NCBI GenBank assembly: GCA_028716065.1
Contig: JAQUQN010000001.1
Span: 13,266-77,265 of the forward strand
DNA length: 64,000 bases
Origin: Candidatus Omnitrophota bacterium
GTDB taxonomy: Bacteria > Omnitrophota > Gorgyraeia > 2-01-FULL-45-10
Reading direction: 5' to 3'
In this document: piece after piece, positions 1-64,000 of the stretch
How the letters are laid out: each line of letters begins with the position of its first letter
Position numbering within the stretch: the stretch's first letter is position 1
The notes under the pieces: model-generated
What the model saw: only the letters and a program-made list of their open reading frames with translations
Databases searched by the model: none
What the model was told of the DNA's origin: nothing
Made by a program: the position numbers and the translations under genes

Positions 1-492
1 AAGCGCCTTTACCGCAGAGACGGCTGGTACGAAGGTGATACCGTAAATTACGCCATCGGACAGGGTTATCTTCTGGTGACACCCATACAGGTACTGGAGA
101 TGATGACGATAATAGCGAATGACGGGATGGGCGTGAAACCTTTTGTCGCGAAGAAGGTCGATACGACAAATATATCCGCCGCTGGCAGATACAGGATCCC
201 CGTAAAGGCCGAGACGTTCAAAAGGGTGAAAGAAGGATTATACAAGGCGATCAATTCCGAAAGTGGCACTGCAAGAATGGCCAGGGTCGATGGCCTTTCC
301 GTAGCCGGAAAGACGGGGACCGCCCAGAATCCAGGCGGCAGGACGCACGCATGGTTCGCTGGATTCGCCCCGCTGGAGAATAGTAAGATCGCCGTGGTCG
401 TCTTCCTGGAACACGGCGGACATGGCGGAGGCGAAGCTAGCGAGATCGCGAAAAAGATCTTCGAAAAGGCGCGGGATAAAGGATATATTTAA
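1..492 (+). CDS. mrdA: Penicillin-binding protein 2 (transpeptidase), C-terminal fragment; the gene starts upstream of the window
   Basis: Frame 1 is open from position 1. PBP transpeptidase C-terminal motifs are present (GYxxVTPIQ, KTGTAQ). rodA follows immediately. Confidence 0.8.
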   Translation, partial: KRLYRRDGWYEGDTVNYAIGQGYLLVTPIQVLEMMTIIANDGMGVKPFVAKKVDTTNISAAGRYRIPVKAETFKRVKEGLYKAINSESGTARMARVDGLSVAGKTGTAQNPGGRTHAWFAGFAPLENSKIAVVVFLEHGGHGGGEASEIAKKIFEKARDKGYI

Positions 493-1590
493 ATGTTCGA
501 TAAAAGATTGCTGAGGGAACTGGATAAGGCGCTCATCGTGGCCGTATTTTTGATAGCCGTAATAGGGATCATCACTATCTACAGCGCCACGCACGCAAGA
601 GGATCGACCCCTTACGAAAGTTACGTATTTAGGCAGATGAATTGGCTCCTGATCGGAGGCCTCTTACTGATCGTGATGATCCAGATATCATATCAGAGGT
701 TCATAGATATGGTTTACCTTCTCTACTCGTTCAATGTCATTCTTCTGGCGCTTGTTCTGGTGATGGGAAATGCCAGGCTTGGCGCCCAGCGGTGGTTTTC
801 GCTGGGATCTTTCGCTTTTCAACCGTCAGAATTCATCAAACTGAGCCTTATACTGGCGTTATCCAGTTATATCGGTTCTAAAAAAGAAGAGATGGAGCAT
901 GCCGGAAGCCTTGTCGTGCCTCTATTGTTGCTTTTCATTCCGTTCATTTTGGTCCTGATGCAGCCGGACCTCGGAACGGCGCTCATGCTCATTCCGATAA
1001 CGCTTGTCATGCTTTTCGTAGGCGGGGTGAGAATCAAATATCTTCTGACGCTCACGGCCCTGGGATTATTATCGCTGCCGGTATTCTGGCATTTTTTGCG
1101 CGATTATCAAAAACAGAGGCTTTTGGTCTTCATCGATCCCAATATCGATCCGCTCGGAGCCGGTTACACGATAATACAGTCAAAGATCGCCATAGGTTCG
1201 GGGGGTCTCTTCGGAAAAGGGTGGCTGAGCGGTACGCAGAACAAGCTTAACTTCCTTCCCGAGCGGCACACGGATTTCATATTCTCCGTGATAGGCGAAG
1301 AGTGGGGTCTCTTCGGAGCGATGGCGCTCGCCCTCTTATATATCTTTATCGTAAAGAGGGCGCTCAATATAGCCTTTCTGACAAATGACATGTATGGCAG
1401 GCTGGTGGCTACTGGCGTAGCGTTATTGATATCTTTTCAGGTGATAATCAATATCGGGATGACGATAGGCCTCATGCCCGTCGTAGGCATCCCTTTGCCA
1501 TTGGTAAGTTACGGCGGCTCGAGCATGCTCTCTACATTCATAGCTGTCGGATTATTGTTAAGCGTAGGCATGCGGCGTTCAAAATTTTAA
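493..1590 (+). CDS. rodA: Rod shape-determining protein RodA (FtsW/RodA/SpoVE family)
   Basis: 365-aa polytopic membrane protein with the typical SEDS motifs. Its ATG sits 1 nt after the mrdA stop (TAAATG). Confidence 0.85.
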   Translation: MFDKRLLRELDKALIVAVFLIAVIGIITIYSATHARGSTPYESYVFRQMNWLLIGGLLLIVMIQISYQRFIDMVYLLYSFNVILLALVLVMGNARLGAQRWFSLGSFAFQPSEFIKLSLILALSSYIGSKKEEMEHAGSLVVPLLLLFIPFILVLMQPDLGTALMLIPITLVMLFVGGVRIKYLLTLTALGLLSLPVFWHFLRDYQKQRLLVFIDPNIDPLGAGYTIIQSKIAIGSGGLFGKGWLSGTQNKLNFLPERHTDFIFSVIGEEWGLFGAMALALLYIFIVKRALNIAFLTNDMYGRLVATGVALLISFQVIINIGMTIGLMPVVGIPLPLVSYGGSSMLSTFIAVGLLLSVGMRRSKF

Positions 1591-1608
1591 AATCATAATG
1601 ATAAACAA

Positions 1609-3366
1609 ATGACCGAGTTGAACCAGCTCCTATTAACGGTGCAGAAACCGGCCAGATATATCGGAGGTGAATGGAACGCGGTCCGGAAGGAATGGAACGC
1701 CGGTACCGTAAAGGTCCTGCTCGCCTTCCCGGATGTATATGAAGTGGGCATGAGCTATCTGGGGCAGAAGATACTCTACGGCATATTGAATGAAAGAGAA
1801 GACTGCCTGTGCGAACGCGTCTTTTCGCCATGGCCGGATTTTGAAGATGTTTTAAGGAAGAATGATATTTCCCTCTTCAGCCTCGAATCACGTAAACCGA
1901 TAAAAGAATTCGACATCATCGGTTTCAGCCTCGCCTACGAACTTAACTACACAAATGCCCTGAATATATTAGACCTCGGCGGCATTCCGAAAAAGTCTTC
2001 CGAAAGGACCAATGGCGACCCGCTTATCATCGCAGGAGGGCCTTCCTGTTACAATCCTGAACCCATGGCCGAATTCATCGACGCATTCGTAATAGGCGAC
2101 GGGGAAGAAGCGATCGGAGATGTCATTGATACGTATAAGAGAACGCAGTACGCTGTACGCAGTACGCGGTACGAGCTACTAAAAGAACTGGCGAAGATAG
2201 AAGGGGTATATGTGCCGTCGTTATACGAAGTCAATTATAATGATGATGGTACAATAAAAAAATTTTCTCCTTTGTCGGGCCAGGCCCCCGAGAGAATCAA
2301 GAAAAGAATACTTAAAGATATAGAGAACTCTTACTATCCCACCAAGCAACTTGTACCTTATATACAGATCGTCCACGACAGGATAGCTCTGGAGATAATG
2401 CGTGGATGCGTTCACAACTGCAGGTTCTGCCAGGCGGGAACTACTTACAGGCCATGCCGGCAAAGGTCTGAGGAGAGAGTGATGAGACTTGCCGAGGAGT
2501 CTTATGGCACGACCGGTTATGAAGAGCTATCGCTATTATCTTTATCGAGCGGTGACCATCCGAAGATAAAGGAGATAATAAAAGGGCTCAACCGAATATT
2601 CGAAGGCAAGGCCGTTTCTATCTCCGTGCCTTCCTTGAGGATAGAGGATATCCTGGGAGATCTCCCGGAACTTATATCCCGGGTGAAGAAGACGGGCCTG
2701 ACATTCGCTCCCGAGGCGGGAAGCGAATGCCTGAGAAAGAGGGTGAATAAGAACATCGACATAGAGAAGCTTTATGAGGCCGTTTTGAAATCTTTCCATT
2801 CCGGATGGCGCAGGATAAAATTATATTTCATGATAGGGTTACCCGCGGAGAATGATGAGGACCTTACAGCTATCGGGGAGCTCGTAAAAAAGATTTCTGA
2901 CCTGAAGAAAAATATAGACGGACGGCCCGGCCACGTCACGGCCAGCATAAACGCTTTCGTTCCCAAGCCACATACCTCTTTTCAGTGGGAGGCCATGGCG
3001 AGCATGGAAGAACTCGGCCGTAAAAAAGGGATTTTGCTGGGCAGTGTGAGATCCCGGAACATAGAACTTGATTTTCACCCGTTTGAGAGAGGGTTTGTAG
3101 AGGCAATATTTTCACGCGGCGACAGAAGGTTATCGGAAGCGATCTATAACGCCTGGCGTTCCGGATGCCGTTTTGACGGATGGAGGGATTTTTTTAATTT
3201 CGGGGCCTGGATGAATTCTTTTAAGAATAGCGGAATAGACCCCTTTTTCTATGCATATCGCAAAAGGTCCGGAGACGAGATACTCCCCTGGGATTTTGTC
3301 GATATAGGTATAGGGAAGGACTATTTTCTGAAGGAGGCGAAGACCGCCGGAAATACGGCAGTTTGA
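1609..3366 (+). CDS. B12-binding-domain radical SAM protein (TIGR03960-like)
   Basis: CxxxCxxC motif (RGCVHNCRFCQAG) and an N-terminal B12-binding-like region. This family normally sits next to DUF2344 and rng. Confidence 0.75.
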   Translation: MTELNQLLLTVQKPARYIGGEWNAVRKEWNAGTVKVLLAFPDVYEVGMSYLGQKILYGILNEREDCLCERVFSPWPDFEDVLRKNDISLFSLESRKPIKEFDIIGFSLAYELNYTNALNILDLGGIPKKSSERTNGDPLIIAGGPSCYNPEPMAEFIDAFVIGDGEEAIGDVIDTYKRTQYAVRSTRYELLKELAKIEGVYVPSLYEVNYNDDGTIKKFSPLSGQAPERIKKRILKDIENSYYPTKQLVPYIQIVHDRIALEIMRGCVHNCRFCQAGTTYRPCRQRSEERVMRLAEESYGTTGYEELSLLSLSSGDHPKIKEIIKGLNRIFEGKAVSISVPSLRIEDILGDLPELISRVKKTGLTFAPEAGSECLRKRVNKNIDIEKLYEAVLKSFHSGWRRIKLYFMIGLPAENDEDLTAIGELVKKISDLKKNIDGRPGHVTASINAFVPKPHTSFQWEAMASMEELGRKKGILLGSVRSRNIELDFHPFERGFVEAIFSRGDRRLSEAIYNAWRSGCRFDGWRDFFNFGAWMNSFKNSGIDPFFYAYRKRSGDEILPWDFVDIGIGKDYFLKEAKTAGNTAV

Positions 3367-3391
3367 CAACTCGTATTTTATAGAGTATACT
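3363..3391 (+). promoter_or_regulatory. Sigma70-type promoter TTGACA-N17-TATACT for the GGDEF-pilT operon; overlaps the stop of the upstream gene
   Basis: TTGACA at 3363-3368, a 17-nt spacer, TATACT at 3386-3391. A GGGAGG RBS and ATG 3427 follow. Confidence 0.45.
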
Positions 3392-3426
3392 TATCCTAAT
3401 ATTACATTATAATGGGAGGTAATCAT

Positions 3427-4842
3427 ATGAGAGGCATCTTCAAGAGCTTGGCCCTTATCCCCAAGGGATTGAGGTATAAATTGATGCTCGCCTTCAGCCT
3501 CATGTCCATCATACCGCTTCTTGTCTCCGTCTATCTTATCAATTTGTATATTTTTCCGCGATTGGATAATTTTGCCGACGTCAGTTTGGCAGTTCTATTT
3601 TCAGTATTGATAGCCTTGCTGGGCCTGATCCTGGCCAAGAAGCTCATCGACCCGATCATAGAGATAGCCATCGAAGCGAAGGTGATAGCAGGCGGCGGAT
3701 ATGATAAAAAGATCGCGGTTTCGAGCGATGACGAGATAGGTGTTCTGGGGGAATCGATAAATATCATGACGCAGAAGATAAAATCGAATCTTGACGAGCT
3801 CAAGAACTATGGCCAGAAGACAAGGGAGATAAATCTGGAGATACACAAAAAGGTCCTGGCGCTCACCAATCTTCTGCAGGTAGGAGACATGATATCGGCC
3901 GGTTCCATAGAGATAGACCGTGTTCTCGAATTGGCCGTTCAGAAGGCATCCGCCACCTTCGATAACGGTTACGGAATAATATACATGCCCAGGGATGGGG
4001 AAGGTGATTTTTATGTAAAGGCGTCCAGCAATATCGAGCAGGAGGCGTTGGCGGACCTCGTGATCAAAAAGAGAGGGCATAATCTTCTGGAAAAGGCGTT
4101 ATTCAACCGTTCCATGCTTATCATCGACAGCGGAGTGAAAGAATCGAAAGAGGTAGAGCATTTCAGATCTGCCTACAATGTGAAGAACATGGTAGCCTTA
4201 CCGTTATATTCCTCGAACACGGATCTGGCGGTATTGGTAATCGGAAACAGAGAGGACGATTTTAAATTCAGAAATGAAGATCTGGACCTGATCAAGGTCT
4301 TTGCCAAGCAGATCTCCATCGCCATAGAAAATGAGGTACTCTTCAGAAAGAACAAGGAACTCGTCATCAAGGACGAGTTGACGGGGCTTTATAATAAAAA
4401 CTATATTCTGCCCAGGATGGAGGATGAGATCAGGCGCGCGGTATTCTGTCAGAGGCCGTGTTCTTTTATGATCTTCAACATCGATGATTTCAAGAAGATG
4501 ATGGAACAGGGCGGAGAGCTTGAGGCCGAAGAGATAATAAAGAAGGTGGCCAAACTCATAAAGGACAATACCTCGCCGATAGGCAAGATAGCGAGGATAG
4601 GCGGAGACGAGTTCGCGGTCCTCCTGCCCGAAAAGAATAAAAAAGAGGCCATGGAGGCGGCGGAGGGTATAAGAATAGCCGTGGAGAAGACCTTTTCAAA
4701 AGACGGCAAGCCTTATCTTACGGTAAGCGCCGGAGTGAGCGAGAACCCCATAGACGGTGCCACGCAAGATGAGATACTGAAAAAGGCCCTTGAGGCTCTG
4801 CGTCAGGCAAAAAGTTCCGGAAAAAATAGAGTCTCGGCTTGA
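3427..4842 (+). CDS. Membrane-anchored HAMP-GAF-GGDEF diguanylate cyclase
   Basis: Two N-terminal TM helices, a HAMP-like segment, a GAF domain and an intact GGDEF motif (RIGGDEFAVLL). The GGGAGG RBS lies 6 nt upstream of ATG 3427. The ORF track's 3412 start would include the RBS. Confidence 0.8.
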   Translation: MRGIFKSLALIPKGLRYKLMLAFSLMSIIPLLVSVYLINLYIFPRLDNFADVSLAVLFSVLIALLGLILAKKLIDPIIEIAIEAKVIAGGGYDKKIAVSSDDEIGVLGESINIMTQKIKSNLDELKNYGQKTREINLEIHKKVLALTNLLQVGDMISAGSIEIDRVLELAVQKASATFDNGYGIIYMPRDGEGDFYVKASSNIEQEALADLVIKKRGHNLLEKALFNRSMLIIDSGVKESKEVEHFRSAYNVKNMVALPLYSSNTDLAVLVIGNREDDFKFRNEDLDLIKVFAKQISIAIENEVLFRKNKELVIKDELTGLYNKNYILPRMEDEIRRAVFCQRPCSFMIFNIDDFKKMMEQGGELEAEEIIKKVAKLIKDNTSPIGKIARIGGDEFAVLLPEKNKKEAMEAAEGIRIAVEKTFSKDGKPYLTVSAGVSENPIDGATQDEILKKALEALRQAKSSGKNRVSA

Positions 4843-4859
4843 AAAAAAAGGAGAGTAAA

Positions 4860-5924
4860 ATGGCTCATGACCTGAAAAAACTTTTAAAGGAGATGGTTGA
4901 AAAAAACGCCTCGGACGTTCACATAACGGTCCATTCTCCTATAAGGATGAGGATAGATGAAAAACTCATCTCCATAGATAATCATGACCTAACACCCGAA
5001 GAGACGAAGGAGATATCTTACAGCATCCTGAATAAACAGCAGATAGAGAGGTTTGAGAATGAGCTTGAACTTGACATGTCCTTCGGCCTTGAGGGCGTGA
5101 GCCGTTTCAGGGTCAACATATTCAAACAGAGAGGCTGTATAGGATGTTCCATAAGATTGATCCCCTATGAGATATGGACCTTCGACCAGTGCGGACTACC
5201 CGTCGATGTGGTGACCAATCTTTGCAATAAACCGAAGGGGCTGGTCCTCATAACCGGCGAGACGGGAAGCGGAAAATCCACGAGCCTGGCCTCGATGATA
5301 GACTGGATAAACAAACACAAGGCATGCCACATAATAACCGTGGAAGACCCCATAGAGTTTGTCCATAATAATAAGCAGTCGATCGTCGATCAACGCGAGG
5401 TGTACAGCGATACCTATTCGTTTTCGGCGGCCCTGAAACATGTGTTGAGACAGGATCCCGATGTCATACTGATAGGCGAGATGAGGGACCTGGAGACGAT
5501 AGAGTCCGCTTTGATAATCGCCGAAACGGGACACCTGGTATTGGCGACGCTGCATACTTCCGACTGCGTCCAGACAATAAACAGGATCATAGATGTCTTC
5601 CCGTCGCATCAGCAGCAGCAGATAAGGACCCAGCTCTCATTCGTTCTAATAGGGGTTTTGTCGCAGCAATTGATACCCAAGATAAAAGGCCCCGGCCGCA
5701 TCCTCGCGACGGAAGTATTGATAGTAAACCCGGCCGTCAGAAGCCTGATAAGAGAGACGAAGATACATCAGCTCTATTCCGTGATACAGACATCGCAGAG
5801 AGAGGGCATGAAGACGATGAATCAGGCTTTGTACGAACTCTATCAGAAAAAACTCATATCCTATGAAGAGGCCTTCGCGAGATCGACGGATCCGGATGAC
5901 CTCTCGAGGATCTTTAAAAGGTAA
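4860..5924 (+). CDS. pilT: Type IV pilus retraction ATPase PilT
   Basis: Walker A GETGSGKST, the PilT-specific AVRSLIRE motif, and a length of about 354 aa. The AAGGAG RBS lies 6 nt upstream of ATG 4860. The gene is tightly packed after the GGDEF gene. Confidence 0.85.
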   Translation: MAHDLKKLLKEMVEKNASDVHITVHSPIRMRIDEKLISIDNHDLTPEETKEISYSILNKQQIERFENELELDMSFGLEGVSRFRVNIFKQRGCIGCSIRLIPYEIWTFDQCGLPVDVVTNLCNKPKGLVLITGETGSGKSTSLASMIDWINKHKACHIITVEDPIEFVHNNKQSIVDQREVYSDTYSFSAALKHVLRQDPDVILIGEMRDLETIESALIIAETGHLVLATLHTSDCVQTINRIIDVFPSHQQQQIRTQLSFVLIGVLSQQLIPKIKGPGRILATEVLIVNPAVRSLIRETKIHQLYSVIQTSQREGMKTMNQALYELYQKKLISYEEAFARSTDPDDLSRIFKR

Positions 5925-5933
5925 GATATAGAT

Positions 5934-6383
5934 ATGATTCCCATAAGGCGAATAGTCTCCAAACAACTGGGTGAGCTTCTTCTTGAAAGGAATATAATAA
6001 ATAAGGCCCAGCTCGAGAAGGCCCTTCAGATACAGAAGGAAAAAGGCGGGCTGATAGGGCAGGTGCTTGTCATGCTGGGTTACGCCACCGAAGAACAGAT
6101 AGCCCAGGCCCTTACCGTACAGTATGGGTTTCCGTACCTGCCGCTCGATAACTATGAGATAAATACCGAAACCATCAAGATAATCTCGGAAAATGTCGCA
6201 AAACAATATAATCTGATAGCGATAGACAAGATAGGCGAACTCATGACCATCGCGATGTCGAACCCGTTGAATTATCAGGCCATCGAAGATATAGAGATGA
6301 TCACCAAGTGCAAGGTCCAGGTATTTGTGAGCACGATGACAGATATCAATAACGCGATAAAAAAATATTATACCAAGAGATAG
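5934..6383 (+). CDS. Stand-alone GspE/MshE N-terminal (T2SSE_N/MshEN-like) domain protein; putative c-di-GMP receptor
   Basis: 149 aa matching the N-terminal domains of the two downstream PilB proteins. Contains the MshEN-type motif QLGELLLERNIINKAQLEKALQIQ (RLGxxLxxxGxIxxxxLxxxLxxQ pattern). Confidence 0.65.
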   Translation: MIPIRRIVSKQLGELLLERNIINKAQLEKALQIQKEKGGLIGQVLVMLGYATEEQIAQALTVQYGFPYLPLDNYEINTETIKIISENVAKQYNLIAIDKIGELMTIAMSNPLNYQAIEDIEMITKCKVQVFVSTMTDINNAIKKYYTKR

Positions 6384-8123
6384 ATGATAGCTACATTAAG
6401 AGAACGCCTGACGAAGATACTTATCGAGAAGAAACTCGTAAAAGAGAAAGACCTCTCGAACGCCCTTGCCGCCCAGAAGGAAAGAGGGGGGTCCTTAAGC
6501 GACATACTCGTCGGCATGGGCCTTGTCTCCAAGGGCGACCTCATGATAACCCTGAGCCAGGAACTCGGTATCCCTCCGATAAATCTTTCCAGATGCAAGG
6601 TAGACCCGCAGGTGATCAAATTGATACCGAAGAAGACAGCCAAGCATTATAATATCCTGCCCATATCCAAGATGGGAGGGACCCTTACCGTTGCCGTGTC
6701 CGATCCGCTGAATATACTGGCGATCGACGATATAAAGACGCTTACCGGATTTAAGATAAATCTTGCGATAACCACCGACAAGGATATCAGGGACGCCATC
6801 GGGCAATATTATGAAGAGACGGCGTATATCGCAATCGAAAAGATCGTAGAGGGCATGCAGGAGGAATCGGATATAAAGATGATCGAAGCGCACGAAGGCG
6901 AGTCATCGGTTGCTTCATCGGAATTGTTGAAACTGACCCAGGAAGCGCCTGTCGTGAAGATCACCAATCTCATCCTTTCCGAAGCCGTCAGCCTGAGGGC
7001 AAGCGATATACTCATCGAACCCACCGATAACGCGCTTCGTATAAGATACAGGGTCGACGGTATCCTGCAGGAGGCCGAGAAACATCCGCCCAAAGTGCTG
7101 CATGGCGCTATAATCTCCCGCCTGAAAGTAATGTCCACTCTGGATATCGCCGAGCGCCGCCTGCCGCAGGACGGAAGGTTCAAGATAAAATTACACGGCC
7201 GCATCGTGGACTTCAGGGTATCGGTCCTGCCTTCAAGCAAGGGCGAAAAGGTCGCGTTGAGGATCCTGGACAAGTCACAGGCCATGCTCAACATAGATTC
7301 ACTCGGGTTCGATAAAAGGTCAGTGGACGAGATAAAACGATGCACGACAAGGCCGCATGGCATGATATTGATATGCGGGCCTACCGGCTGCGGAAAGACG
7401 ACGACCCTATATTCTATTCTCAATCACATAAATTCTCCCGAAGACAATGTCGTTACAGTAGAAGATCCGGTGGAATATCTCATAGAAGGCGTGAACCAGG
7501 TCACATCCAGGCCGGATATAGGGCTGACATTTGCCGGGGCATTAAGGTCGATCCTGAGACAGGATCCCGATATCATCATGATCGGCGAGATAAGGGATCT
7601 CGAGACGGTCGACATTGCCATAAAGGCCGCTTTGACGGGGCATCTCGTCCTGAGCACTCTTCACACCACGACTGCTCCCGGTTCGATAATAAGACTGGTT
7701 AACATGGGAGTGGAACCTTTTCTCATGACATCATCCCTTATCATGGTAGGCGCGCAGAGGCTCGTGAGAAAGATATGCCCGAATTGCAAGGAGCCGCATG
7801 AGTTGAGTGACGAGGTTCTGAAAAAACTTAAAATAAAACAGTCCGGTAAAAAAGCTGTATTCTATAGAGGCAAGGGATGCAATGCGTGTTTAAATACCGG
7901 TTATAAAGGGCGTGTCGGGCTCATAGAGGTGCTCGTCTTAAGCCCGTCTATCAGGGCTCTCATTCTGGAGGGTGCGCAGGAATACAGAATAATGGATCAG
8001 GCCAGGCGTGAAGGCATGATGAGCTTGAGAGAAAACGGTTTACAGGCCGCGCTGTACGGGATAACGACCCTGGACGAGGTTTTGCGCGTGACTGTAGGTG
8101 ACCAGGAGATAGAGGCGAAATAG
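6384..8123 (+). CDS. pilB: Type IV pilus assembly ATPase PilB/GspE, paralog 1
   Basis: N-terminal T2SSE_N domain, Walker A GPTGCGKTTT, Asp/His boxes, and a tetracysteine motif (CPNCKEP...CNAC). Confidence 0.85.
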   Translation: MIATLRERLTKILIEKKLVKEKDLSNALAAQKERGGSLSDILVGMGLVSKGDLMITLSQELGIPPINLSRCKVDPQVIKLIPKKTAKHYNILPISKMGGTLTVAVSDPLNILAIDDIKTLTGFKINLAITTDKDIRDAIGQYYEETAYIAIEKIVEGMQEESDIKMIEAHEGESSVASSELLKLTQEAPVVKITNLILSEAVSLRASDILIEPTDNALRIRYRVDGILQEAEKHPPKVLHGAIISRLKVMSTLDIAERRLPQDGRFKIKLHGRIVDFRVSVLPSSKGEKVALRILDKSQAMLNIDSLGFDKRSVDEIKRCTTRPHGMILICGPTGCGKTTTLYSILNHINSPEDNVVTVEDPVEYLIEGVNQVTSRPDIGLTFAGALRSILRQDPDIIMIGEIRDLETVDIAIKAALTGHLVLSTLHTTTAPGSIIRLVNMGVEPFLMTSSLIMVGAQRLVRKICPNCKEPHELSDEVLKKLKIKQSGKKAVFYRGKGCNACLNTGYKGRVGLIEVLVLSPSIRALILEGAQEYRIMDQARREGMMSLRENGLQAALYGITTLDEVLRVTVGDQEIEAK

Positions 8124-8126
8124 AAT

Positions 8127-9842
8127 ATGGCCGAATCTTTTAAAAATAAACTCATAGAAATTCTTATCAAAAGCAAGGGCCTGAAGGAATCAGACCTCAA
8201 TAAGGCGCTCGAGACCCAGAAGAAGTCCGGCGGGAGCCTTAGCAAGATAATGGTAGACAACGGGTTCATCACGCAGAAGTCATTGATGCTCGTCTTGAGC
8301 CAGCAGCTGAGCATTCCTCCCATCAACCTATCCAAATTCAAGATCAACAAGGAAGTCCTCGGCCTAATACCTGAGAAAATGGCAAGGCAGTATTCGCTCA
8401 TACCCATATCAAAGATCGGGAACGTCCTTACGGTAGCGATGGCGGATCCGCTGAATATCTTCGCCCTGGATGACCTGAAGATGATAACGAAATTCAGGAT
8501 AGATCCGGCAATATCCACCGAGAATGATATAAGGGAAGCCATAGATAATTATTACGGGCTCCATGCCCAGGACATATCGAAGGTATTTGAAGAGGCGCCC
8601 ACCGCGGATGTTGAGCTGGTGGAAGAAGAGCGTGTGGACGTGAGCGAGGCCACGGAAGAGAGCCAGAAGGCCCCGATAGTCAAGGTGGTAAATCTGATAC
8701 TGGACGAGGCCCTCAAGAAACGGGCGAGCGATATTCATATCGAACCTTGCGAGAATTTTTTGAAAGTGAGATACAGGATAGACGGCAGCCTTCATGATAT
8801 TCTCACGCTTCCCAAGAGCAATCAGAACGCCGTCCTGGCCAGGCTCAAGATAATGTCGAGGCTCGATATCACCGAGACGCGCCTTCCGCAGGATGGAAGG
8901 TTCATGATAAATTTCGAAGGCAAGCCGATAGATTTCAGGGTATCCGTCCTGCCGGTAGTTTTCGGAGGAAAGGTCGTGTTGAGGGTCCTGGATAAATCCA
9001 GCCTGAGCATCGGGCTGGAAAAGTTAGGATTTTTACCGGGGCCGCTGGCCACGTTCAAGACCGCGCTTGAAAGGCCTTATGGGATGATACTCGTTACGGG
9101 TCCTACGGGAAGCGGAAAGTCGACCACATTATATTCCATCATCAACCAGCTTAACAAACCCCAGCGCAACATAATCACCCTGGAAGATCCGGTCGAATAT
9201 GAACTGGACGGTATCACGCAGATACCGGCACGGCCGGAGATAGGCTTGACTTTCGCCAACGGCCTGCGTTCGGTGCTCAGGCAAAGTCCCGATATCGTGA
9301 TGGTGGGCGAGATCAGGGATTTTGAGACGGCAGATATAGCCATAAAGGCTTCTTTGACGGGACAGTTGATATTGAGTACGCTCCATACAAATGATTCTGC
9401 CGGAGCGATCACCAGGCTCATCGACATGGGTGTGGAGCCGTTCCTGGCCGCTTCCAGCCTCGTGTTGCTGACCGCTCAAAGGCTGATGAGAAAGATATGC
9501 CCGAGCTGTAAGACCGAAGAAGGTGTCCCGGCAAATGTCCTAGAACGCATAGGGTTGAAACATCAGGAATTGATAAAAAAAGGGACCAGGAAGTTCTATA
9601 AAGGAGCGGGTTGCGCAAGATGCAACAAGACCGGATATTATGGAAGGATCGGCATACTGGAGGCCTTCCTTGTCGATGACCACGTAAGGGACATGATAAT
9701 GAAAAAGGTTTCGAGCGACGACATAAAGGATTACGCCGTCAAAGAACTGGGCATGAAGACATTGAGAGACAACGCGGTGGAAAATTTCATGAATGGTCTC
9801 ACGACGCTCGAAGAAGTTTTCAGGGTTACCTCGGAGGATTAG
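8127..9842 (+). CDS. Type IV pilus assembly ATPase PilB/GspE, paralog 2
   Basis: Same architecture as paralog 1, with Walker A GPTGSGKSTT and CPSCK...CARC. Confidence 0.85.
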   Translation: MAESFKNKLIEILIKSKGLKESDLNKALETQKKSGGSLSKIMVDNGFITQKSLMLVLSQQLSIPPINLSKFKINKEVLGLIPEKMARQYSLIPISKIGNVLTVAMADPLNIFALDDLKMITKFRIDPAISTENDIREAIDNYYGLHAQDISKVFEEAPTADVELVEEERVDVSEATEESQKAPIVKVVNLILDEALKKRASDIHIEPCENFLKVRYRIDGSLHDILTLPKSNQNAVLARLKIMSRLDITETRLPQDGRFMINFEGKPIDFRVSVLPVVFGGKVVLRVLDKSSLSIGLEKLGFLPGPLATFKTALERPYGMILVTGPTGSGKSTTLYSIINQLNKPQRNIITLEDPVEYELDGITQIPARPEIGLTFANGLRSVLRQSPDIVMVGEIRDFETADIAIKASLTGQLILSTLHTNDSAGAITRLIDMGVEPFLAASSLVLLTAQRLMRKICPSCKTEEGVPANVLERIGLKHQELIKKGTRKFYKGAGCARCNKTGYYGRIGILEAFLVDDHVRDMIMKKVSSDDIKDYAVKELGMKTLRDNAVENFMNGLTTLEEVFRVTSED

Positions 9843-9843
9843 G

Positions 9844-11058
9844 GTGGCAAATTTTAAATATGCTGCGAAGGATAGTTCAGGCAAGACGATCACTGGTATG
9901 CTGGAAGCCAAGGACCGCGCAGGAGCCATGGAAATTTTACGGAGCAAGGAATTTATCATCGTTTCGCTGAATGAGACTTCCGGCGCATCCAAGGGTTCTT
10001 TTAGTTTCTTCAGTAAGTCCAAGGTCAAGCTGGACGACCTTGTCATTTTTGCCAGGCAGCTGGCGACGATGGTAGACGCCGGTATACCCCTGGTAAGCGC
10101 GCTCGATATATTGAGCGAACAGATAGAGAACAAGACTTTCGGCGACGTTATCATCAACGTGAGACAGGATGTGGAAACAGGATCGAGCCTTTCGGAGGCG
10201 ATGAATAAGCATAAAAAAGTTTTTTCAGCCCTATTTGTAAACATGGTAAAGGCCGGTGAGTCGAGCGGCATGCTCGACGAGATACTCGACCGTCTGGCGG
10301 CTTACCTGGAGAAGACGAGCGCGCTTCAGAAGAAGATCAAGTCTGCCCTCATGTATCCGGCCGTAGTTACCAGCATGGCCATAGGCATAACGCTGCTTTT
10401 ATTGTTAAAGGTCATACCGATATTCAAGGAGATATTTTCTGGTTTCGGGGCGGACCTGCCCGTGCCAACACTCATACTGATCACCATCAGCGATTCTTTG
10501 CGCAAGTATTTTGTTATTGTGGTGATCCTCCTCGCCGGGGCGGGATATCTCTTTTCGAGATATCTCAAAACGGACAAGGGCCGGTATCAGTTTGACGGTT
10601 TTTTGCTCAACATGCCGGTTTTCGGGATATTATTCAAGAAAGTGGCCATCAGTAAATTTACCAGGACATTATCGACTTTGATCAAGAGCGGCGTACCGAT
10701 CCTCGGAGCGCTGGAGATAGTCAGTAAGACCGCGGGTAATAAAGTTGTCGAGGCCGCGGTGGATAAGGTGCGCATGAACGTCAGGGAAGGCGAAAATGTA
10801 GCGGAACCTCTGGCCAAATCGAAGATATTTCCCCCCATGGTCGTGAGGATGGTGTCCGTGGGCGAGCAGGCGGGGGAACTGGAGAAGATGCTTTCAAAGA
10901 TAGCCGATTTTTATGATGAACAGGTCGATACGGCGGTCAGCGGATTGACCAGTATGATAGAACCTCTCATAATAGCCTTTCTGGGGGTGGTTATCGGTTC
11001 CATAGTCATATGCATGTTCCTGCCGATATTCAAGATCACTTCCATAGTAAGCGGATAA
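9844..11058 (+). CDS. pilC: Type IV pilus platform protein PilC (GspF family)
   Basis: Two GspF repeats on a polytopic membrane protein. GTG 9844 lies directly after the pilB2 stop. The ORF-track start at 9793 overlaps pilB2. Confidence 0.85.
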   Translation: MANFKYAAKDSSGKTITGMLEAKDRAGAMEILRSKEFIIVSLNETSGASKGSFSFFSKSKVKLDDLVIFARQLATMVDAGIPLVSALDILSEQIENKTFGDVIINVRQDVETGSSLSEAMNKHKKVFSALFVNMVKAGESSGMLDEILDRLAAYLEKTSALQKKIKSALMYPAVVTSMAIGITLLLLLKVIPIFKEIFSGFGADLPVPTLILITISDSLRKYFVIVVILLAGAGYLFSRYLKTDKGRYQFDGFLLNMPVFGILFKKVAISKFTRTLSTLIKSGVPILGALEIVSKTAGNKVVEAAVDKVRMNVREGENVAEPLAKSKIFPPMVVRMVSVGEQAGELEKMLSKIADFYDEQVDTAVSGLTSMIEPLIIAFLGVVIGSIVICMFLPIFKITSIVSG

Positions 11059-11087
11059 AACGCTGAAATAATCTCTGGCGCAGCCCC

Positions 11088-11116
11088 TTGACAATACGCG
11101 ATTTACCAGGTATACT
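11088..11116 (+). promoter_or_regulatory. Sigma70-type promoter TTGACA-N17-TATACT upstream of the major pilin
   Basis: TTGACA 11088-11093, a 17-nt spacer, TATACT 11111-11116. The AGGAGG RBS at about 11208 precedes ATG 11226. Confidence 0.5.
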
Positions 11117-11225
11117 TTAACACAAAAGGTCTACGCTGAAGTATAAATATATATATATTATCCGCTTCAGAGTAGGCCTTACAAGTCAATACCCAATTCT
11201 GGGAAGAAAGGAGGGGAAAAGTAAA

Positions 11226-11555
11226 ATGTTAAGAAGAAAGGGCTTTACGCTCGTTGAAATTATGATAGTAGTCGCAATTATCGGTTTATTAGCGGCGATA
11301 GCCATTCCTAACTTCATCAAGGCGAGAGAGACGGCCGAGAAGAACGCTTGTATCGCGAACCTGAAACAGATCCAGGGAGCGGTCCAGGTATGGGCGATAG
11401 ATAACGGCAAGACCAGTAGCGATACGCCCACGACCGGCGACCTCGTTCCGAATTACATTAAGGCATGGCCTAAATGTAAAGGGACGGCTTATGCCGTACC
11501 TGCTGTTAGCGCGGATCCGGCTTGTCCAGGTACTATATCCGGACACACGTTATAA
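11226..11555 (+). CDS. pilA: Type IVa pilin (prepilin, class III signal)
   Basis: MLRRKG|FTLVEIMIVVAIIGLLAAIAIP N-terminal methylation motif. C-terminal Cys pair. 109 aa. Confidence 0.85.
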   Translation: MLRRKGFTLVEIMIVVAIIGLLAAIAIPNFIKARETAEKNACIANLKQIQGAVQVWAIDNGKTSSDTPTTGDLVPNYIKAWPKCKGTAYAVPAVSADPACPGTISGHTL

Positions 11556-11596
11556 GATAGGAAGGTTACTGACGTTTATATTTAGTTAACGAGCGG

Positions 11597-11631
11597 CCCC
11601 ACACTCAGCTTGCTGGGTGTGGGGTTTTTTT
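11597..11631 (+). terminator. Rho-independent terminator after pilA
   Basis: 13-bp GC-rich stem (ccccacactcagc / gctgggtgtgggg), a 3-nt loop, then TTTTTTT. Confidence 0.7.
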
Positions 11632-11706
11632 GCGCATTTTGAGCTAAGTATTTTCATTCCTAACCTTGACAAAGTCCTCTTTATATGATAAATTCTTTTT
11701 AATAAG

Positions 11707-12180
11707 ATGAAAATTTGTTTTAAATATTATCGTAATGCATTTACCCCGTTAGAGAAAACCACCGATTTTAATCAGTGGTTATATCCGGATAAAGCTAACC
11801 CCGTTAGAAAAGATTTTTCTAAGGCGGTAAAAGAACCGCTAAATTCTCTAACGGGGTTTACGTTAGTTGAAATAATGATCGTTGTTGCCATAATAGCGAT
11901 CATAATAGCGATAGCCCTTCCGAATTATCTCAAAACGAGCACAGTTTCCAAAAAGACCATCTGCATAAATAATCTGAAACAGATAGACGCTGCCATAGAC
12001 CAGTGGGCCATGGAGAACGATATTCCCAAGGGCGCTCAGGCAACGGAAGAAGTCTATGATTATGTAAACGGCTCCAGGATAACTTGTCCGTCAGGAGGTG
12101 TATATACGTTACATTCGGTGGGAAGCAAGCCGCAGGTCACATGCAGTTTGGAAAATGAGGGGCATAAACTTCCGGAATGA
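11707..12180 (+). CDS. Second pilin-like protein with an unusually long 52-aa leader
   Basis: The mature part, G|FTLVEIMIVVAIIAIIIAIALPNY..., is homologous to pilA. ATG 11707 is the only in-frame start before it. Palindromic-element half-sites are embedded in the leader-coding DNA. Confidence 0.65.
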   Translation: MKICFKYYRNAFTPLEKTTDFNQWLYPDKANPVRKDFSKAVKEPLNSLTGFTLVEIMIVVAIIAIIIAIALPNYLKTSTVSKKTICINNLKQIDAAIDQWAMENDIPKGAQATEEVYDYVNGSRITCPSGGVYTLHSVGSKPQVTCSLENEGHKLPE

Positions 12181-12181
12181 T

Positions 12182-12592
12182 ATGCGTTTAACAGGCAAAA
12201 AGGGTTTAACGCTGGTAGAGAGTATCGTAAGCATTTTTTTGTTAAGTACTTTTTTGGTCAGCCTGCTAGGCGCTTTTTTTATTTCGCGGCTTAGTTTAGA
12301 TCTGGCTAAACATAGATTTATAGCGATGAGCGTGATAAAAAAATATATAGAGGAAGAAACGAGTTTTGGATTCAACGAAGGAACTTACGGCACAGTAACT
12401 TCGTCCGCTGACATAGCCATTCCGGAGTTAAGTGATGTGGGTGGTATTATCAGACCGGAGCCATATCCGCCTACCATAATGACCGTGGATTCGAGCTCTT
12501 TCCGCATTATAGGTTTTGCGGTAGAATGGCAAGAGAAGCTTATTAATAAGGCAAGCCCGTGGAGAGAAAAGGTTGTTGTATATGTTCAGTAG
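12182..12592 (+). CDS. Minor pilin/pseudopilin (prepilin-type N-terminus)
   Basis: MRLTGKKG|LTLVESIVSIFLL N-terminus. The ATG lies directly after the upstream stop. The ORF-track start at 12098 overlaps the upstream gene. Confidence 0.6.
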   Translation: MRLTGKKGLTLVESIVSIFLLSTFLVSLLGAFFISRLSLDLAKHRFIAMSVIKKYIEEETSFGFNEGTYGTVTSSADIAIPELSDVGGIIRPEPYPPTIMTVDSSSFRIIGFAVEWQEKLINKASPWREKVVVYVQ

Positions 12593-13238
12593 CGGCTCCG
12601 CGAAAAAAAAAGCTTTTACCCTGACAGAGACCATAGTCGCCATGGCGTTGATAGTCTATGTATTTTCCGGAGCGTGGCTTACTTATGCAACGATATGGAC
12701 ATGGTGGCATGAGATAGCGCCAAAGATAGAGGCGCAGCGTCTGGTGAAGGTGGCGCTTTCAAAGATTATGACGGGCGAGACAGATACCAGCGCCGGGACA
12801 GACTCGATAGAAGGCACGACATATAACAGGCGGGACGGCATTGGATGGGCCTCTACTCTTCTTGATGAAGATTTGGCGGTGGATGATGACGGTGATGGAA
12901 GCATCGATAGATTGATCTGGGAAAATAACAGGATAGATTTCCGGCTGGCAAGCGATAGCGCAGGGGACATAAGGTCTTTCTACGTGGCACAGGAGGATAT
13001 TTCAGGAAAGAACTGTATTTATTATTATTACATGATCACGCGAAACGGCATAGTTACCGAAGAGACACGACCTATAGTCAAGATGCCCAATTCCCGGGAC
13101 ATCATAAATATCGATTTCGAGTTCATAACGCAATATAGTATGCTGGTGGCCACAGTTACTTTACAAAAGAAACTCGATACAGCTACAGGCGAGTATACGA
13201 TAGCGCTCAATGATTACATGCATTTAAGGAATATCTAA
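12573..13238 (+). CDS. Minor pilin-like protein (PilW/GspJ-like)
   Basis: KKKA|FTLTETIVAMALI prepilin-like N-terminus with Ala at -1. The exact start is uncertain (12573 or 12582). Confidence 0.5.
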   Translation: MLYMFSSGSAKKKAFTLTETIVAMALIVYVFSGAWLTYATIWTWWHEIAPKIEAQRLVKVALSKIMTGETDTSAGTDSIEGTTYNRRDGIGWASTLLDEDLAVDDDGDGSIDRLIWENNRIDFRLASDSAGDIRSFYVAQEDISGKNCIYYYYMITRNGIVTEETRPIVKMPNSRDIINIDFEFITQYSMLVATVTLQKKLDTATGEYTIALNDYMHLRNI

Positions 13239-13242
13239 AAAA

Positions 13243-14595
13243 GTGGAAACAAAAAAAGGTTTTGTCCTGATCATAGTATTGGCGTTTTTAGCGGTGGTGT
13301 CTCTCATGGCAGGCGTTATTATATATATCGGCGTGAATGAGCTTTCGCAGGCGACAAGGAGGAATGATTTCGAAAGGGCTTATTATCTCGCCATATCGGG
13401 AGCTCAGATGCAGTATTTATACTATATAAAACAGGGCACATCCGATCTGGCCGAACAGGAAGTGTTGATAGATACGGTAGACGGTAAACAGGTCAAGGGA
13501 TATTTTAATCCTCGCGCCTATCCTCTAGAGCAAGATGGCGAAGTGGATATAGTATCGGTCGGATGCGTAAATAAAGGCGCGTTTAACGAGTGCCGTGTTA
13601 CCATGGTAGTTAAATATTATCAGTCCCCATCGATAGCGTCGCCGGGCATGATAACGATGACGGGACATAAAACATTGATCTTTATATCCAGAGTTACCGT
13701 GAATGAAAGCGTGGGAAGCAACACTGGTATAAATCCCATCCAATATGTGTCGCTCCCGGAATATAGAAAAGTAGCAAACCCCGATCTTACAGCACTTTCT
13801 TACTGGATAGACGCGAGTGATCCATATAACGTGAAAGCGCTCTATGACACGAATGGAAACGGAGCGCGTATCACGGATCAAAATACGGATGGGACGATTA
13901 CAATAGACGACGCCATACTTCAGGGGCAGGGAGATCCTATTCTGATAGAGCAGTGTAAATCTATATTCAGGGCGGACAATCCCTATCATCCGGGAGGCGG
14001 TGAAGAATACGGCGCGATAGACGACCTCGATGCCTTTTACGAATATTATACTCACGATTTGAATTATAAAGATCCCAGCCATCCACTGCAGGTAGCTCCG
14101 GGCGAGCTAAATTATTATCAGGGGGATCAGACTTTTGATCCGTGGTTTCATCCGAATAATAAAGAGATAACTTTCGTTGATGGCAATGTCACCATCTGGT
14201 TCAGCGATGAAAATTGGTCCGGAGACCCCAAAGACCACACGATAGTATCCACCAAAAATATCGCGGTTAATTATCTCACTAACCGCGCTAGCGATAGATT
14301 AACGCTCATAGCGTATGGTAACGTTACGTTTGATTACGGTATAAGTTTTCTTCAGGTAAACGGGGACGTGGTAGTGCAGGCCGGAGGCAATTTTATCGCG
14401 AAGTACGGCGGTCAGACAAACGGGACAATGTTTGCCAATACTGGCATAACAGTCGACACGATAGGTTCGATAGGCCTGATCTTTAACCGTATCCTTAATA
14501 ATGAAAAGTTTGACCGCTCCGATCCGGATCAGATACCTTTAGGATTGCATCCGGACTATCCTAAGCCTAGACAATCATTATGGCAGAGGCCTTGA
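13243..14595 (+). CDS. PilX/GspK-like large minor pilin
   Basis: N-terminus KKGFVLIIVLAFLAVVSLMAGVI is PilX_N-like. Large periplasmic C-terminal domain. Confidence 0.55.
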   Translation: METKKGFVLIIVLAFLAVVSLMAGVIIYIGVNELSQATRRNDFERAYYLAISGAQMQYLYYIKQGTSDLAEQEVLIDTVDGKQVKGYFNPRAYPLEQDGEVDIVSVGCVNKGAFNECRVTMVVKYYQSPSIASPGMITMTGHKTLIFISRVTVNESVGSNTGINPIQYVSLPEYRKVANPDLTALSYWIDASDPYNVKALYDTNGNGARITDQNTDGTITIDDAILQGQGDPILIEQCKSIFRADNPYHPGGGEEYGAIDDLDAFYEYYTHDLNYKDPSHPLQVAPGELNYYQGDQTFDPWFHPNNKEITFVDGNVTIWFSDENWSGDPKDHTIVSTKNIAVNYLTNRASDRLTLIAYGNVTFDYGISFLQVNGDVVVQAGGNFIAKYGGQTNGTMFANTGITVDTIGSIGLIFNRILNNEKFDRSDPDQIPLGLHPDYPKPRQSLWQRP

Positions 14596-14601
14596 GCTTT
14601 T

Positions 14602-15153
14602 ATGCAGAATAGAAGTATTCTTTTTATAAATATAATATTAGGCGTATGTTTGGTTATTATCGTTACGGTGATATTTTACAAGGAATTGCGGGTGGCGTTG
14701 TCGAGAAACGTAATTTCCGAAAAGAAGCCCCTGGAGGAGGGGACGGACGGTTATAATTTCCACGGCAGGGTTGAAAGAAAGTCCCAGACTGATCTTAAAA
14801 AAATAATAAGAGAGAAGATTGCTTCCGAAAAACGCAAAATGGCCGGAAAACCATTATCCAGAGGTACTGGTTTATCGGCGCAGTCCACGGATAAGGATGT
14901 GGGTGAAAATATGATGAGGCGGTGGGCGAAAGTAAGCCCGGAAGATAAAGAGAATTTCATTAAAAGTCTGGATGAGCAGATTTTAAAAGCCAAGGGTGTT
15001 TTAAAGTTGAATCCCGAGGACACGGAAGCAAAAAACGAGCTGTTTATGAGTGAAACCACAAAGAAGCTGGTCATGAGTGGTTTTGATTACAGGTCCATAG
15101 AGGCTGCGATAAAGGGTGAGGAAGATTTCTCCAAAGTCCAAATTAAAAAATAG
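14602..15153 (+). CDS. Hypothetical membrane-anchored protein inside the pilus locus
   Basis: One N-terminal TM helix and a charged, Lys/Glu-rich body. No recognisable domain. Confidence 0.4.
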   Translation: MQNRSILFINIILGVCLVIIVTVIFYKELRVALSRNVISEKKPLEEGTDGYNFHGRVERKSQTDLKKIIREKIASEKRKMAGKPLSRGTGLSAQSTDKDVGENMMRRWAKVSPEDKENFIKSLDEQILKAKGVLKLNPEDTEAKNELFMSETTKKLVMSGFDYRSIEAAIKGEEDFSKVQIKK

Positions 15154-15162
15154 GGCGCTATT

Positions 15163-16173
15163 ATGATATCGAAGCCGCAACTTAAATTAATAAATCGTGT
15201 AGGCCTAGACATAGGAAGTTCGTCTATCAAGTTGATGGAGGTTTCAGGCGCCTCCGGCGCGCAAAAGATAACGGCGCTGGGAACGAAAAAAATAAGGGAT
15301 CTTTCCAGACAATCGCTTACAAATTCTATTAAGAGTTTAACGCAGGAAATAAAAGTGAATTCAAGCGAGGCGGTTCTGTCCGTCTCCGGCGCATCGGTAA
15401 TAGTAAGGTTCATCTCGATGCCCAGAATGAGCGAAAAGGAACTTAAGGGCGCCGTCAGGTTCGAAGCTGAGAAATTCATCCCTTTCGATATAAAAGACTG
15501 CATGATCGATTTTCATATTTTAAGCCGGAACGAACGCGAAAATAAGACAGATGTTGTCCTGGCGCTGGCCAAGAAAGATCTTGTTGAGCAAAGGGTCAAG
15601 GCCGTGGAAGACGCGGGTTTCAGCGTAGGCGTGATGGATGTAGATTCGTTCGCCGTGACAAACGCGTTTTTGAAGAATTTTCCTTCTTTAGAGAGCGACA
15701 ATACGTGCGCCATTATCAATGTCGGAGCCAGTTATACTAACTTAAGTCTTGTAAAAGGGGGTCTACTCTGTTTCGTAAGGGATATAGCCATAGGCGGCAA
15801 CGAGTTTAACGCAGCCATGGCCAGGGAACTAGGGATGGATGAGTCAGGCTGTGAAGCTTTAAAGATCAGCCCCGGCCAGAAGGCTAAAGGCGTGAAGGAT
15901 TCCTTAAAAAATATACTCGGTAACCTGATAGACGAGATCAGGTTATCGTTCAGTTATTATGAAAACCAGTTCGGCAGGAACGTCGGATCGATCTATCTGT
16001 CCGGAGGAAGTTCGCGGCTTGTCGGTTTAGGCGATGCATTCGAAGATGCTTTCGGGCTTAAACCGGAGATCTGGGATCCGCTTAAGTTTTTAGATGTTTC
16101 TTCGATGGATGTAAAAAAACTGGAAGAATTGAGAAGTTCCATGGCCGTGGCGGCCGGTTTGATGCTGAGGTAA
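15163..16173 (+). CDS. pilM: Type IV pilus assembly protein PilM (actin-like ATPase)
   Basis: N-terminus IGLDIGSSSIKLMEV and an FtsA/actin fold signature. pilN follows. Confidence 0.85.
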   Translation: MISKPQLKLINRVGLDIGSSSIKLMEVSGASGAQKITALGTKKIRDLSRQSLTNSIKSLTQEIKVNSSEAVLSVSGASVIVRFISMPRMSEKELKGAVRFEAEKFIPFDIKDCMIDFHILSRNERENKTDVVLALAKKDLVEQRVKAVEDAGFSVGVMDVDSFAVTNAFLKNFPSLESDNTCAIINVGASYTNLSLVKGGLLCFVRDIAIGGNEFNAAMARELGMDESGCEALKISPGQKAKGVKDSLKNILGNLIDEIRLSFSYYENQFGRNVGSIYLSGGSSRLVGLGDAFEDAFGLKPEIWDPLKFLDVSSMDVKKLEELRSSMAVAAGLMLR

Positions 16174-16183
16174 ATTTAAATAG

Positions 16184-16861
16184 ATGATAGAGATCAATCT
16201 GTTACCGGAACAACGCAAGAAGAAGACAAGACAGGCCCAGCTGCCCAAATTGGATTTAGGGCAAATACCTGTTCTGAAGATCATGGCGGGGTTTCTTGTA
16301 ATACTTTTAGTTTTACAGACAGCCTTATTTTTTATCGGTATTTATTGCAGGATCAACCTTACTTCGTTGAACGCCAAATACAAGAAGATCCTGCCTGAGA
16401 AGCAAGAAGCCGATAGATTGAAAGCCATGACCGATTCGATGAGCAAGAAGGTGAAGAGCATCGATGACCTCATGGAGAACCGTCTGGATTGGGCCAGGAA
16501 ATTAAGCGACCTGGATGATTGCCTGACGCCCGGGGTGTGGTTGAGCGCGCTTAGCTATGATGAAGAGGCCGTTGAAAGGCCCATTGCTTCCGGCAGTGTG
16601 GCGATTACCGGTAAGGCAAAGGAAGGTAAGATAAAGACCGAAAGCGCCGTTGTAAGGCGTCTATTATTGTCGGGGTACGCGCTGACCATGGGCGAGGAAG
16701 GTACATCATTAATAGGCAGGTTCATCAAAAGCCTCAAAGATAACAGCGATTTTTATTCAGATTTTGGTAAGATAGAACTCGGATCAATAAAGAGAGACAG
16801 GTTTGACAAACAGGAAGTCATGAATTTCAGGATATTGTGTTTCTTCAAGGAGAATAGATGA
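16184..16861 (+). CDS. pilN: PilN
   Basis: MIEINLLPEQRKKK N-terminus and a single TM helix, typical of PilN. Confidence 0.8.
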   Translation: MIEINLLPEQRKKKTRQAQLPKLDLGQIPVLKIMAGFLVILLVLQTALFFIGIYCRINLTSLNAKYKKILPEKQEADRLKAMTDSMSKKVKSIDDLMENRLDWARKLSDLDDCLTPGVWLSALSYDEEAVERPIASGSVAITGKAKEGKIKTESAVVRRLLLSGYALTMGEEGTSLIGRFIKSLKDNSDFYSDFGKIELGSIKRDRFDKQEVMNFRILCFFKENR

Positions 16862-17451
16862 TAGATATTCTTGAGAGGTTAAATAAGAACAAAAAACAGG
16901 CCATGATATTTTTCATCGCGGCCTTTGTCATAGTCGTCATACTGTATTTTTATATATTGCTCTTGCCGCAAATAATGGCCTTGACGGATATCCTGGGTCA
17001 GACGGGCAAGCGGGTTTTCGAGTTGAAAGAGGCCCAGGCTGCCGTATCCAATATAGATAATCTTAAAAAGGCCGTGAAGGTCTATAATGAAAAGATAGAT
17101 ATTTACGAGAAGAGGCTGCCCGCGGAAAATGAGATCCCGACTTTGCTTGAAAGCCTTTCGATCATGGCAAGGGATTCCAACGTGAAGATAATCGGCATAA
17201 CGCCCGTGACACTTTTCGGTGATCAGAAAAAGCCAAGGGGCCGGATATATCAGGAATTCCCGATCCAGGTAAGCGCCAAGGCGGGATATCATGAGCTGGG
17301 GTGTTTTTTAGGCCGGCTCGAAAATGCGGACCGTTTCATGAAGGTTATAGATATAAATATAAATGCCGACGCCGCTACGCCAAAAAAACATGATGTGGAG
17401 CTTGTAGTCGCTACGTATATATTACTTAAAGAGGCCGGTAAGACGAGATGA
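16858..17451 (+). CDS. pilO: PilO-like protein
   Basis: Position after pilN with a 4-nt overlap. One TM helix, a coiled coil, and an appropriate size. Confidence 0.6.
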   Translation: MIDILERLNKNKKQAMIFFIAAFVIVVILYFYILLLPQIMALTDILGQTGKRVFELKEAQAAVSNIDNLKKAVKVYNEKIDIYEKRLPAENEIPTLLESLSIMARDSNVKIIGITPVTLFGDQKKPRGRIYQEFPIQVSAKAGYHELGCFLGRLENADRFMKVIDININADAATPKKHDVELVVATYILLKEAGKTR

Positions 17452-17834
17452 GGACAAAATATATCTGTTTGATGATAAGCATTTTCACTTTTGTCAGCGT
17501 AAATATACATGCCGGTAAGGCGCCCTTCAAATATGAAGCAAGGGGAAGGCGCGATCCGTTCATTCCCTTGATAAGCACCGACCGGTCGTCGCAGATCTCG
17601 CTGAAAGACGTCGTTTCCGTGGATGAATTAAAACTGGAAGGCATAGCCACTACCGGGTCCGGAGGCAAGAGATTTGCCATCATGAACGGCGAGATGCTCA
17701 AGGAGAATGAAAAGATAGGCAATGTAAAAATCAAACAGATATCCAATGCAGAAGTTCTATTGACGATATCTGAAAAGGAATATATAATCAGTTTACCTAA
17801 AAAAGAGGAGGGTCTGAAGAGTGGGAAAGAATAA
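17448..17834 (+). CDS. pilP: PilP-like lipoprotein
   Basis: Signal peptide, an RRDPF motif (PilP hallmark), and position between pilO and pilQ. Confidence 0.6.
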   Translation: MRTKYICLMISIFTFVSVNIHAGKAPFKYEARGRRDPFIPLISTDRSSQISLKDVVSVDELKLEGIATTGSGGKRFAIMNGEMLKENEKIGNVKIKQISNAEVLLTISEKEYIISLPKKEEGLKSGKE

Positions 17835-19476
17835 ACTTATTAGTTTCGGTTTGTTGTCCGTGGCGCTTTTTGTTTTTACCTCCATGGTTACGTCTTCGGC
17901 AGATGAAGGTCCCGCAACGCCGATGGCGGAAGAGGCCGAAGGAGCGGTTACTGAGCCGGCGGCAGCCGTTGAAGGAGCAGGATCTCAGTCTCCTGCCTCG
18001 GACGCGGAAATCGCCTCCGAAACGAACGAACCGGAAGAGGTTTCCAAATTAGAGCCGGGTTATATCACGGTCAATTTCAAGGGAGCGGATATAAGGACAG
18101 TGCTCGCCTATATAGCCGAGGTCTCCGGGATAGATATAGTTCCGGCGCCTGACGTCAAGGGCGTCGTCGATCTGAAGCTTACAAACAAGCCCTGGAAGGT
18201 GGCCATGGACCTCATAGCCAAAAACTATGGCCTGGCATATGAAAAGGAGGGCGACATAATAAGGGTCGTGACGCTCGACAAGATAAAGCAGGAGGAGCTC
18301 ATTACCCAGGCCTTTACGCTGAACTACGGAAAGGCGAAGGATATAGTCTCTTCGATACAAAATATCGTCAGCGAGAGAGGCAAGGTGATGTATGATGACA
18401 GGACCAACATCCTGCTTGTCACCGATATTCCAACCAACTTATATAAGATAGGCGAGATCATTGGCAAACTTGATAAAAAGACCGATCAGGTCCTCATCGA
18501 GGCCAGGGTAATTGAGACAGTGCTGGGCGAAGATGAAAAACTCGGCATAGACTGGAATATCAAATTCACGGCTACCGGAGCGAAGCGGCCGACCACACTG
18601 CCGTTTGAAGCGTTCAAGACACCTTTCAATACTAAGTCAGGCGAAATGCAGGCGTATTTCCCGCAGGTCCAGGTAGCGGCTCCGACGAGCACGACCGAGA
18701 CCGTTGGAGGCGCCACAGTGTCGACCGAATCGGCGCTATTCCCTTCCTCGGCTACAGGTGTTTTCAGCTTTCCATATGCAGCGGCAAGCGATTTTTCATT
18801 CGGCACTTTGGATTTTTCACAATTTCAGGCCGTTTTGGAAATGATAAAATCAAGGTCTGACACTGATCTCGTTTCCAATCCGAGGATAGCGACCCTGAAT
18901 AATACCGAAGCCTTAATCAACGTGGGGCAGACGATAAACCTGCCGACGTATGAACGGAATTCCACGACCGGTAAGATGGAGATAACCGGGTATGACGCCA
19001 AGGACCTGGGCATAATACTCAAGGTTACCCCGCACATAAACGATTCCGGAGAGATAGTCGTGGATCTCTTCCCGGAAATAAGCGATCTCATAAGATATGA
19101 CACACTGGATGCGGCCTCCGGGATCGTAGCGCCCGTATTCTCCGCAAGGCAGGCAAAGACCCAGGTGATGATAAAGGACGGCGATACGATATTCATAGGC
19201 GGCCTCATAAAAGAGAACAATGTGAACACGAAAAAGAAGATGCCGTTCTTCGGGGATATCCTGGGAGATGTCCCTTACCTGGGGCTCTTATTTACAAAGA
19301 AAGAGATAACAAAACGGAAGACAGAACTGGTATTCTTCATAACCGTCAACCTCATGAAGACGGGGAAAGAGATCAAGACTTCCCCCAAGCCGGAAAAGTC
19401 GTATCAACCCACGTTCGTCGCTACGCAGGAACCGGATAAGACTCCGAAAAAGAGAATGAAGAAGATGATGTTCTGA
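17821..19476 (+). CDS. pilQ: Type IV pilus secretin PilQ
   Basis: Signal peptide, an acidic low-complexity linker, an N0/Secretin_N domain, and a C-terminal secretin domain (NPRIATLNNTEALINVGQ..., GGLIKEN..., PFFGDILGDVPYLGLLF). Confidence 0.85.
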   Translation: MGKNKLISFGLLSVALFVFTSMVTSSADEGPATPMAEEAEGAVTEPAAAVEGAGSQSPASDAEIASETNEPEEVSKLEPGYITVNFKGADIRTVLAYIAEVSGIDIVPAPDVKGVVDLKLTNKPWKVAMDLIAKNYGLAYEKEGDIIRVVTLDKIKQEELITQAFTLNYGKAKDIVSSIQNIVSERGKVMYDDRTNILLVTDIPTNLYKIGEIIGKLDKKTDQVLIEARVIETVLGEDEKLGIDWNIKFTATGAKRPTTLPFEAFKTPFNTKSGEMQAYFPQVQVAAPTSTTETVGGATVSTESALFPSSATGVFSFPYAAASDFSFGTLDFSQFQAVLEMIKSRSDTDLVSNPRIATLNNTEALINVGQTINLPTYERNSTTGKMEITGYDAKDLGIILKVTPHINDSGEIVVDLFPEISDLIRYDTLDAASGIVAPVFSARQAKTQVMIKDGDTIFIGGLIKENNVNTKKKMPFFGDILGDVPYLGLLFTKKEITKRKTELVFFITVNLMKTGKEIKTSPKPEKSYQPTFVATQEPDKTPKKRMKKMMF

Positions 19477-19499
19477 AATCCGACCCTGCCGAGCCGGAA

Positions 19500-19808
19500 G
19501 TGAGCGTTCAAAAATTGAAAGTTGTATTCTCTAAATCAGGAGAGATGATCTTCATATCGCATCTGGACCTGGTCCGGCTTTTTCAGAGGGCATCACGGCG
19601 TTCCGGACTTCCCGTGGTCCTGACACAGGGGTTCAATCCGCACTACAAGATCAGCATAATGAAGGCATTGAAACTCGGCGTTGAAAGCAATGGTGAGGTT
19701 GCGACCTTTTACATGAATGAAAAGGTCGGGCCTGATCTGTTTATAAGACACATGAATGAAAAATTACCCGATGGGATAAGGATCATCGGGGCTGAGGAGA
19801 CAGTATAA
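19500..19808 (+). CDS. DUF2344 (TIGR03936-like) radical-SAM-associated protein, short form
   Basis: FISHLDLVRLFQRASRRSGLPVVLTQGFNPH motif with a GTG start. Only about 100 aa versus about 200+ typical. It directly precedes rng, as in the conserved neighbourhood. Confidence 0.55.
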   Translation: MSVQKLKVVFSKSGEMIFISHLDLVRLFQRASRRSGLPVVLTQGFNPHYKISIMKALKLGVESNGEVATFYMNEKVGPDLFIRHMNEKLPDGIRIIGAEETV

Positions 19809-19809
19809 T

Positions 19810-21330
19810 ATGGCCAGAGAGATATTCATTAATGTCACTCCGCAGGAAAAGCGCGTCGCGATCCTGGAGAATAAAAAGCTGGAGGAGTTTTACATAGAAC
19901 GGCCGGACTCCGTAAATCTCGTGGGCAATATCTACAAGGGGAAAGTGGAGTCTGTCCTTCAGGGCATAGACGCGGCGTTCGTGGATCTCGGCCTCGAGAA
20001 GAACGGTTTTCTGTACGTGTCCGATGTCGTGACGAGCGCCTCGAGTTATGAAAAATTACTTGAGGAACCCGATGAGGAGTACAAGGCGCAGATCGAGAAG
20101 GAGAAGGCGCTTCCGTCGATAACCGAGGTGCTGAAAAAAGGCGACGAGGTGCTGGTGCAGATCGTGAAGGAGCCCATACGGTCGAAGGGCGCGAGATTGA
20201 CCACGCATATAAGCATACCCGGCCGGTTTCTTGTGATGATGCCGTTCGATCCGAACATAGGCATCTCAAAAAGAATAGAGGATAAGCGCGAGAGGGCGAG
20301 GATACGAAAGATAATCGATGACCTGAAACTGCCGAAAGAGATAGGCTTCATCGTGAGGACCGCCGCGCAGGGGGCCACTCAAAAAGAATTTTTCCGGGAA
20401 GTGCGCTATCTCATGGGGTTATGGGGGAATATCAAATACAAGGGCAAGAAGGCCAGGGCGCCCCAGCTTGTCCACGAAGAGTATGACCTGATTCTGAGGA
20501 CGGCGCGCGATATTTTCAGAAGCGGCACTTCGAGGCTGGAGATCGATTCGAAGGTGGAATTCAAAAGGGTTTTAAGGTTTTTGAATATATGCGCCCCCCA
20601 GATGAAGGGGTCTCTAAAATTATACCACGAGAAGATGCCTCTATTCGAAAAGTACGATATCGAACGCCAGATAGAGAAGGTATATAACAGAAATGTCCAG
20701 TTGAAGAGCGGCGGTTACCTGGTCTTTGACGAGACCGAGAGCCTGGTTGCCATCGATGTCAATTCGGGCAAGTCCGTGAGGGGAAGGAATCTGGAGGATA
20801 CGGCCTTCAGGACCAACCTGGAAGCGGCCTCGGAGATAGCCAGGCAGCTCAGGCTTCGCGACATAGGCGGTATAATAATAATAGACTTCATAGACATGGA
20901 GATACACGGCCACCGCAAGACGGTCTTCAGGGCCCTGGAGAGGGCCCTTGAAGAAGACAAGGCAAAGACAAAGATATTGAACATATCGAGTATAGGGCTT
21001 GTCGAGATGACCCGCCAGCGGGTAAGGCCGAGCGTGGCAGGTAAGCATTATCAGAAGTGCCCCTATTGCAGCGGCAGGGGGGCGGTCAAGTCCGCGGAGA
21101 CGATATCGATAGAACTCATGAGAAAGCTGGGCGCCGTCCTTGCGGAGTCCTCGAGAGTAAGAGAGTTATTCGTCTTCCTGCACCCGGAAGTCGCTTCCTA
21201 CATCTGTGCGCCGGATAAGATCAGGAGCATGATAAAGCCGCTTGAGAGGAACTTCAGGAAGAATATACGCATAATAGAGGAACCCAGCCTTCACATGGAG
21301 GATATAAAGATCGAGCAAGGAAGGTCTTGA
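19810..21330 (+). CDS. rng: Ribonuclease G/E family (Rne/Rng)
   Basis: S1 domain plus the RNase E/G catalytic core, with a CPxCxGxG zinc link motif. Confidence 0.85.
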   Translation: MAREIFINVTPQEKRVAILENKKLEEFYIERPDSVNLVGNIYKGKVESVLQGIDAAFVDLGLEKNGFLYVSDVVTSASSYEKLLEEPDEEYKAQIEKEKALPSITEVLKKGDEVLVQIVKEPIRSKGARLTTHISIPGRFLVMMPFDPNIGISKRIEDKRERARIRKIIDDLKLPKEIGFIVRTAAQGATQKEFFREVRYLMGLWGNIKYKGKKARAPQLVHEEYDLILRTARDIFRSGTSRLEIDSKVEFKRVLRFLNICAPQMKGSLKLYHEKMPLFEKYDIERQIEKVYNRNVQLKSGGYLVFDETESLVAIDVNSGKSVRGRNLEDTAFRTNLEAASEIARQLRLRDIGGIIIIDFIDMEIHGHRKTVFRALERALEEDKAKTKILNISSIGLVEMTRQRVRPSVAGKHYQKCPYCSGRGAVKSAETISIELMRKLGAVLAESSRVRELFVFLHPEVASYICAPDKIRSMIKPLERNFRKNIRIIEEPSLHMEDIKIEQGRS

Positions 21331-21383
21331 CGGAAAAAGAGCTCTGTGATATAGTATTCGTCCTAACTTTATGGAGGTAATAG

Positions 21384-21704
21384 ATGTTCGCGATAGTTGA
21401 GACAGGCGGAAAACAGTATAAAGTGGCCAAGGATACTGTAATACTGGCAGAGTTAATAAAAGCGAAAGATGGCCAGTCGATAAAGCTTAATAAGGTGCTG
21501 CTTGTCAAAGAAGGCAACTCCGTTCATGTCGGGACGCCATATATCAAAGGCGCAACCGTGACATGTGAGGTATTGAGCCATTTGAGGCAGGATAAGGTAG
21601 TGGCCTTCAAGTACAGGAAGCGAAAGAGCAGCAAGAAGAAAATCGGCCATCGGCAGAATCTTATCAAGCTGAAAGTAAAAGAGATAGAGATAGCGAAGGG
21701 GTGA
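21384..21704 (+). CDS. rplU: 50S ribosomal protein L21
   Basis: MFAIVETGGKQYKV N-terminus. Confidence 0.9.
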   Translation: MFAIVETGGKQYKVAKDTVILAELIKAKDGQSIKLNKVLLVKEGNSVHVGTPYIKGATVTCEVLSHLRQDKVVAFKYRKRKSSKKKIGHRQNLIKLKVKEIEIAKG

Positions 21705-21710
21705 TTAGCA

Positions 21711-21941
21711 ATGGCTCATATGGTAAACGGCAGGATAAGCAAGCCCAAGTGGCTCGGCGTCAAGACATACGGCGGCGAGACGGTGAGGGCCGGAAATATA
21801 ATCCTCAAGCAGAGAGGCTTGCAATTTAAAGCGGGCCTCAATGTGGGTACGGGTAAAGATCATACTCTGTTTGCGCTGGTTGACGGCAAGGTAAAGTTCG
21901 ATCCCCGAAAAATAGTGAGCGTTATTCAGAGCGCTAAATAA
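21711..21941 (+). CDS. rpmA: 50S ribosomal protein L27
   Basis: MAH...LGVK..GG..V.AGNII.RQRG...[13 protein letters not shown] motif. Confidence 0.9.
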
Positions 21942-22915
21942 TGTTTATAGATGAGGTCAGAATATTCGTCAAGGCCGGCGACGGCGGCGACGGATGCGAC
22001 AGCTTCTACCGCGACAGGTTCAACAGGTGGGGCAGGCCCGATGGAGGTTATGGCGGTAAAGGCGGGGATATAGTATTCGCGGCGGATGAAAACGTCCAGA
22101 CGCTACTCGATTTTCAATACAGGCAGCATTTCAAGGCCCAGCGAGGCGGCCACGGCAGCTCCAATCATAAAAAAGGCAAAAGCGGAGAGGATCTTCATAT
22201 CAAAGTCCCGCCAGGTACATTGATAAAAGACGCCGATAATGACCTTCTTTTACGGGAACTTTTAAGGCCCGGTGATTCCGTGATCATAGCAAGGGGCGGG
22301 GCCGGAGGCAAGGGAAATTCAAAGAATTATCCGGCCGATCTCGGAGTAAAGGGCGAAGAAAAGATATTGTTCCTTGAACTCAAACTGATAGCCGATGCGG
22401 GAATAATCGGTTATCCAAACGCCGGAAAATCCACTCTCGTATCGAAGATATCAAGCGCCAAACCAAAAATAGCCAATTATCCATTTACCACAAAAGAACC
22501 GGTGCTTGGAGTGGTGAGACTCTATGATAGCGCGTCATTTGTCATCGCTGAGATACCGGGTTTGATAGAGGGCGCGCACAGGGGCAAGGGCCTCGGAGAT
22601 AAATTTTTAAGACACATAGAAAGGACGAAGGTCCTTGTTCATCTGATAGACGCCTCCGCTTGCGATGGCCGTTCTCCAGGCGAGGACTATGTGAAATTGA
22701 ACAAGGAACTCGAACTTTACAGCAAAGCGCTTGCCAAGAAGACCCAGTTCATAGTATTGAATAAAAGCGATCTGCCCACAGCCAGGGAGAATATCAAAAT
22801 ATTCAAGAAGAATTTCCCCAGGAAGAAGATATTCACGGTATCCGCTTTGAACGGCGAAGGCATAAAGGAGCTCCTCTCCGCCATTCATAAAAAATTAAAA
22901 GGCAAGAGCCAATGA
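21941..22915 (+). CDS. obg: GTPase Obg
   Basis: Glycine-rich Obg fold (GDGGDG..., GGxGGxGG) followed by a G domain. Confidence 0.9.
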   Translation: MFIDEVRIFVKAGDGGDGCDSFYRDRFNRWGRPDGGYGGKGGDIVFAADENVQTLLDFQYRQHFKAQRGGHGSSNHKKGKSGEDLHIKVPPGTLIKDADNDLLLRELLRPGDSVIIARGGAGGKGNSKNYPADLGVKGEEKILFLELKLIADAGIIGYPNAGKSTLVSKISSAKPKIANYPFTTKEPVLGVVRLYDSASFVIAEIPGLIEGAHRGKGLGDKFLRHIERTKVLVHLIDASACDGRSPGEDYVKLNKELELYSKALAKKTQFIVLNKSDLPTARENIKIFKKNFPRKKIFTVSALNGEGIKELLSAIHKKLKGKSQ

Positions 22916-24027
22916 GCGCGAAAAAGATCAGAAGGCTGGTAATAAAGATCGGAACAAAGGTCCTGACATCCGCCGACAAGACGCTGGACAGAGAGCGGAT
23001 CAAGGAGATCGCCGAACAGGTCTCAACACTTAAAGATAGGGGTATGGATGTGATGCTCGTGACCTCGGGCGCGATCGGCGCCGGCATGTCCATGCTTGGT
23101 TTCAAGAAAAGGCCCGTGAAGCTGGAGGAGCTTCAGGCGTCGGCATCCGTAGGACAGAATCGGCTCATGCACGTCTACAGCGAATCTTTCAGGGCGAAAG
23201 GGTATGCCGCCGGCCAGATACTACTCACGCAAGAAGATTTCAATGACAGGAGAAGGTACCTAAATATCAAGTATACCATCGAGAGCCTTTTGAAGAATAA
23301 GGCGGTACCGATAATAAATGAGAACGATACGGTCTCGACCGAAGAGATAAGATGCGGGGACAATGACCGGCTCGCGGCCCTGGTGGCGGATCTCTGCGGC
23401 GCGGATAAACTCATAATATTGACGGATGTGGACGGCCTGATCGGCGAAGACGGAAAGATAGTAAATGTCGTTAGTGTCTTTACGCCCAAGGTGTATAAAC
23501 TTGCCCGCGCGGTCAGTTGCGACATGGGGACCGGAGGGATGGCCACCAAGCTGGAGTCCGCCGAAAGAGTCACGCAGGCAGGCATAGAGTGCGTCATAGC
23601 GAACGGCAGGAAGAAAGGCAATATAATAAAGATAATCGAAGGCGAAGATATCGGGACGACGTTCAAGAGCGCTAGCGTGAAGATATTGGCCAGGAAGAGG
23701 TGGATAGCATTTTCCTCCAGGCCCAAAGGGGCTCTTCATGTGGATGAGGGCGCGAAAGAGGCGCTATTGAGCGGTAATAAGAGCCTTCTCGCATCAGGCG
23801 TTCTGGGCTCAAACGGGAATTTCGCATCCGGCGATGTCGTGAAGGTGGTCGATAAAGATTCCAGGGAGATCGCAAGGGGAGTCGTTAATTATTCATCGTC
23901 GGAGATAGCCAAGATAAAGGGTCTGAAGACAGGAGAGTTCAAGGCATTGGTAGCCCGCAAGGGCCGCGATGAGGTGATACATAAGGACGACCTGGTGATT
24001 TTATCCGCCTTCGCAATCAACACGTAA
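22912..24027 (+). CDS. proB: Glutamate 5-kinase with PUA domain
   Basis: AAK-family kinase motifs plus a C-terminal PUA domain. proA follows. Confidence 0.9.
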   Translation: MSAKKIRRLVIKIGTKVLTSADKTLDRERIKEIAEQVSTLKDRGMDVMLVTSGAIGAGMSMLGFKKRPVKLEELQASASVGQNRLMHVYSESFRAKGYAAGQILLTQEDFNDRRRYLNIKYTIESLLKNKAVPIINENDTVSTEEIRCGDNDRLAALVADLCGADKLIILTDVDGLIGEDGKIVNVVSVFTPKVYKLARAVSCDMGTGGMATKLESAERVTQAGIECVIANGRKKGNIIKIIEGEDIGTTFKSASVKILARKRWIAFSSRPKGALHVDEGAKEALLSGNKSLLASGVLGSNGNFASGDVVKVVDKDSREIARGVVNYSSSEIAKIKGLKTGEFKALVARKGRDEVIHKDDLVILSAFAINT

Positions 24028-24068
24028 TAGGCTAGGTGCTTCGGCGGATGTCACACTAAAGCAGGTAG
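24001..24068 (+). repeat. Copy A of a 68-nt duplicated segment (proB 3' end plus the proB-proA spacer)
   Basis: 62 of 68 positions (91%) match copy B at 25993-26060; the mismatches are two clustered 2-nt changes. Confidence 0.7.
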
Positions 24069-24070
24069 GC

Positions 24071-25324
24071 ATGAAGAGAGAAGATATTAAAAAATTATGC
24101 CGGAGGGCTAAGGCGGGATCCAGGAAGCTTGCCCTTCTTGACTCAGAGACGAAGAGCCGTATCCTGATAGCCATGTCCAAGGGACTGATAAGAGGGCTGC
24201 CGACGATACTCAAGGAGAACGAAAAGGATGTGGCCTCCGCCAGAAAAAGGTCTTTACCCGGCGCCCTGATAGACAGGTTGACGCTCAATCCATCCCGGAT
24301 AAGATCGATGGCCGATTCGTTGTTGAAGATAGCGGCTCTCAAAGACCCCGTGGGAGAGGTAACCGAGACCGTAAAAAGGCCCAACGGGCTTATTATCAAA
24401 AAGGTGAAAGTTCCCATAGGCGTGATACTCATCATTTATGAATCGAGGCCCAACGTGACCAGCGACTGCATAGGGCTGTGCCTGAAATCCGGGAACTCTG
24501 TCATCTTAAGAGGCGGCAGCGAAGCCATAAGGTCCAATATCGCCATATTCGATGCCCTGAACAGGGCGGCCCTCAGGCGCGGTCTTCCCGAGGATGCCAT
24601 GACGATGATCAAGGATACCGATAGAAAGCTGGTGAACGAGCTGTTAAAACAGGAGGGCTTAATAGACCTGGTCATGCCGCGCGGAGGAGAGTCGCTCATA
24701 CGCGAAGTTTCAGCAAATTCCCGCATACCAGTTATCAAGCATTATAAAGGGGTATGTCATACCTACATCGACAAGGACGCGGATCTAAAGATGGCCGAGG
24801 ATATCGCCTTCAACGCGAAGGTCCAGCGGCCCGGTGTCTGTAACGCCATGGAGACGATGCTGGTGCACAAGGATGCGTCAAGGGACTTCCTGCCGGTGAT
24901 GATAGAGCGGTTTAAACACGCCGGCGTAGAGATAAGAGGCTGTCCGAAGACCAGAAAGATAGTCAAAGGAATCCTAGCGGCCAGGGAGGATGACTGGTAC
25001 GCCGAATATCTTGATCTCATACTGTCCGTCAAGGTCGTCGAAGATATCGACGAGGCTATCGAACATATAATGCGTTACGGCTCGTATCATTCGGACACGA
25101 TCGTCACGGATAATGAGGCTGCTGCATCGAAATTCCTTAAAGAGGTAGACTCGGCTTGCGTATATGTCAATGCGTCCACGCGTTTTACGGACGGAGGTGA
25201 GTTTGGTAAAGGGGCCGAGATAGGAATATCGACCGATAAGATACACGCGCGCGGCCCGATGGGGTTAGAGGAGCTCACGTCGTATAAATATCTGGTTTAT
25301 GGGAACGGACAGATCAGGAAATGA
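24071..25324 (+). CDS. proA: Gamma-glutamyl phosphate reductase
   Basis: Aldehyde-dehydrogenase-family ProA signature. Position after proB. Confidence 0.9.
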   Translation: MKREDIKKLCRRAKAGSRKLALLDSETKSRILIAMSKGLIRGLPTILKENEKDVASARKRSLPGALIDRLTLNPSRIRSMADSLLKIAALKDPVGEVTETVKRPNGLIIKKVKVPIGVILIIYESRPNVTSDCIGLCLKSGNSVILRGGSEAIRSNIAIFDALNRAALRRGLPEDAMTMIKDTDRKLVNELLKQEGLIDLVMPRGGESLIREVSANSRIPVIKHYKGVCHTYIDKDADLKMAEDIAFNAKVQRPGVCNAMETMLVHKDASRDFLPVMIERFKHAGVEIRGCPKTRKIVKGILAAREDDWYAEYLDLILSVKVVEDIDEAIEHIMRYGSYHSDTIVTDNEAAASKFLKEVDSACVYVNASTRFTDGGEFGKGAEIGISTDKIHARGPMGLEELTSYKYLVYGNGQIRK

Positions 25325-25331
25325 GTTTACG

Positions 25332-25901
25332 ATGCGAATAGGAATATTGGGAGGCACGTTCAATCCGATACACATAGGGCACCTGATCCTTGCGGAAGAG
25401 GCCTGTTTCAAGCTTAAGCTCGACAAGGTGATATTCGTGCCGACATTCATTCCTCCACACAAAGAGATAGCGCCCAGCGTAAAGCCAAAGGACCGCCTTA
25501 AGATGGTAAAGTTGGCCATAGAAAAGAACCCTGCCTTTGAGGTATCCAGGTATGAGATAGACTCAAAGAAGAAATCGTATTCGATAGATACTTTAAAGGA
25601 GTTCAGGAAGAAATACGGAGAGGCAGCTCAACTATTCTTCATAACGGGGTCCGATTCGCTCAAGGACCTTTTTTCATGGAAAGACGTGAATGACATTTTC
25701 AAGATATCCAAGTTCATAGTGGCCAATAGGCCCGGCTACCCGGTCAGGGAAGTTCCGAAGGAAGTCGAGACGGTTGTGATAACGCCCATTGAGGTCTCTT
25801 CGGAAGATATCAGAAAGAGGCTCAAAGAGGCAAGGTCGATAAGGTATCTCGTTCCCGAAAAAGTTAGGAATTATATCATCAACCGCAATCTATATAAGTA
25901 A
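25332..25901 (+). CDS. nadD: Nicotinate-nucleotide adenylyltransferase
   Basis: MRIGILGGTFNPIHIGHL (HxGH motif). ATG 25332 follows the proA stop. The ORF track's 25299 start overlaps proA. Confidence 0.85.
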   Translation: MRIGILGGTFNPIHIGHLILAEEACFKLKLDKVIFVPTFIPPHKEIAPSVKPKDRLKMVKLAIEKNPAFEVSRYEIDSKKKSYSIDTLKEFRKKYGEAAQLFFITGSDSLKDLFSWKDVNDIFKISKFIVANRPGYPVREVPKEVETVVITPIEVSSEDIRKRLKEARSIRYLVPEKVRNYIINRNLYK

Positions 25902-25902
25902 A

Positions 25903-25931
25903 CCCCGTTAGAAAAATCTTTTCTAACGGGG
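25903..25931. repeat. 29-nt perfect palindromic element CCCCGTTAGAAAAATCTTTTCTAACGGGG (copy 1)
   Basis: 13-bp arms around a 3-nt centre, starting 2 nt after the nadD stop. An identical copy lies at 35616-35644, and split half-sites lie in the pilA2 leader (11747-11857). Confidence 0.65.
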
Positions 25932-25951
25932 TAAAAGAGATCCTTATTCCC

Positions 25952-25980
25952 TTGACCGTATGCGTTTCGTAGTGTATAAT
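25952..25980 (+). promoter_or_regulatory. Strong sigma70 promoter (TTGACC-N17-TGTATAAT) driving the structured leader and the small zinc-ribbon gene
   Basis: TTGACC 25952-25957, a 17-nt spacer, extended -10 TGnTATAAT at 25973-25980. Confidence 0.5.
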
Positions 25981-25992
25981 TTTATAAAATTT

Positions 25993-26060
25993 TATCCGCC
26001 TTCGCAATCAACGTGTAATAGGCTAGGTGCTTCGGCGGATGTCACACTGAAGCGGGTAGG
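25993..26060 (+). repeat. Copy B of the 68-nt duplicated segment
   Basis: See copy A at 24001-24068. The differences are two clustered 2-nt changes. Confidence 0.7.
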
Positions 26061-26062
26061 CG

Positions 26063-26152
26063 GATACCCCCACTGTTAGATTTGCGAAGCAAATCTGGTG
26101 GGGGTTGGCAGATACCCCCACTGTTAGATTTGCGAAGCAAATCTGGTGGGGG
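26063..26152 (+). repeat. Two tandem 42-nt imperfect-palindrome (hairpin) units separated by 6 nt
   Basis: Unit gataCCCCCACtgttAGATTTGCgaaGCAAATCTggtgGGGGG at 26063-26104 and 26111-26152, period 48. A further GTAA-tetraloop hairpin lies at 26166-26183. Confidence 0.7.
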
Positions 26153-26211
26153 TAAAGAAAGGAATCACGGGCGTAAGCCCGTGGGGTTCCATGAAAGAGG
26201 AGGTGATTTAA

Positions 26212-26355
26212 ATGGCAGAGACGGGATATTGCGTAAAATGTAAGACGAAGAAGGAGATGAAGGACACAGAGAAAGTCACGATGAAGAACAAGAGACAAGC
26301 GATGAAGGGTAAGTGCGTGACCTGCGGTACAGGCATGTATAAGATAATGAAATAG
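26212..26355 (+). CDS. Small zinc-ribbon protein (47 aa, CxxC...CxxC; DUF5679-like), not in the ORF track
   Basis: MAETGYCVKCKTKKEMKDTEKVTMKNKRQAMKGKCVTCGTGMYKIMK. A strong GAGGAGGTGA RBS lies 7 nt upstream. Confidence 0.55.
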   Translation: MAETGYCVKCKTKKEMKDTEKVTMKNKRQAMKGKCVTCGTGMYKIMK

Positions 26356-26399
26356 CAGCGAGAAGAGTAAAACAGCTTCATTAAAAACGGAGAGGTGCT

Positions 26400-26798
26400 A
26401 TAGAAGCGAAGAGAAAAGCAGGGGCTATAGCCCGGGCTGCCTCCAGCAAAAAGGCGCTTGATATAGTCATTATAGATATGCGGAAGATGCCGGGTATCTG
26501 CGACTTTTTTTTGATAGCGAGCGGCACGTCAACAACGCAGGTCAGGGCTATATCGGACAACATACAGAAAAAGCTCAAAGAATCCGGCGGAAAGCTTTAT
26601 CATATAGAAGGCGAAAAAGAAGCATTGTGGGTTCTTTTGGACTACGGCGATGTCGTCGGTCATGTCTTTTATGACCCGACACGCCGTTTTTATGATTTGG
26701 AGCGGCTATGGGCCGATGCCCCTCAGCAACATTTTAAAGAGAGAGTAGGGAAGAAGATTCGTCATGCCAAAAGGAAAAAGAAAAAAAGGCGCTCATGA
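26400..26798 (+). CDS. rsfS: Ribosome silencing factor RsfS (Iojap); start uncertain
   Basis: ALDIVIIDMRK...FFLIASGTSTTQVRAISDNI is the RsfS core. The homology extends upstream of the track's ATG 26478 as far as the in-frame stop at 26382. No canonical start codon lies in that stretch, and the 26400 start used here is a non-canonical ATA codon chosen only for its position after a GGAGAGG RBS. Confidence 0.6.
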   Translation: MEAKRKAGAIARAASSKKALDIVIIDMRKMPGICDFFLIASGTSTTQVRAISDNIQKKLKESGGKLYHIEGEKEALWVLLDYGDVVGHVFYDPTRRFYDLERLWADAPQQHFKERVGKKIRHAKRKKKKRRS

Positions 26799-27888
26799 CC
26801 TTCACAGGGTAGAGAGAACCTTAAGGAGCCGTTTAGACGAACTCACCGCTCTATACGAGGTATCCAAGTCCATAACCTCAGCCGTGAATCTGGATAAGAT
26901 GCTCAGCCTTATAGTGAGCAAGGTTGCCAGCATCATGAAGGCTGAGGTATGCATGATCCATCTCATAAACAAGGGGGACCTGAGGCTCAGGACCTCCTAT
27001 GGCATAACCGCGCGTCTGGCTGAGCTGAAGAATCCCCTGCCGGTAGACCATACCGTCGTCGACCAGGTCATAAGGACGAAGATGCCTGTAAGGGTCGAGG
27101 ACCTGCAGAAACATTCTAAAAATATATTTTTCCATGTAGCCAGGAAGGGCCGCCTTCACTCGCTCCTAATAGTGCCTTTGATAGAAAAGGGAGAGCTGAT
27201 AGGCGTGCTCAGCGTCATGAGCAAGCGCCGCGCGGCATATAGCATATCCGACGAAAAAGAATTGACGCTCTTCGCAAGCCAGGCCGCGGTGGCCATAGAG
27301 AATGCCAGGCTCTTTGAAGAAGTGAGGATCAATTATCTGAACACGATGAGGCTCCTGGCATGCGTGATAGACGCCAAGGATACATATACCGAGGACCATT
27401 CCGAGCGCGTCATGCGTTCGGCACTGGCGATCGCGGACTATCTGAGCCTGTCCGCAAAGCAGAGGTCGGTCATAAGGTACGCGAGCCTTCTTCATGACAT
27501 AGGAAAGATAGGCATAGACATGAGTGTCCTGCGCAAGCCGACGACCCTTAGCAAAGAAGAATGGCGGCAGATGAAACAGCATCCAAAGATAGGCGCGGAT
27601 ATCATCAAACGCGCCGGATTTCTCGATGATCTTGTACCGGCGATCCTGTATCATCATGTCAAATATTCCGGCGGCGGTTATCCGATCACGAAAAAGACTA
27701 AAGAGGACCTGCCGGTAGAGGCCAGGGTGCTGGCGGTGGCCGACGCCTATGAGGCGATGGTGACGGACAGGCCTTACAGGCGCCGCATGACGAAAGACCA
27801 GGCGATAGCGGAACTGAAGAGGTGTTCCGGTTCGCAGTTTGACCCGAAAGTGGTCAACGCTCTATTAAGATATTTAACCAATACCTAG
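26764..27888 (+). CDS. GAF-HD-GYP c-di-GMP phosphodiesterase
   Basis: GAF domain plus HD (LLHDIGK) and GYP (GGGYP) motifs. Confidence 0.8.
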   Translation: MPKGKRKKGAHDLHRVERTLRSRLDELTALYEVSKSITSAVNLDKMLSLIVSKVASIMKAEVCMIHLINKGDLRLRTSYGITARLAELKNPLPVDHTVVDQVIRTKMPVRVEDLQKHSKNIFFHVARKGRLHSLLIVPLIEKGELIGVLSVMSKRRAAYSISDEKELTLFASQAAVAIENARLFEEVRINYLNTMRLLACVIDAKDTYTEDHSERVMRSALAIADYLSLSAKQRSVIRYASLLHDIGKIGIDMSVLRKPTTLSKEEWRQMKQHPKIGADIIKRAGFLDDLVPAILYHHVKYSGGGYPITKKTKEDLPVEARVLAVADAYEAMVTDRPYRRRMTKDQAIAELKRCSGSQFDPKVVNALLRYLTNT

Positions 27889-27897
27889 AATGCAAAA

Positions 27898-29580
27898 ATG
27901 TATTATGGCGGAATCGAAAACAATATTATCTCTTTTCTCGAAAAGTCCAGCCGGTCTGTATTTTCGGACCTGAAAACGGTTCAGCTGCCGCCTCACGAAT
28001 TCAAACCCGAACTGGAAATCCCGAAAGACAAGATACACGGAGACCTCGCGACGAACATAGCGATGCGGATATGCAAGTTCTCCGGTACCAACGCCATGGC
28101 CTTCGCGGATCTGTTGCGGCAGAAGATGACAGAAGGCCTTTCGGCCACTCCCCTTGCCCGCGTGATAGATAGATTGGAAGTCAAGCCACCGGGTTTCATA
28201 AACTTTTTCTTCTCCAAGGATTATCTCGCCAGATCGCTTCTGGAGATAAAGCGCAAGAAGACCGAATTCGGCCGCGCGGCCGTAGGCAGGGGCACGAAGC
28301 TCCAGATAGAATTCGTAAGCGCCAACCCCACCGGGCCCCTTACCATAGCGCATGGCAGGCAGGCGGCAATAGGGGATTCCCTGGCGAGCATTCTGAAATT
28401 TCTCGGTTACTCCGTCGCCAAAGAGTATTATATAAACGATGAAGGCACGCAGATGGATATCCTCGGCAACTCCATCAGGATGCGGTATCGCGCACTTTGC
28501 GGCATCAAGGAAGATTTCCCCGAGGAAAGTTACAAGGGCGCTTATGTTCTTGATATAGCCAGGGCCTTCAAGGCAAAGCATAAGAAGAAATATTTAGACA
28601 CGGCCGATCTTAAGGTCTTCAGGGATTTCGGGTTGAAATGGATGATGGATGACATAAGAAAGGACCTTAAAGATTTCGGAGTGAAGTTCGATGTGTGGTA
28701 TAGCCAGAAGGCCCTCGCGAAGTCCGGCAAGGTCGAAAAGGCCATCCGTTTTTTAAAAGAGAAGGGGTATATATACGAAAACGAAGGCGCCGTATGGTTC
28801 AAATCAACGGCCTTCGGCGATGACAAGGACAGGGTGGTATACAAATCAGACGGAAAACCGACATATCTGGCGCCTGACATAGCGTACCATCTCGATAAAT
28901 ACAAAAGAGGGTTCAAGAAACTGATCGATATATGGGGGCCCGACCATCACGGATATATCCCGCGGATGAGATCGGCGATAAAAGCGCTCGGCTATTCGCA
29001 GGATTCCTTATCGGTGATAATAGTCCAGCTGGCCACGTTACTGAGAGGCGGACAGCCCGTTTCGATGTCCACCAGGCAGGGCGAGTTTATAACACTCAGG
29101 GAGATCATGGATGAAGTCGGAAAGGATGTCACGCGGTTCTGCTTTCTCATGAGGAGGGTATCGAGCCATCTTGACTTTGACGTGGAAGTGGTGAAAAAAC
29201 AATCATCGGAGAACCCCGTATACTACATCCAATACGCTCACGCGCGTATCTGGTCGATACTGGAATATTCTAGAAAGAAGAGCCTTTCGACAAAATTTGA
29301 TTCCGGCCTCCTGAAAGAGGCCGAAGAGATATCGCTTTTGAGGTTATTGAGGCAGTTTCCGATGGTAGTGAGTTTGAGCGGAAAATCATTGGAGCCGTAC
29401 ATGGTCCTTCAGTACCTGCAGGACCTGGCAGCGGTCTTTCATTCTTTTTACAATAAACATAGAGTAGTCAACGATGACCCGGAGCTTACAAGGGCGCGCC
29501 TGGTGCTGGTAGATTGCGTGCGCATAGTCCTGGCAAACGGCTTGCGATTACTCGGTGTCTCCCTTCCGAAGAAGATGTAG
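27898..29580 (+). CDS. argS: Arginine--tRNA ligase
   Basis: HIGH-like (ANPTGPLTIAHGR) and KMSK-region class I aaRS motifs. The DALR anticodon-binding C-terminus is typical of ArgS. Confidence 0.9.
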   Translation: MYYGGIENNIISFLEKSSRSVFSDLKTVQLPPHEFKPELEIPKDKIHGDLATNIAMRICKFSGTNAMAFADLLRQKMTEGLSATPLARVIDRLEVKPPGFINFFFSKDYLARSLLEIKRKKTEFGRAAVGRGTKLQIEFVSANPTGPLTIAHGRQAAIGDSLASILKFLGYSVAKEYYINDEGTQMDILGNSIRMRYRALCGIKEDFPEESYKGAYVLDIARAFKAKHKKKYLDTADLKVFRDFGLKWMMDDIRKDLKDFGVKFDVWYSQKALAKSGKVEKAIRFLKEKGYIYENEGAVWFKSTAFGDDKDRVVYKSDGKPTYLAPDIAYHLDKYKRGFKKLIDIWGPDHHGYIPRMRSAIKALGYSQDSLSVIIVQLATLLRGGQPVSMSTRQGEFITLREIMDEVGKDVTRFCFLMRRVSSHLDFDVEVVKKQSSENPVYYIQYAHARIWSILEYSRKKSLSTKFDSGLLKEAEEISLLRLLRQFPMVVSLSGKSLEPYMVLQYLQDLAAVFHSFYNKHRVVNDDPELTRARLVLVDCVRIVLANGLRLLGVSLPKKM

Positions 29581-29606
29581 TTAATTTTCAACATCCCGCG
29601 TACGAT

Positions 29607-31505
29607 ATGTTCGACTCAATCAAAATATACCTTAATGAAGAGATAGACGTGGAGAAGCTGTCGGCGGACCTCGTCGATTACGGATATCGCCATTGTAAGC
29701 GCGTCGCCGAAGAAGGCGATTTTTCCCGTCTGGGAGATACGATAACGATATACCCGCTCACATTTGAGTATCCCCTGAGGATCGAGCTTGAACATGATAA
29801 GGTCGAAAAGATACGAAGCGTCGATCCGATAACCTATGAAGTTGCCGAAGAACATAACGTAGCCATAATACTTCCCATAAGGGGCATTGCCAGGACCAGG
29901 ATACGGCGTAAGACGGCCTTAAGCGGCGAAGAGTCGCCCATAGATAATTTCGTGGACATCGAACCCGGCGACCACGTGGTCCACATAGACCATGGGATCG
30001 GGTTATATCTGGGCATAGAGAAGATAAAGGTAGATAAAAATTACGCCGACCACCTCGTCGTGGAATACTCGGGCGGCGACAGACTATATGTCCCGTTTTC
30101 CGACCTAGACAAGATACAGAAATATCTCGGTTTCGAAAAGAGGCCGCCGAGACTTTATAAGCTGGGGTCCAAACTATGGAAGAGGGCCAAGGACGCGGCC
30201 AGGTCCGGCGTGTACAAGGTGGCGGTCGAACTTCTGGAACTCGAGGCCAGGCGTAGCGCCGCGGAAGGTTTTAAGTTTTCCTACGACAAAGAGTGGCAGA
30301 CGGATTTCGAAAAGGAATTTCCTTATAAGGAGACGCCGGACCAGGCTCGTTCAACGCTTGAGGTAAAGAGCGACATGGAGTCGGCCAAGCCGATGGACAG
30401 GCTCCTCTGCGGTGATGTGGGATACGGAAAGACCGAGGTGGCGCTTCGCGCGATCTTCAAGGCGGTCATGGATAATAAGCAGGTCGCGATGCTGGTGCCC
30501 ACGACGATACTGGCGGAGCAGCATTACAATACATTTACGGCCAGGATGAAGAAATATCCGGTGAATGTGGAGATGCTTTCGAGATTCCGTTCCAGGGAGG
30601 AACAGTCGAGGACCGTGGAACGCATCGCAGGCGGTCAGGTGGATGTCGTCATAGGAACGCACCGTTTGTTGTCGGGAGATATAAAGTTCAGGGACCTTGG
30701 CCTGGTGGTAATAGACGAAGAACAGCGTTTCGGCGTGCGGCACAAAGAACACCTGAAGCGCCTCCGCGCGACCGTGGATGTCCTGACTCTTACGGCCACG
30801 CCCATACCGAGGACGCTCTATCTGGCCCTCATGGGCGGAAGGGATATATCGATAATAAACACGCCTCCTTCCGAAAGGCAGCCCATCGAGACGCAAGTGG
30901 CCAATTATGACGAATCCCTGATAAGAGACGCCATATTGAAAGAGAAGAAGAGAAGGGGGCAGGTCTTTTTCGTCCATAACAGGATAGAGGGAATAGAAAG
31001 AATAGCCGAAAATATATCCCGGCTTGTTCCGGAAGTGAGTGTGGCGGTGGGGCACGGCAGGATGCCCGAGAAGGCCCTGGAGAAGACCACCTTGAGTTTC
31101 ATGAAAGGCGATATCGACTGCCTGGTATCGACGACCATCATCGAATCCGGCATAGACATTCCCAATGCCAATACCATCATAATCAACAGGGCCGACACGT
31201 TCGGACTGGCCGACCTTTATCAGTTAAGGGGCAGGGTGGGCCGCTTCAACCGCGCCGCGTACGCCTATCTACTGATACCTAAAAAATTTGTCCTGAGCGC
31301 CGAATCCCAGAAGAGGCTCTCCGCCATAAGGAAGTTTCAGGAACTCGGTTCCGGATTTAAGCTCGCGATGGAGGACCTCCAGATACGCGGAGCCGGGAAC
31401 ATCCTCGGCACCGAACAGCACGGCTATATTTATGCCGTAGGTTTCGATCTCTACTGCCGGCTGCTCAAGGGCGCTGTCGAGAGCTTCAAGAAAAATACGA
31501 AGTAG
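29607..31505 (+). CDS. mfd: Transcription-repair coupling factor Mfd, short form (lacks the N-terminal D1 region and C-terminal D7)
   Basis: Partial UvrB-homology module, CarD/RID domain (IDNFVDIEPGDHVVHIDHGIGLY), RecG-like SF2 helicase (GYGKTEVA, DEEQRFGV), and the TRG region ending ...GFDLYCRLLKGAV. Only 632 aa. Confidence 0.75.
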   Translation: MFDSIKIYLNEEIDVEKLSADLVDYGYRHCKRVAEEGDFSRLGDTITIYPLTFEYPLRIELEHDKVEKIRSVDPITYEVAEEHNVAIILPIRGIARTRIRRKTALSGEESPIDNFVDIEPGDHVVHIDHGIGLYLGIEKIKVDKNYADHLVVEYSGGDRLYVPFSDLDKIQKYLGFEKRPPRLYKLGSKLWKRAKDAARSGVYKVAVELLELEARRSAAEGFKFSYDKEWQTDFEKEFPYKETPDQARSTLEVKSDMESAKPMDRLLCGDVGYGKTEVALRAIFKAVMDNKQVAMLVPTTILAEQHYNTFTARMKKYPVNVEMLSRFRSREEQSRTVERIAGGQVDVVIGTHRLLSGDIKFRDLGLVVIDEEQRFGVRHKEHLKRLRATVDVLTLTATPIPRTLYLALMGGRDISIINTPPSERQPIETQVANYDESLIRDAILKEKKRRGQVFFVHNRIEGIERIAENISRLVPEVSVAVGHGRMPEKALEKTTLSFMKGDIDCLVSTTIIESGIDIPNANTIIINRADTFGLADLYQLRGRVGRFNRAAYAYLLIPKKFVLSAESQKRLSAIRKFQELGSGFKLAMEDLQIRGAGNILGTEQHGYIYAVGFDLYCRLLKGAVESFKKNTK

Positions 31506-31647
31506 GGCATTCTGCTTCGCCCTTCAAGTAGCAATAGATGGTAGGGCTTCGCAGGAATGTCCCTACAAAGCCATACCCGAATTTTACGTGTTGATTGGCG
31601 AAGTAGGACAACTTTATCGGTTGATAACAACGGATTTTCGTGGTATT

Positions 31648-32535
31648 ATGAATTACATGAAATACAAAATATCGATATTATTACTGATAAGCGTGATCGG
31701 CGTATCGCTGTGGACCGGTTGCGTGAAAAAACCTTCGCCCGATGATAAGGTCCTGGCGGAGGTGAGCAGCAAATTTATCACGGTAAACGACCTGAAGAAG
31801 AGGATAAGTAAATTACCTCCCTATTATCAGGATATAATCAACAAAAATAAGAAAAAATTCCTGGACGAGACGATCGTGGAGATACTTTTTTACGAAGAGG
31901 CCATCAGAAAGGGCCTTGACAGGGATAAGGAATTCAAGGAGATCATGTATGAGGCAAAGAAGAAGATCCTTATAGCCAAACTCATAAAGACGGAGGTCGA
32001 GGACAAGATAACCGTTTCCGATGAGGAGGCACGGAAGTTCTACGAGGCCAACAAGGAGAATTTCAAATCACCGGAACTCTGGCGGGCCTCGCACATTCTC
32101 GTCGCTACGGAAGGCGAAGCGAAAGAGATCCAGAATGAACTGGCGAAAGGCGCCAGTTTTGAAGAACTTGCCAGGACGCGCTCGATGGACGCCACTGCCA
32201 GCCGCGGAGGAGATGTCGGGTATTTCCGGATGGGCCAGGTCGTTCCGGAGTTCGAAAAGGCCGCCCTCAAGTTAAAACCCGGCGAAGTGAGCGGTATAGT
32301 GCAGACCCAGTTCGGTTACCATATTATAAAACTTACGGATAAGAAAGAACCCGGCGTAGAGACTTATGATAAGGTCAAGCAGGCCATCGAGGATGAATTG
32401 AAGAAGCGCAGGCGAAGCGAGTTATTCGATGAGCTCGTGGAGAAGCTGAAGAATAAATACAGGGTATCGATCAAAGAGAATGTTTTTAACGCCCTGGAGG
32501 ACCTGGAAGGCGGTAAAAGAGTGGATGAGAAATGA
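31648..32535 (+). CDS. PpiC-type peptidyl-prolyl isomerase lipoprotein (SurA/PrsA-like)
   Basis: Lipoprotein signal ...LWTGC, a SurA_N-like region, and a PpiC domain (GDVGYFRMGQVVPEFE, FGYHIIK). The start could be 31648 or 31657. Confidence 0.7.
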   Translation: MNYMKYKISILLLISVIGVSLWTGCVKKPSPDDKVLAEVSSKFITVNDLKKRISKLPPYYQDIINKNKKKFLDETIVEILFYEEAIRKGLDRDKEFKEIMYEAKKKILIAKLIKTEVEDKITVSDEEARKFYEANKENFKSPELWRASHILVATEGEAKEIQNELAKGASFEELARTRSMDATASRGGDVGYFRMGQVVPEFEKAALKLKPGEVSGIVQTQFGYHIIKLTDKKEPGVETYDKVKQAIEDELKKRRRSELFDELVEKLKNKYRVSIKENVFNALEDLEGGKRVDEK

Positions 32536-33491
32536 AGAGTGTTAAGAAGGCCGTAAACTGCGCGCTATTCATCTTTTTCATGACTGCGTCCTGTCTATCG
32601 TTCGGCGATGTCATAGATAAGATAGCTATCGTCGTGAACAACGAAGTGATAACGCAGAGAGAGATAGATTCGATGCTTCAGCCGGTATACGAACAGTACC
32701 GGACGATATATTATGGCGATGAATTGATCAAAAAGCTGGAAGATGCCAGAAAGAGGATAGTGAACCAATTGATAGAGGATAAGCTCATATTCAGCGAGGC
32801 CAAGAAGTTGAACATGGAAATAGGCGAGAAAGAGATAGACGCCAAGGTCCAGGAGACGATAGAACGCGTTGGCGGAAACAGGCAGTTCGAGGCGTTGCTG
32901 AGAGAACAGAATATCACATTGAAGAGCCTGAAGACCCGTTATGCGGAACAGCTGATGGTGAGGCGCCTGGTAGACCAGAAGGTGGGTTCGACGATCGTCG
33001 TCTCTCCACTCGAGATAAGCGAATATTATGAAAAACATAAAAGCGAATTTATACAGCCGCATGAAGTAAAATTGAGCAATATATTGGTAAGGCCGAAACC
33101 CGGCGCCGAACCGGCCGAAGCGCTGAAACTCGCCAGGGACATCCACCAGCGGCTGCGTGACGGCTGCGACTTCGCGGGCCTGGCCAAGGAATATTCCGAA
33201 GGGCCGAACGGGTCCGGCGGCGGTTCGATGGGCTACGTGAAGAAAGGCGACCTGATGCCGGAAATAGAAGAGACCGTATTCAAGCTTAAAGAAGGCGAGA
33301 TATCCCCAGTCATACAGACGAGCGTGGGTTACCACATATTCAAGGTAGACCAGAGAAAGGACCGGGCCTTCAGGCAACTTTCGGAAGTCCGCCATGAAGT
33401 AGAGAACGCGTTGTTCAGAGAGAAAGTAAAAGAGAAGCTCAAAGGCTGGCTTGAGAATCTGAGAAAAAATGCCTACATCGCCTTCAAGTAG
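32532..33491 (+). CDS. SurA-like chaperone/PPIase, second paralog
   Basis: Signal peptide, a SurA N-terminal domain, and a PpiC domain (GGSMGYVKKGDLMPEIEE, VGYHIFK). Confidence 0.7.
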   Translation: MKSVKKAVNCALFIFFMTASCLSFGDVIDKIAIVVNNEVITQREIDSMLQPVYEQYRTIYYGDELIKKLEDARKRIVNQLIEDKLIFSEAKKLNMEIGEKEIDAKVQETIERVGGNRQFEALLREQNITLKSLKTRYAEQLMVRRLVDQKVGSTIVVSPLEISEYYEKHKSEFIQPHEVKLSNILVRPKPGAEPAEALKLARDIHQRLRDGCDFAGLAKEYSEGPNGSGGGSMGYVKKGDLMPEIEETVFKLKEGEISPVIQTSVGYHIFKVDQRKDRAFRQLSEVRHEVENALFREKVKEKLKGWLENLRKNAYIAFK

Positions 33492-34434
33492 ACGGGCCGT
33501 CTTAGTAACGATAGGTGATCCCGCGGGTATCGGCCCTGAAGTCACGCTGAAAGCCATCTCAAAGATAAAACCCTCCTTAAAGAAACGCCTCCTCGTCATC
33601 GGAGACAGATTCGTGGTCGATGAGGCCAAAAAAGTCCTGGGCCTTAGGATCGACATTCCGTTATTGGACATCTCAAACATATCACCCAAAGATTTTACCT
33701 ACGGGGTCTCCCGGCCGGAATTCGGCGCCGCTTCTATGGAATATATCGACAGGGCCCTGGAGATACTGAAAAAGGGCGGGGCCGGCTCTTTGGTCACGGC
33801 GCCGGTGAATAAATATTCGATAAGCTCCGCGGGATACGCCGATTTCCAGGGGCATACCGAATATCTGGCCGGCAAGACATCCACCAGGGATTATGCCATG
33901 ATGTTCGTGGGCGAAAAGTTGAAAGTTGTATTGGCGACGAGGCACATCCCTTTAGGAGATGTGCCTAAAACGCTTTCCGTAAAATCTTTATCCGCATCGA
34001 TCGCGCTGGCGCACGAGAGTTTAAAGAGATATTTCGGCATACGTGATCCTAGGATCGCAATTTGCGGGCTCAATCCCCACGCCGGAGAAGGCGGTAAGTT
34101 CGGCGATGAGGAAAAGACCATCATCAAACCGGCCATGCGTCTCGTCTCAAGGAAAGGGGGGAAGGTTTACGGTCCCTATCCTTCCGATACCGCTTTTTAT
34201 CAGGTGCTTCAAGGGAGGTTTGACGCGGTGGTCGCGATGTATCACGACCAGGGGCTCATCCCTTTCAAGATGCTCTATTTCACGACCGGCGTGAACATGA
34301 CGCTGGGGCTTCCGTTCATCCGGACATCACCCGACCACGGGACCGCGTTCGACATAGCCGGCAAGGGCAAGGCCGATCCCGCCTCCATGGCGGCAGCGAT
34401 TGGGCTAGCCTGCCGCCTGACATTCAAAGAATAA
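33469..34434 (+). CDS. pdxA: 4-hydroxythreonine-4-phosphate dehydrogenase
   Basis: VTIGDPAGIGPEV N-terminal motif and a PdxA-family core. Confidence 0.85.
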   Translation: MPTSPSSRRAVLVTIGDPAGIGPEVTLKAISKIKPSLKKRLLVIGDRFVVDEAKKVLGLRIDIPLLDISNISPKDFTYGVSRPEFGAASMEYIDRALEILKKGGAGSLVTAPVNKYSISSAGYADFQGHTEYLAGKTSTRDYAMMFVGEKLKVVLATRHIPLGDVPKTLSVKSLSASIALAHESLKRYFGIRDPRIAICGLNPHAGEGGKFGDEEKTIIKPAMRLVSRKGGKVYGPYPSDTAFYQVLQGRFDAVVAMYHDQGLIPFKMLYFTTGVNMTLGLPFIRTSPDHGTAFDIAGKGKADPASMAAAIGLACRLTFKE

Positions 34435-34435
34435 C

Positions 34436-35275
34436 ATGCTGAAAGAGAGCGAACTGAAAACCCTGTTTTTGAAGCACGGTTTCAAACCCCTTAAAAGGTT
34501 CGGCGAAAATTATCTTATCGACGGGAACATAAAGGACAAGATAATAAAAGAAGCCGGGGTCAAAAAAGGTGAGACGGTCCTTGAGATAGGGCCGGGCATG
34601 GGCGAGCTGACCATGGACCTGGCGGAGAGCGCGGCAGATGTATACGCCGTCGAGAAGGACCCGAAGGCCTTTCTGATACTGAAGGGACTGACAGGCGTCG
34701 TCCGCCCGAATTTAAAGATCTTTCAGCAGGATATCCTGGATTTCAGTTTCAAGTCCATCTCTTCGCCCAAAAATGTCAGGGTGATAGGGAACCTGCCGTA
34801 CTATATCACGACTCCTATAGTAGAATATCTCATCCGGAATAAAAGATATATAAAGGACATACTCATCACCGTGCAGAAAGAAGTGGCCGACCGCCTGCTC
34901 GCCTCTCCCGGAAATAAAGATTACGCCTCCATAAGTTGTTTTGTTCAATATCATACCAGGCCAGCCTATATCTACACGATAAAACGCACCTCTTTTTACC
35001 CGGAACCGGGCGTGGATTCCAGCCTCATACGGCTCGATGTGCTCGAGAAGCCATCTGTGAGCGTGGATGATGAAGAGTTATTCTTCAAGATAATCAGGGG
35101 CGCGTTTAACCAGAGAAGAAAGACGGTCATCAATTCGCTTTCCCGCCGCGATGTTCTCGACATGCCTAAAGAAGAACTGGCTAAGATCCTCCGCGAGGCT
35201 GAAATAGACCCTACCCAGCGCCCCGAACATTTGAGCCTCGCAGATTTCGCCAGGATCGCGAACGCCGTGGCGTAA
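34436..35275 (+). CDS. rsmA: 16S rRNA (adenine1518/1519-N6)-dimethyltransferase
   Basis: KsgA/Dim1 motifs (VLEIGPGMGELT, VIGNLPYYITTPI). Position after pdxA as in many genomes. Confidence 0.9.
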   Translation: MLKESELKTLFLKHGFKPLKRFGENYLIDGNIKDKIIKEAGVKKGETVLEIGPGMGELTMDLAESAADVYAVEKDPKAFLILKGLTGVVRPNLKIFQQDILDFSFKSISSPKNVRVIGNLPYYITTPIVEYLIRNKRYIKDILITVQKEVADRLLASPGNKDYASISCFVQYHTRPAYIYTIKRTSFYPEPGVDSSLIRLDVLEKPSVSVDDEELFFKIIRGAFNQRRKTVINSLSRRDVLDMPKEELAKILREAEIDPTQRPEHLSLADFARIANAVA

Positions 35276-35388
35276 TATTATTTTTGTATCTCCTCGCTTA
35301 GCGGCTTCTCGATAAGGTTCCCCCTCTTAAAACCGAGTGCATCGCCCGAACATTATATGGCCACGAGGCCAGGACCCTTCGCCTAATT

Positions 35389-35417
35389 TTGCTCTCATGA
35401 ATTTTGGCTACTATAAT
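35389..35417 (+). promoter_or_regulatory. Candidate promoter TTGCTC-N17-TATAAT inside the long rsmA-gatC spacer
   Basis: Located at 35389-35394 and 35412-35417. It would give a roughly 550-nt untranslated leader before gatC. Confidence 0.35.
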
Positions 35418-35615
35418 AGGTAGTTATAGAGTTATTTTGGCCTTACGCTAACGAAGTCGCTAATTTGCTTTAGGAGGTAATTAAGTACTTAGCAAAATTT
35501 TACGGCTCAGGGCCCATGGCCTCATGGCCACCTAAAGTATGCTCTGCTACATCGGCCTTAAAGGGGACCCCTTTTAGCGAAGAAGCCACCCTCGACCCGG
35601 ACATAAAATATCTTA

Positions 35616-35644
35616 CCCCGTTAGAAAAATCTTTTCTAACGGGG
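35616..35644. repeat. 29-nt palindromic element, copy 2 (identical to 25903-25931)
   Basis: Exact match CCCCGTTAGAAAAATCTTTTCTAACGGGG. Confidence 0.65.
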
Positions 35645-35664
35645 TGAACTTGGGGAACTGGGGT

Positions 35665-35897
35665 GGGAAATTTACGGGTGACACGACTAAGACTTTTGCG
35701 CGCACAAGCGAAGCGCGGGATGGGGGTGTCCGCCGTTTAGGATTACCGAAAAAACGCGTATACGTTTTATATAGTCGGACGTTCCGTTAATCCTGGCGGA
35801 CATACAGACACCAAGTGTCTATTGCCGGTCTATTGTGAACCCCGCGCGGAGTGCGGAGCACAAAAGTCTTAGTAGTGGCAGGACCCGTAAATTTCCC
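35665..35897. other. 233-nt element closed by 14-bp perfect plus 11-bp terminal inverted repeats: candidate structured ncRNA or MITE-like mobile remnant
   Basis: GGGAAATTTACGGG (35665-78) pairs with CCCGTAAATTTCCC (35884-97). TAAGACTTTTG (35688-98) pairs with CAAAAGTCTTA (35861-71). Several internal hairpins (for example GTCCGCC..AGGATTA / TAATCCT..GGCGGAC). Confidence 0.4.
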
Positions 35898-35974
35898 ATA
35901 TAAGACTTGCGGAGAATTTGACTTTGGCGGGGAAGTGTGGTAAGTTATACAAAAAGGCGGCTAAAGTGACGAAA

Positions 35975-36268
35975 GTGATTGATAAAGCTACGGTTAAGCA
36001 TGTGGCGCTGCTTTCAAGGCTGGCACTCGATGAAAGAGAAGAGACCACCTATTCGACGCAATTAGCATCTATTTTATCATATATAAATAAATTGAATGAG
36101 TTGGATACTAAAGATACGCCTCCGACCAGCCATGTCCTGTCCAATTTAAGGAACGTGGATAGGGCAGATGTTTTAAAGGAGTCGCTCAAGGCCGAAGAGG
36201 CGCTCGCCAACGCGCCTGAAAAGGAAGGGGATTTCTTCAGGATCCCCAAGGTCATCGAAGGAAAGTAA
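35975..36268 (+). CDS. gatC: Asp/Glu-tRNA(Asn/Gln) amidotransferase subunit C
   Basis: VIDKATVKHVALLSRLALDEREE from a GTG start. It directly precedes gatA. The track's 35918 start adds a non-homologous N-terminus. Confidence 0.75.
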   Translation: MIDKATVKHVALLSRLALDEREETTYSTQLASILSYINKLNELDTKDTPPTSHVLSNLRNVDRADVLKESLKAEEALANAPEKEGDFFRIPKVIEGK

Positions 36269-36275
36269 TTTATAG

Positions 36276-37727
36276 ATGGAGAATCTCTACGATCTGCCGG
36301 CTAATCGGCTGGCAGAAAAGCTGAAGTCCAAAACCCTCAAGCCCTCCCATGTTGTCGAAAAGATCATCCAGAGAATAAAAGAATTAAACGGCAGGATAAA
36401 TTCATTCGTATTCATAGATGAGCCGCAGGCTTTAAAAGCCGCCAAGGCGGCCGACGGTTCGGACCTGAAAGGAGACCTCTCGGGGATCCCGATAGCCGTC
36501 AAGGATAATATTTGCGTGAAAGGTCAGGATACTACCTGTTCATCCAGGATATTAAAGGGCTTCAGGCCGCCTTACGACGCCACGGTCATAAAAAAGATAC
36601 GCGAGAATGGCCTCATCCTCGTAGGCAAGACGAACATGGACGAATTCGCTTTCGGCTCTTCATGCGAGACGTCCTGTTATGGCCCGACGAAGAATCCGTG
36701 GGACCCGGACAGGATCCCGGGCGGTTCCAGCGGCGGTTCGGCAGCGGCGGTCGCGAGCGGCCAGATAGTGATGGCTATCGGTTCCGATACGGGCGGTTCC
36801 ATAAGGCAGCCGGCGGCAATGTGCGGAGTGGTCGGCATGAAGCCGACATACGGGCTCGTCTCCCGGTACGGACTCATCGCCTTCGCTTCGAGCCTCGACC
36901 AGATAGGGCCGATCACCAAAGATGTCACGGACGCGGCGGCGCTTCTCGGGGTAATAGCGGGACACGATGAGATGGATTCGACATCCGCGGATATCGAAAC
37001 ACCCGATTATCGCAAGTCCCTGGTGAATGATGTAAAGGGATTGAAGATAGGGATACCGAAAGAATATTTCATAGAAGGGATAGAGCCGGACGTGCTGAAG
37101 GCCGTTAAGGAAGCGATAGAGCTTCTTAAAAAGATGGGTGCTCAGATAAAAGAGATAAGCCTTCCGCATACGGAATACGCGGTCAGCACCTATTACATCA
37201 TCGCCCCGGCCGAGGCAAGTTCGAATCTCGCCAGATTCGACGGCGTGCAGTATGGTTTCCGCGCTCCGCATCCGAAAGATATAATAGATATGTACACGAA
37301 GACGCGTTCGCAGGGCTTCGGCGAGGAGGCGAAGAGAAGGATATTATTGGGAACCTACGTCCTCTCTAGCGGCTATTATGAAGCCTACTACCTCAAGGCG
37401 CTCAAGGTCAGGACGAAGATAAGGGTTGATTTCACGAGGGCATTCAAAGAGGTCGATTGCATCGTGACGCCGACCTCACCCACGACGGCGTTCAAAATAG
37501 GCGAAAGAATAGATGACCCGTTAAGCATGTACCTGTCGGACATCTTTACGATCCCCGCAAATCTGGCGGGGATACCGGCGATCTCCATACCATGCGGTTT
37601 TGACGGCAAGGGCCTGCCGATAGGCCTTCAGATAATCGCAGACGCGTTCAAGGAAGAGAATATATTCACCGCCGCCTATGCGTACGAACAGAATACGGAT
37701 TGGCATTCAAAGCGGCCGGGGATATGA
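36276..37727 (+). CDS. gatA: Glutamyl-tRNA(Gln) amidotransferase subunit A
   Basis: Amidase signature ([12 protein letters not shown]), 483 aa. Confidence 0.9.
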
Positions 37728-37744
37728 GTATATTTTTAGGAAGT

Positions 37745-37858
37745 AATATTGGTAATGGTAAGGGTTACGAAGCCCGTATCGGTTACGGTAAAGGTTACGT
37801 AAAGACGAATAACGTAGCCGAATTACGAAACGGGCATCGTTACCGTTACCCAACAACG
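37745..37858 (+). promoter_or_regulatory. Imperfect long inverted repeat with GGTTACG direct repeats between gatA and gatB
   Basis: ttggtaatggtaagggttacgaagcccgtatcg... is mirrored by ...cgaaacgggcatcgttaccgttacccaa. Confidence 0.3.
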
Positions 37859-37865
37859 TGAATTT

Positions 37866-39296
37866 ATGAAATACGAACCTGTGATAGGACTGGAAGTTCA
37901 TCTGCAGCTCAAGACTAAGACGAAGGCCTTCTGCGGTTGTTCGACTCTTTTCGGGCAGAGGCCGAATTCTCAAAGTTGCCCCGTCTGCCTGGGCCTTCCG
38001 GGATCGCTTCCCAAACTGAACCATGAGGCCTTCGGCCATTCGATAAAAGTAGCCCTTGCCCTCCATTGCTCCGTACAGAAAGAGATAAAATTCGACAGAA
38101 AGAATTACTATTATCCGGACCTGCCGAAGAACTTTCAGATATCCCAATATGACAAGCCGGTAGCGCATGACGGTTTCGTGGATATATCATCATGCGGGAA
38201 GATCAAAAAAATACGGATAAAGAGGGTCCATCTCGAAGAGGATGCTGGAAAACTCATACACCAGACCGGAGGGCCTTACAGTCTCTTCGACTGCAACAGG
38301 GCTGGCATGCCGCTTCTGGAGATAGTGACGGAACCGGATATAAATTCTCCGGAAGAGGCCTATGATTATCTGACAGGTCTCAAGTCTATCCTGAAGTATC
38401 TTGAGGTATCGGACTGCGACATGGAAAAGGGGAGCCTGCGTTGCGACGCCAATATCTCGGTCAGGCCCGCGGGAAGCGATAAACTGGGTTCGAAGGTAGA
38501 ACTTAAGAACATGAACTCTTTCAAGGCCGTGAGATTGGCGCTGGAGCATGAGGTCTCCAGGCAGATGGAGGCCGTATCGGCCGGCGAAAAGTTACAACAG
38601 GAGACGCGCCTCTGGGACGCCGGCAAGGCCGTGACGTTATTGATGCGTACCAAGGAAGAGGCGCACGACTACAGGTATTTTCCGGAGCCGGACCTCGTTC
38701 CTTTTGTCCCCGACCCTTCTTACGTGGAAGATATAAGGAAGACTATTCCAGAGATGCCTGATGCGAAGGCAAAGCGTTTCAAGGAGCGGTTCAATCTTTC
38801 GGATTATGACATAGCCGTATTGGTGAGCGATAAGGCTGCGGCCGATTATTTCGAGAAGTGCCTGGAGTCATATGATAATCCGAAGACGGTAGCGAACTGG
38901 ATAATGGGCGATATCACGGCTCAATCGAATCTCAAAAATACCGGTATCCGGGAACTGGGGATCTCTCCCCAGGGCCTGGCGGAACTCCTGAAGATGATAG
39001 ACGGGCAGCTGATAAGCGGGAAGATGGCAAAGGAGGTCTTGCTGGAGGCGATCGAAAAGAGATGTGAGCCTGCCCAGATCGTAAGATCGAAAGGACTTGA
39101 GCAGTTAAGCGATAAAGGTGAATTAGAAAAAATAGTAAAGGTCATACTGGGCAGGAACGAAAAATCCGTGCAGGACTATAAAGGCGGCAAGAAAAACGCC
39201 CTGACGTTTATCATCGGACAGGTGATGCGCGAGACGAAGGGCAAGGCGAATCCCGCGGTAATAAACGAGATCTTAAAAAAGAGCCTGGGAGAATAA
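37866..39296 (+). CDS. gatB: Asp/Glu-tRNA amidotransferase subunit B
   Basis: MKYEPVIGLEVHLQL N-terminus, a GatB/YqeY C-terminal domain, 476 aa. Confidence 0.9.
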   Translation: MKYEPVIGLEVHLQLKTKTKAFCGCSTLFGQRPNSQSCPVCLGLPGSLPKLNHEAFGHSIKVALALHCSVQKEIKFDRKNYYYPDLPKNFQISQYDKPVAHDGFVDISSCGKIKKIRIKRVHLEEDAGKLIHQTGGPYSLFDCNRAGMPLLEIVTEPDINSPEEAYDYLTGLKSILKYLEVSDCDMEKGSLRCDANISVRPAGSDKLGSKVELKNMNSFKAVRLALEHEVSRQMEAVSAGEKLQQETRLWDAGKAVTLLMRTKEEAHDYRYFPEPDLVPFVPDPSYVEDIRKTIPEMPDAKAKRFKERFNLSDYDIAVLVSDKAAADYFEKCLESYDNPKTVANWIMGDITAQSNLKNTGIRELGISPQGLAELLKMIDGQLISGKMAKEVLLEAIEKRCEPAQIVRSKGLEQLSDKGELEKIVKVILGRNEKSVQDYKGGKKNALTFIIGQVMRETKGKANPAVINEILKKSLGE

Positions 39297-39299
39297 AAT

Positions 39300-40577
39300 A
39301 TGAGTAAAAGTCTAAGAACAGCGTCCCTTCTGACCGTGGCGGTCATATTGGGTTATTTTGCCATAACCGGAGGATGCAAGGACGTAAAGGACGATAAGCC
39401 GCCGGCGAAGGATGATATCTATTCACAGGTAGAGTTGTTCGCCAACGGCGTGGCCATAGTAAGGGGCGAGTACGTCGACGAGGTCGATTCGAAAAAACTG
39501 ATCTACGGGGCCATGAAAGGAATGCTTTCGGGCCTGGACGATTTCAGCGCCTTCATGGAGCCGGATGAGTATAAGGAGATAAAGGACGAGACGAAGGGCC
39601 AGTTCGGCGGCATAGGCGTGGAGATATCCACCAGGGACGGTATCCTGACGATAGTCGCGCCGATCGACGGCACACCGGCCGACGCAGCAGGCATAAAAGC
39701 GGGCGACAAGATAATAAAGATCGATGACAAGGTGACGAAGAAGATGACATTGAGCGACGCGGTCAAACTGATGCGCGGGGACGCGGGCACCACGGTGAAA
39801 CTTACCATCTGGCGCGAGAAGGACAAGAAGATACTGGATATACCGATAAAACGGGCCATCATAAAGATCAACAGTATCAAGAATGCCGAGTTCATCGAAG
39901 ACAAGATCGGTTATCTGAAACTTGTGGAATTTCAGGAGAATACCCCCCGCGACATGGAGGAGGCGCTGAAGAGACTGGAAAAAGAAGGCATGGACTCGCT
40001 GATACTGGATCTGAGGAATAATCCCGGAGGCCTGCTTGATGTCTCGGTCGATGTTTCCGAGAAATTTTTACCGAAGGAGACCGTCATAGTCTCAACCAAA
40101 TCGAGGACCCCCAGCCAGAACCTGCTCTTTAAATCTTCGGGAAAATACCAGCATCCGGATTATCCGATAGTCGTGCTTGTGAACGGGGGTTCCGCCAGCG
40201 CCTCGGAGATCGTGGCGGGGGCATTGCAGGATAATAAGCGGGCTGTCATAATCGGCACGAAGACCTTCGGAAAGGCATCGGTCCAGACGGTCATACCGCT
40301 CAGGGACGGTTCCGCCATCAGGCTGACGACAGCGTCCTATTTCACGCCCAGCGGTAAATTAATAAGAAACGAAGGCATCATGCCGGATGTGGTGGTGGAA
40401 AGAGAAGAAGCGCCCGCGAAGGATGTCGAGAAGGAAGATGTATTCGAGAAGCTGGAGGAGAAGGAGAAGGTTGGGAAACCTTCTGAGGCCGCTAAGATGG
40501 TAAAAGAAGATAATCAGCTGGAGAGAGCCCTGGATATCATAAAGGCCATAAAGGTTTATAGCCAAGAGAAGAAATGA
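39300..40577 (+). CDS. ctpA: Carboxyl-terminal processing protease (S41, PDZ)
   Basis: Signal/lipobox, a PDZ domain, and an S41 catalytic region (GGSASASEIVAGAL, KTFGKASVQ). Confidence 0.85.
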   Translation: MSKSLRTASLLTVAVILGYFAITGGCKDVKDDKPPAKDDIYSQVELFANGVAIVRGEYVDEVDSKKLIYGAMKGMLSGLDDFSAFMEPDEYKEIKDETKGQFGGIGVEISTRDGILTIVAPIDGTPADAAGIKAGDKIIKIDDKVTKKMTLSDAVKLMRGDAGTTVKLTIWREKDKKILDIPIKRAIIKINSIKNAEFIEDKIGYLKLVEFQENTPRDMEEALKRLEKEGMDSLILDLRNNPGGLLDVSVDVSEKFLPKETVIVSTKSRTPSQNLLFKSSGKYQHPDYPIVVLVNGGSASASEIVAGALQDNKRAVIIGTKTFGKASVQTVIPLRDGSAIRLTTASYFTPSGKLIRNEGIMPDVVVEREEAPAKDVEKEDVFEKLEEKEKVGKPSEAAKMVKEDNQLERALDIIKAIKVYSQEKK

Positions 40578-41443
40578 TCATGAGGCCGAAAACCCTTATA
40601 GTAATAATTTTGTCGCTTCTGATTCTGGCGATGAGTTTGTTCTATCTGAGTAATTTACGAAGACGCGTGAGCGAACTGGAGAGAAGGTATGTCAGCCTTG
40701 AGGAGGAGAAGAAGCCCTCGCCCAGGAAGAAGGTTCCGGTTTTACCCGTAGCGGCGGCGCCTGTGATAACGAAACGTTACAGCAGTCCTAAAGTAGCTAT
40801 TGTCATGGACGATTTCGGATACAACATGAATAATTTAGACACATTTTTCGATATAAAAGAACCGGTGACATTATCGATCCTGCCCAACCAACCATATTCA
40901 CAGAGAATAGCCGAACTGGCAGCGGCCAGGGGTTATGAGGTGATACTTCACCTTCCCATGGAGCCGCATAAGAAAGACGGGACCGAAGAGCGAGGCACGA
41001 TAAATTCCGCCATGAGCGAAGAAGGGGTGAGGGCCATTCTGGTTGCGGACATGAAGAGCGTGCCGGGCCTGAAAGGCGTATCTAATCACATGGGTTCGAA
41101 AGCCACGGAAGAGATGGGCCTCATGTCGGTCATAATGAAAGAATTGAAGCCCAGGGATCTTTATTTTTTTGACAGCCTCACTTCCACGAGGTCCGTATGC
41201 CGTCAGGCCGCCGCCGCCGCAGGCGTCAAGTATGCCAGGAGGGACATATTTCTGGATAATGATAATAATATTAACGCTATAAAGAGAGAGATGATGAAGT
41301 TAAGAAAGTTAGCTTTTAAAAATGGCGCCGTCATAGCCATCTGTCATGACAGGCCCAACACCATAAAGGCGCTTGCCGAAACGATGCCGCAGTTCGCGTC
41401 CGAAGGCATAACATTCGTCCGCCTTTCGGAGATGGAGAAGTGA
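40574..41443 (+). CDS. Divergent polysaccharide deacetylase family protein (YibQ-like)
   Basis: One TM helix, then VAIVMDDFGYN...LPNQPYS...LHLPMEP motifs. Confidence 0.7.
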   Translation: MIMRPKTLIVIILSLLILAMSLFYLSNLRRRVSELERRYVSLEEEKKPSPRKKVPVLPVAAAPVITKRYSSPKVAIVMDDFGYNMNNLDTFFDIKEPVTLSILPNQPYSQRIAELAAARGYEVILHLPMEPHKKDGTEERGTINSAMSEEGVRAILVADMKSVPGLKGVSNHMGSKATEEMGLMSVIMKELKPRDLYFFDSLTSTRSVCRQAAAAAGVKYARRDIFLDNDNNINAIKREMMKLRKLAFKNGAVIAICHDRPNTIKALAETMPQFASEGITFVRLSEMEK

Positions 41444-42486
41444 AGAAGGCGCTCACCCTGGGCATAGAGACTTCATGCGACGAGACGAGCGTATCGCTGG
41501 TGAATGAGGGGCGCGTGTTGTCGAACGTCGTCTCTTCAAGCGTCCATCTGCACAAGAAATACGGCGGCGTGGTGCCGGAGATAGCTTCGAGGTTTCACGT
41601 GGAGTATATACTTGAGGTCCTTTCCAGGGCGCTTGAGGGCGCCGGTAAGGGCCTCGGCGATATAGGCCTCGTTGCCGTGACGAACGGGCCGGGGCTAGTG
41701 GGAGCATTATTGACGGGCATATCGCTGGCGAAATCGCTCAGTTACAGCCTGGATCTGCCGCTCATCGGCGTCAACCATGTATTCGCGCATCTTTACAGCG
41801 CGTTCCTGAATGATGAGAAACCGCGTTTTCCGTTCGTGGGCCTGGCGATATCAGGCGGACACACGGCGCTATTATATTGCGAGGACGTGGATAGGTATAA
41901 ATTGCTGGGGCAGACCCAGGATGACGCTGTCGGAGAGGCCTACGATAAAGTCGCCAAGATACTGGGCCTGGGATATCCTGGAGGGCCCGTGATAGAGAAG
42001 ATGGCGGCGCGTTCGAAAAACCGTAACAACCGGCTTTTCCCTAAAAGTTTCATGGGCGAAAATTCGTTAGATTTTAGTTTCAGTGGAGTCAAAACTGCGG
42101 TATTATATTATGTCAGGGGCAAGGGGCAAGGGTCCAGGGTCCAGGGTAGAGTAAAAAGGAAGATGGCGAAGGATGAGATAAGCGATGTATGCTATTCGTT
42201 TCAGGAAGCCGTGCTGGACATGGTGGTAGAGAAGGCATTTCAAGCGGCTGAGATGAAGGGCGTTAAGGATATAGTGCTCGGCGGAGGCGTGACCGCCAAC
42301 TCAAGGCTGAGGGAGAAGTTTTATGACATGGCAAGATTTTATCACAATAGAAGTGTCCATTTTCCAGATTTTCAGTATTGTCTCGACAACGCGGCAATGG
42401 TAGCCGCTTTGGGCCGGAGGCTTTACGCCAAAGGATATAGATCGGATCTTTTTCTTTCCGCCAAACCTAATCTGGAGGTAAGTTGA
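41440..42486 (+). CDS. tsaD: tRNA N6-adenosine threonylcarbamoyltransferase
   Basis: LGIETSCDETSVSLV N-terminus and a Kae1/YgjD core. Carries a GQGSRVQGRVKRK insert. Confidence 0.9.
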   Translation: MKKALTLGIETSCDETSVSLVNEGRVLSNVVSSSVHLHKKYGGVVPEIASRFHVEYILEVLSRALEGAGKGLGDIGLVAVTNGPGLVGALLTGISLAKSLSYSLDLPLIGVNHVFAHLYSAFLNDEKPRFPFVGLAISGGHTALLYCEDVDRYKLLGQTQDDAVGEAYDKVAKILGLGYPGGPVIEKMAARSKNRNNRLFPKSFMGENSLDFSFSGVKTAVLYYVRGKGQGSRVQGRVKRKMAKDEISDVCYSFQEAVLDMVVEKAFQAAEMKGVKDIVLGGGVTANSRLREKFYDMARFYHNRSVHFPDFQYCLDNAAMVAALGRRLYAKGYRSDLFLSAKPNLEVS

Positions 42487-43160
42487 TGCTTAGCGACTGG
42501 GTCGTCATGTTCAGGCTGCTCCTGGCGGCGGTCTTGAGCGGAGTCGTGGGGTACGAAAGGGAATTTCACGGCAGGGCCGCGGGATTCAGGACCCATATCC
42601 TATTATGTGTGGGTTCAACGCTGGTGATGCTCACTTCCATACATGTATTCGAGGCCTTTTATGATAAAGTGCCATGTGACCCGTCCAGGATAGCGGCCGG
42701 AGTGGTGACGGGCATAGGGTTTCTGGGCGCCGGCACCATCATGCGTTTCAGGGCGTCCGTCCGGGGATTGACTACCGCCGCTAGCCTGTGGGTGGTGGCC
42801 GGCATAGGCCTTGCCATCGGTTCAGGCATGTATTTCGGTGCCATCATGGCAACATTATTGACGGTCGTGGCACTCATGATGTTTTCTAAAATAGAACATT
42901 CCATGATCCGGAAAGACTGGTACAAGACGATGGTGATCGAGATGAGGGAGGGCATGGACCGTTTAAAATATATCAGGGAGGTGCTTGCGGAACACGGGGC
43001 CGAGATAACGGATTTTGAGGTGGAGCGCTCCAGGGACGGGGCCAACATCATATTCAAGGTCGGCCTTAGGCTCCACGTAGTGAAAGACGATGAAGGAATC
43101 CTGAATGATATCGGCCGCCTGGACGGTATCAATTACGTGAAATGGGGAAAAGATTTATGA
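42483..43160 (+). CDS. mgtC: MgtC/SapB family membrane protein
   Basis: LLLAAVLSGVVGYERE...GFRTHILLCVGSTL motif and a soluble C-terminal domain. Confidence 0.8.
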   Translation: MMLSDWVVMFRLLLAAVLSGVVGYEREFHGRAAGFRTHILLCVGSTLVMLTSIHVFEAFYDKVPCDPSRIAAGVVTGIGFLGAGTIMRFRASVRGLTTAASLWVVAGIGLAIGSGMYFGAIMATLLTVVALMMFSKIEHSMIRKDWYKTMVIEMREGMDRLKYIREVLAEHGAEITDFEVERSRDGANIIFKVGLRLHVVKDDEGILNDIGRLDGINYVKWGKDL

Positions 43161-43164
43161 CTGG

Positions 43165-43728
43165 GTGCATAAAAAATGGAGGTGGCATATGCTGAACCGG
43201 AAGGATAAGAAGCAGACGGCGGAGAGAGTCCTCGATGTAGATGCCTCTATGCAGGGCAGCCTGGTATTCAAGGACCCGGTTAATTTAAAGATAAACGGCA
43301 GATTTGACGGCACTCTAAGCACGAAAGGCAACCTCATGATAGGCGAGCACGCAGTCGTGAACGCCGACATCATGGGAGATTCCATAGTCGTGGCCGGCAG
43401 GATCAACGGGAATATCAAGGCCACGAAAGAACTGAAACTGATATCGCCGGCATGCGTTATAGGTGATATAAAGACTCCGCTCTTGAGCGTCGCCGAAGGC
43501 GCGGTGCTGGAAGGTAATTCCAGCATGATCTCCCGCTCGAAACAGGAAACCGCTCCCATCACGAGCATGATGACGGCGGAGGAACTGGCCAAATACCTGG
43601 AAGTGGAGATGTCGATGGTATTCGAATGGGCTAATAACGGCAAGATACCGGGCGTCAGGGACGGGAACAACTGGAGATTCGAGCGGACGAAGATAGACGA
43701 GTGGGTGGCGACGGAGAAGATAAAATAA
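43165..43728 (+). CDS. Bactofilin-domain protein fused to a C-terminal HTH_17 (excisionase-type) DNA-binding domain
   Basis: Central bactofilin beta-helix repeats (VNLKINGRFDGTL...MIGEHAVVNADIMGDSIVVAGRINGNIKAT...VIGDIKTP...EGAVLEGN) and C-terminal MTAEELAKYLEVEMSMVFEWANNGKIPGVR..WRFERTKIDEWV. The start could be 43165 or 43189. Confidence 0.65.
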   Translation: MHKKWRWHMLNRKDKKQTAERVLDVDASMQGSLVFKDPVNLKINGRFDGTLSTKGNLMIGEHAVVNADIMGDSIVVAGRINGNIKATKELKLISPACVIGDIKTPLLSVAEGAVLEGNSSMISRSKQETAPITSMMTAEELAKYLEVEMSMVFEWANNGKIPGVRDGNNWRFERTKIDEWVATEKIK

Positions 43729-43861
43729 GCGTAAAGTGTAAAGCGAAAAGCGCAAAATTTCCCGCTGTGGCGGGATCCCGCAAAAGGCGGGAAAAACTTA
43801 GAGTTTAAAGCGTTTTAAGTTTTACGTTTTAATTTTACGTTTTGCGCTTTGCGTTTTACAC
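43728..43861. promoter_or_regulatory. About 22-bp imperfect inverted repeats (GTGTAAAGCGAAAAGCGCAAAA / TTTTGCGCTTTGCGTTTTACAC) flanking a set of mutually exclusive CCCGC/GCGGG hairpins
   Basis: 43758-43796 reads tttCCCGCtgtgGCGGGatCCCGCaaaagGCGGGaaaa. It lies between two HTH_17 genes, making it a candidate operator or centromere-like site. Confidence 0.4.
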
Positions 43862-43887
43862 TAAAGGTAGTTATAGGGGTATTAATT

Positions 43888-44289
43888 ATGCCTGAGAAAC
43901 TGTTCAATATAAAAGAGGTCGCTCAATATCTGAAACTTCCGGAAGAAGAGGTGAAGCGCCTTGTCGATATCGGAGAGATACCGGCGTACAGGATAGGCGG
44001 GACGTTCCTGCGTTTCAGGAAAGAACAACTTGACGCGATAAAGAGAGAGATCTCTACCATAGAGGAGGCGGAACCCGAACACGCCAAACCCGTCCTCGAT
44101 TCGAAGGGGCATCCGACCCATCCTTATACCGACCTGGAAAGAGAGATAAAGCGTAAAGAGCCCATCACGAGGCAATACGATTATACTTTGTTGGAGAGGT
44201 TGCGGGATTTTTTCTATTTTTATGATTTTTATCTCGTCTGTTTTCTTATAATTGGCGCGTTATTTTACGTGATTTTTTTCAAGAGTTGA
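43888..44289 (+). CDS. HTH_17 (excisionase-family) DNA-binding protein with a C-terminal TM anchor
   Basis: LFNIKEVAQYLKLPEEEVKRLVDIGEIPAYRIGGTFLRFRKEQL, then a hydrophobic C-terminal helix (FFYFYDFYLVCFLIIGALFYVIFF). Confidence 0.6.
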   Translation: MPEKLFNIKEVAQYLKLPEEEVKRLVDIGEIPAYRIGGTFLRFRKEQLDAIKREISTIEEAEPEHAKPVLDSKGHPTHPYTDLEREIKRKEPITRQYDYTLLERLRDFFYFYDFYLVCFLIIGALFYVIFFKS

Positions 44290-44293
44290 ACGA

Positions 44294-45034
44294 ATGTCAG
44301 AAAACATAGAGAGATTACTTAAAGGGGTCAGGGCGGGGCGCCTCTCCACGGACAGGGCGCTCGGCGTATTGAAGGACCTTCCCTATAAAGACCTGGGCTT
44401 CGCGCGGATAGATAACCACAGGGCCTTGCGCCGCGGTTTTCCGGAGGTCATCTTCGGAAAGGGCAAAACTCCCGACCAGATAATAAAGATAGCCAGAAGG
44501 ATCATCTCTAGCGACGGCATACTCCTCATAACCCGCACCGATACAAAGGTCTATTCGCGGCTCAAGAAGATATATCCGAAAATAAAGTTCGACAAGAAAT
44601 CCGGCATCATATACTACAGGACCACGCCGCCTCCGATCAAGACCGGCAAGGTCCTTATCATTACCGCCGGTACCGCGGATCTGCCGGTGGCTGAAGAGGC
44701 GAGGGCCACGCTCGAGATAATGGGCGATCCGGTGGAGATATTGTGTGATGTTGGCGTCGCGGGCCTGCACAGGTTACTGGACAAGATGAAGGCGCTTGGT
44801 GAGGCGGATGTCATAATAGTCATAGCTGGCATGGAAGGGGCCCTGGCGAGCGTCGTCAGCGGCCTGGTGTCCAAGCCCGTCATAGCCGTTCCCACGAGCG
44901 TCGGTTATGGTGCGAGTTTCGGCGGGGTGGCGGCACTCCTTACCATGATGAATTCCTGTTCGCCGGGCGTCTCGGTAGTGAATATCGACAACGGTTTCGG
45001 CGCGGCATATTTCGCGAGCATGATCAATAAATAA
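44294..45034 (+). CDS. larB: LarB (nickel-pincer cofactor biosynthesis carboxylase/hydrolase, PurE-like)
   Basis: PurE-like GKVLIITAGTADLPVAEEA...VIIVIAGMEGALASVV. It directly precedes larC. Confidence 0.7.
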   Translation: MSENIERLLKGVRAGRLSTDRALGVLKDLPYKDLGFARIDNHRALRRGFPEVIFGKGKTPDQIIKIARRIISSDGILLITRTDTKVYSRLKKIYPKIKFDKKSGIIYYRTTPPPIKTGKVLIITAGTADLPVAEEARATLEIMGDPVEILCDVGVAGLHRLLDKMKALGEADVIIVIAGMEGALASVVSGLVSKPVIAVPTSVGYGASFGGVAALLTMMNSCSPGVSVVNIDNGFGAAYFASMINK

Positions 45035-45047
45035 GGTTACCTTTTGT

Positions 45048-46217
45048 ATGCGAATAGCGTATTTCGATTGTATGAGCGGCATAAGCGGGGACATGACCAT
45101 CGCGGCGTTTCTTGATGCCGGATTGAGCATGAAGACGCTTAAGGCGCAACTTGCCAGGCTGAATCTCAAAGGTTATGAAATTAAAGAGAGCAGGACGAAC
45201 AGGGGCTCTATCGATGCGGTAAAATTCGATGTCATCTGTAAAAATGAAAAACACAGCCATAGAAAACTGAAAGATATTTTGAGGCTTATAGATAAAAGCG
45301 CGCTTGATGCGGAGATAAAAAAGACGGCAAAGGATATCTTCAATAATATCGGTAATGCGGAGGCGAAGGTCCACGGCCTATCCAAAAATCAGGAGATAGA
45401 TTTTGACGAGATCGGACAGGTAGATTCCATAATAGATATAGTGGCTGTGGCGATAGCGGTCCATGAGCTGAAGATAGGCGAAGTATATTCCTCGAACATC
45501 ACGTTCGGAAGGTCCTTTACGAAAACGGCCCATGGCAGTCTGCCGATACCCGCCCCGGCGGCCCTGGAACTTCTGAAAGGCGTGCCGGCCAGGATATGCG
45601 AAATCGAGGCCGAACTCGTGACACCCACGGGCGCAGGGATACTCAAGACGCTTGCCAGGGGTTTCGGCGACATGCCGGAACTGAAGATATCGCAGATCGG
45701 TTACGGCGCCGGGACTAGAGTTTTGAAGAACATGCCGAACCTGCTTCGCGTGGTGATAGGTGAAAGGGTTCCTGCCTACATGAAGGACAGGGTAACCGTT
45801 CTGGAAACTAACATAGATGACATGAATCCGCAGAATTTTGAATATCTCTTCGAGAGGCTCTTCAAGGAAGGGGCGCTCGACGTATTCCTGGCCAACATAA
45901 TAATGAAAAAATCCAGGCCAGCGTTTAAGTTGACCGTCCTGGCCGAGCCGGTGTTGGCAGAAAAGATGAAATCGGTGATATTCAGCGAGACCTCGACCAT
46001 CGGGATAAGATATTACGAAGTGAACCGCTCAAAGCTCGAGCGTGAAACCCGTAAGGTCCATACGGGATACGGAGACGTGACCGTTAAATTTTCCTCCGGC
46101 CCCGGCAATTTACGCAATGTCGCTCCTGAGTATGAGGATTGTGTCAGGCTCGCGAAAGCGAAAAAAATACCATTAAAGGTGGTCTATGAAGAAGCTAAGA
46201 AGGCTATTAAAGTTTAG
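45048..46217 (+). CDS. larC: LarC nickel insertase (DUF111)
   Basis: MRIAYFDCMSGISGDMTIAAFLDAGL N-terminal signature, 389 aa. Confidence 0.8.
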   Translation: MRIAYFDCMSGISGDMTIAAFLDAGLSMKTLKAQLARLNLKGYEIKESRTNRGSIDAVKFDVICKNEKHSHRKLKDILRLIDKSALDAEIKKTAKDIFNNIGNAEAKVHGLSKNQEIDFDEIGQVDSIIDIVAVAIAVHELKIGEVYSSNITFGRSFTKTAHGSLPIPAPAALELLKGVPARICEIEAELVTPTGAGILKTLARGFGDMPELKISQIGYGAGTRVLKNMPNLLRVVIGERVPAYMKDRVTVLETNIDDMNPQNFEYLFERLFKEGALDVFLANIIMKKSRPAFKLTVLAEPVLAEKMKSVIFSETSTIGIRYYEVNRSKLERETRKVHTGYGDVTVKFSSGPGNLRNVAPEYEDCVRLAKAKKIPLKVVYEEAKKAIKV

Positions 46218-47169
46218 CGTATTACTGGTTACGAGTTACTGGTTACTGGTTACGATAGTTAACGCCGACACGATATACACCAATGATGGAAAAGAGATAA
46301 AAGGCATCGTCGTGGAAGATTACAAGGACAGACTGGTATTCTCGACGCCCGACGGCGAGATCATGCTGATGAAATCCGATATCCGGGAACTCTATATCGA
46401 CAGCGAAGAGGATAACCTGATAAAGCTCGCGGAACAGGCATTCGAAAGAAAGGACTACGCCAGAAGTTATAGTTATTACGATAAGGCCCACAAATTGAAT
46501 CCGGATTCCAGCCGCGCCAAGGATGGACTGGTTTATGTCAGGTCTTACCTCTATCGGCAGGGTGAGGCGGCCAAGATGGAGGCGATAAGAAGGCAGGCGG
46601 AATTTGAAAAGAGCGGGAAGGCCGTTATCAGGACCGAATATGCCGAAGAGGAAGAGACGCGGATTAAAGAGGAGAAACTCAAGAACTCATTGGGATTTAC
46701 CTTGACCCTCAAGGACGGTTTTCCCGAGGTCGATAATATAGGTAAGGACTCTCCCGCATCCCAGGCAGGTATATCGAAAGGCGACCTCATAGTCTCTATA
46801 TGGGGAAGATTGACCGGTTACATGTCGCTGATCGAAGTGATAGACAGGCTGCTGGAGCGCTCGTCGTTCGAGATAAAGTGCCTAATAGAGAGGACCGTCA
46901 GGGTCGATATAAGCGATAATAGAAATATTCTGTCCGGGCCCAAGGAGCTTATCGGCGCCGAACTCAAGATGGAATTTGACGGCCTGACCATTACCGAGGT
47001 GACAAGAGGCGATACGGATCTAAGAAAGGACGACCTCATCACGGCCATAGACGGCAAATCGACACGCTACATGCCGATAAAGCAGGCGATCGAAATGATA
47101 AAGAATTCAAAGGGCAAGGATATTAAACTGACCATAAGAAGAGAAGTCGTAATATGGAGAAAGGGTTAA
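46186..47169 (+). CDS. Secreted protein with two PDZ domains
   Basis: Signal peptide, then two PDZ-like segments (GFTLTLKDG...ISKGDLIVSIWG; GAELKMEFDGLTITEV...DDLITAIDGKS). Confidence 0.5.
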   Translation: MKKLRRLLKFSVLLVTSYWLLVTIVNADTIYTNDGKEIKGIVVEDYKDRLVFSTPDGEIMLMKSDIRELYIDSEEDNLIKLAEQAFERKDYARSYSYYDKAHKLNPDSSRAKDGLVYVRSYLYRQGEAAKMEAIRRQAEFEKSGKAVIRTEYAEEEETRIKEEKLKNSLGFTLTLKDGFPEVDNIGKDSPASQAGISKGDLIVSIWGRLTGYMSLIEVIDRLLERSSFEIKCLIERTVRVDISDNRNILSGPKELIGAELKMEFDGLTITEVTRGDTDLRKDDLITAIDGKSTRYMPIKQAIEMIKNSKGKDIKLTIRREVVIWRKG

Positions 47170-47172
47170 AAC

Positions 47173-47775
47173 ATGGAAAAAAGAGAAGTCCCTTATATTA
47201 AAAGAAAGAAGTACCTGGTAGCCAAGCAGTTCCAGTTAAAGTACGCCGGCCTCTTTTTGCTCTTCATGTTCCTGACAGGCGCATTATGTTCTTACACGAT
47301 CTATTATACGGTCATGGTGCTGATGGGCGAAAAATTGGCGAGTGTATATCCGCAGGGGCGGCTCGTGGCCATCATAAACACGGTAAATCTGCGTATCCTC
47401 TTGAGCCTCATAGTGGTAGCGCCTTTCGTGGCAATGTTCTCCATATTTTTATCGCATAAGATAGCCGGCCCAATGTACAGGATGGAAAAGTTCCTGACAG
47501 GCATGGCTGAAGGCGATTTCAGTTCGCGCATAACCTTGAGAAAAGGTGACGAACTCATGTCTCTCGCGAATAAGATAAACGGTGTCATCGACAGCCTCAG
47601 GTCCAACATAATAAAACAGAAGGATAGCATCAGGAGCATAGCCTCTGAACTGGACGCGATAAAGAAGGCCATGACCGGCACCAAGCATGACAGGGAAGTC
47701 ATAGTCCAGGATATAGAGAAATTGGCCGGTAATATTGATAACCTTTCCGGCGAGTTAAATAAGTATAAAATATAA
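47173..47775 (+). CDS. Membrane protein with a stand-alone HAMP-like domain
   Basis: Two TM helices, then the HAMP-like AGPMYRMEKFLTGMAEGDFSSRITLRKGDELMSLANKINGVIDSL. Confidence 0.5.
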   Translation: MEKREVPYIKRKKYLVAKQFQLKYAGLFLLFMFLTGALCSYTIYYTVMVLMGEKLASVYPQGRLVAIINTVNLRILLSLIVVAPFVAMFSIFLSHKIAGPMYRMEKFLTGMAEGDFSSRITLRKGDELMSLANKINGVIDSLRSNIIKQKDSIRSIASELDAIKKAMTGTKHDREVIVQDIEKLAGNIDNLSGELNKYKI

Positions 47776-47839
47776 TATCAGTAACTCCTTCAGCATCAAC
47801 GAATTACGGATTTTCCACTCAAAATCCAGTTCCTAACTA

Positions 47840-47867
47840 TTGACAATCAAAAAATCTCGGGTATACT
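47840..47867 (+). promoter_or_regulatory. Sigma70-type promoter TTGACA-N16-TATACT upstream of the HTH_17 gene and lipid operon
   Basis: TTGACA 47840-45 and TATACT 47862-67. The flanks resemble the pilA promoter (TTGACAAT...GGTATACTTT). Confidence 0.45.
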
Positions 47868-47979
47868 TTGTATCACCCTAAGTTAATGGGTCTGTTCTTG
47901 TACATATCGGTATAATGCTGTATTAATGTGTATCAATGGAGGATAGGATATACTAATCGCATAAGAAGGTGGTGGCGCC

Positions 47980-48174
47980 ATGCCCGAAGAAACTCTATTT
48001 ACAGTTGATGAATTGGCCACCTATCTGAGGATGAAGCCTGTTACCATATATAAACACGCTAAAGCAGGCAAACTTCCGGGATTCAAGGTAGGGGCCAACT
48101 GGCGGTTCAAGAAGTCGACTATCGATCGCTGGATCACTGACCAGGAAAAAGAACGAAATCATATCACCAAATAA
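47980..48174 (+). CDS. HTH_17 (excisionase-family) small DNA-binding protein
   Basis: FTVDELATYLRMKPVTIYKHAKAGKLPGFKVGANWRFKKSTIDRWI, 64 aa. Confidence 0.65.
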   Translation: MPEETLFTVDELATYLRMKPVTIYKHAKAGKLPGFKVGANWRFKKSTIDRWITDQEKERNHITK

Positions 48175-48175
48175 T

Positions 48176-48214
48176 ACCCAATTACTATATAGTTAATTGG
48201 GTATTTTAGTTTTA
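48176..48214 (+). terminator. Weak terminator-like hairpin after the HTH_17 gene
   Basis: ACCCAATT / AATTGGGT 8-bp stem with an 11-nt loop, followed by a T-rich run (ATTTTAGTTTTA). Confidence 0.35.
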
Positions 48215-48255
48215 GGGGAGCTGATAAGCGCGAGATACCGATCAGATTATAACCT

Positions 48256-49509
48256 ATGAATAAGAGAATAGTGATAACGGGTATAGGGGTGCTGGCATCT
48301 AATGGTATAGGTAAGAAGGCCTTCTGGGATGCGCTCAAAAAGGGCCGTTCCGGAATAAAACCGGTAACGTTATTCGATACGGGTAATTTGAGGGCAAAGA
48401 CGGCTGGAGAGATCAGCGATTTTAAACCGGAGGACATATTGGGGCCGAAGGGATTACGGAATCTTGATAGAAGCACGAAGCTCGTTCTCAGCGCCTCAAA
48501 ACTGGCGCTGGACGATGCCGGTATAAAATACCCGCTTTCAGAGGACGAGACGGATCTTTTCGGTGTTTCATTAGGTTCGACCATGGGTTCGGTGTGGTCC
48601 ATAAGCGAATTCGATAAGGAAGCGCTACGCGAGGGGCCGCGCTCGGTCAACCCGGCGCTCTTTCCAAATACCGTGATAAATTCGCCCGCGAGCCATGTAT
48701 CGATAAATTTCAATATACAGGGATTTAACGCGACCATCTCGACGGGCTTCTGTTCGAGCGTCGATGCCATCTATTATGCGATGAACATGCTGGAATTATA
48801 TGAATATGAGGTTGTTCTCACCGGGGGCGTTGAGGAATTATGCGAACAGACCTATAAGGGTTTTCATAAGATAGGACATCTGGCCGGCTCAAGGGACGGC
48901 AAGCAAGAGATCAACTGCCCGTTCGATAAACGGAGGAACGGCATCGTCTTTGGCGAAGGCGCCTGCATAGTCGTATTGGAAAAACTAGAGCATGCGCTCA
49001 AGAGAAAGGCCAGGATTTACGCGGAAGTGCTCGGTTATGGCACATCCTTCGACCCCGATAGCAGGAATATCTATAGCCCCAAAGCAAAAGGAGCCGCGGA
49101 GGCGATAAGGGCATGCCTGGCGGACGCGAAAATAGGCGCGGATGATATCGGCTATATAAGCGCGAGCGCAAATTCGACGCTCGATTGCGACGCGATGGAG
49201 GCGAAAGCAGTGACGGACGTATTCGGTGAAAGAGGCAAAAGCGTGCCGATGAGTTCCGTAAAATCGATGATAGGCGAGTCATTTTCCGCCGGCGGCGCGT
49301 TCAATGTCGCGGCAAGCGTGGGCGTATTGGAGGAGAGCTTCCTGCCGCCTACGATAAATTACGAAAAGAAGGACCGGCGCTGCGACGTCGACTGCGTGCC
49401 GAACAAGGCAAGAGACGCGAAGGTCGATAAGATACTAGTGAATTCCTTCAGCCCGACAGGTGTGAATTCGAGTTTATCAATATCAAAATACAATTATCAG
49501 GATAGCTAA
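48256..49509 (+). CDS. Beta-ketoacyl-ACP synthase homolog lacking both catalytic His residues (chain-length-factor-like KAS partner)
   Basis: KAS fold with the active-site Cys context (ISTGFCSSVDA). The HGTxT motif is replaced by SASANSTLD and the GHxxGAAG motif by GESFSAGG. Confidence 0.75.
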   Translation: MNKRIVITGIGVLASNGIGKKAFWDALKKGRSGIKPVTLFDTGNLRAKTAGEISDFKPEDILGPKGLRNLDRSTKLVLSASKLALDDAGIKYPLSEDETDLFGVSLGSTMGSVWSISEFDKEALREGPRSVNPALFPNTVINSPASHVSINFNIQGFNATISTGFCSSVDAIYYAMNMLELYEYEVVLTGGVEELCEQTYKGFHKIGHLAGSRDGKQEINCPFDKRRNGIVFGEGACIVVLEKLEHALKRKARIYAEVLGYGTSFDPDSRNIYSPKAKGAAEAIRACLADAKIGADDIGYISASANSTLDCDAMEAKAVTDVFGERGKSVPMSSVKSMIGESFSAGGAFNVAASVGVLEESFLPPTINYEKKDRRCDVDCVPNKARDAKVDKILVNSFSPTGVNSSLSISKYNYQDS

Positions 49510-50633
49510 TGATAAATAAAGTAGGTTTTATAGGTCATCCAATAGATCTGGAGCATCTATACAAAATGCTTGGACCATGGGCATTTTTTGCCAGGAAGAT
49601 AGCACCTTATCAACTTAATGCGATGCTTAAAAATATTCCGCCATATAGGCTTGTTTCGGTTAAAAATATACGATCCGCTAAGAACGCATTGATTGACTGC
49701 CACACGATTATCTGCCCTCTCATGCCTACAGCTATGGTAAGCCTTGACGAAGAGTTTGTACTTAAGAAAATAACACAAGCGGTAAAAGTTGCCGAGCGGC
49801 TAGGTGCGAAAATAGTTACGCTTGGCGGTTTCACGTCTGTGGTAGGCAATGAAGGTGAAACGGTTTCTAAACGCGTCGGTGTGCCGATTACAAGCGGTAA
49901 TACTTATACCGCGGCCCTTGCCATTGAAGGCATATTAAAGGCCGCGTATTATATGGAGATAGACCTTGCGCGGGCGACGCTTGCTGTAATAGGCGCCACA
50001 GGAGACATAGGTTCGATATGTACGAAGGTTTTATCCAAAAAGATGCAAAAGCTTAATATCGTTGCTCGGAATGAGGAACGGATGAATGTACTAATGCGGG
50101 AAGTGCAACATGATGGCAGGGTTCAAGTTGAGACATTTAAATATTACAAAGACGCCGTTAAAAACGCTGACATAATACTTGCCGTTACAAGTGCCGTTTC
50201 TACTATAATCGAGCCGGAAAATTTAAAGCCCGGTTCTATCGTCTGCGACGTCGCTATCCCGGCGAATATAGCCAAAGAAGTTGTTAATGTAAGGAATGAT
50301 GTGTTTGTCTTTGAGGGTGGATTGGCGAAACTTCCTTATCAACATGAAATAAAGGACAGGGTTTTTAACGAACTTATGCCCTCTGGAAGTATCTATGGTT
50401 GTCTTGCCGAAGGAATGGTTCTTGCTTTCGATGGAAAGTTCGAAAATTACTCTATCGGGCGCGGAAATATAACAGAAGAGAAAATTAATGAGATATCTAA
50501 AATAGCAAGAAAGCACGGCCTTCATCTTGCGGACTTTTTTTGCGGATATAGATTTTATTCCGAAGATGACATGGAATCAATCAAACGAAATGCAAAAAGG
50601 AATATCTTAAGTGGAAAATTCGTTAAAAGATAA
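49509..50633 (+). CDS. Acyl-ACP reductase (AAR) family homolog (fatty aldehyde-forming)
   Basis: Recalled cyanobacterial AAR blocks match: GFIGHPIDLEHL~GLIGHLTSLEQ; IVTLGGFTSVV~ISALGGFTSII; TSGNTYTAAL~TTGNTHTAYV; LAVIGATGDIGS~VAVVGATGDIGS; catalytic-Cys context IYGCLAEGM~MFACFAEAM; GRGNITEEKINEI~GRNQITIEKMEAI. The start overlaps the KAS1 stop by 1 nt. Confidence 0.65.
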   Translation: MINKVGFIGHPIDLEHLYKMLGPWAFFARKIAPYQLNAMLKNIPPYRLVSVKNIRSAKNALIDCHTIICPLMPTAMVSLDEEFVLKKITQAVKVAERLGAKIVTLGGFTSVVGNEGETVSKRVGVPITSGNTYTAALAIEGILKAAYYMEIDLARATLAVIGATGDIGSICTKVLSKKMQKLNIVARNEERMNVLMREVQHDGRVQVETFKYYKDAVKNADIILAVTSAVSTIIEPENLKPGSIVCDVAIPANIAKEVVNVRNDVFVFEGGLAKLPYQHEIKDRVFNELMPSGSIYGCLAEGMVLAFDGKFENYSIGRGNITEEKINEISKIARKHGLHLADFFCGYRFYSEDDMESIKRNAKRNILSGKFVKR

Positions 50634-51354
50634 AGTAGTGGTTGTTACGGGTGGTTCGCGAGGAATCGGCAGAGCGATCGTCTTTGAATTCATATATAAC
50701 GGAGCAAAGGTTGTCTTTACGTATTTAAAGAGCGATGAAGCCGCCGGTGTAGTTTTAGATGAGATAAAGGAATTAAAAGGAGAGGCAGAAGCTATAAAAT
50801 CCGATTCAAGAGATTTTATTGAGGCAAAAAAGGTCGTAGAAGAAACGGTAAAAAAATTTGGGAGGCTCGACATACTCGTAAATTCCGCCGGTATAATCAA
50901 GGATAAGGCATTAATGATGATGGAGCCTTCGGAATGGCAGGAAGTGATTAATACCAACTTAACGGGTTACTTTAATATGGCAAAGGCCTCGATAGTTACT
51001 ATGATGAAGCAAAAGAGTGGTTCGATAATAAATATATCATCAGTCGCGGGAGTCATCGGGACGGCCAGACAGGTAAATTACGCAAGCGCAAAGGCAGGCA
51101 TTATAGGTTTTACAAAATCGTTAGCCAAAGAGGTGGCTTCTTATAATATACGTGTTAATTCTGTAGCACCAGGATATATCGAAACAGACATGACAAAAGA
51201 TTTAAAGCAGAAAGAAAGCTTGCTTAAGATTATACCAGTTGCCCGTTTTGGCACACCTCAGGAAGTGGCGAAAGTGGTAGCCTTCTTAGCCAGCGAAAAG
51301 GCAAATTACATTACCGGTCAGGTAATAAAAGTAGATGGGGGATTAGCAATTTAA
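50611..51354 (+). CDS. fabG: 3-oxoacyl-ACP reductase (SDR)
   Basis: TGGSRGIG cofactor motif, NSAG, and a YxxxK catalytic dyad (YASAKAG). Confidence 0.85.
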   Translation: MENSLKDKVVVVTGGSRGIGRAIVFEFIYNGAKVVFTYLKSDEAAGVVLDEIKELKGEAEAIKSDSRDFIEAKKVVEETVKKFGRLDILVNSAGIIKDKALMMMEPSEWQEVINTNLTGYFNMAKASIVTMMKQKSGSIINISSVAGVIGTARQVNYASAKAGIIGFTKSLAKEVASYNIRVNSVAPGYIETDMTKDLKQKESLLKIIPVARFGTPQEVAKVVAFLASEKANYITGQVIKVDGGLAI

Positions 51355-51369
51355 AAATAGGAGTTATAT

Positions 51370-51624
51370 ATGCCAGAGATTAATTCGCAGAATTTGGAAC
51401 AAGAATTAAGATCGCTCATAGCCAGTATTGTCGAGATAGATGAGAAGAAGATTACACCGGAAGCAAAGTTTATCGAAGACCTGGGAATGGATTCGATGAT
51501 GGCGCTTGAAATATTAGCATCGGTGGAGAAAAAATATAAGATAAGAATACCGGAAGAAAATTTAGCAAAAATGACAAATTTAAATAAAGTTGCTGACCTC
51601 GTGAAAGGATTTTTATCAAAATGA
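51370..51624 (+). CDS. acpP: Acyl carrier protein
   Basis: DLGMDSMMALE phosphopantetheine-attachment motif, 84 aa. Confidence 0.85.
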   Translation: MPEINSQNLEQELRSLIASIVEIDEKKITPEAKFIEDLGMDSMMALEILASVEKKYKIRIPEENLAKMTNLNKVADLVKGFLSK

Positions 51625-52835
51625 AAAGGCGTGTTGTCGTGACAGGATTAGGCGCTGTAACGTCAATAGGAATCGGCAAAGATGAATTTTGGAAGAATCT
51701 TATAGCCGGAAAATCAGGGATAGGTAACGTTACCACATTTAATACATCTGATTATCCAATTAATAAAGGCGGCGAGGTCAAAAATTTTAAACCAACGGAT
51801 TTTATTTCCAAAAATAAGTTAAAAGATATGGCCAGGGCGTCTCAATTTGCTGTTGCTGCGGCAAAAATGGCACTGGAAGATGCGAAATTGAGTATAAATG
51901 AGATAAGGGAACAGAAAACCGGAACTATAATTGGGACAACAATGGCAGATATCCAATCTCTCGAGCAGATTGATAAATACTGGACTAAAAACGGCGAAGA
52001 TGAAGTTTGGCCTATAAATGTTATTAAATATCCAGGTAATGAGTTATCAGAAAATATAGGCTATTTTTTTGATATAAGCGGACCTAATTATACGATACCA
52101 ACTGCATGTTCAGCTGGTAATTACTCTATTGCATATGCATTTGATCTTATTCGTGAAAATAGATCGCATATTATGATTGCAGGAGGTACGGATCCATTTT
52201 CTAGAATTACGTTTACTGGATTTAATCGTCTTTATGCTATGGCGCCGGAAAAGTGCCAACCATTTGATAAAAATAGAAAAGGAATGATGATAGGAGAGGG
52301 TTCTGGTATTTTGATTTTAGAAGAATTGGAAGCTGCTAAAAAAAGAAAGGCAAATATTTATTGTGAGATATTAGGATATGGGTTGAGTTGCGATGCTTAC
52401 AATATGACAATTCCGCGAGTCGAAGGAGTTGTCAAAGTCATGGAAAAAGCAATAAAGAATAGTGGAGTTGCTAAGGAGGACATAGATTATATTAGCGCCC
52501 ATGGAACCGGCACTCCGGCAAATGATAAGACAGAATGTGAAGCTATAAAAAAAGTATTTGGCAATTTAAGCAAAGACTTATCAGTTAGTTCGATAAAATC
52601 GATGCTTGGTCATACTATGGGTGCCGCAAGCGCATTAGAGGCGATAACATGTTGTCTTGCCATTCAAAATTCAACTATGCCCCCAACTATTAACTACGAG
52701 ACACCCGATCCAGACTGTGATTTGGATATTACTCCTAATAATGCCAAGAAAAAGATGCTTAAAGTAGTTTTAAACAATTCTTTTGCTTTTGGTGGAAATA
52801 ATGCATGTGTGGTGTTAGGAAGGTATAGAAATTAA
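51621..52835 (+). CDS. fabF: Beta-ketoacyl-ACP synthase II (complete Cys-His-His triad)
   Basis: TACSAG (Cys), SAHGTGTPANDK (His) and GHTMGAASA (His). Confidence 0.85.
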   Translation: MKRRVVVTGLGAVTSIGIGKDEFWKNLIAGKSGIGNVTTFNTSDYPINKGGEVKNFKPTDFISKNKLKDMARASQFAVAAAKMALEDAKLSINEIREQKTGTIIGTTMADIQSLEQIDKYWTKNGEDEVWPINVIKYPGNELSENIGYFFDISGPNYTIPTACSAGNYSIAYAFDLIRENRSHIMIAGGTDPFSRITFTGFNRLYAMAPEKCQPFDKNRKGMMIGEGSGILILEELEAAKKRKANIYCEILGYGLSCDAYNMTIPRVEGVVKVMEKAIKNSGVAKEDIDYISAHGTGTPANDKTECEAIKKVFGNLSKDLSVSSIKSMLGHTMGAASALEAITCCLAIQNSTMPPTINYETPDPDCDLDITPNNAKKKMLKVVLNNSFAFGGNNACVVLGRYRN

Positions 52836-52840
52836 AAAAT

Positions 52841-53431
52841 ATGAGCACAGAATCTTTATTATTAAATTTAATAAAATCAAGAAGGACGATTAGGAAATAT
52901 AAAAAGCTGGATGTTAAAGATGACTTGATTAATAAAATATTAGAAGCAGCTAGATGGGCGCCGTCGGCGCATAATATACAACCTTGGAAATTTGTTGTTG
53001 TGAAAGATACGAGAGTAATTAATGAAATATATGAGATTATGATGAAAAAGGAAAAACAGTTGTTGGCTGGATTCAATATAGTTTTAAAGGAAACTGCCAA
53101 GTGTTTAATAAACTGTAAATGTGTAATTGTAGCTTATACAGATGGTAGCATATTAAGAAAATTCAATAGATTAGAAGAGCCATATGCGTCTATCGGAAGA
53201 ATATATGAAATTCAATCGGTGTCTTTTGCAATAGATAATATAATGTTGTATGTACATGCCTTAGGCTTAGGCACAGCATGTTTGGGAATGGCTCTATTTT
53301 GCGAAAAAGAAATCAACAAATTACTTAAACAGAAGGGTAATCTTATAGCTCTTTTATCGTTAGGTTTTCCCGATGAGACGCCTGCTGCTAGAGCACGAAA
53401 GTCTTTATTACAAGTTAGCCAAACAATATGA
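52841..53431 (+). CDS. Nitroreductase-family flavoprotein
   Basis: RRTIRKYKK...AARWAPSAHNIQPWKFVVV motif. Confidence 0.75.
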   Translation: MSTESLLLNLIKSRRTIRKYKKLDVKDDLINKILEAARWAPSAHNIQPWKFVVVKDTRVINEIYEIMMKKEKQLLAGFNIVLKETAKCLINCKCVIVAYTDGSILRKFNRLEEPYASIGRIYEIQSVSFAIDNIMLYVHALGLGTACLGMALFCEKEINKLLKQKGNLIALLSLGFPDETPAARARKSLLQVSQTI

Positions 53432-54879
53432 AAATAAGCACTAAATACGATGTGATTATTATAGGTAGTGGGATAGGGGGACTTGTTAGTGGATGCTATT
53501 TGGCAAGGGCCGGCATGAAAGTTCTAGTTGCAGAACAACACGTTAGTCCAGGAGGCTATTGTAGTTCATTTAAAAGAAGAGGATTTACTTTTGATTCGAG
53601 CATTCATTATATAAAATTTAGCGAGAAGGAAAGTTTGCTTGCCAGGATAATAGAAGATTTTAAAATAGAAAAACACATTAGATTTTATAATCTTAATCAA
53701 TCAGATTTAATTATTACACCAGCTGGCCAGTTTTATATTAATAGTGACATATCAAAAACAATAGCCAATTTAATAGATATTTTTCCTAGTGAAGAAAAGG
53801 GAATAAAGGACTTCTTTGATTTTTTGAATACAAAAAATATAGCGTTTTTATATTCTAGAACGAGAAACAGAACATTATTTGATTTGATGAAAATATATTT
53901 CAAGAATAAGGAATTGATAGCAATATTTAATTGTCTTTTAATGAATATAGGTTTGCCTATAGATAGGGTTGATGCACTAAAGGCGTATTTCTTTTTCAAG
54001 GAATTTTTCTTTAATCAAAGTTATTATCCAAGAGGTGGTATGCAAAAATTTGCAGATACATTAGCCTCTGTGTTAATAGGTTACGGGGGAGAAATAATGT
54101 ATTCTAATAGAGTTGATAAAATAATAACGAAAAATAATAAAAGTAACGGCGTGATAATTGACAAAATGAAGATTCGGTCGAATTATGTAATTAGCAATGC
54201 AGATCCTCATAACACATTCATAGAGTTAGTAGGTAAAAACAAAATATCAAAAAAATTATTGAATCGAATAAAGCGCTTAATTCCATCTATGTCCGCATTT
54301 ATTGTATATATAGGGCTAGATAGTAGTGTTAAATCGAATTATTCTATAAATAATAGTATATGGTATTTCCCATCCTCAAACTTTAACAGAACCTATGATG
54401 CGATAAGAAATGGAAAGCCAATAATAAAAGATGATTACTTAATATGCTCGTTTCCATCTTCCTATGATAAAAATCTAGCACCTAGCGGAGGCGTTTCAGT
54501 TGCCATATTTTCTGGCGCCACATTTAATACAAAAAAATATTGGGAAAACCACAGAAGAAAATTTGAAGAAAATATTATAAGGAGAGCCAGAGCCATATTT
54601 CCATGTATCTCCGAACATGTAAAAGTTTTATTATCAGCTACACCCTTTACGCTTTATAGATATACACATAATCTTAAGGGAGCTTGCTATGGGCTTGCTT
54701 CTTTAAGAACACAGATGCGCAAGACTTTTATGCCACAACAGACAGAAATAGAAAATCTTTTTATGGCTGGACATTGGACTACGCATGGAATAGGTCAAGG
54801 TGGGCTATCAATGGCAGCATTTTCTGGAGTTTCCGCCGCCAAGCGTATAATTAAACTAAAACCAGAAGGTAGATTATGA
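53428..54879 (+). CDS. FAD-dependent oxidoreductase, phytoene-desaturase (CrtI/CrtD)-like
   Basis: N-terminal dinucleotide-binding motif DVIIIGSGIGGLVSGCYLARAG...GGYCSS and a CrtI-family length of 483 aa. Confidence 0.75.
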   Translation: MKISTKYDVIIIGSGIGGLVSGCYLARAGMKVLVAEQHVSPGGYCSSFKRRGFTFDSSIHYIKFSEKESLLARIIEDFKIEKHIRFYNLNQSDLIITPAGQFYINSDISKTIANLIDIFPSEEKGIKDFFDFLNTKNIAFLYSRTRNRTLFDLMKIYFKNKELIAIFNCLLMNIGLPIDRVDALKAYFFFKEFFFNQSYYPRGGMQKFADTLASVLIGYGGEIMYSNRVDKIITKNNKSNGVIIDKMKIRSNYVISNADPHNTFIELVGKNKISKKLLNRIKRLIPSMSAFIVYIGLDSSVKSNYSINNSIWYFPSSNFNRTYDAIRNGKPIIKDDYLICSFPSSYDKNLAPSGGVSVAIFSGATFNTKKYWENHRRKFEENIIRRARAIFPCISEHVKVLLSATPFTLYRYTHNLKGACYGLASLRTQMRKTFMPQQTEIENLFMAGHWTTHGIGQGGLSMAAFSGVSAAKRIIKLKPEGRL

Positions 54880-57008
54880 CAATTTACGCATTATCTTCCT
54901 TTTCAGCATCTTTTCTTTTATATTTTCTAGCGCTTTTTGTTTATTTGAATAATAAAAAAAGATTTTTAAATCAAATTTATGCTGTTCAGGCAGTTATAAT
55001 AGGATCTTGGATATTTGGATGCTTTGGGGAAAGCGTTATAAATAACTATCAGTTTATAACCATTTGGGATAAAGCGCTAAATATTTTTGCGATATTTTCT
55101 CCACCCTTATTTTTGCATACTTATTATGCCATTCTAGGAGAAAGGGCCACTAAGCCAGTAAAATTTCTATATGCGCTATCAGTCATTTTACTATTTTTAA
55201 GTTTTAATCCTTTGTATATTAAGAGTGTTGAGTATCGATATGGTGTTAGATTTATTTCTAATCCTGGTCCGCTTTATAGCATTTTTATATTTGCTGTTTT
55301 ATTCGCTTTTTCAATTAGCTTCTATAAAATTTTTAATGCATTAAAGAATGCAGATAGTCAGAAAAAAACACAGCTTAACTATGTAATAATTGCAACAGCA
55401 AGTATGTTTATTGCGGCAGTTATATATTTAGCAATGGTTTTAAATGTAGCAATATCACCTCTTGATAATACTTTAAACTCTATATATGGGCTTCTTATTG
55501 CCTATGCCATTGTTCGTCATCAGTTGATGGATATTTCAGTAATCATAAAAAAGACCCTCGTCTTTGCGGGGCTTTTGGCTTCTGTCTTTGCAATACTGAT
55601 TTTACCTACCTTGATTATACAAGAATACTTGTTAAGAGGAGCAGGGTTTAAGGGTAGGATGATAGGCCTTACCATAAGCGGTATAATAATAATATTAACC
55701 ATGCGCAGGATCGAGAACTTTCTCATTAATATAACCGACAAATACCTCTTCCAGAAGAAATACGATTATAAGGAACTGCTCAAGACATTCACAGCAGAAG
55801 TATTAACAGTTCTAAACCTTGACAGGTTGGTGGACCTTACAATAGACAAATTATCGGATATAATCAAACTAATCTCTGCGGCAGTATTGTTATTCGATGA
55901 TGATAAACAGGAATTTAAGATAGCCGCCTCCCAAGGCATAAAAGACCCATCGCTGACGCTGATAAGGCCTGACGGCATAGTGACATTCTTAGAACAGACA
56001 CATGGTTATTTATTGAGGAAGGAATTGGTTGAAAAGAAGATATTTATACCGGATACCATAAAAGATATCATGGATAAGTTGAATGCAGAGCTCATCATAC
56101 CGATGGTGCTCCACGAAGAAGTAATAGGTGTCTTATCCCTGGGCAAGAAAAAATCAGATGAAGATTACTCTCAGGATGATTTAGATATATTACTGCCCCT
56201 GGCCAGAACCCTTGCCATCGCTATCTCGAACGCAAAACTATTCGCCGAACTCGGTAAGACTCAAGCCGAAGCTGCCCAGAGAGAGAAGATGGCGGTCATA
56301 GGGACGCTCTCGGCAGGGATAAATCACGAAATATGTAATCCGCTGGGAATAGCAAGGGGGCAGTGTGAAGCGTTCTTGTTGAATATTAAGGACGGGCTCT
56401 ATAAAGACAAGAGCCAGGAGGACCTGTTAAAAAAGGCGCAGGAGATCATGACGAAGGTCATCAAGGAGACGGACAGGGCTACGGCCATAACGAAGAAACT
56501 CTCCGGTTTTGCCAAACCCGCTAAGGGTGAAGCTGAAATGATCAATATAGATAAAGAGGTGGACGAAGTTTTGGGCCTCGTCGGTTATGAATTAAAACTG
56601 GAAAAGATAGAGGTTGAGAAACGTATCGAACAAGGCCTCCCGAGCATCTTTGTTGACAGGAAACAACTTCAGGAGGTACTGTTCAATCTCATAAGGAACG
56701 CAGGACAGGCGATAGGCGAGAAAGGCAAGATCACGGTTATAGCTAAGCAGGAGAAGAATACGATATCGATAGACATTAAAGATACGGGCTCGGGTATTCC
56801 GCAGGAGAAGATAAGAGAGTTATTCAACCCTTTCTTTACTACTAAAGAGCCGGGCAAGGGGACGGGGCTCGGGCTCTTCATAGTCCGCCAGGTCGTTGAA
56901 AAGAACGGCGGCCGTATCTATCTTAAAGAGACGAAGGTCGGCGAAGGGACGACGTTCACGCTTGAATTTCCGGCGTCCGTTTCTCAGGAAGCGAGGGTCA
57001 GGGCATGA
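54876..57008 (+). CDS. Sensor histidine kinase with a multi-TM N-terminal sensor and a GAF domain
   Basis: About 7 N-terminal TM helices, a GAF domain, HisKA (GINHEICNPL), and HATPase_c (GSGIPQE...GTGLGL). Confidence 0.8.
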   Translation: MTIYALSSFSASFLLYFLALFVYLNNKKRFLNQIYAVQAVIIGSWIFGCFGESVINNYQFITIWDKALNIFAIFSPPLFLHTYYAILGERATKPVKFLYALSVILLFLSFNPLYIKSVEYRYGVRFISNPGPLYSIFIFAVLFAFSISFYKIFNALKNADSQKKTQLNYVIIATASMFIAAVIYLAMVLNVAISPLDNTLNSIYGLLIAYAIVRHQLMDISVIIKKTLVFAGLLASVFAILILPTLIIQEYLLRGAGFKGRMIGLTISGIIIILTMRRIENFLINITDKYLFQKKYDYKELLKTFTAEVLTVLNLDRLVDLTIDKLSDIIKLISAAVLLFDDDKQEFKIAASQGIKDPSLTLIRPDGIVTFLEQTHGYLLRKELVEKKIFIPDTIKDIMDKLNAELIIPMVLHEEVIGVLSLGKKKSDEDYSQDDLDILLPLARTLAIAISNAKLFAELGKTQAEAAQREKMAVIGTLSAGINHEICNPLGIARGQCEAFLLNIKDGLYKDKSQEDLLKKAQEIMTKVIKETDRATAITKKLSGFAKPAKGEAEMINIDKEVDEVLGLVGYELKLEKIEVEKRIEQGLPSIFVDRKQLQEVLFNLIRNAGQAIGEKGKITVIAKQEKNTISIDIKDTGSGIPQEKIRELFNPFFTTKEPGKGTGLGLFIVRQVVEKNGGRIYLKETKVGEGTTFTLEFPASVSQEARVRA

Positions 57009-57376
57009 ATAAACCGCGGATCATAGCTATAGACGATGAAGCCGAGTTCATAGACATGCTGAAGAATTATTTCGCGCCGAGAGGCTATGATATCGAAGTG
57101 GCCCTGCGCGGAGCGAGCGGCATAGAACTGGTGAAGGATAAGAAACCCGACGTCGTCCTGATGGACCTGAAGATGCCGGGGATAGACGGGGACGAGGTAT
57201 TGAAGCTGCTTAAATCGATGCAGCCGTCGTCGAAGATAATATTCATAACAGCTTACGATGATGGAGGAAAGACTAAGGAGCGCCTTTTAAAGACGGGCGC
57301 TTACGCGTGTTTCGATAAACCGCTCTCATCGCTGCGTGAGCTTGAGGAGACGATCTTGCGCGCAGCCAACGAATAG
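57005..57376 (+). CDS. Single-domain response regulator (CheY-like receiver)
   Basis: IIAIDDE...DLKMPGIDG receiver motifs, 123 aa. Confidence 0.8.
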   Translation: MNKPRIIAIDDEAEFIDMLKNYFAPRGYDIEVALRGASGIELVKDKKPDVVLMDLKMPGIDGDEVLKLLKSMQPSSKIIFITAYDDGGKTKERLLKTGAYACFDKPLSSLRELEETILRAANE

Positions 57377-57378
57377 AG

Positions 57379-57786
57379 GTGGTATGTATGCCAAAACTCT
57401 TGGTTGTTGATGATGAACATGATATCTGTGATTTTGTAAAAAATTTCTTTCAGGAGAGAGGTTTCGAAGTATTCACGGCTTCGAACGGAGATGAGGCATT
57501 GGCCATGGTCAAAGAGGATAAGCCGGACATAGTCCTCCTGGATGTAAAGATGAAGGGCATGGACGGTATCGCGGCCCTGAAGCATATTAAGGACATAGAC
57601 AGGTCATTGAAGGTGATAATGGTGACCGCTCTCGAAGACCAGGATAAGATGGTGGAGGCGTCGAAACTGGGAGCGTGTGATTATATCACGAAGCCGCTCG
57701 TCCTGGACCATCTGGAGCAGACAGTAGATAAGAGGTTAAAAGAGATGCCTGATCAGGGATTAAAGGGAGAATTCAGTGAGCGCTGA
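57379..57786 (+). CDS. Single-domain response regulator (CheY-like receiver), second copy
   Basis: LLVVDDEHD...DVKMKGMDG receiver motifs, 135 aa. Confidence 0.8.
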   Translation: MVCMPKLLVVDDEHDICDFVKNFFQERGFEVFTASNGDEALAMVKEDKPDIVLLDVKMKGMDGIAALKHIKDIDRSLKVIMVTALEDQDKMVEASKLGACDYITKPLVLDHLEQTVDKRLKEMPDQGLKGEFSER

Positions 57787-59173
57787 TAAGAAAGCACCAA
57801 GCTGGGACCAGCTGCATACATGGTTCGTCGACAGGTTGTCGCACCATCCTCATGGTTCGGCCGCTGCGGGCCAGAAAGATGGTTCAGCTCCAGCGCCAGA
57901 CGGTAAGGAACGGTCAGAGCCAAGGCTGGATTATCAGTCATTTCTCGAGCGTGCGTCCAGGACCATGATCCGTTTCAAGAAGCCGGAGCATCTCATAAAG
58001 ATGATAGTCCGGACCATCGACGAACAGCTCAAGGTGACCCATACGGCGGTATTATTATTCAAAGAAGAGAAGCAATCCTTCATATTGATCGATTCGAAGG
58101 GTAGCGAAGGGAAGAAGATACCCGTCGGATTCATAAAATTAACTACGGACAACCCTTTAATAGCCGCGTTCAGCGAAAGACGTTCCTACCTCATATCGGA
58201 TACCGGTATCGTTAATTATCGCGACATAATCGAGAGCTTAAAAAACAGGGATATCTTGGAACGTCAGCCCGATCTCTATGATAGATTGATTGCCATCAAG
58301 AAGCAGATGGATCTGATAAAGGCGAACCTTTGCATTCCGTGCTACTTTAAGAGGGACCTGCTTGGCATATTGGTATTGGGTGAAAAGATATCCGGAGAGC
58401 CGTTCAGCAGGGAAGAGATGGGATTCTTCGTAACGCTGGCCAATGACGCAGCCATGGCGATAGCAAATGCGCTACTCATCGATAACCTTCAGCAGAAGAT
58501 AGAGGAGATAAAGGAACTTTTCATAAAGGAGCACAGGATATTCATACATACCTCCATAGCGCTCGCCGCTGCCATCGATGCCAGGGATCCCTACACACAC
58601 GGCCATACCGAACGTGTCACGAATTTCTGCCTAGCCATAGCGAGAGAGCTGGAAGGCGTGCCCGAAGTATCCAATTATCCTAATTTCAGGGAGACGCTGC
58701 AGATAGCCGCGCTTCTTCATGATATAGGTAAGATCGGTATTCCCGATCATATATTGAATAAGCACGGCCGGCTCACGCCGGAAGAGTTCGAAGAGATAAA
58801 GAAACATTCCGTAATAGGAGCGACTATCCTGTATCCGATCAAGGAGCTGGGAGACGTGGCAAGGGAGGTCCGTTATCACCAGGAATGTTTCGATGGTTCC
58901 GGCTATCCGGATGGCCTTAAAGGTACCGACATACCTTTGGTAGCCAGGATAATAGCCGTGGCTGACGCTTTCGATGCCATGACCACCAATAGGCCCTACC
59001 GCAAGAAGAAGACGATAGAAGACGCTATACAGGAGTTAAAACGCTGTTCCGGAACACAGTTCGACCCTTTAATAGTGAGCGCATTCCTTCTGGCCTACGA
59101 AAAGGGCAGCATCCTCAACGGTGTCAATAGAGCCATTAACGGTTCTACTAATGGTAATGGTATAAAGAAGTAG
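57776..59173 (+). CDS. GAF-HD-GYP c-di-GMP phosphodiesterase (second in the window)
   Basis: GAF domain plus HD (ALLHDIGKIGIPD) and GYP (GSGYPDG). GTG start overlapping the upstream RR gene. Confidence 0.8.
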   Translation: MSADKKAPSWDQLHTWFVDRLSHHPHGSAAAGQKDGSAPAPDGKERSEPRLDYQSFLERASRTMIRFKKPEHLIKMIVRTIDEQLKVTHTAVLLFKEEKQSFILIDSKGSEGKKIPVGFIKLTTDNPLIAAFSERRSYLISDTGIVNYRDIIESLKNRDILERQPDLYDRLIAIKKQMDLIKANLCIPCYFKRDLLGILVLGEKISGEPFSREEMGFFVTLANDAAMAIANALLIDNLQQKIEEIKELFIKEHRIFIHTSIALAAAIDARDPYTHGHTERVTNFCLAIARELEGVPEVSNYPNFRETLQIAALLHDIGKIGIPDHILNKHGRLTPEEFEEIKKHSVIGATILYPIKELGDVAREVRYHQECFDGSGYPDGLKGTDIPLVARIIAVADAFDAMTTNRPYRKKKTIEDAIQELKRCSGTQFDPLIVSAFLLAYEKGSILNGVNRAINGSTNGNGIKK

Positions 59174-59192
59174 GGGACATTTAAATGTCCCC
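59173..59192. terminator. Perfect 20-nt palindrome GGGGACATTTAAATGTCCCC immediately after the HD-GYP stop (no U-tract)
   Basis: 10-bp arms with zero loop. A possible operon-end hairpin or protein site. Confidence 0.3.
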
Positions 59193-59321
59193 GATCCCCA
59201 CCATTAAATAAAACAAACATCAAACTTTTGTATAACCTTACCTACTTTTATAACTTATTGTATTTAAATAAGTTACATTAATCGATTTTATAAAATTCTA
59301 ACTTTCTAAAATTTAACACTA

Positions 59322-59349
59322 TTGCAAGACGATATCTTTGTGCTATACT
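59322..59349 (+). promoter_or_regulatory. Promoter TTGCAA-N16-TGnTATACT
   Basis: Located at 59322-27 and 59341-49, upstream of the RBS AAGGTGA and ATG 59400. Confidence 0.4.
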
Positions 59350-59399
59350 TATATATGCTTACACTCACTTGCACCTTACAAAGAAAGAAGGTGATTAGG

Positions 59400-59639
59400 A
59401 TGAGAGTATTGCTAATTCTAAAAAATAGTCCTGCCCAAAGGTACGTGGTAAATCTCTACACCAAATCTCTAATCAGGGAAGTGAAGGATCTGATAAACCG
59501 GCGCCGGCTAGAACAGGCGATGGAGATGATCGTCAAAAAGGGTAACTTTGAGGGTATGATCTCAGATACGGAACTTCCCACACTTGAGGCGGATTTGATA
59601 CTTTCGAAGACCGCGGCCAGCTGGGACATGACGAAATGA
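59400..59639 (+). CDS. Small hypothetical protein (79 aa)
   Basis: ORF with a good RBS. No recognisable domain. The track's TTG start at 59322 overlaps the promoter. Confidence 0.35.
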   Translation: MRVLLILKNSPAQRYVVNLYTKSLIREVKDLINRRRLEQAMEMIVKKGNFEGMISDTELPTLEADLILSKTAASWDMTK

Positions 59640-59662
59640 CGGGATTTTTAATGCGGGATATC

Positions 59663-60214
59663 TCAGACCGCGGGCGGGCTCATGACAGAGATGAGCACGG
59701 TTTCACCGGTAGCGAGATTCCTGAAATGATGCGGAATGGATGAATTAAAATATAGAGTATCTCCTTTTATCAGATTATGTTTTTCATTTCCTATAACCGC
59801 TTCAATCTTTCCTTCCAGTATATAAATAAACTTTTCGATCCCCGGCTTCGTCTCCTCTTTATGTGTGGCGCCGCCCCTTTGGAGCTTTATCAAGACAGGC
59901 AGCATTTTCTTATTAAGGGCATTGGCAGCCAGCATCTCCGACGAAGATTTCTTATTATGGACGAAAACATCGCTGTGGCTTTTGCCGGTCTTGACTTCAA
60001 CGGTCTTTTTGGAAGGGGCCAGGTCCTTGTAGAGGTCTGGCAGGGTTATGCCGAGCGCTTCGCATATCTTCATGTGAGATTCAAGCGTGCCGGTCATCTT
60101 GCCGTTTTCCATCCGGCTTAACGTGGCGAGGGCAACACCCGACTTATCAGCCAATTCCGCGAGCGTCATCCCTTTTTCTTTCCTCAAATCATGCAGCACA
60201 CTTCCAATTTCCAT
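59663..60214 (-). CDS. XRE-family HTH transcriptional regulator with a C-terminal cupin domain; the only minus-strand gene
   Basis: GMTLAELADKSGVALATLSRMENGK HTH_3 and a cupin fold (GDTLYFNSSIPHHFRN). It has its own TTGACA-N16-TATACT promoter on the minus strand at 60237-60264. Confidence 0.8.
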   Translation of the reverse strand: MEIGSVLHDLRKEKGMTLAELADKSGVALATLSRMENGKMTGTLESHMKICEALGITLPDLYKDLAPSKKTVEVKTGKSHSDVFVHNKKSSSEMLAANALNKKMLPVLIKLQRGGATHKEETKPGIEKFIYILEGKIEAVIGNEKHNLIKGDTLYFNSSIPHHFRNLATGETVLISVMSPPAV

Positions 60215-60309
60215 ATCAATCCTCTTTTTGTTTTAAAGTATACCTTAAGTTTAATAATTGTCAAGGCGGATTTGATTAATATGAAATTTGATAAAAAATC
60301 AAAATTGAC

Positions 60310-60338
60310 TTGACAAATCTGAAAATCAATGATATACT
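60310..60338 (+). promoter_or_regulatory. Sigma70-type promoter TTGACA-N17-TATACT for the leader and adhesin transcript
   Basis: TTGACA 60310-15 and TATACT 60333-38. Confidence 0.5.
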
Positions 60339-60506
60339 TATGGTAGTTTAGAGATAAAAAAGTCAGCTTATATTTCTTGTAAAACTTTTAAAAAAATGCT
60401 ATGCTTAATTTATAAACAAAGGCGTGCTTGGCAGCAAGGAAGCAATGGCCATACCAATTAATCACAAGGCGGTTGTTGTGAGGTTAATCTGGTATTACAA
60501 AAACTC

Positions 60507-60543
60507 AAGCTTATCAGGCCGGGTTGTGTTTAAAACCCGGCCT
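60507..60543 (+). terminator. Intrinsic terminator/attenuator located between the promoter and the adhesin start codon
   Basis: GGCCGGGTT / AACCCGGCC 9-bp stem with a 7-nt loop, then TTTTTCTTTT. It ends 38 nt before ATG 60581. Confidence 0.6.
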
Positions 60544-60580
60544 TTTTCTTTTATGTATTTAAAAACATTTATTTAACGCC

Positions 60581-63500
60581 GAGGTGACCCATGTTACTAC
60601 CAAACAAATTGAAGTTTCTTTTCAGGACGATATCGGTTTGCGTCATCTTTCTCTTTCTCTGGCAGCAGATAACGTGGGCGGCAGGCGCTGATTTATTGAA
60701 TAACACCGTAACTACCACCGAAACCACCTCTGACGGAATGACGCCGGAGGCTCTAAAATCCAGCCAGAATACGGTAGAGTCGATCATAACCACAAAGAAC
60801 GCGATAGAGACATCGAAGGCTTCCTCGACCCCTTCTTATACGTATACTTATTATAAAAGCGGTCTCATCCAGTCCGTCACCTTAAGTTCGCCCGACCAGT
60901 TCGGCAATATCTATTATTATTATCTCAATGAGAACTGGAATGGCCAGGGCCACGGCAGGATCTTCAAAACCAAACGTCAGGACCCATTAGATGGAGAGCT
61001 TTCCTATATATACTATTACTATGGGAAGACGGACAGGATAAGAATTCGCAGGGGCTATGCCACCTCCACCTGGACCAAGTTGTCATCCAACTACTATTAC
61101 AACAACAACGCCGCAAACAGGCTATCATACAGGCAGCTTGCGGCCCCCGATTCTCAAGGCTTTATCTACTACCACTATATAGATGAAGACTTCAACGGCC
61201 AGGGATACGGAAGAGTCGATAAGACAAGGCGTAAAGTTGCCTTAAACGGGGAACTCTCTTATACCTATATATATTATGCCAACTCCGACAGGATCCAGAC
61301 CGCCAGCGCCTATGGTACGGCTTCATGGACCAAACTTCGTTCTACATACACTTATTATAATAATGACAGTAATAGAATAGAGTCGAATACCCTCATAACC
61401 GCCGATAAATCGGGCAATGTCTATTATCACTACCTGGATGAGAATTGGCAGTCCCAGGGTTATGGCAGGGTGGATAAGAAGGTTCGTAAAACCGCCGATT
61501 TGAGCGACGCCAAGTCATATACGTTTATCTATCATCCCGGCATGGACAAAGTGAAGTACGAATATGATTATAGAAACAGCGACTTCACGTCATTGTTCGT
61601 AATAAAGGAGTATAACACGGCCGGAGTTATTATAAAAACGACGCAGGTTTCCGACGGAACTTATACCTTTTACGCCTCAGGCCGATTCGAATCCGTTACC
61701 TATGCTGTTCCGGATGCCTCCGGTAACACCTACTATCACTACTTGGATGAGGACTGGAATGGCCAGGGCTATGGCAGGGTAGACAAGTCCAGAAGACAGA
61801 CCGCATCGAATGGAGAATTAACCTACGCTTATATATATTATGCTGATGGCACGGGAAGACTCAAAGAGAAGAGGTCTTATTCAGATAACAATTGGACGAG
61901 CCTCGTATCCATTTATACCTATTATAACGATTCCAACGGAAGGCTCCAATCAAAGTATGACCCCTCTACAGGCATAACAACCGCTTATTACAATGATTCA
62001 AATAACAGGATAGAGTCAAGAACCTTGGCCACGCCCGATGCTGGAGGTAATATCTATTACCATTATCTGAATGAGGATTGGAATAATCAGGGATATGGAA
62101 AGATAGATAGGCAAGATGCGTCGAATGGCGATTTCGTCACTTTCGAATACTGGTCATCCGGGAATAAAAAGGTGGAGGCTTTCTTTGAACAAGACAGTAC
62201 CTGGCAGAAGACGATCGAATATTGGGAAGATGGTATAACCTTGCGCCGGTACGAGATTGCCGATTATAATCCCAGCCCGACGGGAATAGAAGTCTGTTAT
62301 GATTATGATAATCAAGGGCAACTCATAAAGAAGACATTCGATAACGGTGATTTCATTACCTACGAATACTGGTCTAGCGGAAATGAGAAACAGGAAGCAT
62401 TTTTCGATGTAAACTGGAACTGGCAAAGGACGATTGAGTATTGGGAGGATGGTAGCACCTTACACCACCAGTGGTTTGCCGATTACGATCCTACACCTAC
62501 CAGATACCTTGTTTATTGTGAGTACGATGACCTCGGCAGAGTAATAAATAATAGTTTCGATAATGACGATCGCCTCCTGATTGAATACTGGTTGTCGGGT
62601 AATAAAAAACAAGACGCATTTTTTAAGGAAAACTGGACCTGGCAATATACGATCGAATACTGGGATAACGCTACTTCCATTAAACACTATGAGTGGATCG
62701 CTGATGCAAATACCGGCACCGCAGGTGATATTACTAACTACGAATACGACGAACAGGAAAGGGTGGTGGCCGAAAGATTTGATACTGGTGATTTTGTCCT
62801 TATTGAATATTGGTCTTCCGGCAATAAAAAACAGGACGCATTTTTTAAACAAGATTGGACATGGCAATATACCATCGAATACTGGGATAGCACTACCTCT
62901 ATTAAACATTATGAGTGGATCACCGACGCAAATCCAGGCGCAGAAGGAGATGTAGTCTATTGCGAACATAATTCCACAGGCGCTGCGATAAAGCTGACAT
63001 ATGATAACGGTGAAACATGCGAATACGATGATCAGGGCAGAGTTACAAAGAAAACGCTTCCGAACGGCGATTTTATTCTCACCGAATATTGGTCCTCCGG
63101 CAACAAGAAAATAGATGAATTCTTCAGCGCAGAAAATGTCTGGCAGAAGACGATCAAATACTGGGATGACGCTAATAACTATATTGAATCCGTATCATTA
63201 GCTATACCCGATACCGATGGTAATAGCTATTACCACTATCTAGATGAGAATTGGCAAAATCAGGGATATGGAAAGATAGATAGGTTGCGGAGATCTGATG
63301 CCGATGAGGAAGGCGCTATCGGCTATGAGTACACTTATTATTATAATGGCATGACAACGGGGGATTCGGAGAGTGACGGACAAAATGAGATTATAGCCGA
63401 TTTCGGCTATGACGGCCTTTGGATATATAGAAATAACGAATGGACCCGTCTTTCTACTTATGATGCTGATGCCTGTAGCATAGCAGACGCCACAGGTGAC

Positions 63501-64000
63501 GACAAGAACGATATAATTGTAGATTTTGGAAGCAAGGGTTTCTTTGTATATTCCAACAACGGCTGGACACAACTCTCAACTTATGATGCTGAAGTTTTTA
63601 CAATAGCAGATGCCACTGGTGACGGTAAGAACGACATAATCGTAGATTTTGGAAGCAAGGGTTTCTTTGTATATTCCAACAACAGCTGGACACTGATCTC
63701 AACTTATGATGCTGAAGTTTTTACAATAGCAGATGCAACAGGCGACGGCAAGAACGATATAATCGTAGATTTTGGGAGCAAGGGTTTCTTTGTATATTCC
63801 AACAACGGCTGGACACAGCTTTCCCAATGGGATGTTGAAATATTCAGTATAGCAGACGTCACGGGAGATGATAAGAACGAAATAATAGGAGATTTCGGAG
63901 ACAATGGTTTTTGGGTCTATTCCAATGGTTCATGGAATGAACCTTCTATCTGGGATGCTGAGGCCTTTACAGTGACGGAGGTTACCGGCGACGGTAAAAA
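60581..64000 (+). CDS. Giant secreted repeat protein (adhesin-like): signal peptide, six YYHYLDENWNGQGYGR-type modules, five EYWSSGNKK...WQ.TIEYWD modules, then FG-GAP/VCBS-like repeats; continues past the window end
   Basis: Open in one frame from ATG 60581 to position 64000 with no stop. Absent from the ORF track because no stop is reached. Hydrophobic signal-like N-terminus. Confidence 0.8.

Follow-up and report, generated by a model that had tools for sequence, protein, structure and literature searches.

A candidate family of structure-conserving dispersed hairpins in the intergenic islands of Omnitrophota

Introduction

Several classes of non-coding dispersed repeat have been described that resemble the locus studied here. 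Miniature inverted-repeat transposable elements (MITEs) are intergenic, can form a long RNA stem-loop, and carry terminal inverted repeats and target-site duplications (PMC3184786). Dispersed repeats of the ERIC, Correia, BOX and bcr1 type also fold into long RNA hairpins (PMC3184786; PMC2267715). A REPIN consists of two inverted copies of one short REP, which together form a symmetric unit of ~70-120 nt present in tens to hundreds of copies (PMC3116915, PMC3337134); the REP end carries a GTAG or CGTC tag (PMC3733652), and REPIN populations persist for a long time within lineages (PMC3116915; bioRxiv 10.1101/2021.07.10.451892).

The locus lies in a 64-kb stretch of Candidatus Omnitrophota DNA, referred to below as the window. 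Omnitrophota form a large, uncultured and little-studied phylum, and in the full-text literature on Omnitrophota/Omnitrophica we found no description of a noncoding RNA, a structured RNA or a 6S RNA, nor of a repeat family. 6S RNA is characterised by a closing stem, a large and roughly balanced central bubble, and a terminal stem that is indispensable; its partner is sigma-70 RNA polymerase, for which it serves as the template of a product RNA (pRNA).

Between ksgA and gatC the window carries a long hairpin-forming element, which we call the rod. At a probability of about 0.5, we take it to be a copy of a previously undescribed, strand-specific, structure-conserving and non-autonomous dispersed family. 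The rod resembles ERIC, Correia, BOX and bcr1 repeats in being non-coding, 100-250 nt long and an imperfect palindrome throughout, with no coding capacity, in being scattered among housekeeping genes, occupying a given locus in some related genomes and not in others, and forming clusters or mosaics with other modules, and in its likely co-transcription with neighbouring operons. It differs from them in having neither conserved ends nor a TA or other target duplication, in conserving an asymmetric central junction and one internal loop while its stems covary across the phylum, and in being of low density, strand-specific and without sequence similarity to these families.

Results

A long spacer built of structured repeats

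The non-coding spacer covers positions 35276-35965, from the ksgA/rsmA stop at 35275 to the gatC start at 35966. The initial annotation had described a non-coding island of ~700 bp here, which agrees with our analysis; the internal ORFs have no Pfam match. It had called the spacer unusually long: the spacer is among the longest gaps of the window, which is ~92% coding with a median gap of ~4 nt, and several further gaps of 350-860 nt occur elsewhere in it. We rejected a small protein, since the 43-aa and 48-aa ORFs within the spacer found no match in the Pfam search and the frame is not conserved: by sequence reading, the 43-aa frame is not maintained at the equivalent place in two relatives (L081 and L088), and around the first ATG the conservation is that of a DNA motif only, not of a reading frame.

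The features of the region are as follows.

34436-35275, + strand: ksgA/rsmA (16S rRNA dimethyltransferase), upstream flank; Pfam RrnaAD, E = 1.3e-55
35350-35588, + strand: type-D module, a quasi-palindromic structured repeat of ~190-240 nt; inverted repeat, with homologues by nhmmer
35350-35371 with 35517-35538, + strand: type-D outer helix; inverted-repeat search
~35383-35394 with ~35491-35505, + strand: type-D inner A/U helix
35389-35417, + strand: promoter-like TTGCTC (35389-35394), 17-nt spacer and TATAAT (35412-35417) inside the type-D module; sequence read directly
35557-35577, no strand assigned: small hairpin CTTAAAGGGG/CCCCTTTTAG; inverted-repeat search
35615-35645, no strand assigned: 31-nt perfect palindrome ACCCCGTTAGAAAA-ATC-TTTTCTAACGGGGT, a recurrent, terminator-like hairpin
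35664-35898, + strand: rod, 235-nt family member; covariance model R1, 144.5 bits, E = 6e-31
35918-35946, + strand: gatCAB promoter, TTGACT, 17-nt spacer and TAAGTT; downstream boundary of the island
35966-36268, + strand: gatC; Pfam GatC and synteny in relatives
36276-37727, + strand: gatA, after gatC; Pfam Amidase
37866-39296, + strand: gatB, after gatA

Three structured repeats thus make up the island, clustered between the ksgA stop and the conserved gatCAB promoter: the type-D module, the 31-nt palindrome and the rod. On its upstream side, the conserved block mfd-ppiC-surA-pdxA-ksgA ends with ksgA and its synteny is maintained in relatives. The KsgA of the window is 100% identical to an NCBI Candidatus Omnitrophota protein, and its exact sequence was also present on a 4-kb Logan contig; for the exact GatA sequence there was no record. 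On the downstream side, the promoter pattern TTGAC-N17-TAAgTT/TAAtTT/TAAcTT is also found upstream of gatC in L081, L090 and the island-free L083.

Modules beside the rod

The initial annotation had missed that the remainder of the island also consists of recurrent structured modules. Homologues of the type-D module were found by nhmmer in L193, L164, L176, L166 and L200, the last with two copies, and companion module families occur in multiple copies on a single contig. The GGCC palindromes noted earlier at 35350-35371 and 35517-35538 are indeed present and pair with each other; this outer helix covaries, with GGCCACGAGGCC/GGCCTCATGGCC against GGCTACCCGGCC/GGCCGGGTAGCC in relatives. The fold of the window copy is only modestly better than that of shuffled sequences (z = -2.1). 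As for the candidate promoter at 35389-35417, the letters of a -35 and a -10 are there, but the site was not called by the consensus scan; its -35-like TTGnTC is conserved among the type-D homologues, and an acceptable -10 exists in only 3 of the 6 homologous modules.

The proposed AAAGGGGACCCCTTT hairpin was located at 35557-35577. The 31-nt palindrome, which had been listed as the second copy of a palindromic element, is identical to 25902-25932, and variants lie at 11741-11857; the copy at 25902-25932 follows directly 3' of the ORF 25299-25901. According to the terminator scan, the palindrome is terminator-like on the - strand only. The Logan contig L084 terminates within it, and its Rfam matches were chance microRNA-like ones only. 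A - strand unit ending at this hairpin was rejected: we saw no promoter conserved on the - strand, and a counterpart of the hairpin is missing from the other members.

Architecture of the rod

From its base upwards the rod consists of P1, internal loop 1 (IL1), P2, internal loop 2 (IL2), P3, an asymmetric junction and the apical arm P4, with the following parts.

35664-35679, + strand: P1 5' arm UGGGAAAUUUACGGGU; pairs with 35883-35898
35713-35726, + strand: P3 5' strand GCGCGGG, then the conserved junction strand AUGGGGG; P3 pairs with 35841-35847
35727-35802, + strand: apical arm P4, UGUCCGCCG/UGGCGGACA and GGAUUA/UAAUCC, with a variable tip
35803-35840, + strand: long junction strand UACAGACACCAAGUGUCUAUUGCCGGUCUAUUGUGAAC, with the blocks ACAGAYAC and CUAUUGUnnAC and a small hairpin at 35806-35820
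35877-35883, + strand: IL1 3' strand GGCAGGA; faces UGA(C) at 35679-35682

The inverted-repeat unit of 233 nt reported earlier is therefore real, and the 14 bp and 11 bp given for its repeats were too low: the arms 35664-35679 and 35883-35898 are complementary over 16 nt at 100%, and the arms 35679-35701 and 35858-35880 over 23 nt at 87%. The + strand is predicted to fold at -105.7 kcal/mol (z = -6.5) and the - strand at -108.9 kcal/mol (z = -8.8); 0 of 200 shuffled sequences fold as well.

Among the internal loops of the family, IL1 is conserved most widely: no member departs from CAGGACCC, not even the divergent L081 and L090. Its A.G mismatch becomes G.A in L081 and L191. A K-turn reading of this loop was rejected: a G occupies position 2b, and the variants in L081 and L191 are not compatible with such a fold. 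At the upper end of the rod, GGGATGGGG (P3/junction) is nearly invariant. The junction loop is very asymmetric, with 7 nt on one side against ~38 nt on the other; the longer strand carries the invariant CTATTGT and ACCCC and a nearly invariant CATACAGATAC.

Family membership and covariation

The rod family comprises more than 30 sequences from Omnitrophota metagenomes and metagenome-assembled genomes (MAGs), with lengths of 145-256 nt; 39 loci were found by scanning metagenome contigs for the pattern, and ~33 of them are true members, full or truncated. All share the asymmetric core GGGUGAC ... GGGAUGGGGGUG-hairpin-CAUACAGAUAC ... CUAUUGUAAACCCC ... GGCAGGACCC. Members score 67-153 bits with model R1, and the distant copies at the ksgA-gatC site 44.7 (L081) and 34.5 bits (L090).

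Covariation in relatives, which the initial annotation had proposed as a check, was found in the stems. They vary between copies and yet stay paired: among 31 sequences 94% of cells are paired and 23 of 38 pairs have changed on both sides (162 cells). This was reached by 0 of 500 shuffles, and slid controls gave at most 47%. Covariation across the family is seen in the outer pairs of P1 (UA 11, AU 5, GC 5, CG 1; and CG 15, UA 6) and likewise in those of P3 (AU 21, GC 6, UA 2; and UA 27, CG 4). In P4, helix 8 is 97% paired and both sides have changed in 5 of 8 pairs. The P2 arms fold at -44.9 kcal/mol with their own partner, in comparison to -22.8 kcal/mol with the partners of other members. 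A variant with non-pairing P2 arms is present at three loci, which may indicate either that pairing is not needed for spread or that these copies are decaying.

In the sequences sampled, the family occurs in Omnitrophota only. Among viral contigs, the strict pattern gave one chance match, within a phage ORF (L092), and the loose pattern gave 68 loci, all of which we took as chance because the specificity of that pattern is low. A GatA-based scan of genome contigs found the element at 0 of 80 loci; even the closest GatA there, from other phyla, reached no more than 60% identity. Plasmid and phage records searched with the island by blastn contained nothing similar.

Dispersal and turnover

Rods are found next to diverse, unrelated housekeeping genes, with ksgA or gatC on 0 of the 39 metagenome loci. 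Of 24 loci, 19 have the rod and its downstream gene in the same direction (p = 0.003) and 5 have them opposed. In 6 loci the rod stands just upstream of a promoter-like site that precedes the next gene, and terminator-like hairpins, read by eye from the downstream sequences, follow 3' of the rod in L179, L182 and L177. A cis-regulatory leader or riboswitch was rejected in view of the unrelated downstream genes and the promoter between rod and gene. Next to ~25 copies we saw no transposase, reverse transcriptase or integrase. We also rejected a retron ncRNA, as there is no reverse transcriptase near the copies and the closing helix is far longer than the a1/a2 repeats of retrons.

Several observations point to dispersal and to rapid turnover between close relatives. 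Copies that are 96-99% identical stand in unrelated flanks within one sample (L165 vs L167/L168; L163, L173 and L175; L184, L190 and L192), and one 1.6-kb contig (L171) carries two rods. The rod of L170 is replaced by a different hairpin module in L200, which has a 97% identical GAPDH and the same gene order. At the ksgA-gatC site a copy is kept in three lineages with KsgA 65-67% identical, and the same locus is without a rod in L083, L086 and L088.

The initial annotation had suggested either a MITE or a structured ncRNA. What stands of this is that the inverted ends close a conserved structured element, dispersed over several contexts; it is neither a classical MITE nor an Rfam RNA. A classical MITE would be a deletion derivative of a DNA transposon, mobilised in trans via its terminal inverted repeats. 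The rod does have such repeats, its size is in the MITE range, its presence varies at the same locus between genomes, and it shares the intergenic position and the capacity for a long RNA stem-loop (traits per PMC3184786; z = -6.5/-8.8 above), with no transposase inside (48-aa ORF without a Pfam match). However, the inverted ends are the least conserved part (AAATTTTTT, TATCAATTGC and GATCCGTA variants) and covary as a helix, whereas conservation is concentrated in the middle of the element, with an invariant asymmetric centre. The inverted repeat is no more than the base of a full-length hairpin. In the copies inspected by eye (the window copy, L165, L173, L190 and the L170/L200 boundaries), none with a clean empty site for comparison, no flanking direct repeats were seen, and no related insertion sequence or transposase lies nearby. 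The search for further copies, suggested earlier as support for a MITE, returned one copy in the 64-kb window: blastn, nhmmer and an unfiltered covariance-model scan all found no second one, and 89 kb of other Omnitrophota contigs contained 0. The two rods on the L171 contig and the near-identical copies in different flanks of one sample point the other way on copy number. Overall, a classical MITE is very improbable.

Comparison with known RNA families

No family of Rfam 15 matched the window at gathering score, and at E <= 10 nothing relevant was found in the region 35200-36050. In 14 further family members, the scan at E <= 5 gave no match to the rod, 6S families included; the only matches in the scanned loci were to unrelated genes, one for RNase P RNA (L182) and one for a tRNA (L173). 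The earlier statement that RNase P, tmRNA and SRP signatures are absent is in agreement with these scans, which did not detect 6S either; a hit that would have reclassified the element as a known RNA did not appear.

The rod could nevertheless belong to a family of genes for trans-acting regulatory ncRNAs, in which a rod-shaped, protein-binding RNA serves as a 6S-like RNA polymerase decoy or as a sponge for a GGA-motif protein, with paralogues at various loci. Like 6S RNA it is rod-like and ~150-250 nt long; small loops break up its long closing helix, which leads to a large internal loop and an apical arm, and in some members a small hairpin lies on the 3' strand of the large loop. The pattern of conserved loops and covarying stems is RNA-like, the copy at the ksgA-gatC site has been kept in three lineages, and by manual count the window rod holds 8 GGA motifs vs ~3.4 expected from base composition. 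Against this, the rod differs from 6S RNA in the lack of an Rfam 6S match, in its very asymmetric bubble (7 vs ~38 nt) and in an apical arm that some members can do without: L171 and L178 lack it, and that of L081 is very short. Nor does it behave as a stable one- or two-copy gene: it is a multi-locus element of quick turnover, with near-identical copies in three flanks, absence in L083, L086 and L088, replacement in L200, and a non-pairing-arm variant at three loci. Rod members have no conserved promoter or terminator of their own. We consider ncRNA genes of this kind an improbable explanation.

Strand specificity and the form under selection

The rod is strand-specific. Model R1 gives only ~24 bits on the reverse strand vs ~150, and the + strand folds better in 21 of 26 members. 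On the + strand, mismatches in the rod are purine-purine in 169 cases vs pyrimidine-pyrimidine in 15; the purine-rich loops are inherited features and not independent events. Wobble pairs are very rare and without strand bias, with 9 isolated G.U vs 7 A.C over ~1,000-1,500 aligned positions. With such counts, strand assignment from G.U vs A.C was set aside. The rarity itself would not be expected of an RNA with a long evolutionary history; a hairpin that acts at the DNA level or was copied recently accounts for it better.

These properties bear on the possibility that the rod moves as single-stranded DNA, in the manner of REPIN/RAYT systems or of non-autonomous IS200/IS605 derivatives, the hairpin and asymmetric core of one strand being recognised by a single-copy HUH/Y1-type enzyme encoded elsewhere; any RNA structure would then be incidental. 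The near absence of wobble pairs from the helices and the strong strand specificity speak for it. Since the rod + strand is the G-rich and putatively leading strand, a single-stranded DNA transposon acting on the lagging-strand template would give the same orientation bias. Like REPINs, the rod is hairpin-forming and non-autonomous, shows compensatory evolution of its arms, and has no usual terminal inverted repeats, target duplications or adjacent mobilising enzyme; near-identical copies in differing flanks and the replacement in a close relative would also be expected, and the persistence across lineages whose KsgA is only 65-67% identical is as for REPIN populations.

On the other side, the rod, ~230 nt long and non-palindromic at its complex junction, is much bigger than REPs and REPINs and falls short of their symmetry: its halves are not copies of one unit, and its core is asymmetric, as the low score of the reverse strand shows. 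No GTAG or CGTC tag, the REP tag (PMC3733652), is visible at its ends, its density of one copy in 64 kb is low, and no RAYT or TnpA gene was noticed among the genes seen in passing. In addition, RNAalifold predicted a conserved helix in which AUGGG pairs with YCUAU, possible only on the + strand because it uses G.U pairs, and in one subfamily a UAUGG/CCUAAA internal loop resembles an RNA tetraloop receptor. We consider movement as single-stranded DNA rather unlikely. As the form under selection, we prefer RNA over single-stranded DNA only narrowly, by about 55:45.

Discussion

Our preferred reading is that of the dispersed, structure-conserving family, and the rod probably acts as RNA in operon tails. 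Transcription of the + strand would either run on from the upstream operon, with the rod in its tail, or start at a promoter within the neighbouring module. The transcript would fold into an irregular rod of ~55 bp with purine-rich internal loops and the junction on top, and the invariant single-stranded blocks AUGGGGG, ACAGAUAC, CUAUUGUAAAC and GGCAGGA could bind a trans-acting protein. The effect on the host would be exerted at the RNA 3' end, either as a barrier to exonucleases or as insulation or termination between two transcription units. The family itself might spread and be reshuffled via recombination or a putative transposition mechanism. We counted several points against this reading. 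Directly upstream of the rod there is no conserved promoter, and in the window + strand transcripts coming from ksgA might already end at the 31-nt hairpin and never extend into the rod. The rarity of wobble pairs, the variant with non-pairing P2 arms and the 5 of 24 opposed copies also speak against it.

A bolder proposal is that the rod and the type-A/B and type-D modules form a new class of self-propagating structured elements rather than passive repeats. The invariant junction would then be the active site or the recognition platform of a putative mobilisation or processing machinery, such as a new RNA- or ssDNA-guided or structure-specific enzyme, or a catalytic RNA. We regard this as speculative and improbable.

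The rod combines a conservation pattern like that of a functional RNA with a distribution like that of a mobile element, and it breaks the rules both of MITEs, with their conserved ends, and of REPINs, with their symmetric short palindromes. Should a protein bind its core, this partner could represent a novel type of enzyme for mobilisation or RNA processing. Modules of this kind account for the long "non-coding islands" in the otherwise compact genomes of Omnitrophota, and they may also cause assembly breaks and chimeras in the MAGs of this phylum.

The ksgA-gatC spacer and its content in relatives

The element examined here, which we call the rod, is an irregular hairpin of 233-235 nt at 35664-35898 on the + strand. 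It lies in an island of about 700 bp between ksgA and gatC.

Spacer and flanking genes
34436-35275, +, ksgA/rsmA, upstream flank of the spacer
35276-35965, spacer between ksgA/rsmA and gatC
35966-36268, +, gatC, followed by gatA and gatB, also +

The KsgA of the window and an NCBI protein from Candidatus Omnitrophota were 100% identical, and the window was thus assigned to a Candidatus Omnitrophota MAG. The 43-aa and 48-aa ORFs of the spacer had no match in Pfam. The order mfd-ppiC-surA-pdxA-ksgA-gatCAB was conserved in relatives with KsgA 63-68% identical. The ksgA-gatC gap measured 510 nt in L081 and 625 nt in L090 (L-numbers denote comparison contigs from relatives or metagenomes), with a homologous hairpin recognisable in both; it was 50 nt long in L083 and occupied by other content in L086 and L088. 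Since the latter two carry different content there, the site is an insertion hot spot. A promoter-like TTGAC-N17-TAAnTT immediately 5ʹ of gatC closed the gap in all four readable cases, so that the island is an insertion with the ksgA stop codon on one side and the gatCAB promoter on the other.

At this site L086 has an ORF6N-domain gene, and L088, with no rod, has two other long inverted repeats (2940-3180 and 3250-3385) and a DUF2934 gene. In the window (1-64000), about 56 of 61 ORFs were on the + strand and GC skew was positive throughout (0.08-0.16); the block at 48-56 kb, with a clearly lower G+C (0.385 vs ~0.48), may be a foreign or specialised gene cluster.

The rod and its family

The 233-nt unit with inverted terminal repeats reported in the initial annotation proved real: its arms at 35664-35679 and 35883-35898 are 16 nt long and perfectly complementary, and a second pair of arms (23 nt) is 87% complementary. 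Both strands folded far better than shuffled sequences (z = -6.5 for the + strand, -8.8 for the - strand). At the gathering score Rfam had no match anywhere in the window, and a search of the spacer region at E <= 10 yielded nothing relevant; a single copy was found in the window by blastn, an nhmmer profile and an unfiltered covariance-model scan.

A search pattern built on two conserved blocks (CTATTGTNNACCCC, a gap of 25-55 nt, CAGGACCC) retrieved 39 metagenome loci, of which about 33 were true members, full or truncated; in viral contigs the same pattern gave one chance match, inside a phage ORF. Searches of 697 kb surrounding gatA genes of other phyla, and of plasmid and phage records, revealed no member of the family. 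The GAPDH adjoining one metagenome copy was 95% identical to NCBI Omnitrophica proteins.

Parts of the rod (P, helix; IL, internal loop), from the base
P1, base of the rod, + strand, ~13-16 bp, usually AAAUUUUUnGGG/CCCnAAAAAUUU
IL1, after P1, UGA facing GGCAGGA
P2, after IL1, sequence variable, interrupted by tandem G.A and other purine-purine mismatches
IL2, after P2, form differs by subfamily
P3, after IL2, nnnGGG/CCCnnn
Junction 5ʹ strand, after P3, AUGGGGG
P4, apical arm, three successive parts: UGYCCGCCG/CGGCGGRCA, GGAUUR/YAAUCC and a tip that varies
Junction 3ʹ strand, ~38 nt, ACAGAYAC, a weak hairpin, CUAUUGUnnAC

Short variants without P4 occurred in L171 (both copies) and L178, and P4 was very short in L081; in L090 the core was re-arranged, with P1, IL1, AUGGGGG and UGUGAA-CCCC retained. 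Truncated rods in L186 and L187 consisted of the 3ʹ half only, from about ACAGAUAC or CUAUUGU onward, and in L187 another inverted-repeat element (GGGGACGGGTTCATTTTT ... AAAAATGAACCCGTCCCC) replaced the 5ʹ half.

Covariation and strand

RNAalifold predicted 38 pairs in 17 trimmed rods, and compensatory changes were seen at 21 of these pairs. When 31 members were aligned to R1, the covariance model of the family, standard pairs made up 94% of the cells and 23 of the 38 pairs (162 cells) were changed on both sides; the stems covary across the family. None of 500 shuffles matched these values, and pairing fell to 33-47% when the partner column was slid by one to three positions. In an alignment-free control, the 5ʹ and 3ʹ arms of the same rod paired with -44.9 kcal/mol on average, vs -22.8 with the arms of other members.

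In one subfamily (L179, L188, L182 and the + copy of L171) IL2 consists of 5ʹ-UAUGG-3ʹ facing 5ʹ-CCUAAA-3ʹ, which resembles the 11-nt receptor for GAAA tetraloops (UAUGG/CCUAAG). If real as a receptor, this loop would be an RNA-specific tertiary motif; no tetraloop that could be its partner was identified.

The + strand was the better folder in 21 of 26 rods (mean gain 5.8 kcal/mol), and the reverse strand scored ~24 bits with R1, vs ~150. Read on the + strand, mismatches were purine-purine in 169 cases and pyrimidine-pyrimidine in 15, and the predicted helix AUGGG/YCUAU and one pair beside P4 use G.U, which become C.A mismatches on the other strand. As judged from these comparisons, the rod is strand-specific and + is the relevant strand. 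True wobble pairs within the helices were, however, very rare and unbiased (9 G.U vs 7 A.C), and therefore a poor fit to a long-evolved RNA; the purine-rich loops, being inherited and not independent events, were also counted against such an RNA. The scarcity of wobble pairs is instead in favour of an element mobilised as single-stranded DNA, similar to REPINs, as are its rapid turnover and the position of the rod + strand on the G-rich, putatively leading strand; we regard this alternative as possible, though rather doubtful.

Genomic context and dispersal

ksgA and gatC were absent from all 39 metagenome loci. The neighbours were unrelated housekeeping genes: smc and an HhH-GPD glycosylase (twice each), GAPDH, carbamoyl-phosphate synthase, prfB-secA, ETF, rlmN, xseA, ymdB, DUF362 and others, with no transposase, integrase or reverse transcriptase among them. 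In 19 of 24 loci (p = 0.003; 16 of 21, p = 0.013, with the same locus counted once) the rod and the gene downstream of it had the same orientation. Rods ended 37-185 nt before the start codon of that gene. TTGAC-N17-TAnnnT stood between rod and gene in six loci, a promoter-like site which places the rod outside the 5ʹ UTR. Terminator-like hairpins, read from the sequence by eye, followed the rod in L179, L182 and L177.

Beside these rods we noticed a class A bacterial RNase P RNA (119 bits; L182 950-1443, - strand), convergent with the rod and ~80 nt away, and an Intein_splicing domain (Pfam, E = 1e-25) in the N-terminal ATPase region of the downstream smc (L166 1540-4665).

The sharpest sign of dispersal and turnover is the comparison of L170 and L200: their GAPDH is 97% identical, the GAPDH-gap-glycosylase order is the same and the flanking non-coding sequence is conserved, but a rod-bearing segment of ~330 nt in L170 is replaced by a different hairpin module and a canonical terminator in L200. 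L165 and L167/L168 were 96-97% identical exactly from TGGG to CCCG, with unrelated flanks. Downstream sequence also differed among L163, L173 and L175, which have a rod in common, and among L184, L190 and L192, whose shared rod (97-99% identical) has hybrid P2 arms without pairing, yet is present at three places. L171 carried two diverged rods in opposite orientation, 96 nt apart.

In L162, L172, L184, L190 and L192 the 5ʹ and 3ʹ halves of the rod belong to distinct subfamilies and meet at breakpoints within the conserved core; these are either real recombinants of paralogues or metagenome assembly chimeras at conserved blocks.

Companion modules

A second structured repeat, type D (35350-35588), is quasi-palindromic, ~190 nt long, with a covarying outer helix and the conserved blocks CTTCGCCTAATTTTGCTCTCAAG and CAAAATTTTACGGCTCA. 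Homologues were found in L193 (1680-1856), L164 (4217-4401), L176 (11762-11915) and L166, and twice in the 21-kb L200 (7383-7533 and 11456-11622). The candidate promoter proposed for the spacer, TTGCTC-N17-TATAAT, is present, but it lies inside type D, and only half of the homologues retain its -10. The GGCC-rich palindromes and the small G4/C4 hairpin were found as described, and the second copy of the palindromic element is a perfect 31-nt palindrome (ACCCCGTTAGAAAA-nnn-TTTTCTAACGGGGT).

31-nt palindrome family in the window
35615-35645, in the spacer, identical to the next
25902-25932, immediately 3ʹ of the stop codon of the ORF 25299-25901
11741-11857, variants

At least five copies of its half-site ACCCCGTTAGA were present, and the family, which lacks a U-tract, looks like one of terminator or REP-like hairpins. 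A Logan contig of the same organism, L084, stops within this palindrome, which suggests that it breaks assemblies. Because type D, the palindrome and the rod are all recurrent structured modules, the spacer is a mosaic of such modules, organised comparably to BIME or BOX clusters.

The third family, type A/B (~195 nt), adjoined the rod on its upstream side in L178 and in all loci below except L200.

Type A/B modules
L081, 3896-4088
L090, 2905-3100
L188, 3318-3514
L197, 1501-1735
L162, 330-506
L177, 5-143
L200, 7049-7285

Its closing stems covary (GGCGGUUACUUUCGGG/CCCGAAAGUUCCGCC vs GGAACUUCCGGUGUC/GACACCGGAAGUUCC), and the modules of L090 and L188 were 87% identical over 175 nt, with different rods and genomic contexts. 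A further hairpin in the window (43735-43862; 23-nt arms, 91% complementary, 82 nt apart, enclosing an inner palindrome) is in a non-coding stretch directly 5ʹ of a small ORF starting near 43889.

Nature of the rod

The initial annotation read the unit as a MITE or a structured ncRNA; what stands is a dispersed, conserved structured element. A classical MITE is very improbable, as the rod has variable ends and a conserved centre, with no target duplication or cognate transposase seen (MITE features according to PMC3184786). 6S RNA was unsupported: neither the window copy nor those of 14 further loci (15 in all) had an Rfam match, the loop is asymmetric (7 nt vs 38 nt), the apical arm can be dispensed with, and rods are at several loci and quickly replaced. 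More generally, the shape and conservation pattern agree with a trans-acting ncRNA family, 6S-like or a protein sponge, but the multi-locus distribution and rapid replacement make it improbable. We consider the rod, with a probability of about 0.5, to belong to a new family of dispersed structured repeats that are strand-specific and non-autonomous.

Dispersed hairpin-forming intergenic repeats are a known kind of element (PMC3184786, PMC2267715, PMC3116915). Unlike MITEs and REPINs, the rod family, absent from Rfam, has a conserved asymmetric core, stems that covary freely across a phylum, low density and cassette-like replacement; the chance that it is mechanistically new is modest. Within the dispersed-repeat reading we lean towards a role at the RNA level. 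Transcription would reach the rod at the end of the upstream operon, or start from a promoter in a module, and the rod would fold into a long irregular helix; a protein could bind the invariant junction and IL1, and the rod may thus act on the stability of RNA 3ʹ ends or on insulation between transcription units.

Follow-up and report, generated by a model that had tools for sequence, protein, structure and literature searches.

The DNA at positions 43,165 to 44,289 of a 64,000-nucleotide stretch from a Candidatus Omnitrophota bacterium (the whole stretch is referred to here as the window) raises the question of why a cytoskeletal filament subunit should carry a winged helix of a DNA-binding type, and why a second such domain should be encoded beside it with a membrane anchor. 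The original prediction had answered that a DNA-binding bactofilin filament, a membrane-tethered DNA binder and a palindromic site in the spacer between the two genes might form a DNA-positioning module or an operator, and it had noted a resemblance to a phage-derived Xis-like pair. The domain content that it described was borne out. Pfam Bactofilin matched residues 22-119 of the 43165-43728 open reading frame (E 1.3e-22, 80 bits; cut-off 27.9) and HTH_17 matched residues 135-183 (E 3.9e-10, 40.3 bits; cut-off 27), in agreement with the AF2 model and its Foldseek matches, and the next gene encodes an HTH_17 domain followed by a C-terminal transmembrane (TM) helix. Both predicted reading frames are real, but their starts were shifted. 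We corrected the start of the first gene (gene B) to the ATG at 43189 because its homologues and an identical NCBI protein are 179 aa long; the GTG at 43165 lies eight codons upstream of the start common to the homologues, and the ATG is preceded, at a distance of 5 nt, by a GGAGGTG Shine-Dalgarno sequence. The second gene (gene T) starts at the ATG at 43888, its homologues and the identical NCBI protein being 133 aa long. The features of gene B are as follows.

43189-43728, + strand: gene B, a bactofilin-winged-helix fusion of 179 aa (Pfam Bactofilin and HTH_17)
43189-43221, + strand: N-terminal basic disordered tail, MLNRKDKKQTA (pLDDT <50 at residues 1-11)
43228-43527, + strand: bactofilin beta-helix core, aa 14-113 (AF2 pLDDT 91-98)
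43528-43566, + strand: flexible linker, aa 114-126, about 13 residues (pLDDT <50 at residues 117-124)
43567-43713, + strand: C-terminal winged helix, HTH_17 (Xis/BldC/MerR fold), an acidic variant (HTH_17, TIGR01764, Foldseek)

The beta-helix of gene B matched that of BacA (2n3d; TM 0.83, rmsd 2.3 A) and that of TtBac (6rib) in Foldseek, and the same two proteins in a PDB profile search (E 2e-14 and 2e-13), placing it with the canonical bactofilins (PF04519). The C-terminal polymerisation interface of bactofilins involves TtBac F105 and BacA F130 (PMC12448750), and these residues align to L107 of gene B. This position was hydrophobic throughout the gene B family (L in 44, F in 31, I in 7, M in 3 and V in 1 of 86 sequences), showing that the hydrophobic interface is intact at the level of the alignment; polymerisation of gene B is a prediction. 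Like canonical bactofilins, gene B also has a disordered basic N-terminal tail and an envelope-related gene context. The bactofilin membrane-targeting peptide has the consensus MFSKKKK (PMC12448750), and the N-termini of the gene B family are MMGKKDKK-like, being basic with hydrophobic residues 1 and 2 but missing Phe2. The tail may thus be a membrane-targeting-like peptide, although the likeness is partial. Gene B further differs from canonical bactofilins in having a dedicated tail-anchored partner gene always downstream of it, and in its C-terminus, which is a conserved, folded winged helix where canonical C-terminal tails are short, disordered and poorly conserved. The AF2 model combined a low pTM (0.58) with a high mean pLDDT (85.5), which we read as two rigid domains whose mutual orientation is not fixed.

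An identical 179-aa database protein (P0001) and 1090 homologues of gene B were found, and the bactofilin plus HTH_17 architecture was present in 120 of 120 among the matches listed. A gene-calling artefact or chance fusion was ruled out by these more than 1000 homologues, with the same architecture in all those listed. Literature searches found no described bactofilin-HTH fusion, in keeping with the earlier remark that a direct fusion is unusual, and no curated family exists for the bactofilin-HTH_17 architecture, the only NCBIfam model above its cut-off being the domain-level TIGR01764 (45.2 bits for gene B and 40.2 bits for gene T; cut-off 28.8).

Gene T has these features.

43888-44289, + strand: gene T, a tail-anchored membrane protein of 133 aa with a cytoplasmic HTH_17 head (HTH_17 E 1.2e-10, 42 bits; cut-off 27)
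43900-44067, + strand: winged helix, aa 5-60 (alignment invariants and family table against BldC contacts)
44212-44280, + strand: aromatic juxtamembrane motif DFFYFxDFY and C-terminal TM helix, aa 115-131 (Kyte-Doolittle, AF2)

The hydrophobic helix of gene T stops two residues short of the stop codon, and a Kyte-Doolittle scan of all full-length orthologues placed it within 0-4 residues of the C-terminus. AF2 modelled a helix at residues 101-132 with pLDDT 79-93, within a whole model of moderate confidence (pLDDT 68). The gene has an identical 133-aa database protein (P0271) and 547 homologues, with HTH_17 as the sole domain in 120 of 120 among the matches listed. Invariant residues of its winged helix include E19-E20-E21, which form an acidic start to the recognition helix, together with R24 and D27. 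Gene T is thereby shown, as far as hydropathy and modelling predict topology, to be anchored in the inner membrane by its tail, with a cytoplasmic head paralogous to the winged helix of gene B.

The two genes form a conserved and so far unstudied Omnitrophota pair. Together with a housekeeping cluster in the order gatB-ctpA-tsaD-mgtC-B-T-larBC-PDZ-HAMP, the pair was found in at least 292 species-representative genomes. Gene T directly followed gene B in 82 of 82 loci, with a median gap of 10 nt (usually 0-30 nt), and did so too in divergent members, and the pair persisted in three loci despite a changed neighbourhood (L090, L091, L092). Identity across the phylum was 50-76%, as is typical of vertically inherited core genes. 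Two further genes travel with the pair.

46186-47169, + strand: secreted TPR-2xPDZ protein (Pfam)
47173-47775, + strand: HAMP-like protein with two TM helices (Pfam)

Where larBC is absent (L033, L034, L038-L043, L045, L067), the TPR-PDZ and HAMP-like genes lie directly after the pair, and in L092 a TPR/PDZ gene lies directly before it, beside a SPOR-domain gene. These two proteins are possible functional partners of the pair, and the other envelope-related neighbours are ctpA and a polysaccharide deacetylase-like gene. Among the called neighbours in the loci inspected, we found no ParA, ParB or PadC.

The function of the pair depends on what its winged helices bind. In Foldseek, the winged helix of gene B was closest to Streptomyces BldC (rmsd 1.3-1.7 A over 49-51 residues), the founding small MerR-like/HTH_17 DNA binder, which is a free, basic protein of 68 aa with a monomeric winged helix and no coiled coil; other matches were RdfS, Pukovnik Xis, RacA (also a sequence match), MerR proteins and CbpM. 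CbpM is a precedent for a protein-binding member of this fold. We used the DNA contacts of BldC (PMC5859096) as a map for 86 gene B and 81 gene T orthologues, with positions given in BldC numbering. The equivalent of Arg30, the essential base contact, was Glu or Asp in 74 of the 86 gene B orthologues, being the Glu of FEW in gene B itself, K26 was replaced by S/N/G, T27 by V/L/M and K33 by N/S/D, and positions 26, 27, 29 and 33 were mostly non-basic and without Thr. Of the wing residues H46, R47 and R48, only the R48 equivalent was retained in gene B, where conserved basic residues on the wing side occupied positions 36, 41, 48, 51 and 53. Gene T had E/D at positions 25-27 and 33 and R/K at position 30 in 48 of 81 orthologues; its wing kept R48 in all 81 and R/K at position 50 in 80. 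The net charge of the gene B winged helix was -2 in the window and averaged -1.9 over the 86 orthologues, and that of gene T was -1, as compared with about +5 for BldC by our own count. The BldC-type combination of a basic recognition helix, its DNA contacts and a basic wing was found in neither gene. Judged by alignment, the winged helices of both genes are without most BldC-type DNA contacts and their recognition helices bear acidic residues, making direct DNA reading by gene B doubtful. An acidic recognition-helix residue can still read cytosine, as does Glu181 of CAP.

A third paralogue in the window served as a comparison for these two domains.

47980-48174, + strand: third HTH_17 paralogue, 64 aa, basic and BldC-like (HTH_17 E 1e-15)

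This protein keeps the equivalents of BldC T27, K33, K36 and R48, has Lys in place of Arg30 and has a mean net charge of +3.8; it is 77-89% identical in syntenic relatives. The BldC-like protein of this locus is thus the 64-aa neighbour and not gene B or gene T, and the true DNA binder among the three is probably this one, its DNA binding being predicted. All three proteins scored about 20 bits against the NCBIfam BldC model, below its cut-off of 77. The winged helix of gene B was most similar to this paralogue (29-48% identity in tblastn), so a DNA-binding ancestry of the gene B domain is likely.

The explanation that we favour, tentatively and at somewhat less than an even chance, is that the pair builds a bactofilin scaffold at the membrane, with the winged helices serving as coupling modules and the intergenic spacer lying outside the mechanism. 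Gene B would polymerise beneath the cytoplasmic membrane and display its winged helices along the filament, and gene T would supply or reinforce membrane attachment, or provide a membrane-embedded docking point. Both winged helices would have been repurposed from reading DNA to coupling the filament to its anchor, perhaps through contact with one another, or through contact of a winged helix with the beta-helix, of the kind that has been suggested for BacR. The scaffold would probably serve envelope or division functions with the TPR-PDZ and HAMP-like proteins.

Several observations touch on this scaffold. The phylum-wide synteny, the bactofilin fold and its interface, the anchor of gene T and the lost DNA contacts support it. 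In Caulobacter, a membrane-bound client can replace the bactofilin membrane-targeting peptide (PMC12448750). The head-to-tail oligomerisation of BldC offers a model for contacts between winged helices, and a BldC-like contact between the two proteins would fit their hydrophobic residues (L21, V23 and W31 of gene B; L11, Y40, I42, G43 and G44 of gene T), but the R22-E16' salt bridge of BldC would turn into a Glu-Glu pair. Over 81 pairs of orthologues, mutual information between the two winged helices by charge class was dominated by phylogeny, the top pairs being clade markers with no interpretable compensatory pattern; the combinations at position 30 (gene B/gene T) were E/R in 25, D/R in 8, E/K in 7, E/D in 6 and E/E in 4. 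Against the scaffold, the fold family is overwhelmingly DNA-binding and the wing-side basic residues of gene B are conserved, polymer avidity could make a weak DNA affinity functional, and the basic N-terminus of gene B could bind the membrane alone, in which case gene T would not be needed as an anchor.

A cytoskeletal precedent for such a use of an HTH domain is RodZ, a membrane-anchored protein whose cytoplasmic HTH head binds the MreB filament and not DNA. RodZ differs from gene T in having an XRE-type HTH, an N-in bitopic topology, a periplasmic domain and an actin-like partner, whereas gene T has an HTH_17 head, a tail anchor and no periplasmic part.

The strongest rival, which we regard as unlikely, is that the pair tethers DNA or organises the nucleoid. 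Winged helices displayed by the filament would bind chromosomal DNA weakly or non-specifically but multivalently, gene T would bind DNA or the filament at the membrane, and the nucleoid would be tied to the scaffold, as in RacA-DivIVA or in BacNOP-PadC-ParB of M. xanthus, whose membrane-associated polymers are linked to a MerR-like winged helix (RacA) and to a DNA-binding adaptor, respectively. The closeness of the fold to DNA-bound BldC, RacA, Xis and RdfS, the conserved basic positions of the wing and flank in both genes and the likely DNA-binding ancestry of the gene B domain are consistent with this. However, the Arg30 equivalent of gene B has become Glu or Asp, the phosphate contacts T27, T29 and K33 have been lost, gene T is acidic at positions 25-27 and 33, both domains are net negative, and there is neither a conserved DNA site near the genes nor parAB in the cluster. 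The DNA binders of the two precedents are basic, have proven DNA binding and attach to their scaffolds non-covalently; the fusion in gene B is direct, its base-reading Arg is replaced and no parABS lies nearby. BacNOP-PadC also involves a long C-terminal tail with a KKKVVVKK-like motif, in place of which gene B has its folded winged helix. Of the DNA-binding filament that was originally proposed, the residues do not support DNA reading; what stands is that tethering through the still-basic wing and polymer avidity is possible, although it is not our default reading. We consider it rather improbable that this is a dedicated Omnitrophota cytoskeleton that organises or anchors the chromosome, in which each filament subunit would contribute a winged helix to multivalent, sequence-nonspecific DNA binding and gene T would clamp the filament-DNA complex to the inner membrane. 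If true, a bacterial polymer would be linked to the nucleoid directly, with no adaptor and independently of ParB.

It is less probable still that one of the winged helices acts as a transcription factor domain and that sequestration on the filament or the membrane controls its access to DNA, for autoregulation of the operon or a response to envelope stress. The precedent is B. subtilis BacR (YhbD), an HTH protein encoded beside the bactofilins BacE and BacF, whose binding to BacR draws it to the membrane and lowers its DNA binding (PMC13649987), and the Omnitrophota pair likewise adjoins envelope-related genes. However, BacR is made as a soluble, dimeric DUF4004 protein of its own, able to shuttle to the nucleoid, whereas here one HTH is covalently fused to the polymer and the other is fixed in the membrane, which leaves no shuttling unless they are cleaved. 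The acidic recognition helices and the lack of a conserved operator also argue against such a switch, and no DUF4004 domain was found in the Pfam or NCBIfam search.

A third alternative places the function in the spacer, as an operator, a partition site or an RNA switch with alternative hairpins. The spacer contains the following elements.

43729-43887, + strand: intergenic spacer between the two genes, 159 nt, a lineage-specific structured insertion (fold, absence in relatives)
43735-43757, no strand: left arm of the inverted repeat, made of 7-nt repeats (AAGCGTA type, array 43727-43756; repeat analysis)
43760-43792, no strand: double GC hairpin core, 33 nt, one copy of a dispersed repeat (TCCCGC-N4-GCGGGA-TCCCGC-N5-GCGGGA)
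43811-43862, no strand: right heptamer array (CGTTTTA type, 43811-43858), including the right arm 43840-43862 (repeat analysis)

The imperfect inverted repeats of about 22 bp described earlier were found, as arms of 23 nt with 91% complementarity (32 nt at 78% when extended) that enclose the two hairpins, TCCCGC-tgtg-GCGGGA and TCCCGC-aaaag-GCGGGA. The structure is strong and non-random, with a fold of -61.2 kcal/mol (z = -6.5; none of 200 shuffles was equally stable). However, the hairpins had been proposed to be mutually exclusive, and they are in fact tandem, with the minimum-energy fold and the centroid fold each containing both. We found neither a promoter consensus nor an intrinsic terminator on the + strand of the spacer, the hairpins being followed by AAAAAC in place of a U tract. 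Nothing in the window reached the Rfam gathering threshold, and at a permissive threshold the spacer gave only a meaningless snoRNA match (E 0.55).

Neither the presence nor the sequence of the spacer is conserved. In the three closest relatives the gap between the two genes is 6, 10 or 18 nt and the spacer is absent, and the long spacers of other loci are not homologous to it. RNA folding of the intergenic gaps across loci showed structured long spacers clustering to either side of the bactofilin gene, upstream of it in 13 of 68 loci and downstream in 11 of 82, which could reflect selection for separate expression or for stability of the gene B transcript. The exact-stem pattern of the core, with variable loops, occurred at unrelated loci in at least 120 metagenome contigs, and 56 of 125 copies (about 45%), among the matches listed, lay in frame inside long open reading frames. 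An OTCase gene has an in-frame insert of this kind (SRSSGIPQKAG) that is present, absent, shortened or expanded in homologues 75-87% identical to one another, and a ParA-like gene also bears one. Similar palindromes occur in unrelated gaps, such as that between gatA and gatB (37728-37865). Because the spacer is absent from most orthologous loci and its core is also found inside coding regions, it is neither an operator nor a partition site of the gene pair, and a function as a conserved cis element, largely refuted by these data, is very improbable. The spacer arose by recent insertion of a dispersed palindromic repeat and has no part in the mechanism of the pair; any effect that it has would be on mRNA stability or on the relative expression of the two genes, and in this lineage alone.

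The core resembles REP/REPIN and Rickettsia palindromic elements in being a short, GC-rich, palindromic dispersed repeat, and the latter also in lying both between genes and in frame within them and in being polymorphic for presence among close homologues. Unlike these elements, it is only 33 nt long, is made up of two identical hairpins in tandem with GGATCC at their junction, often lies within 7-8-nt tandem repeats and has a low density of one copy in the 64-kb window, which was also the sole copy in 709 kb of Omnitrophota loci plus the window. Literature searches found no description of palindromic repeats in Omnitrophota, and a small, undescribed double-hairpin element that inserts in frame into genes merits its own census.

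The weakest alternative, a phage- or ICE-derived pair of excisionases (recombination directionality factors) fused to a bactofilin, can be dismissed because, despite domain-level matches to TIGR01764 and PHROG excisionase families and a mycobacteriophage Xis as the closest solved relative of gene T (Pukovnik Xis, 4j2n; E 5.5e-4), the pair sits in the same conserved housekeeping cluster in about 90 loci of different species across the phylum, at an identity expected of core genes and with no integrase or phage genes among the Pfam-labelled called genes of the loci inspected.

Bactofilins are widespread, but little is understood of their links to clients and membranes, and the C-terminal tail is in most cases short and can be dispensed with. 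Throughout the Omnitrophota, the filament subunit retains a folded winged helix and is accompanied by a paralogue of that domain anchored in the membrane. If these winged helices bind each other, they would represent a new mode of bactofilin membrane attachment and a DNA-binding fold turned protein adaptor; if they bind DNA, gene B would be the first direct polymer-DNA fusion of the bactofilin family. The two small genes make a compact system suited to heterologous study of the coupling of a scaffold to the membrane, and possibly to DNA, and they provide a first handle on cell organisation in the Omnitrophota, an uncultured phylum of very small cells.

The Omnitrophota carry an uncharacterised gene pair specific to this phylum, in which a bactofilin whose C-terminus is a conserved, folded winged helix (B) is accompanied by an obligate tail-anchored winged-helix partner (T), and for which NCBIfam has nothing beyond the TIGR01764 domain model. 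The open reading frame at 43165-43728 scored as Bactofilin (E 1.3e-22) followed by HTH_17 (E 3.9e-10), and the downstream frame as HTH_17 (E 1.2e-10), in agreement with the original prediction of a bactofilin with a C-terminal HTH_17 domain next to a second HTH_17 protein with a C-terminal transmembrane helix. The predicted frame for B thus stood, but homologues moved its start, as follows:

43189-43728, plus strand: B, 179 aa, ATG 43189 set by homologues, with a GGAGGTG Shine-Dalgarno sequence
43729-43887: spacer of 159 nt between the B end and the corrected T start
43888-44289, plus strand: T, 133 aa, ATG 43888 set by homologues

The window belongs to a metagenome-assembled genome of Candidatus Omnitrophota (Omnitrophica), and proteins identical to B and to T were on record under that label. 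An AF2 model of B (64-sequence alignment, pLDDT 85.5) began with a disordered, basic stretch (residues 1-11), followed by a beta-helix (residues 14-113, pLDDT 91-98), a disordered linker (pLDDT < 50 at 117-124) and a compact winged helix (residues 127-175, pLDDT 86-90); the pTM of 0.58, against this high pLDDT, fits two rigid domains whose mutual orientation is not fixed. Foldseek against the PDB matched the core to BacA (2n3d, TM 0.83) and TtBac, and the C-terminal domain to BldC-DNA complexes (rmsd 1.3-1.7 Å over 49-51 residues), as well as to RdfS, Pukovnik Xis, RacA, MerR proteins and the protein-binding CbpM, and PDB-sequence profile searches agreed. Polymerisation is abolished by mutation of a single Phe in BacA (F130R; PMC12448750) and in TtBac (F105R; structure 6ria). 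B L107 aligns with this residue, and because the position is hydrophobic throughout the B family (L44, F31, I7, M3, V1), polymerisation of B is likely. The N-terminus, MLNRKDKK in B and MMGKKDKK in relatives, bore only partial likeness to the published bactofilin membrane-targeting consensus MFSKKKK. At its C-terminal end, T has an aromatic motif, DFFYFYDFY, and then a hydrophobic helix (aa 115-131) two residues before the stop. As 0-4 residues separate this helix from the C-terminus in all full-length orthologues, T is a tail-anchored protein; its winged helix faces the cytoplasm and it lacks a periplasmic domain.

A word-indexed search returned 1090 clusters of B homologues at 90% identity. 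In each of the 120 listed, Bactofilin was combined with HTH_17 (about 179 aa, 65-76% identity), and organism names among the listed homologues were Omnitrophica or Omnitrophota without exception. The family is narrow, since only about 25-30 clusters aligned over both domains among the 11,377 bactofilin matches of an exhaustive HMMER search (1.84 billion representatives at 50% identity). When each GTDB species was represented by a single genome, a scan with just two peptide patterns, which makes the count a minimum, showed relatives in at least 292 genomes. All 80 fetched loci were of Omnitrophota type; on some, the submitter label was "uncultured Planctomycetia", with synteny unchanged.

Comparison of the window proteins with 85 loci by tblastn gave a conserved block in the order gatB, ctpA-like S41 peptidase, polysaccharide-deacetylase-like gene, tsaD, (mgtC), B, T, (larB, larC), TPR-2xPDZ, HAMP-like, 64-aa HTH_17 and fabF, which became tsaD, B, T, PDZ, HAMP where mgtC and larBC were missing. 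The predicted pairing was conserved, with T directly after B in 82 of 82 loci having downstream DNA, and the median gap of 10 nt agrees with co-transcription and perhaps with coupled translation. Divergent members (35-41% identity) kept the pair despite changed neighbours, as in three homologous loci, and T was absent only in the most distant member, L089 (27% identity):

L090: B, T, larB
L091: tsaD, B, T, SNase, tilS
L092: SPOR, TPR/PDZ, B, T

A secreted TPR-2xPDZ protein and a two-TM HAMP-like protein (46186-47775, plus strand) accompany B-T, directly after it where larBC is absent, and in L092 (3289-4946) a TPR/PDZ gene directly precedes B-T and adjoins a SPOR-domain gene; this company gives a hint of a role in the envelope or in division. 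In many genomes the stretch from B-T to the PDZ gene contains a larB-like gene (AIR carboxylase family) and larC (nickel insertion), here at 44294-46217 (plus strand). The called neighbours in the inspected loci included neither larA nor larE, and the called larC product of the homologous locus L001 also had PDZ matches. The suggestion of a phage-derived, Xis-like pair was unsupported, as no integrase or phage genes occurred among the Pfam-labelled genes of the loci inspected and PHROG matches were to generic excisionase or HTH families.

The spacer contains a 23-nt inverted repeat, 91% complementary and made of 7-nt tandem repeats, flanking two tandem GC hairpins, much as had been described (imperfect repeats of about 22 bp around CCCGC...GCGGG hairpins). 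The hairpins had been considered mutually exclusive, but the minimum-energy fold and the centroid fold each contain both. The spacer folds at -61.2 kcal/mol (z = -6.5 versus shuffled sequence); its plus strand had no promoter or terminator consensus in a consensus scan, and it matched no Rfam family. It lies outside the conserved B-T module and, as a palindromic site on which the module might act, is not conserved: in the three closest relatives (B 73-76% identical) the gaps are 6, 10 and 18 nt, and the gaps of at least 58 nt found in 24 of 82 loci have unrelated sequences. Many of these long gaps are palindromes of short tandem repeats, those of L017, L018, L032, L037 and L066 among them, and similar elements occur between LarB and LarC (L073), upstream of tsaD (L061, L067) and, in the window, between gatA and gatB (z = -3.6):

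Window 37728-37865: tandem-repeat palindrome
L017 1207-1294: tandem-repeat palindrome
L061 2451-2592: tandem-repeat palindrome
L067 2788-2953: tandem-repeat palindrome
L073 2520-2621: tandem-repeat palindrome
L083 2309-2383: tandem-repeat palindrome

These long, imperfect palindromes of often 7-nt units occupy otherwise tight Omnitrophota operon gaps, with a unit that differs per genome (GGTTACG, TAGCGTA, GTGAATA, CGTTTTA and others), and are reminiscent of cyanobacterial STRR repeats, which are heptameric. Within the block, structured long spacers were commonest at the flanks of B (upstream in 13 of 68 loci, downstream in 11 of 82), a possible sign that the mRNA of the filament gene is tuned separately.

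The stems of the 33-nt hairpin core of the spacer (TCCCGC-N4-GCGGGA-TCCCGC-N5-GCGGGA; window 43760-43792) were matched exactly in at least 120 metagenome contigs (L093-L212, such as L095 4511-4543 and L111 661-693), where by our own estimate chance would give far below one copy. Many copies sit within 7-8-nt AT-rich tandem repeats, as the spacer arms do. Reading frames extending at least 60 codons either side of the core contained 56 of the 125 listed copies (about 45%) in frame, across all frames and both orientations, including a ParA-like gene (…ISDF[SRSSGIPQNAG]KGNYDYVLIDCPP…) and an ornithine carbamoyltransferase (OTCase) gene whose nearest named relative is labelled Omnitrophica. Among OTCase homologues 75-87% identical, the insert was present, absent, shortened or expanded at one shared site. 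The expanded insert of one homologue, P0416 (alignment A5, columns 145-167), reads SRLPLQRDPASSGKSRVPQNAG and looks like a combination of two of the element's reading frames, suggesting local repeat duplication inside the coding region. In this behaviour the core is like REP elements and Rickettsia palindromic elements, and a literature search found no published description of it. In 709 kb of Omnitrophota sequence only the window copy was found, so that density per genome may be low or lineage-restricted.

Two other repeats were observed in the window. A 123-nt (41-codon) tandem repeat at its edge (63456-63994; about four copies, 83-89% identical) translates by eye to a GDGKNDIIV-type motif resembling FG-GAP/VCBS repeats and may belong to one of the very long proteins of Omnitrophota; a 48-nt tandem repeat (26054-26154; 2.1 copies, 94% identical) has the palindrome AGATTTGCGAAGCAAATCT in each unit.

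We aligned 86 B, 81 T and 5 small-paralogue sequences with what we take to be the BldC reference sequence, which agrees with every residue named in the BldC paper. BldC contacts bases through K26 and R30 (R30A loses binding), phosphates through T27, T29, K33 and W31, and DNA with wing residues H46, R47 and R48 (PMC5859096). In B, position 30 is Glu/Asp in 74 of 86 sequences, positions 26, 27 and 33 are S/N/G, V/L/M and N/S/D, and all that is kept is the R48 equivalent plus some basic wing-side positions (36, 41, 51, 53); the domain's mean net charge is -1.9. T has Glu/Asp at 25-27, Asp/Glu at 33, R/K at 30 in 48 of 81, invariant R48 and, in the close family, invariant E19 and E21. B, T and a 64-aa paralogue (47980-48174, plus strand) are the only HTH_17 frames in the window. 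The paralogue is basic (mean net charge +3.8), keeps T27, K33, K36 and R48, and has Lys for Arg30. It lies just upstream of fabF-like genes, is the most conserved of the block proteins compared (77-89% identical in syntenic relatives) and is a possible global regulator or nucleoid protein of BldC type in Omnitrophota. The B domain most resembles this paralogue, and we infer that it descends from a DNA binder like BldC whose canonical surface for reading DNA it has since lost.

We tentatively favour a model in which B forms a membrane-proximal polymer for which T would be the anchor or docking site, the winged helices of both serving as protein-coupling modules. Precedents are BacR, an HTH protein encoded beside bactofilins, which draw it to the membrane and weaken its DNA binding (PMC13649987), and CbpM, a MerR-fold protein whose partner is another protein; in Caulobacter, a membrane-bound client can stand in for the bactofilin membrane-targeting peptide (PMC12448750). 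Conserved hydrophobic residues fit a BldC-like head-to-tail contact between B and T, but this contact would oppose Glu to Glu at the BldC salt-bridge site. In a covariation test over 81 B-T pairs, the top-ranked column pairs were clade markers. That the winged helices instead tether the filament to DNA is rather doubtful, but survives because this fold nearly always binds DNA, the wing is still basic and the polymer provides avidity. A BacR-like regulatory switch is improbable, because both domains are covalently immobilised. Association with envelope or division functions is suggested by neighbours only: ctpA, deacetylase-like, TPR-PDZ and HAMP-like genes, and SPOR in L092. The observations of the original prediction therefore stood with small corrections, and its interpretation only in part. 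The B-T pair provides a compact, testable system for bactofilin coupling; a direct link from filament to DNA, unlikely as we consider it, would if true be considerably more notable.

Follow-up and report, generated by a model that had tools for sequence, protein, structure and literature searches.

The window, a 64-kb stretch of a contig from a Candidatus Omnitrophota bacterium, contains a 12-gene operon at positions 47980–59173, with all genes on the plus strand. The operon and its flanking signals comprise the following features:

47840..47867, + strand: promoter-like site TTGACA-16-TATACT upstream of the HTH gene (consensus scan, 11/12; pattern match only)
47980..48174, + strand: 64-aa HTH_17 (MerR/excisionase-type) DNA-binding protein (ORF; Pfam HTH_17 called on orthologs)
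48173..48215, + strand: terminator- or attenuator-like hairpin with U tract in the interval between the HTH gene and KS1 (RNA fold, −19.1 kcal/mol)
48256..49509, + strand: KS1, triad-less and chain-length-factor-like, amxFabFmut family (Pfam ketoacyl-synt N and C domains)
49509..50633, + strand: predicted AAR/PigE-family NAD(P)H-dependent acyl-thioester reductase (NCBIfam, PDB matches, AF2 model)
50611..51354, + strand: FabG-type 3-oxoacyl-ACP reductase (TIGR01830; adh_short)
51370..51624, + strand: dedicated, amxACP-like ACP with DSM phosphopantetheine site (PP-binding domain)
51621..52835, + strand: KS2, amxFabF2 family, Cys-His-His triad intact (best PDB match 9s5h_B)
52841..53431, + strand: nitroreductase-family flavoprotein, accessory tailoring gene (Pfam Nitroreductase, E 2.2e-29)
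53428..54879, + strand: CrtI/CrtISO-like FAD oxidoreductase, homolog of the anammox 'PDH' (Amino_oxidase and NAD_binding_8 domains)
54876..57008, + strand: 7TM (HisKA_7TM)-GAF-HisKA-HATPase sensor histidine kinase (Pfam)
57005..57376, + strand: stand-alone response-regulator receiver 1 (Response_reg, E 3.2e-23)
57379..57786, + strand: stand-alone response-regulator receiver 2 (Response_reg, E 2.6e-31)
57776..59173, + strand: GAF-HD-GYP protein, predicted c-di-GMP phosphodiesterase (HD_5, E 2.4e-41; HD; GAF)
59173..59192, no strand assigned: perfect palindrome GGGGACATTTAAATGTCCCC at the stop codon of the last gene, possible terminator stem (terminator-like scan; pattern match only)

An earlier note on this DNA had described a cluster of seven genes at 48256–54879. 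We confirmed the content of these seven genes, but the limits were drawn too narrowly, missing the HTH gene, the kinase, both receivers and the GAF-HD-GYP gene. The note had also counted 1–4-nt overlaps at five of six junctions, whereas the actual count is three of six (1 nt at KS1/AAR, 4 nt at ACP/KS2 and 4 nt at nitroreductase/CrtI-like); the AAR and FabG genes overlap by 23 nt, and gaps of 15 and 5 nt separate FabG from ACP and KS2 from the nitroreductase, respectively. Overlaps of 4 nt also join the CrtI-like gene to the histidine kinase and the kinase to receiver 1. In a comparison of five loci, a hairpin lies at the same position between the HTH gene and KS1 in L001, L004, L009 and L013, with differing sequences, and none was found in L003.

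KS2 has an intact Cys-His-His triad, bearing out its earlier description as complete. KS1 had been described as lacking its catalytic His residues; these are indeed missing, but so is the Cys, with Phe, Ser and Glu in place of Cys164, His304 and His341, respectively (E. coli FabF numbering). The F/S/E residues, together with K336, are kept in all KS1 orthologs, and a Cys at +1 from the Cys164 position varies among them. Judged by its sequence, KS1 is a catalytically dead, chain-length-factor-like partner. The best PDB matches of KS1 and KS2 are 9s5h_C (E 2.8e-115) and 9s5h_B (E 2.1e-155), and the two proteins are 47% and 55% identical to anammox amxFabFmut and amxFabF2, with which they form clades separate from housekeeping FabF (neighbour-joining bootstrap 100/100 for each). 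Similarly, the top PDB matches of the ACP are the anammox ACP chains 7qv0_D, 7auf_A and 9s5i_E, and its identity to amxACP is 43%. KS1 is at least as conserved as KS2 (67–91% versus 60–72% in comparable pairs), a level that is unusual for a passive partner. Because KS1 and KS2 are set apart by three genes in the window, and because at least one complete-genome locus, L003 (CP070780), carries KS1-AAR-FabG-ACP with no KS2, CrtI-like gene or kinase nearby, KS1 may do more than pair with KS2.

The ACP scores 58.2 bits against the NCBIfam acpP equivalog TIGR00517 (cutoff 70.45), and KS2 scores 452 bits against the fabF equivalog (cutoff 493.75) while passing the KAS II subfamily cutoff. FabG, with YxxxK and TGGSRGIG motifs in its translation, barely exceeds the TIGR01830 cutoff (299.5 versus 297.75 bits). 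Separate canonical fabG-acpP-fabF genes occur inside the same loci in L020, L111, L116 and L120, and those of related loci score 338, 117 and 658 bits. Because the ACP and KS2 fall under their equivalog cutoffs and relatives carry the canonical genes as well, sequence comparison supports a dedicated gene set distinct from housekeeping FAS, as the earlier note had proposed.

The gene at 49509–50633 had been called an acyl-ACP reductase (AAR). In HMM searches it matched the AAR/PigE family, the best-scoring named family being the NCBIfam PigE N-terminal region (194.5 bits, E 3e-57), and its best PDB match was 4ppm (E 3.9e-35), with the AAR structure 6jzq at E 5.9e-30. The catalytic Cys aligns with AAR Cys294 and PigE Cys296, and this residue, Cys298, is invariant across 15 reductase homologs together with the GATGDIG Rossmann motif. 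The best folds for an AF2 model (pLDDT 88) were AAR structures, with target-normalised TM scores of 0.80–0.84. The earlier call therefore holds at the family level, on the basis of the Cys, GATGDIG and the fold, but an equivalog of the cyanobacterial AAR is ruled out by a TIGR04058 score of 147.3 bits, far under the cutoff of 449.7. Sequence and model together place the protein as a true AAR-family homolog that is closer to the PigE reductase domain. PigE/AAR chemistry proceeds through an acyl-Cys intermediate followed by NADPH reduction to an aldehyde, although the PigE reductase domain itself proved difficult to assay in vitro (PMC8341465). We reasonably infer that the Omnitrophota enzyme likewise makes an aldehyde by reductive release. 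AAR-family members elsewhere have greatly differing partners, including ThDP enzymes (adjoining the homologs in L022 and L035), nitrogenase-like proteins and P450/ADO-like proteins, with an ADO-like di-iron protein adjoining the Bacteroidota homologs. As an independent echo, Anaerolineae AAR-like genes adjoin REC-GGDEF and a giant multi-GAF kinase.

Only some relatives have the nitroreductase gene: L001 lacks it, L102 has one copy and L004 has two. The CrtI-like protein shares 32% identity with amxPDH (E about 1e-78 to 1e-81), and its gene, with a GC3 of 0.25, is hypervariable by sequence comparison: its products share only 28–42% identity between loci whose KS1 proteins are about 70% identical. 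The cluster in the window contains no dehydratase, enoyl reductase, acyltransferase or PPTase, implying reliance on housekeeping enzymes, and the 64-kb window contains no further FAS genes.

Co-occurrence of the biosynthetic genes, which the earlier note had suggested checking, was found in dozens of independent Omnitrophota contigs, and the arrangement is therefore not due to chance. The HTH_17 protein, a likely regulator, has orthologs (67–84% identity) encoded immediately ahead of KS1 in most Omnitrophota loci. Many relatives have an amxFabZ-like gene between ACP and KS2, and distant lineages retain a minimal FabZ-KS2-AAR-HK-RR-HD-GYP form. Of all the neighbours, the most strongly conserved, and the one that says most about function, is the histidine kinase/receiver/HD-GYP module, which follows the biosynthetic genes in 17 of the 18 genome loci with enough downstream sequence, as well as in most metagenome loci, and is retained even where gene order is rearranged. 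Within it, the order of receivers 1 and 2 is conserved by synteny, and the GAF-HD-GYP gene is conserved at the operon end.

The kinase core is conserved, and the membrane sensor part of the kinase forms a hypervariable, low-GC segment with the tailoring enzyme. In 35 pairs with kinase-core identity held at 70–85%, the 7TM part was around 59% identical where the CrtI-like genes were at least 50% identical and around 32% where they were below that value (Spearman 0.68), whereas AAR, KS2 and kinase-core identities were alike in both groups. A partial Mantel test gave r(HK_N, CrtI | HK_C) = 0.53 (p = 0.0005). The sensor part thus co-varies with the CrtI-like gene and not with its own kinase core, which suggests that the kinase senses the product or a derivative of it. 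Physical linkage, with adjacent DNA replaced together, could also produce this pattern, and in L136 compared with L141/L143 it is AAR, rather than the CrtI-like gene, that the 7TM part travels with. The low GC3 of the 7TM part may be due in part to the codon usage of membrane segments.

Together, these results make it moderately probable that the 12-gene operon, conserved across Omnitrophota, encodes a dedicated type II FAS/PKS-like assembly line with reductive off-loading. By analogy with the anammox amxFabF2/amxFabFmut heterodimer, KS2 would pair with the triad-less KS1, and the pair would prime via malonyl-ACP decarboxylation and elongate a chain on the amxACP-like carrier of the cluster. 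FabG would reduce the β-keto group. Dehydration would be carried out by the cluster FabZ in many relatives, whereas the cluster in the window would have to rely on the housekeeping enzyme for this step. Tailoring of the chain would fall to the CrtI-like flavoprotein and the nitroreductase, which would probably introduce or remove double bonds. The AAR/PigE-family reductase would then take the acyl chain onto its conserved Cys, reduce the thioester with NAD(P)H and release a fatty aldehyde, which might be further reduced to an alcohol; a short to medium chain length is probable, and unsaturation is possible. In the most likely reading of the signalling module, the kinase would detect the product, or a compound derived from it, in the membrane and adjust c-di-GMP.

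A different use of the same chemistry, tentative but deserving consideration, is that the product is a bulk membrane-lipid building block, with the aldehyde or alcohol feeding alkyl-ether or unusual lipids and the kinase monitoring membrane state. Across the phylum the operon is conserved and very common, and several lineages have it immediately ahead of housekeeping fabG-acpP-fabF, or close to plsX-fabH-fabD. Its anammox homologs are tied to membrane lipids, among them ether-bound alkyl chains as well as alcohols; in addition, many Black Sea Omnitrophota MAGs have ElbD-like ether-lipid genes (PMC11868695). However, the operon encodes no glycerol-linking enzyme (AGPS, PlsA/Ger or ElbD-like), and a comparison of close relatives shows its tailoring genes and sensor domain to be hypervariable and mosaic, which would be odd for a core membrane-lipid pathway. 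Its output, moreover, is c-di-GMP turnover via stand-alone receivers and not a DNA-binding regulator of lipid genes. We consider it improbable that the AAR-like protein is not the off-loader of this ACP line, acting instead on another thioester or as a partner or scaffold for KS1 while the chain is released otherwise. Neither a thioesterase nor any alternative release enzyme is encoded in the operon, AAR is the only biosynthetic gene that stays with KS2 in all minimal versions, and the catalytic Cys and NAD(P)H motif are invariant. In favour of this reading, many loci show translational coupling of KS1 to AAR, L003 and L012 have this pair but no KS2, and family members elsewhere pair with very different proteins.

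Plain housekeeping fatty-acid synthesis with a few unrelated neighbours might account for FabG and KS2, which pass the fabG equivalog and KAS II subfamily cutoffs, and for the lack of other FAS genes in the window; set against an ACP and a KS2 that fail their equivalog cutoffs, a KS1 that appears catalytically dead, KS clades separate from housekeeping FabF and a second canonical fabG-acpP-fabF set in related loci, this is very improbable. We give next to no credence to a cyanobacterial-type alkane pathway, in which AAR would feed a deformylating oxygenase (ADO) encoded elsewhere in the genome. It draws on the family homology and fold of the reductase and on the ADO-like neighbour in Bacteroidota, but the reductase scores far under the AAR equivalog cutoff, none of the related Omnitrophota loci was seen with an ADO beside the cluster, and, in line with the earlier note, Pfam scans of the operon genes and of the larger window ORFs turned up no ADO-like protein. 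ADO also requires O2, and most Omnitrophota are anaerobic. Finally, four of the six genes of anammox Cluster I have homologs in the cluster (five of six in relatives), and the partial gene order ACP-FabZ-KS-PDH is shared. These similarities raise the idea, which an antiSMASH-type label would suggest as well, that the cluster makes ladderane or ladderane-like cyclobutane lipids. This is extremely unlikely, as the B12-binding radical-SAM gene, the only Cluster I gene suited to C–C cyclisation, is absent from the window and every related locus examined, ladderanes are known from anammox bacteria only, and even the full anammox cluster yielded none in E. coli (PMC4790861).

Our preferred reading of a dedicated line with reductive off-loading has parallels in several known systems. 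The cyanobacterial AAR (TIGR04058; PDB 6JZU) shares the fold, GATGDIG nucleotide motif and aligned catalytic Cys of the Omnitrophota reductase and, as predicted from sequence, its conversion of acyl-thioester to aldehyde; identity between the two is only about 27–30%, and AAR draws on bulk FAS, whereas the Omnitrophota enzyme has no ADO partner and sits in a KS/CLF/ACP line. The PigE N-terminal thioester-reductase domain (prodigiosin MAP branch; PDB 4PPM) has the conserved catalytic Cys and makes an aldehyde from a medium-chain thioester specific to its pathway (PMC8341465). Unlike PigE, the Omnitrophota reductase is stand-alone, with no aminotransferase fusion and no PigD-type ThDP enzyme. 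The highly reducing type II PKS KS/CLF of ishigamide (Iga11/Iga12, PDB 6KXD) also combines an active KS and a triad-less paralog with a discrete ACP and a ketoreductase, and Iga11 is the second-best solved match for KS2 (351 bits). KS1, however, is a member of a separate family, large and for the most part uncharacterised, whose signature across the triad and adjacent positions is x/x/N/x/K/E, and the Omnitrophota operon has a proposed reductive release and no amide-forming or aromatising enzymes.

In the RpfF-RpfC-RpfG DSF system, a fatty-acid-derived biosynthetic step, a membrane histidine kinase and an HD-GYP output are encoded together, and agr and comQXP pherotype loci combine a variable biosynthesis/sensor segment with a conserved kinase core. 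The Omnitrophota operon may be analogous to the former in uniting fatty-acid-type biosynthesis, a membrane histidine kinase and HD-GYP, and to the latter in placing a hypervariable tailoring enzyme and sensor domain beside a conserved kinase core. It differs from these systems in having no RpfF-type crotonase or peptide signal, and from Rpf in that its receivers are stand-alone and its HD-GYP protein carries GAF rather than REC. The proposed analogy is a functional one.

The closest parallel by homology is anammox Cluster I, KustE3603-3608, which comprises amxACP, amxFabZ, amxFabF2, amxFabFmut, the phytoene-dehydrogenase-like PDH and a B12 radical SAM protein. Both systems have one active and one apparently dead KS, and Omnitrophota relatives with the amxFabZ-like gene share the ACP-FabZ-KS-PDH order. 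The Omnitrophota operon differs in its host, which is not one of the Brocadiales and belongs to a group with no known ladderanes, in having no FabZ in the window and non-adjacent KS1 and KS2, and in adding the AAR/PigE-type reductase, FabG, nitroreductase, HTH regulator and HK-RR-RR-HD-GYP module. Cluster I has been studied structurally, with amxFabF2/amxFabFmut forming a KS/CLF-like heterodimer that decarboxylates malonyl-ACP and prefers C6–C8 probes (bioRxiv 10.64898/2026.05.19.726425), and earlier work on Omnitrophota MAGs had already reported antiSMASH 'ladderane' clusters, without assigning them a function (PMC9902471). To call the operon undescribed, as had been done, was therefore an overstatement, given that KS1, KS2, the ACP and the CrtI-like protein are Cluster I homologs. 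The anammox "ladderane" cluster was thought to be unique to anammox bacteria; its core genes have relatives in Omnitrophota.

The operon at 47980–59173 is real and conserved, and its genes are a dedicated set: they make up a type II FAS/PKS-like cluster of the 'ladderane type', with proposed reductive release, that carries its own sensor module. Its seven biosynthetic genes all lie on the forward strand and belong to the families that the earlier note had given them:

48256–49509, forward: ketosynthase (KS1)
49509–50633, forward: reductase of the AAR/PigE family (AAR)
50611–51354, forward: FabG
51370–51624, forward: carrier protein of 84 aa (ACP)
51621–52835, forward: ketosynthase (KS2)
52841–53431, forward: nitroreductase
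53428–54879, forward: CrtI-like protein

The gene junctions vary more than that note had claimed (1–4-nt overlaps at five of the six junctions), with overlaps of 1, 23, 4 and 4 nt and gaps of 15 and 5 nt, and the bounds that it had drawn at 48256–54879 proved too narrow. Upstream of KS1, most loci carry a 64-aa HTH_17 gene (47980–48174 in the window), and a terminator-like hairpin between this gene and KS1 is conserved in position across loci. Pattern scans found a strong promoter-like site 5′ of the HTH gene and a palindrome at the HD-GYP stop codon, and no riboswitch or other known RNA in Rfam matched anywhere in the window, leader included. Downstream, a histidine kinase gene (HK, HisKA_7TM-GAF; 54876–57008) overlaps the CrtI-like gene by 4 nt and the first of two stand-alone receiver genes (RR; 57005–57376 and 57379–57786) by 4 nt, followed by a GAF-HD-GYP gene (57776–59173). 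With its conserved neighbours, the functional unit spans 47980–59173.

The co-occurrence raised by the earlier note is borne out, as the gene set was found again, in varying order, across Omnitrophota contigs from both genomes and metagenomes. Of 18 genome loci with enough sequence, 17 have the signalling module after their last biosynthetic gene, as do most of the long metagenome loci, and the module keeps this position even where AAR has shifted to the end of the biosynthetic block. Nitroreductase genes number zero, one or two, and distant lineages have the minimal form FabZ-KS2-AAR-HK-RR-HD-GYP. In many loci an amxFabZ-like dehydratase (42–48% identity) lies between ACP and KS2, which reproduces the anammox order ACP-FabZ-KS...PDH.

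Three HTH_17 proteins are encoded inside 5 kb of the window (43165–43728, 43849–44289 and 47980–48174); one is a bactofilin fusion, to whose C-terminal end the small HTH protein 5′ of KS1 shows 36% identity. Further c-di-GMP genes (3412–4842 and 26764–27888) encode a HAMP-GAF-GGDEF protein, adjoining a type IV pilus gene set (4839–19476), and a second GAF-HD-GYP paralog that is 41% identical to that of the operon. Just 5′ of the operon (44294–46217) are genes for making the nickel-pincer cofactor (LarB-like, AIRC; LarC-like, Ni_insertion), which are syntenic in the related locus L001 and not in more distant loci, and thus lie outside the cluster.

The two ketosynthases, both confirmed, differ in their active sites. 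Aligned to E. coli FabF, KS2 has Cys164, His304 and His341, whereas KS1 has Phe, Ser and Glu at these positions and retains Lys336; the catalytic histidines that the earlier note had found missing from KS1 are indeed replaced, but so is the cysteine, so that the whole triad is gone. All KS1 orthologs examined have Phe or Met at 164, Ser, Thr, Asn or Cys at 304 and Glu or Asp at 341, and the Cys adjoining the Phe in the window KS1 is not conserved among them. The pattern of one intact-triad subunit (KS2, C/H/H) and one triad-less subunit (KS1, F/S/E) is kept in all orthologs.

The best solved relatives of KS1 and KS2 are two chains of one PDB entry, 9s5h, namely chain C for KS1 (E 2.8e-115; runner-up 2e-76) and chain B for KS2 (E 2.1e-155; runner-up 5e-104); the top three solved matches of the ACP are 7qv0_D, 7auf_A and 9s5i_E. 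A sequence search with 9s5h_C led to proteins of Brocadia, Jettenia and Scalindua, whose loci have the order ACP, FabZ, KS, KS, amine-oxidase-family protein and B12 radical SAM, which is anammox Cluster I (KustE3603–3608). In the window, homologs of amxACP, amxFabF2, amxFabFmut and the phytoene-dehydrogenase-like protein (PDH) of Cluster I are clustered together:

BLASTP identity of window proteins to anammox Cluster I proteins
KS1 and amxFabFmut: 47%
KS2 and amxFabF2: 55%
ACP and amxACP: 43%
CrtI-like protein and PDH: 32% (E about 1e-78 to 1e-81)

A neighbour-joining tree, built without Kuste2805 (another anammox KS that lacks the triad and has Phe in place of the Cys), grouped KS1 orthologs with amxFabFmut and KS2 orthologs with amxFabF2, each with 100/100 bootstrap support and both apart from housekeeping FabF. 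An exhaustive search of 1.84 billion representatives placed KS1 in a large family of mostly uncharacterised triad-less KS homologs with the signature x/x/N/x/K/E, in which more than 50 representative clusters match KS1 at E below 1e-77. Since some of these match KS1 as closely as the anammox proteins do, the anammox pair is the closest characterised relative and not necessarily the closest relative. Among the closest CLF-like representative clusters one is from Poribacteria, and the others are almost without taxonomy.

The anammox proteins amxFabF2 and triad-less amxFabFmut are reported to form a KS/chain-length-factor-like heterodimer that decarboxylates malonyl-ACP and prefers C6–C8 probes, a physical pairing demonstrated for the anammox proteins only (2026 preprint, bioRxiv 10.64898/2026.05.19.726425); for the Omnitrophota pair, heterodimer formation and chain length are what we infer. 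These best-studied relatives offer no product to extrapolate from, because Kuste3607, the anammox PDH homolog, has no phytoene desaturase activity and E. coli expressing kuste3603–3608 made no new fatty acids (PMC4790861).

Three further observations concern KS1. Many representatives of about 800 aa match it in two stretches, which suggests, from the alignments, fused KS–CLF-like proteins. Dozens of distinct triad-less KS families share Asn306, Lys336 and Glu341, a large uncharacterised CLF-like superfamily in metagenomes. One complete Omnitrophota genome (CP070780.1, 8524–12120; recorded as both L003 and L010) has a reduced HTH-KS1-AAR-FabG-ACP set, near which neither KS2 nor a CrtI-like protein nor the kinase is encoded. 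There the opposite strand bears a 745-aa AMP-binding/PP-binding gene, and rpmF-plsX-fabH-fabD is 7 kb off; a KS1 without KS2 raises the question of the role of triad-less KS1 minus its presumed partner.

The reductase at 49509–50633, which the earlier note had assigned to AAR, belongs with AAR at the level of the superfamily but is not an AAR equivalog. Pfam sees a Shikimate_DH-type Rossmann domain, and the best NCBIfam family is the PigE N-terminal region (194.5 bits, E 3e-57), followed by TIGR04058, the cyanobacterial acyl-ACP reductase (147.3 bits, E 6.8e-43), whose curated equivalog cutoff of 449.7 bits, our test for AAR, is not reached. The closest solved structures are PigE 4PPM (E 3.9e-35) and AAR 6JZQ and 6JZU (both about 6e-30; 5.9e-30 for 6jzq). 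Its segment YGCLAEG aligns with the catalytic-Cys segments of AAR (FACFAEA, Cys294) and PigE (NGCMAET, Cys296), and both Cys298 and the nucleotide motif GATGDIG, which fits the Rossmann pattern GxTGxIG, are unchanged in 15 homologs. With an AlphaFold (AF2) model of the reductase (pLDDT 88, pTM 0.89), Foldseek returned AAR structures as the best folds (E 2e-25, TM 0.77/0.84, target-normalised TM 0.80–0.84). The protein thus has the full-length homology, fold, catalytic Cys and Rossmann motif of the AAR/PigE thioester-reductase superfamily (COG5322-type), of which the PigE N-terminal domain, a thioester reductase of the AAR/GluTR type, is reported to form an acyl-Cys intermediate that is reduced with NADPH to the aldehyde (PMC8341465).

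AAR-like genes also occur in other settings. In Anaerolineae (L029:10004–20287; also L023 and L026) one is followed by a REC-GGDEF gene and the gene of a 2733-aa hybrid kinase (HAMP-10xGAF-PAS-HisKA-HATPase-REC-REC). An AAR-family gene thus adjoins c-di-GMP/GAF signalling genes in a second phylum too, an independent echo of the operon. In Flagellimonas sp. GZD32 (L050:8280–12188), the locus examined among the Bacteroidota loci L034–L063, a homolog (35% identity) adjoins genes for an Ald_deCOase-like di-iron protein, an AhpC-like protein and a cytochrome P450, and judged by its gene content this locus may hold a non-cyanobacterial AAR–ADO-like pair. AAR-like genes beside those of ThDP-dependent enzymes in a Planctomycetota MAG (L022:5352–8375) and a Hyphomicrobiales MAG (L035:7654–11101) are reminiscent of the PigD/PigE pairing in the MAP branch of prodigiosin synthesis, and in Spirochaetales (L030:2999–7779) the AAR-like gene is flanked by nitrogenase-like genes (NifH-family, Oxidored_nitro) and a radical-SAM gene.

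Three known pathways were considered and rejected. The view of the earlier note that this is not housekeeping FAS holds, because the ACP (58.2 bits) misses the acpP equivalog cutoff of 70.45, KS2 (452.1 bits) misses the fabF cutoff of 493.75, KS1 is catalytically dead and a second, canonical fabG-acpP-fabF set follows the HD-GYP gene in four related loci (L020, L111, L116 and L120); the L020 copies, the only ones scored, reach 338, 117 and 658 bits, each over its cutoff. No other FAS genes, FabZ or B12 radical-SAM gene were found within the 64-kb window. A cyanobacterial alkane pathway fails on the low TIGR04058 score and on the absence of an aldehyde-deformylating oxygenase, which that note had also reported: Pfam gave no Ald_deCOase match among the operon genes and the larger window ORFs scanned. 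Ladderane synthesis is rejected because the B12-binding radical SAM of Cluster I is absent from the window and from every related Omnitrophota-type locus examined; the sole radical-SAM gene of the window (1609–3366) is of the Radical_SAM_N2 type, lies 46 kb away and has no B12-binding domain match. The FabZ dehydratase of Cluster I is absent from the window but present in related loci such as L006, L007, L018, L019 and L111.

As a separate observation, in the lineage of L111, L116, L120 and L020 the canonical fabG-acpP-fabF comes immediately after the specialised cluster and its HK-RR-HK-HD-GYP genes, and the specialised operon is thus embedded in a fatty-acid synthesis locus there.

In the pathway that we propose, KS2 and KS1 would start a chain on the dedicated ACP and extend it, the β-keto group would be reduced by FabG, and dehydration would fall to a cluster FabZ or the housekeeping FabZ. 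The CrtI-like and nitroreductase flavoproteins would tailor the unsaturation of the chain and the AAR/PigE-type enzyme would release it as an aldehyde. The 7TM-GAF kinase would then detect the product or a derivative and act through the receivers on the HD-GYP protein, a predicted c-di-GMP phosphodiesterase.

The composition of the operon is mosaic. In the window, GC3 is about 0.60 in KS1 and the flanks, falls to 0.25–0.39 from AAR to the first 300 kinase codons (49509–55775), and returns to 0.55–0.65 in the kinase core, receivers, HD-GYP gene and flanks. In other loci, low GC3 is confined to the CrtI-like gene, the nitroreductase gene and, within the kinase gene, the first ~200 codons (the 7TM part). 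A chimeric assembly would give such a trough, but is unlikely because the ORFs stay open across the GC shifts, an 87.8-kb NCBI contig (a Candidatus Omnitrophica MAG) encodes identical proteins and low GC3 over the CrtI-like gene and the 7TM part is seen again in independent loci. The pattern suggests repeated cassette replacement, with a larger replaced tract in the window genome. The low-GC3 segments are also the least conserved: between loci with 70–90% identical KS1, FabG, kinase core and HD-GYP, the CrtI-like proteins are 28–42% and the 7TM parts 22–47% identical.

We analysed co-variation among 33 non-redundant loci, with a controlled set of 35 pairs at 70–85% kinase-core identity:

Median identities of pairs grouped by CrtI-like identity
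CrtI-like identity at least 50%: 7TM 59%, AAR 49%, KS2 63%, kinase core 75%
CrtI-like identity below 50%: 7TM 32%, AAR 48%, KS2 64%, kinase core 77%

In the controlled pairs, Spearman correlations of CrtI-like identity were 0.68 with the 7TM part, 0.11 with AAR, 0.10 with KS2 and 0.01 with the kinase core. The partial Mantel r between the 7TM part and the CrtI-like protein given the kinase core was 0.53 (permutation p = 0.0005). Loci without a CrtI-like gene have similar 7TM parts and divergent kinase cores (for example L008/L013/L014 and L109/L116). Between locus L136 and loci L141 and L143, AAR and the 7TM part are 86–89% identical and the kinase core 41–44%, which puts a recombination breakpoint within the kinase gene. 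That the genes are neighbours on the DNA is a genuine confounder of the co-variation; where the order is CrtI-AAR-HK, the AAR lying between co-varies less in the controlled set. The co-variation is what would be expected if the 7TM domain recognises the tailored product, and is supportive, not decisive.

A bolder reading, which we consider possible though less likely than not, takes the operon for a lipid-signal circuit that is complete in itself and whose specificity cassettes can be exchanged. The KS/CLF–ACP line with AAR-type reductive release would yield a small fatty aldehyde or alcohol as signal, the hypervariable CrtI-like and nitroreductase genes would set its exact structure, and the co-varying 7TM domain would be the cognate receptor, acting through the stand-alone receivers on the HD-GYP c-di-GMP phosphodiesterase. 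Such a circuit would add a new class to bacterial signalling chemistry, one that diversifies in a pherotype-like way, in a phylum whose members are mostly ultra-small and possibly host-dependent, and Cluster I would derive from such a module by recruitment of the B12 radical SAM.

Desulfotalea and Geobacter have been noted to carry comparable extended FASII clusters, in which triad-less KS paralogs occur together with genes of the phytoene-dehydrogenase type (Rattray et al. 2009, PMC2649909), and antiSMASH 'ladderane' clusters, expressed in situ and without assigned function, have been reported in Omnitrophota MAGs (Geller-McGrath et al. 2023, PMC9902471). Two large Omnitrophota genome papers make no mention of lipids, polyketides or c-di-GMP. 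Literature searches gave nothing relevant on AAR in Omnitrophota or on non-cyanobacterial AAR homologs, and in the literature searched we found neither an AAR-type reductase described in such a cluster nor any account of the HK/HD-GYP coupling or the sensor/tailoring mosaic. The operon gives AAR/PigE-type reductases a setting new to them, in which the enzyme would off-load from a dedicated KS/CLF line, and its tight, widely conserved 7TM kinase/HD-GYP coupling together with the sensor/tailoring co-variation gives a testable hypothesis of lipid-based signalling in an uncultured phylum.

Ladderane biosynthesis is a long-standing open problem, and Cluster I has been described as exclusive to ladderane producers. 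A conserved operon of non-anammox Omnitrophota unites four of the six Cluster I gene families (five of six in relatives, with part of the gene order shared), and the claim that only anammox bacteria have Cluster I needs to be qualified. That only the B12 radical SAM is missing from the Omnitrophota version points to it as the ladderane-specific step, and makes the operon a natural 'minus radical-SAM' system for asking what the KS/CLF–ACP–FabZ–PDH core makes. The likeness to DSF/Rpf, with a membrane kinase and an HD-GYP protein, is functional only, as the crotonase-family synthase RpfF is absent and Pfam found no ECH/crotonase domain in the operon genes. The tailoring/sensor mosaic of the window type has a pattern similar to that of agr and comQXP, which are specificity cassettes.
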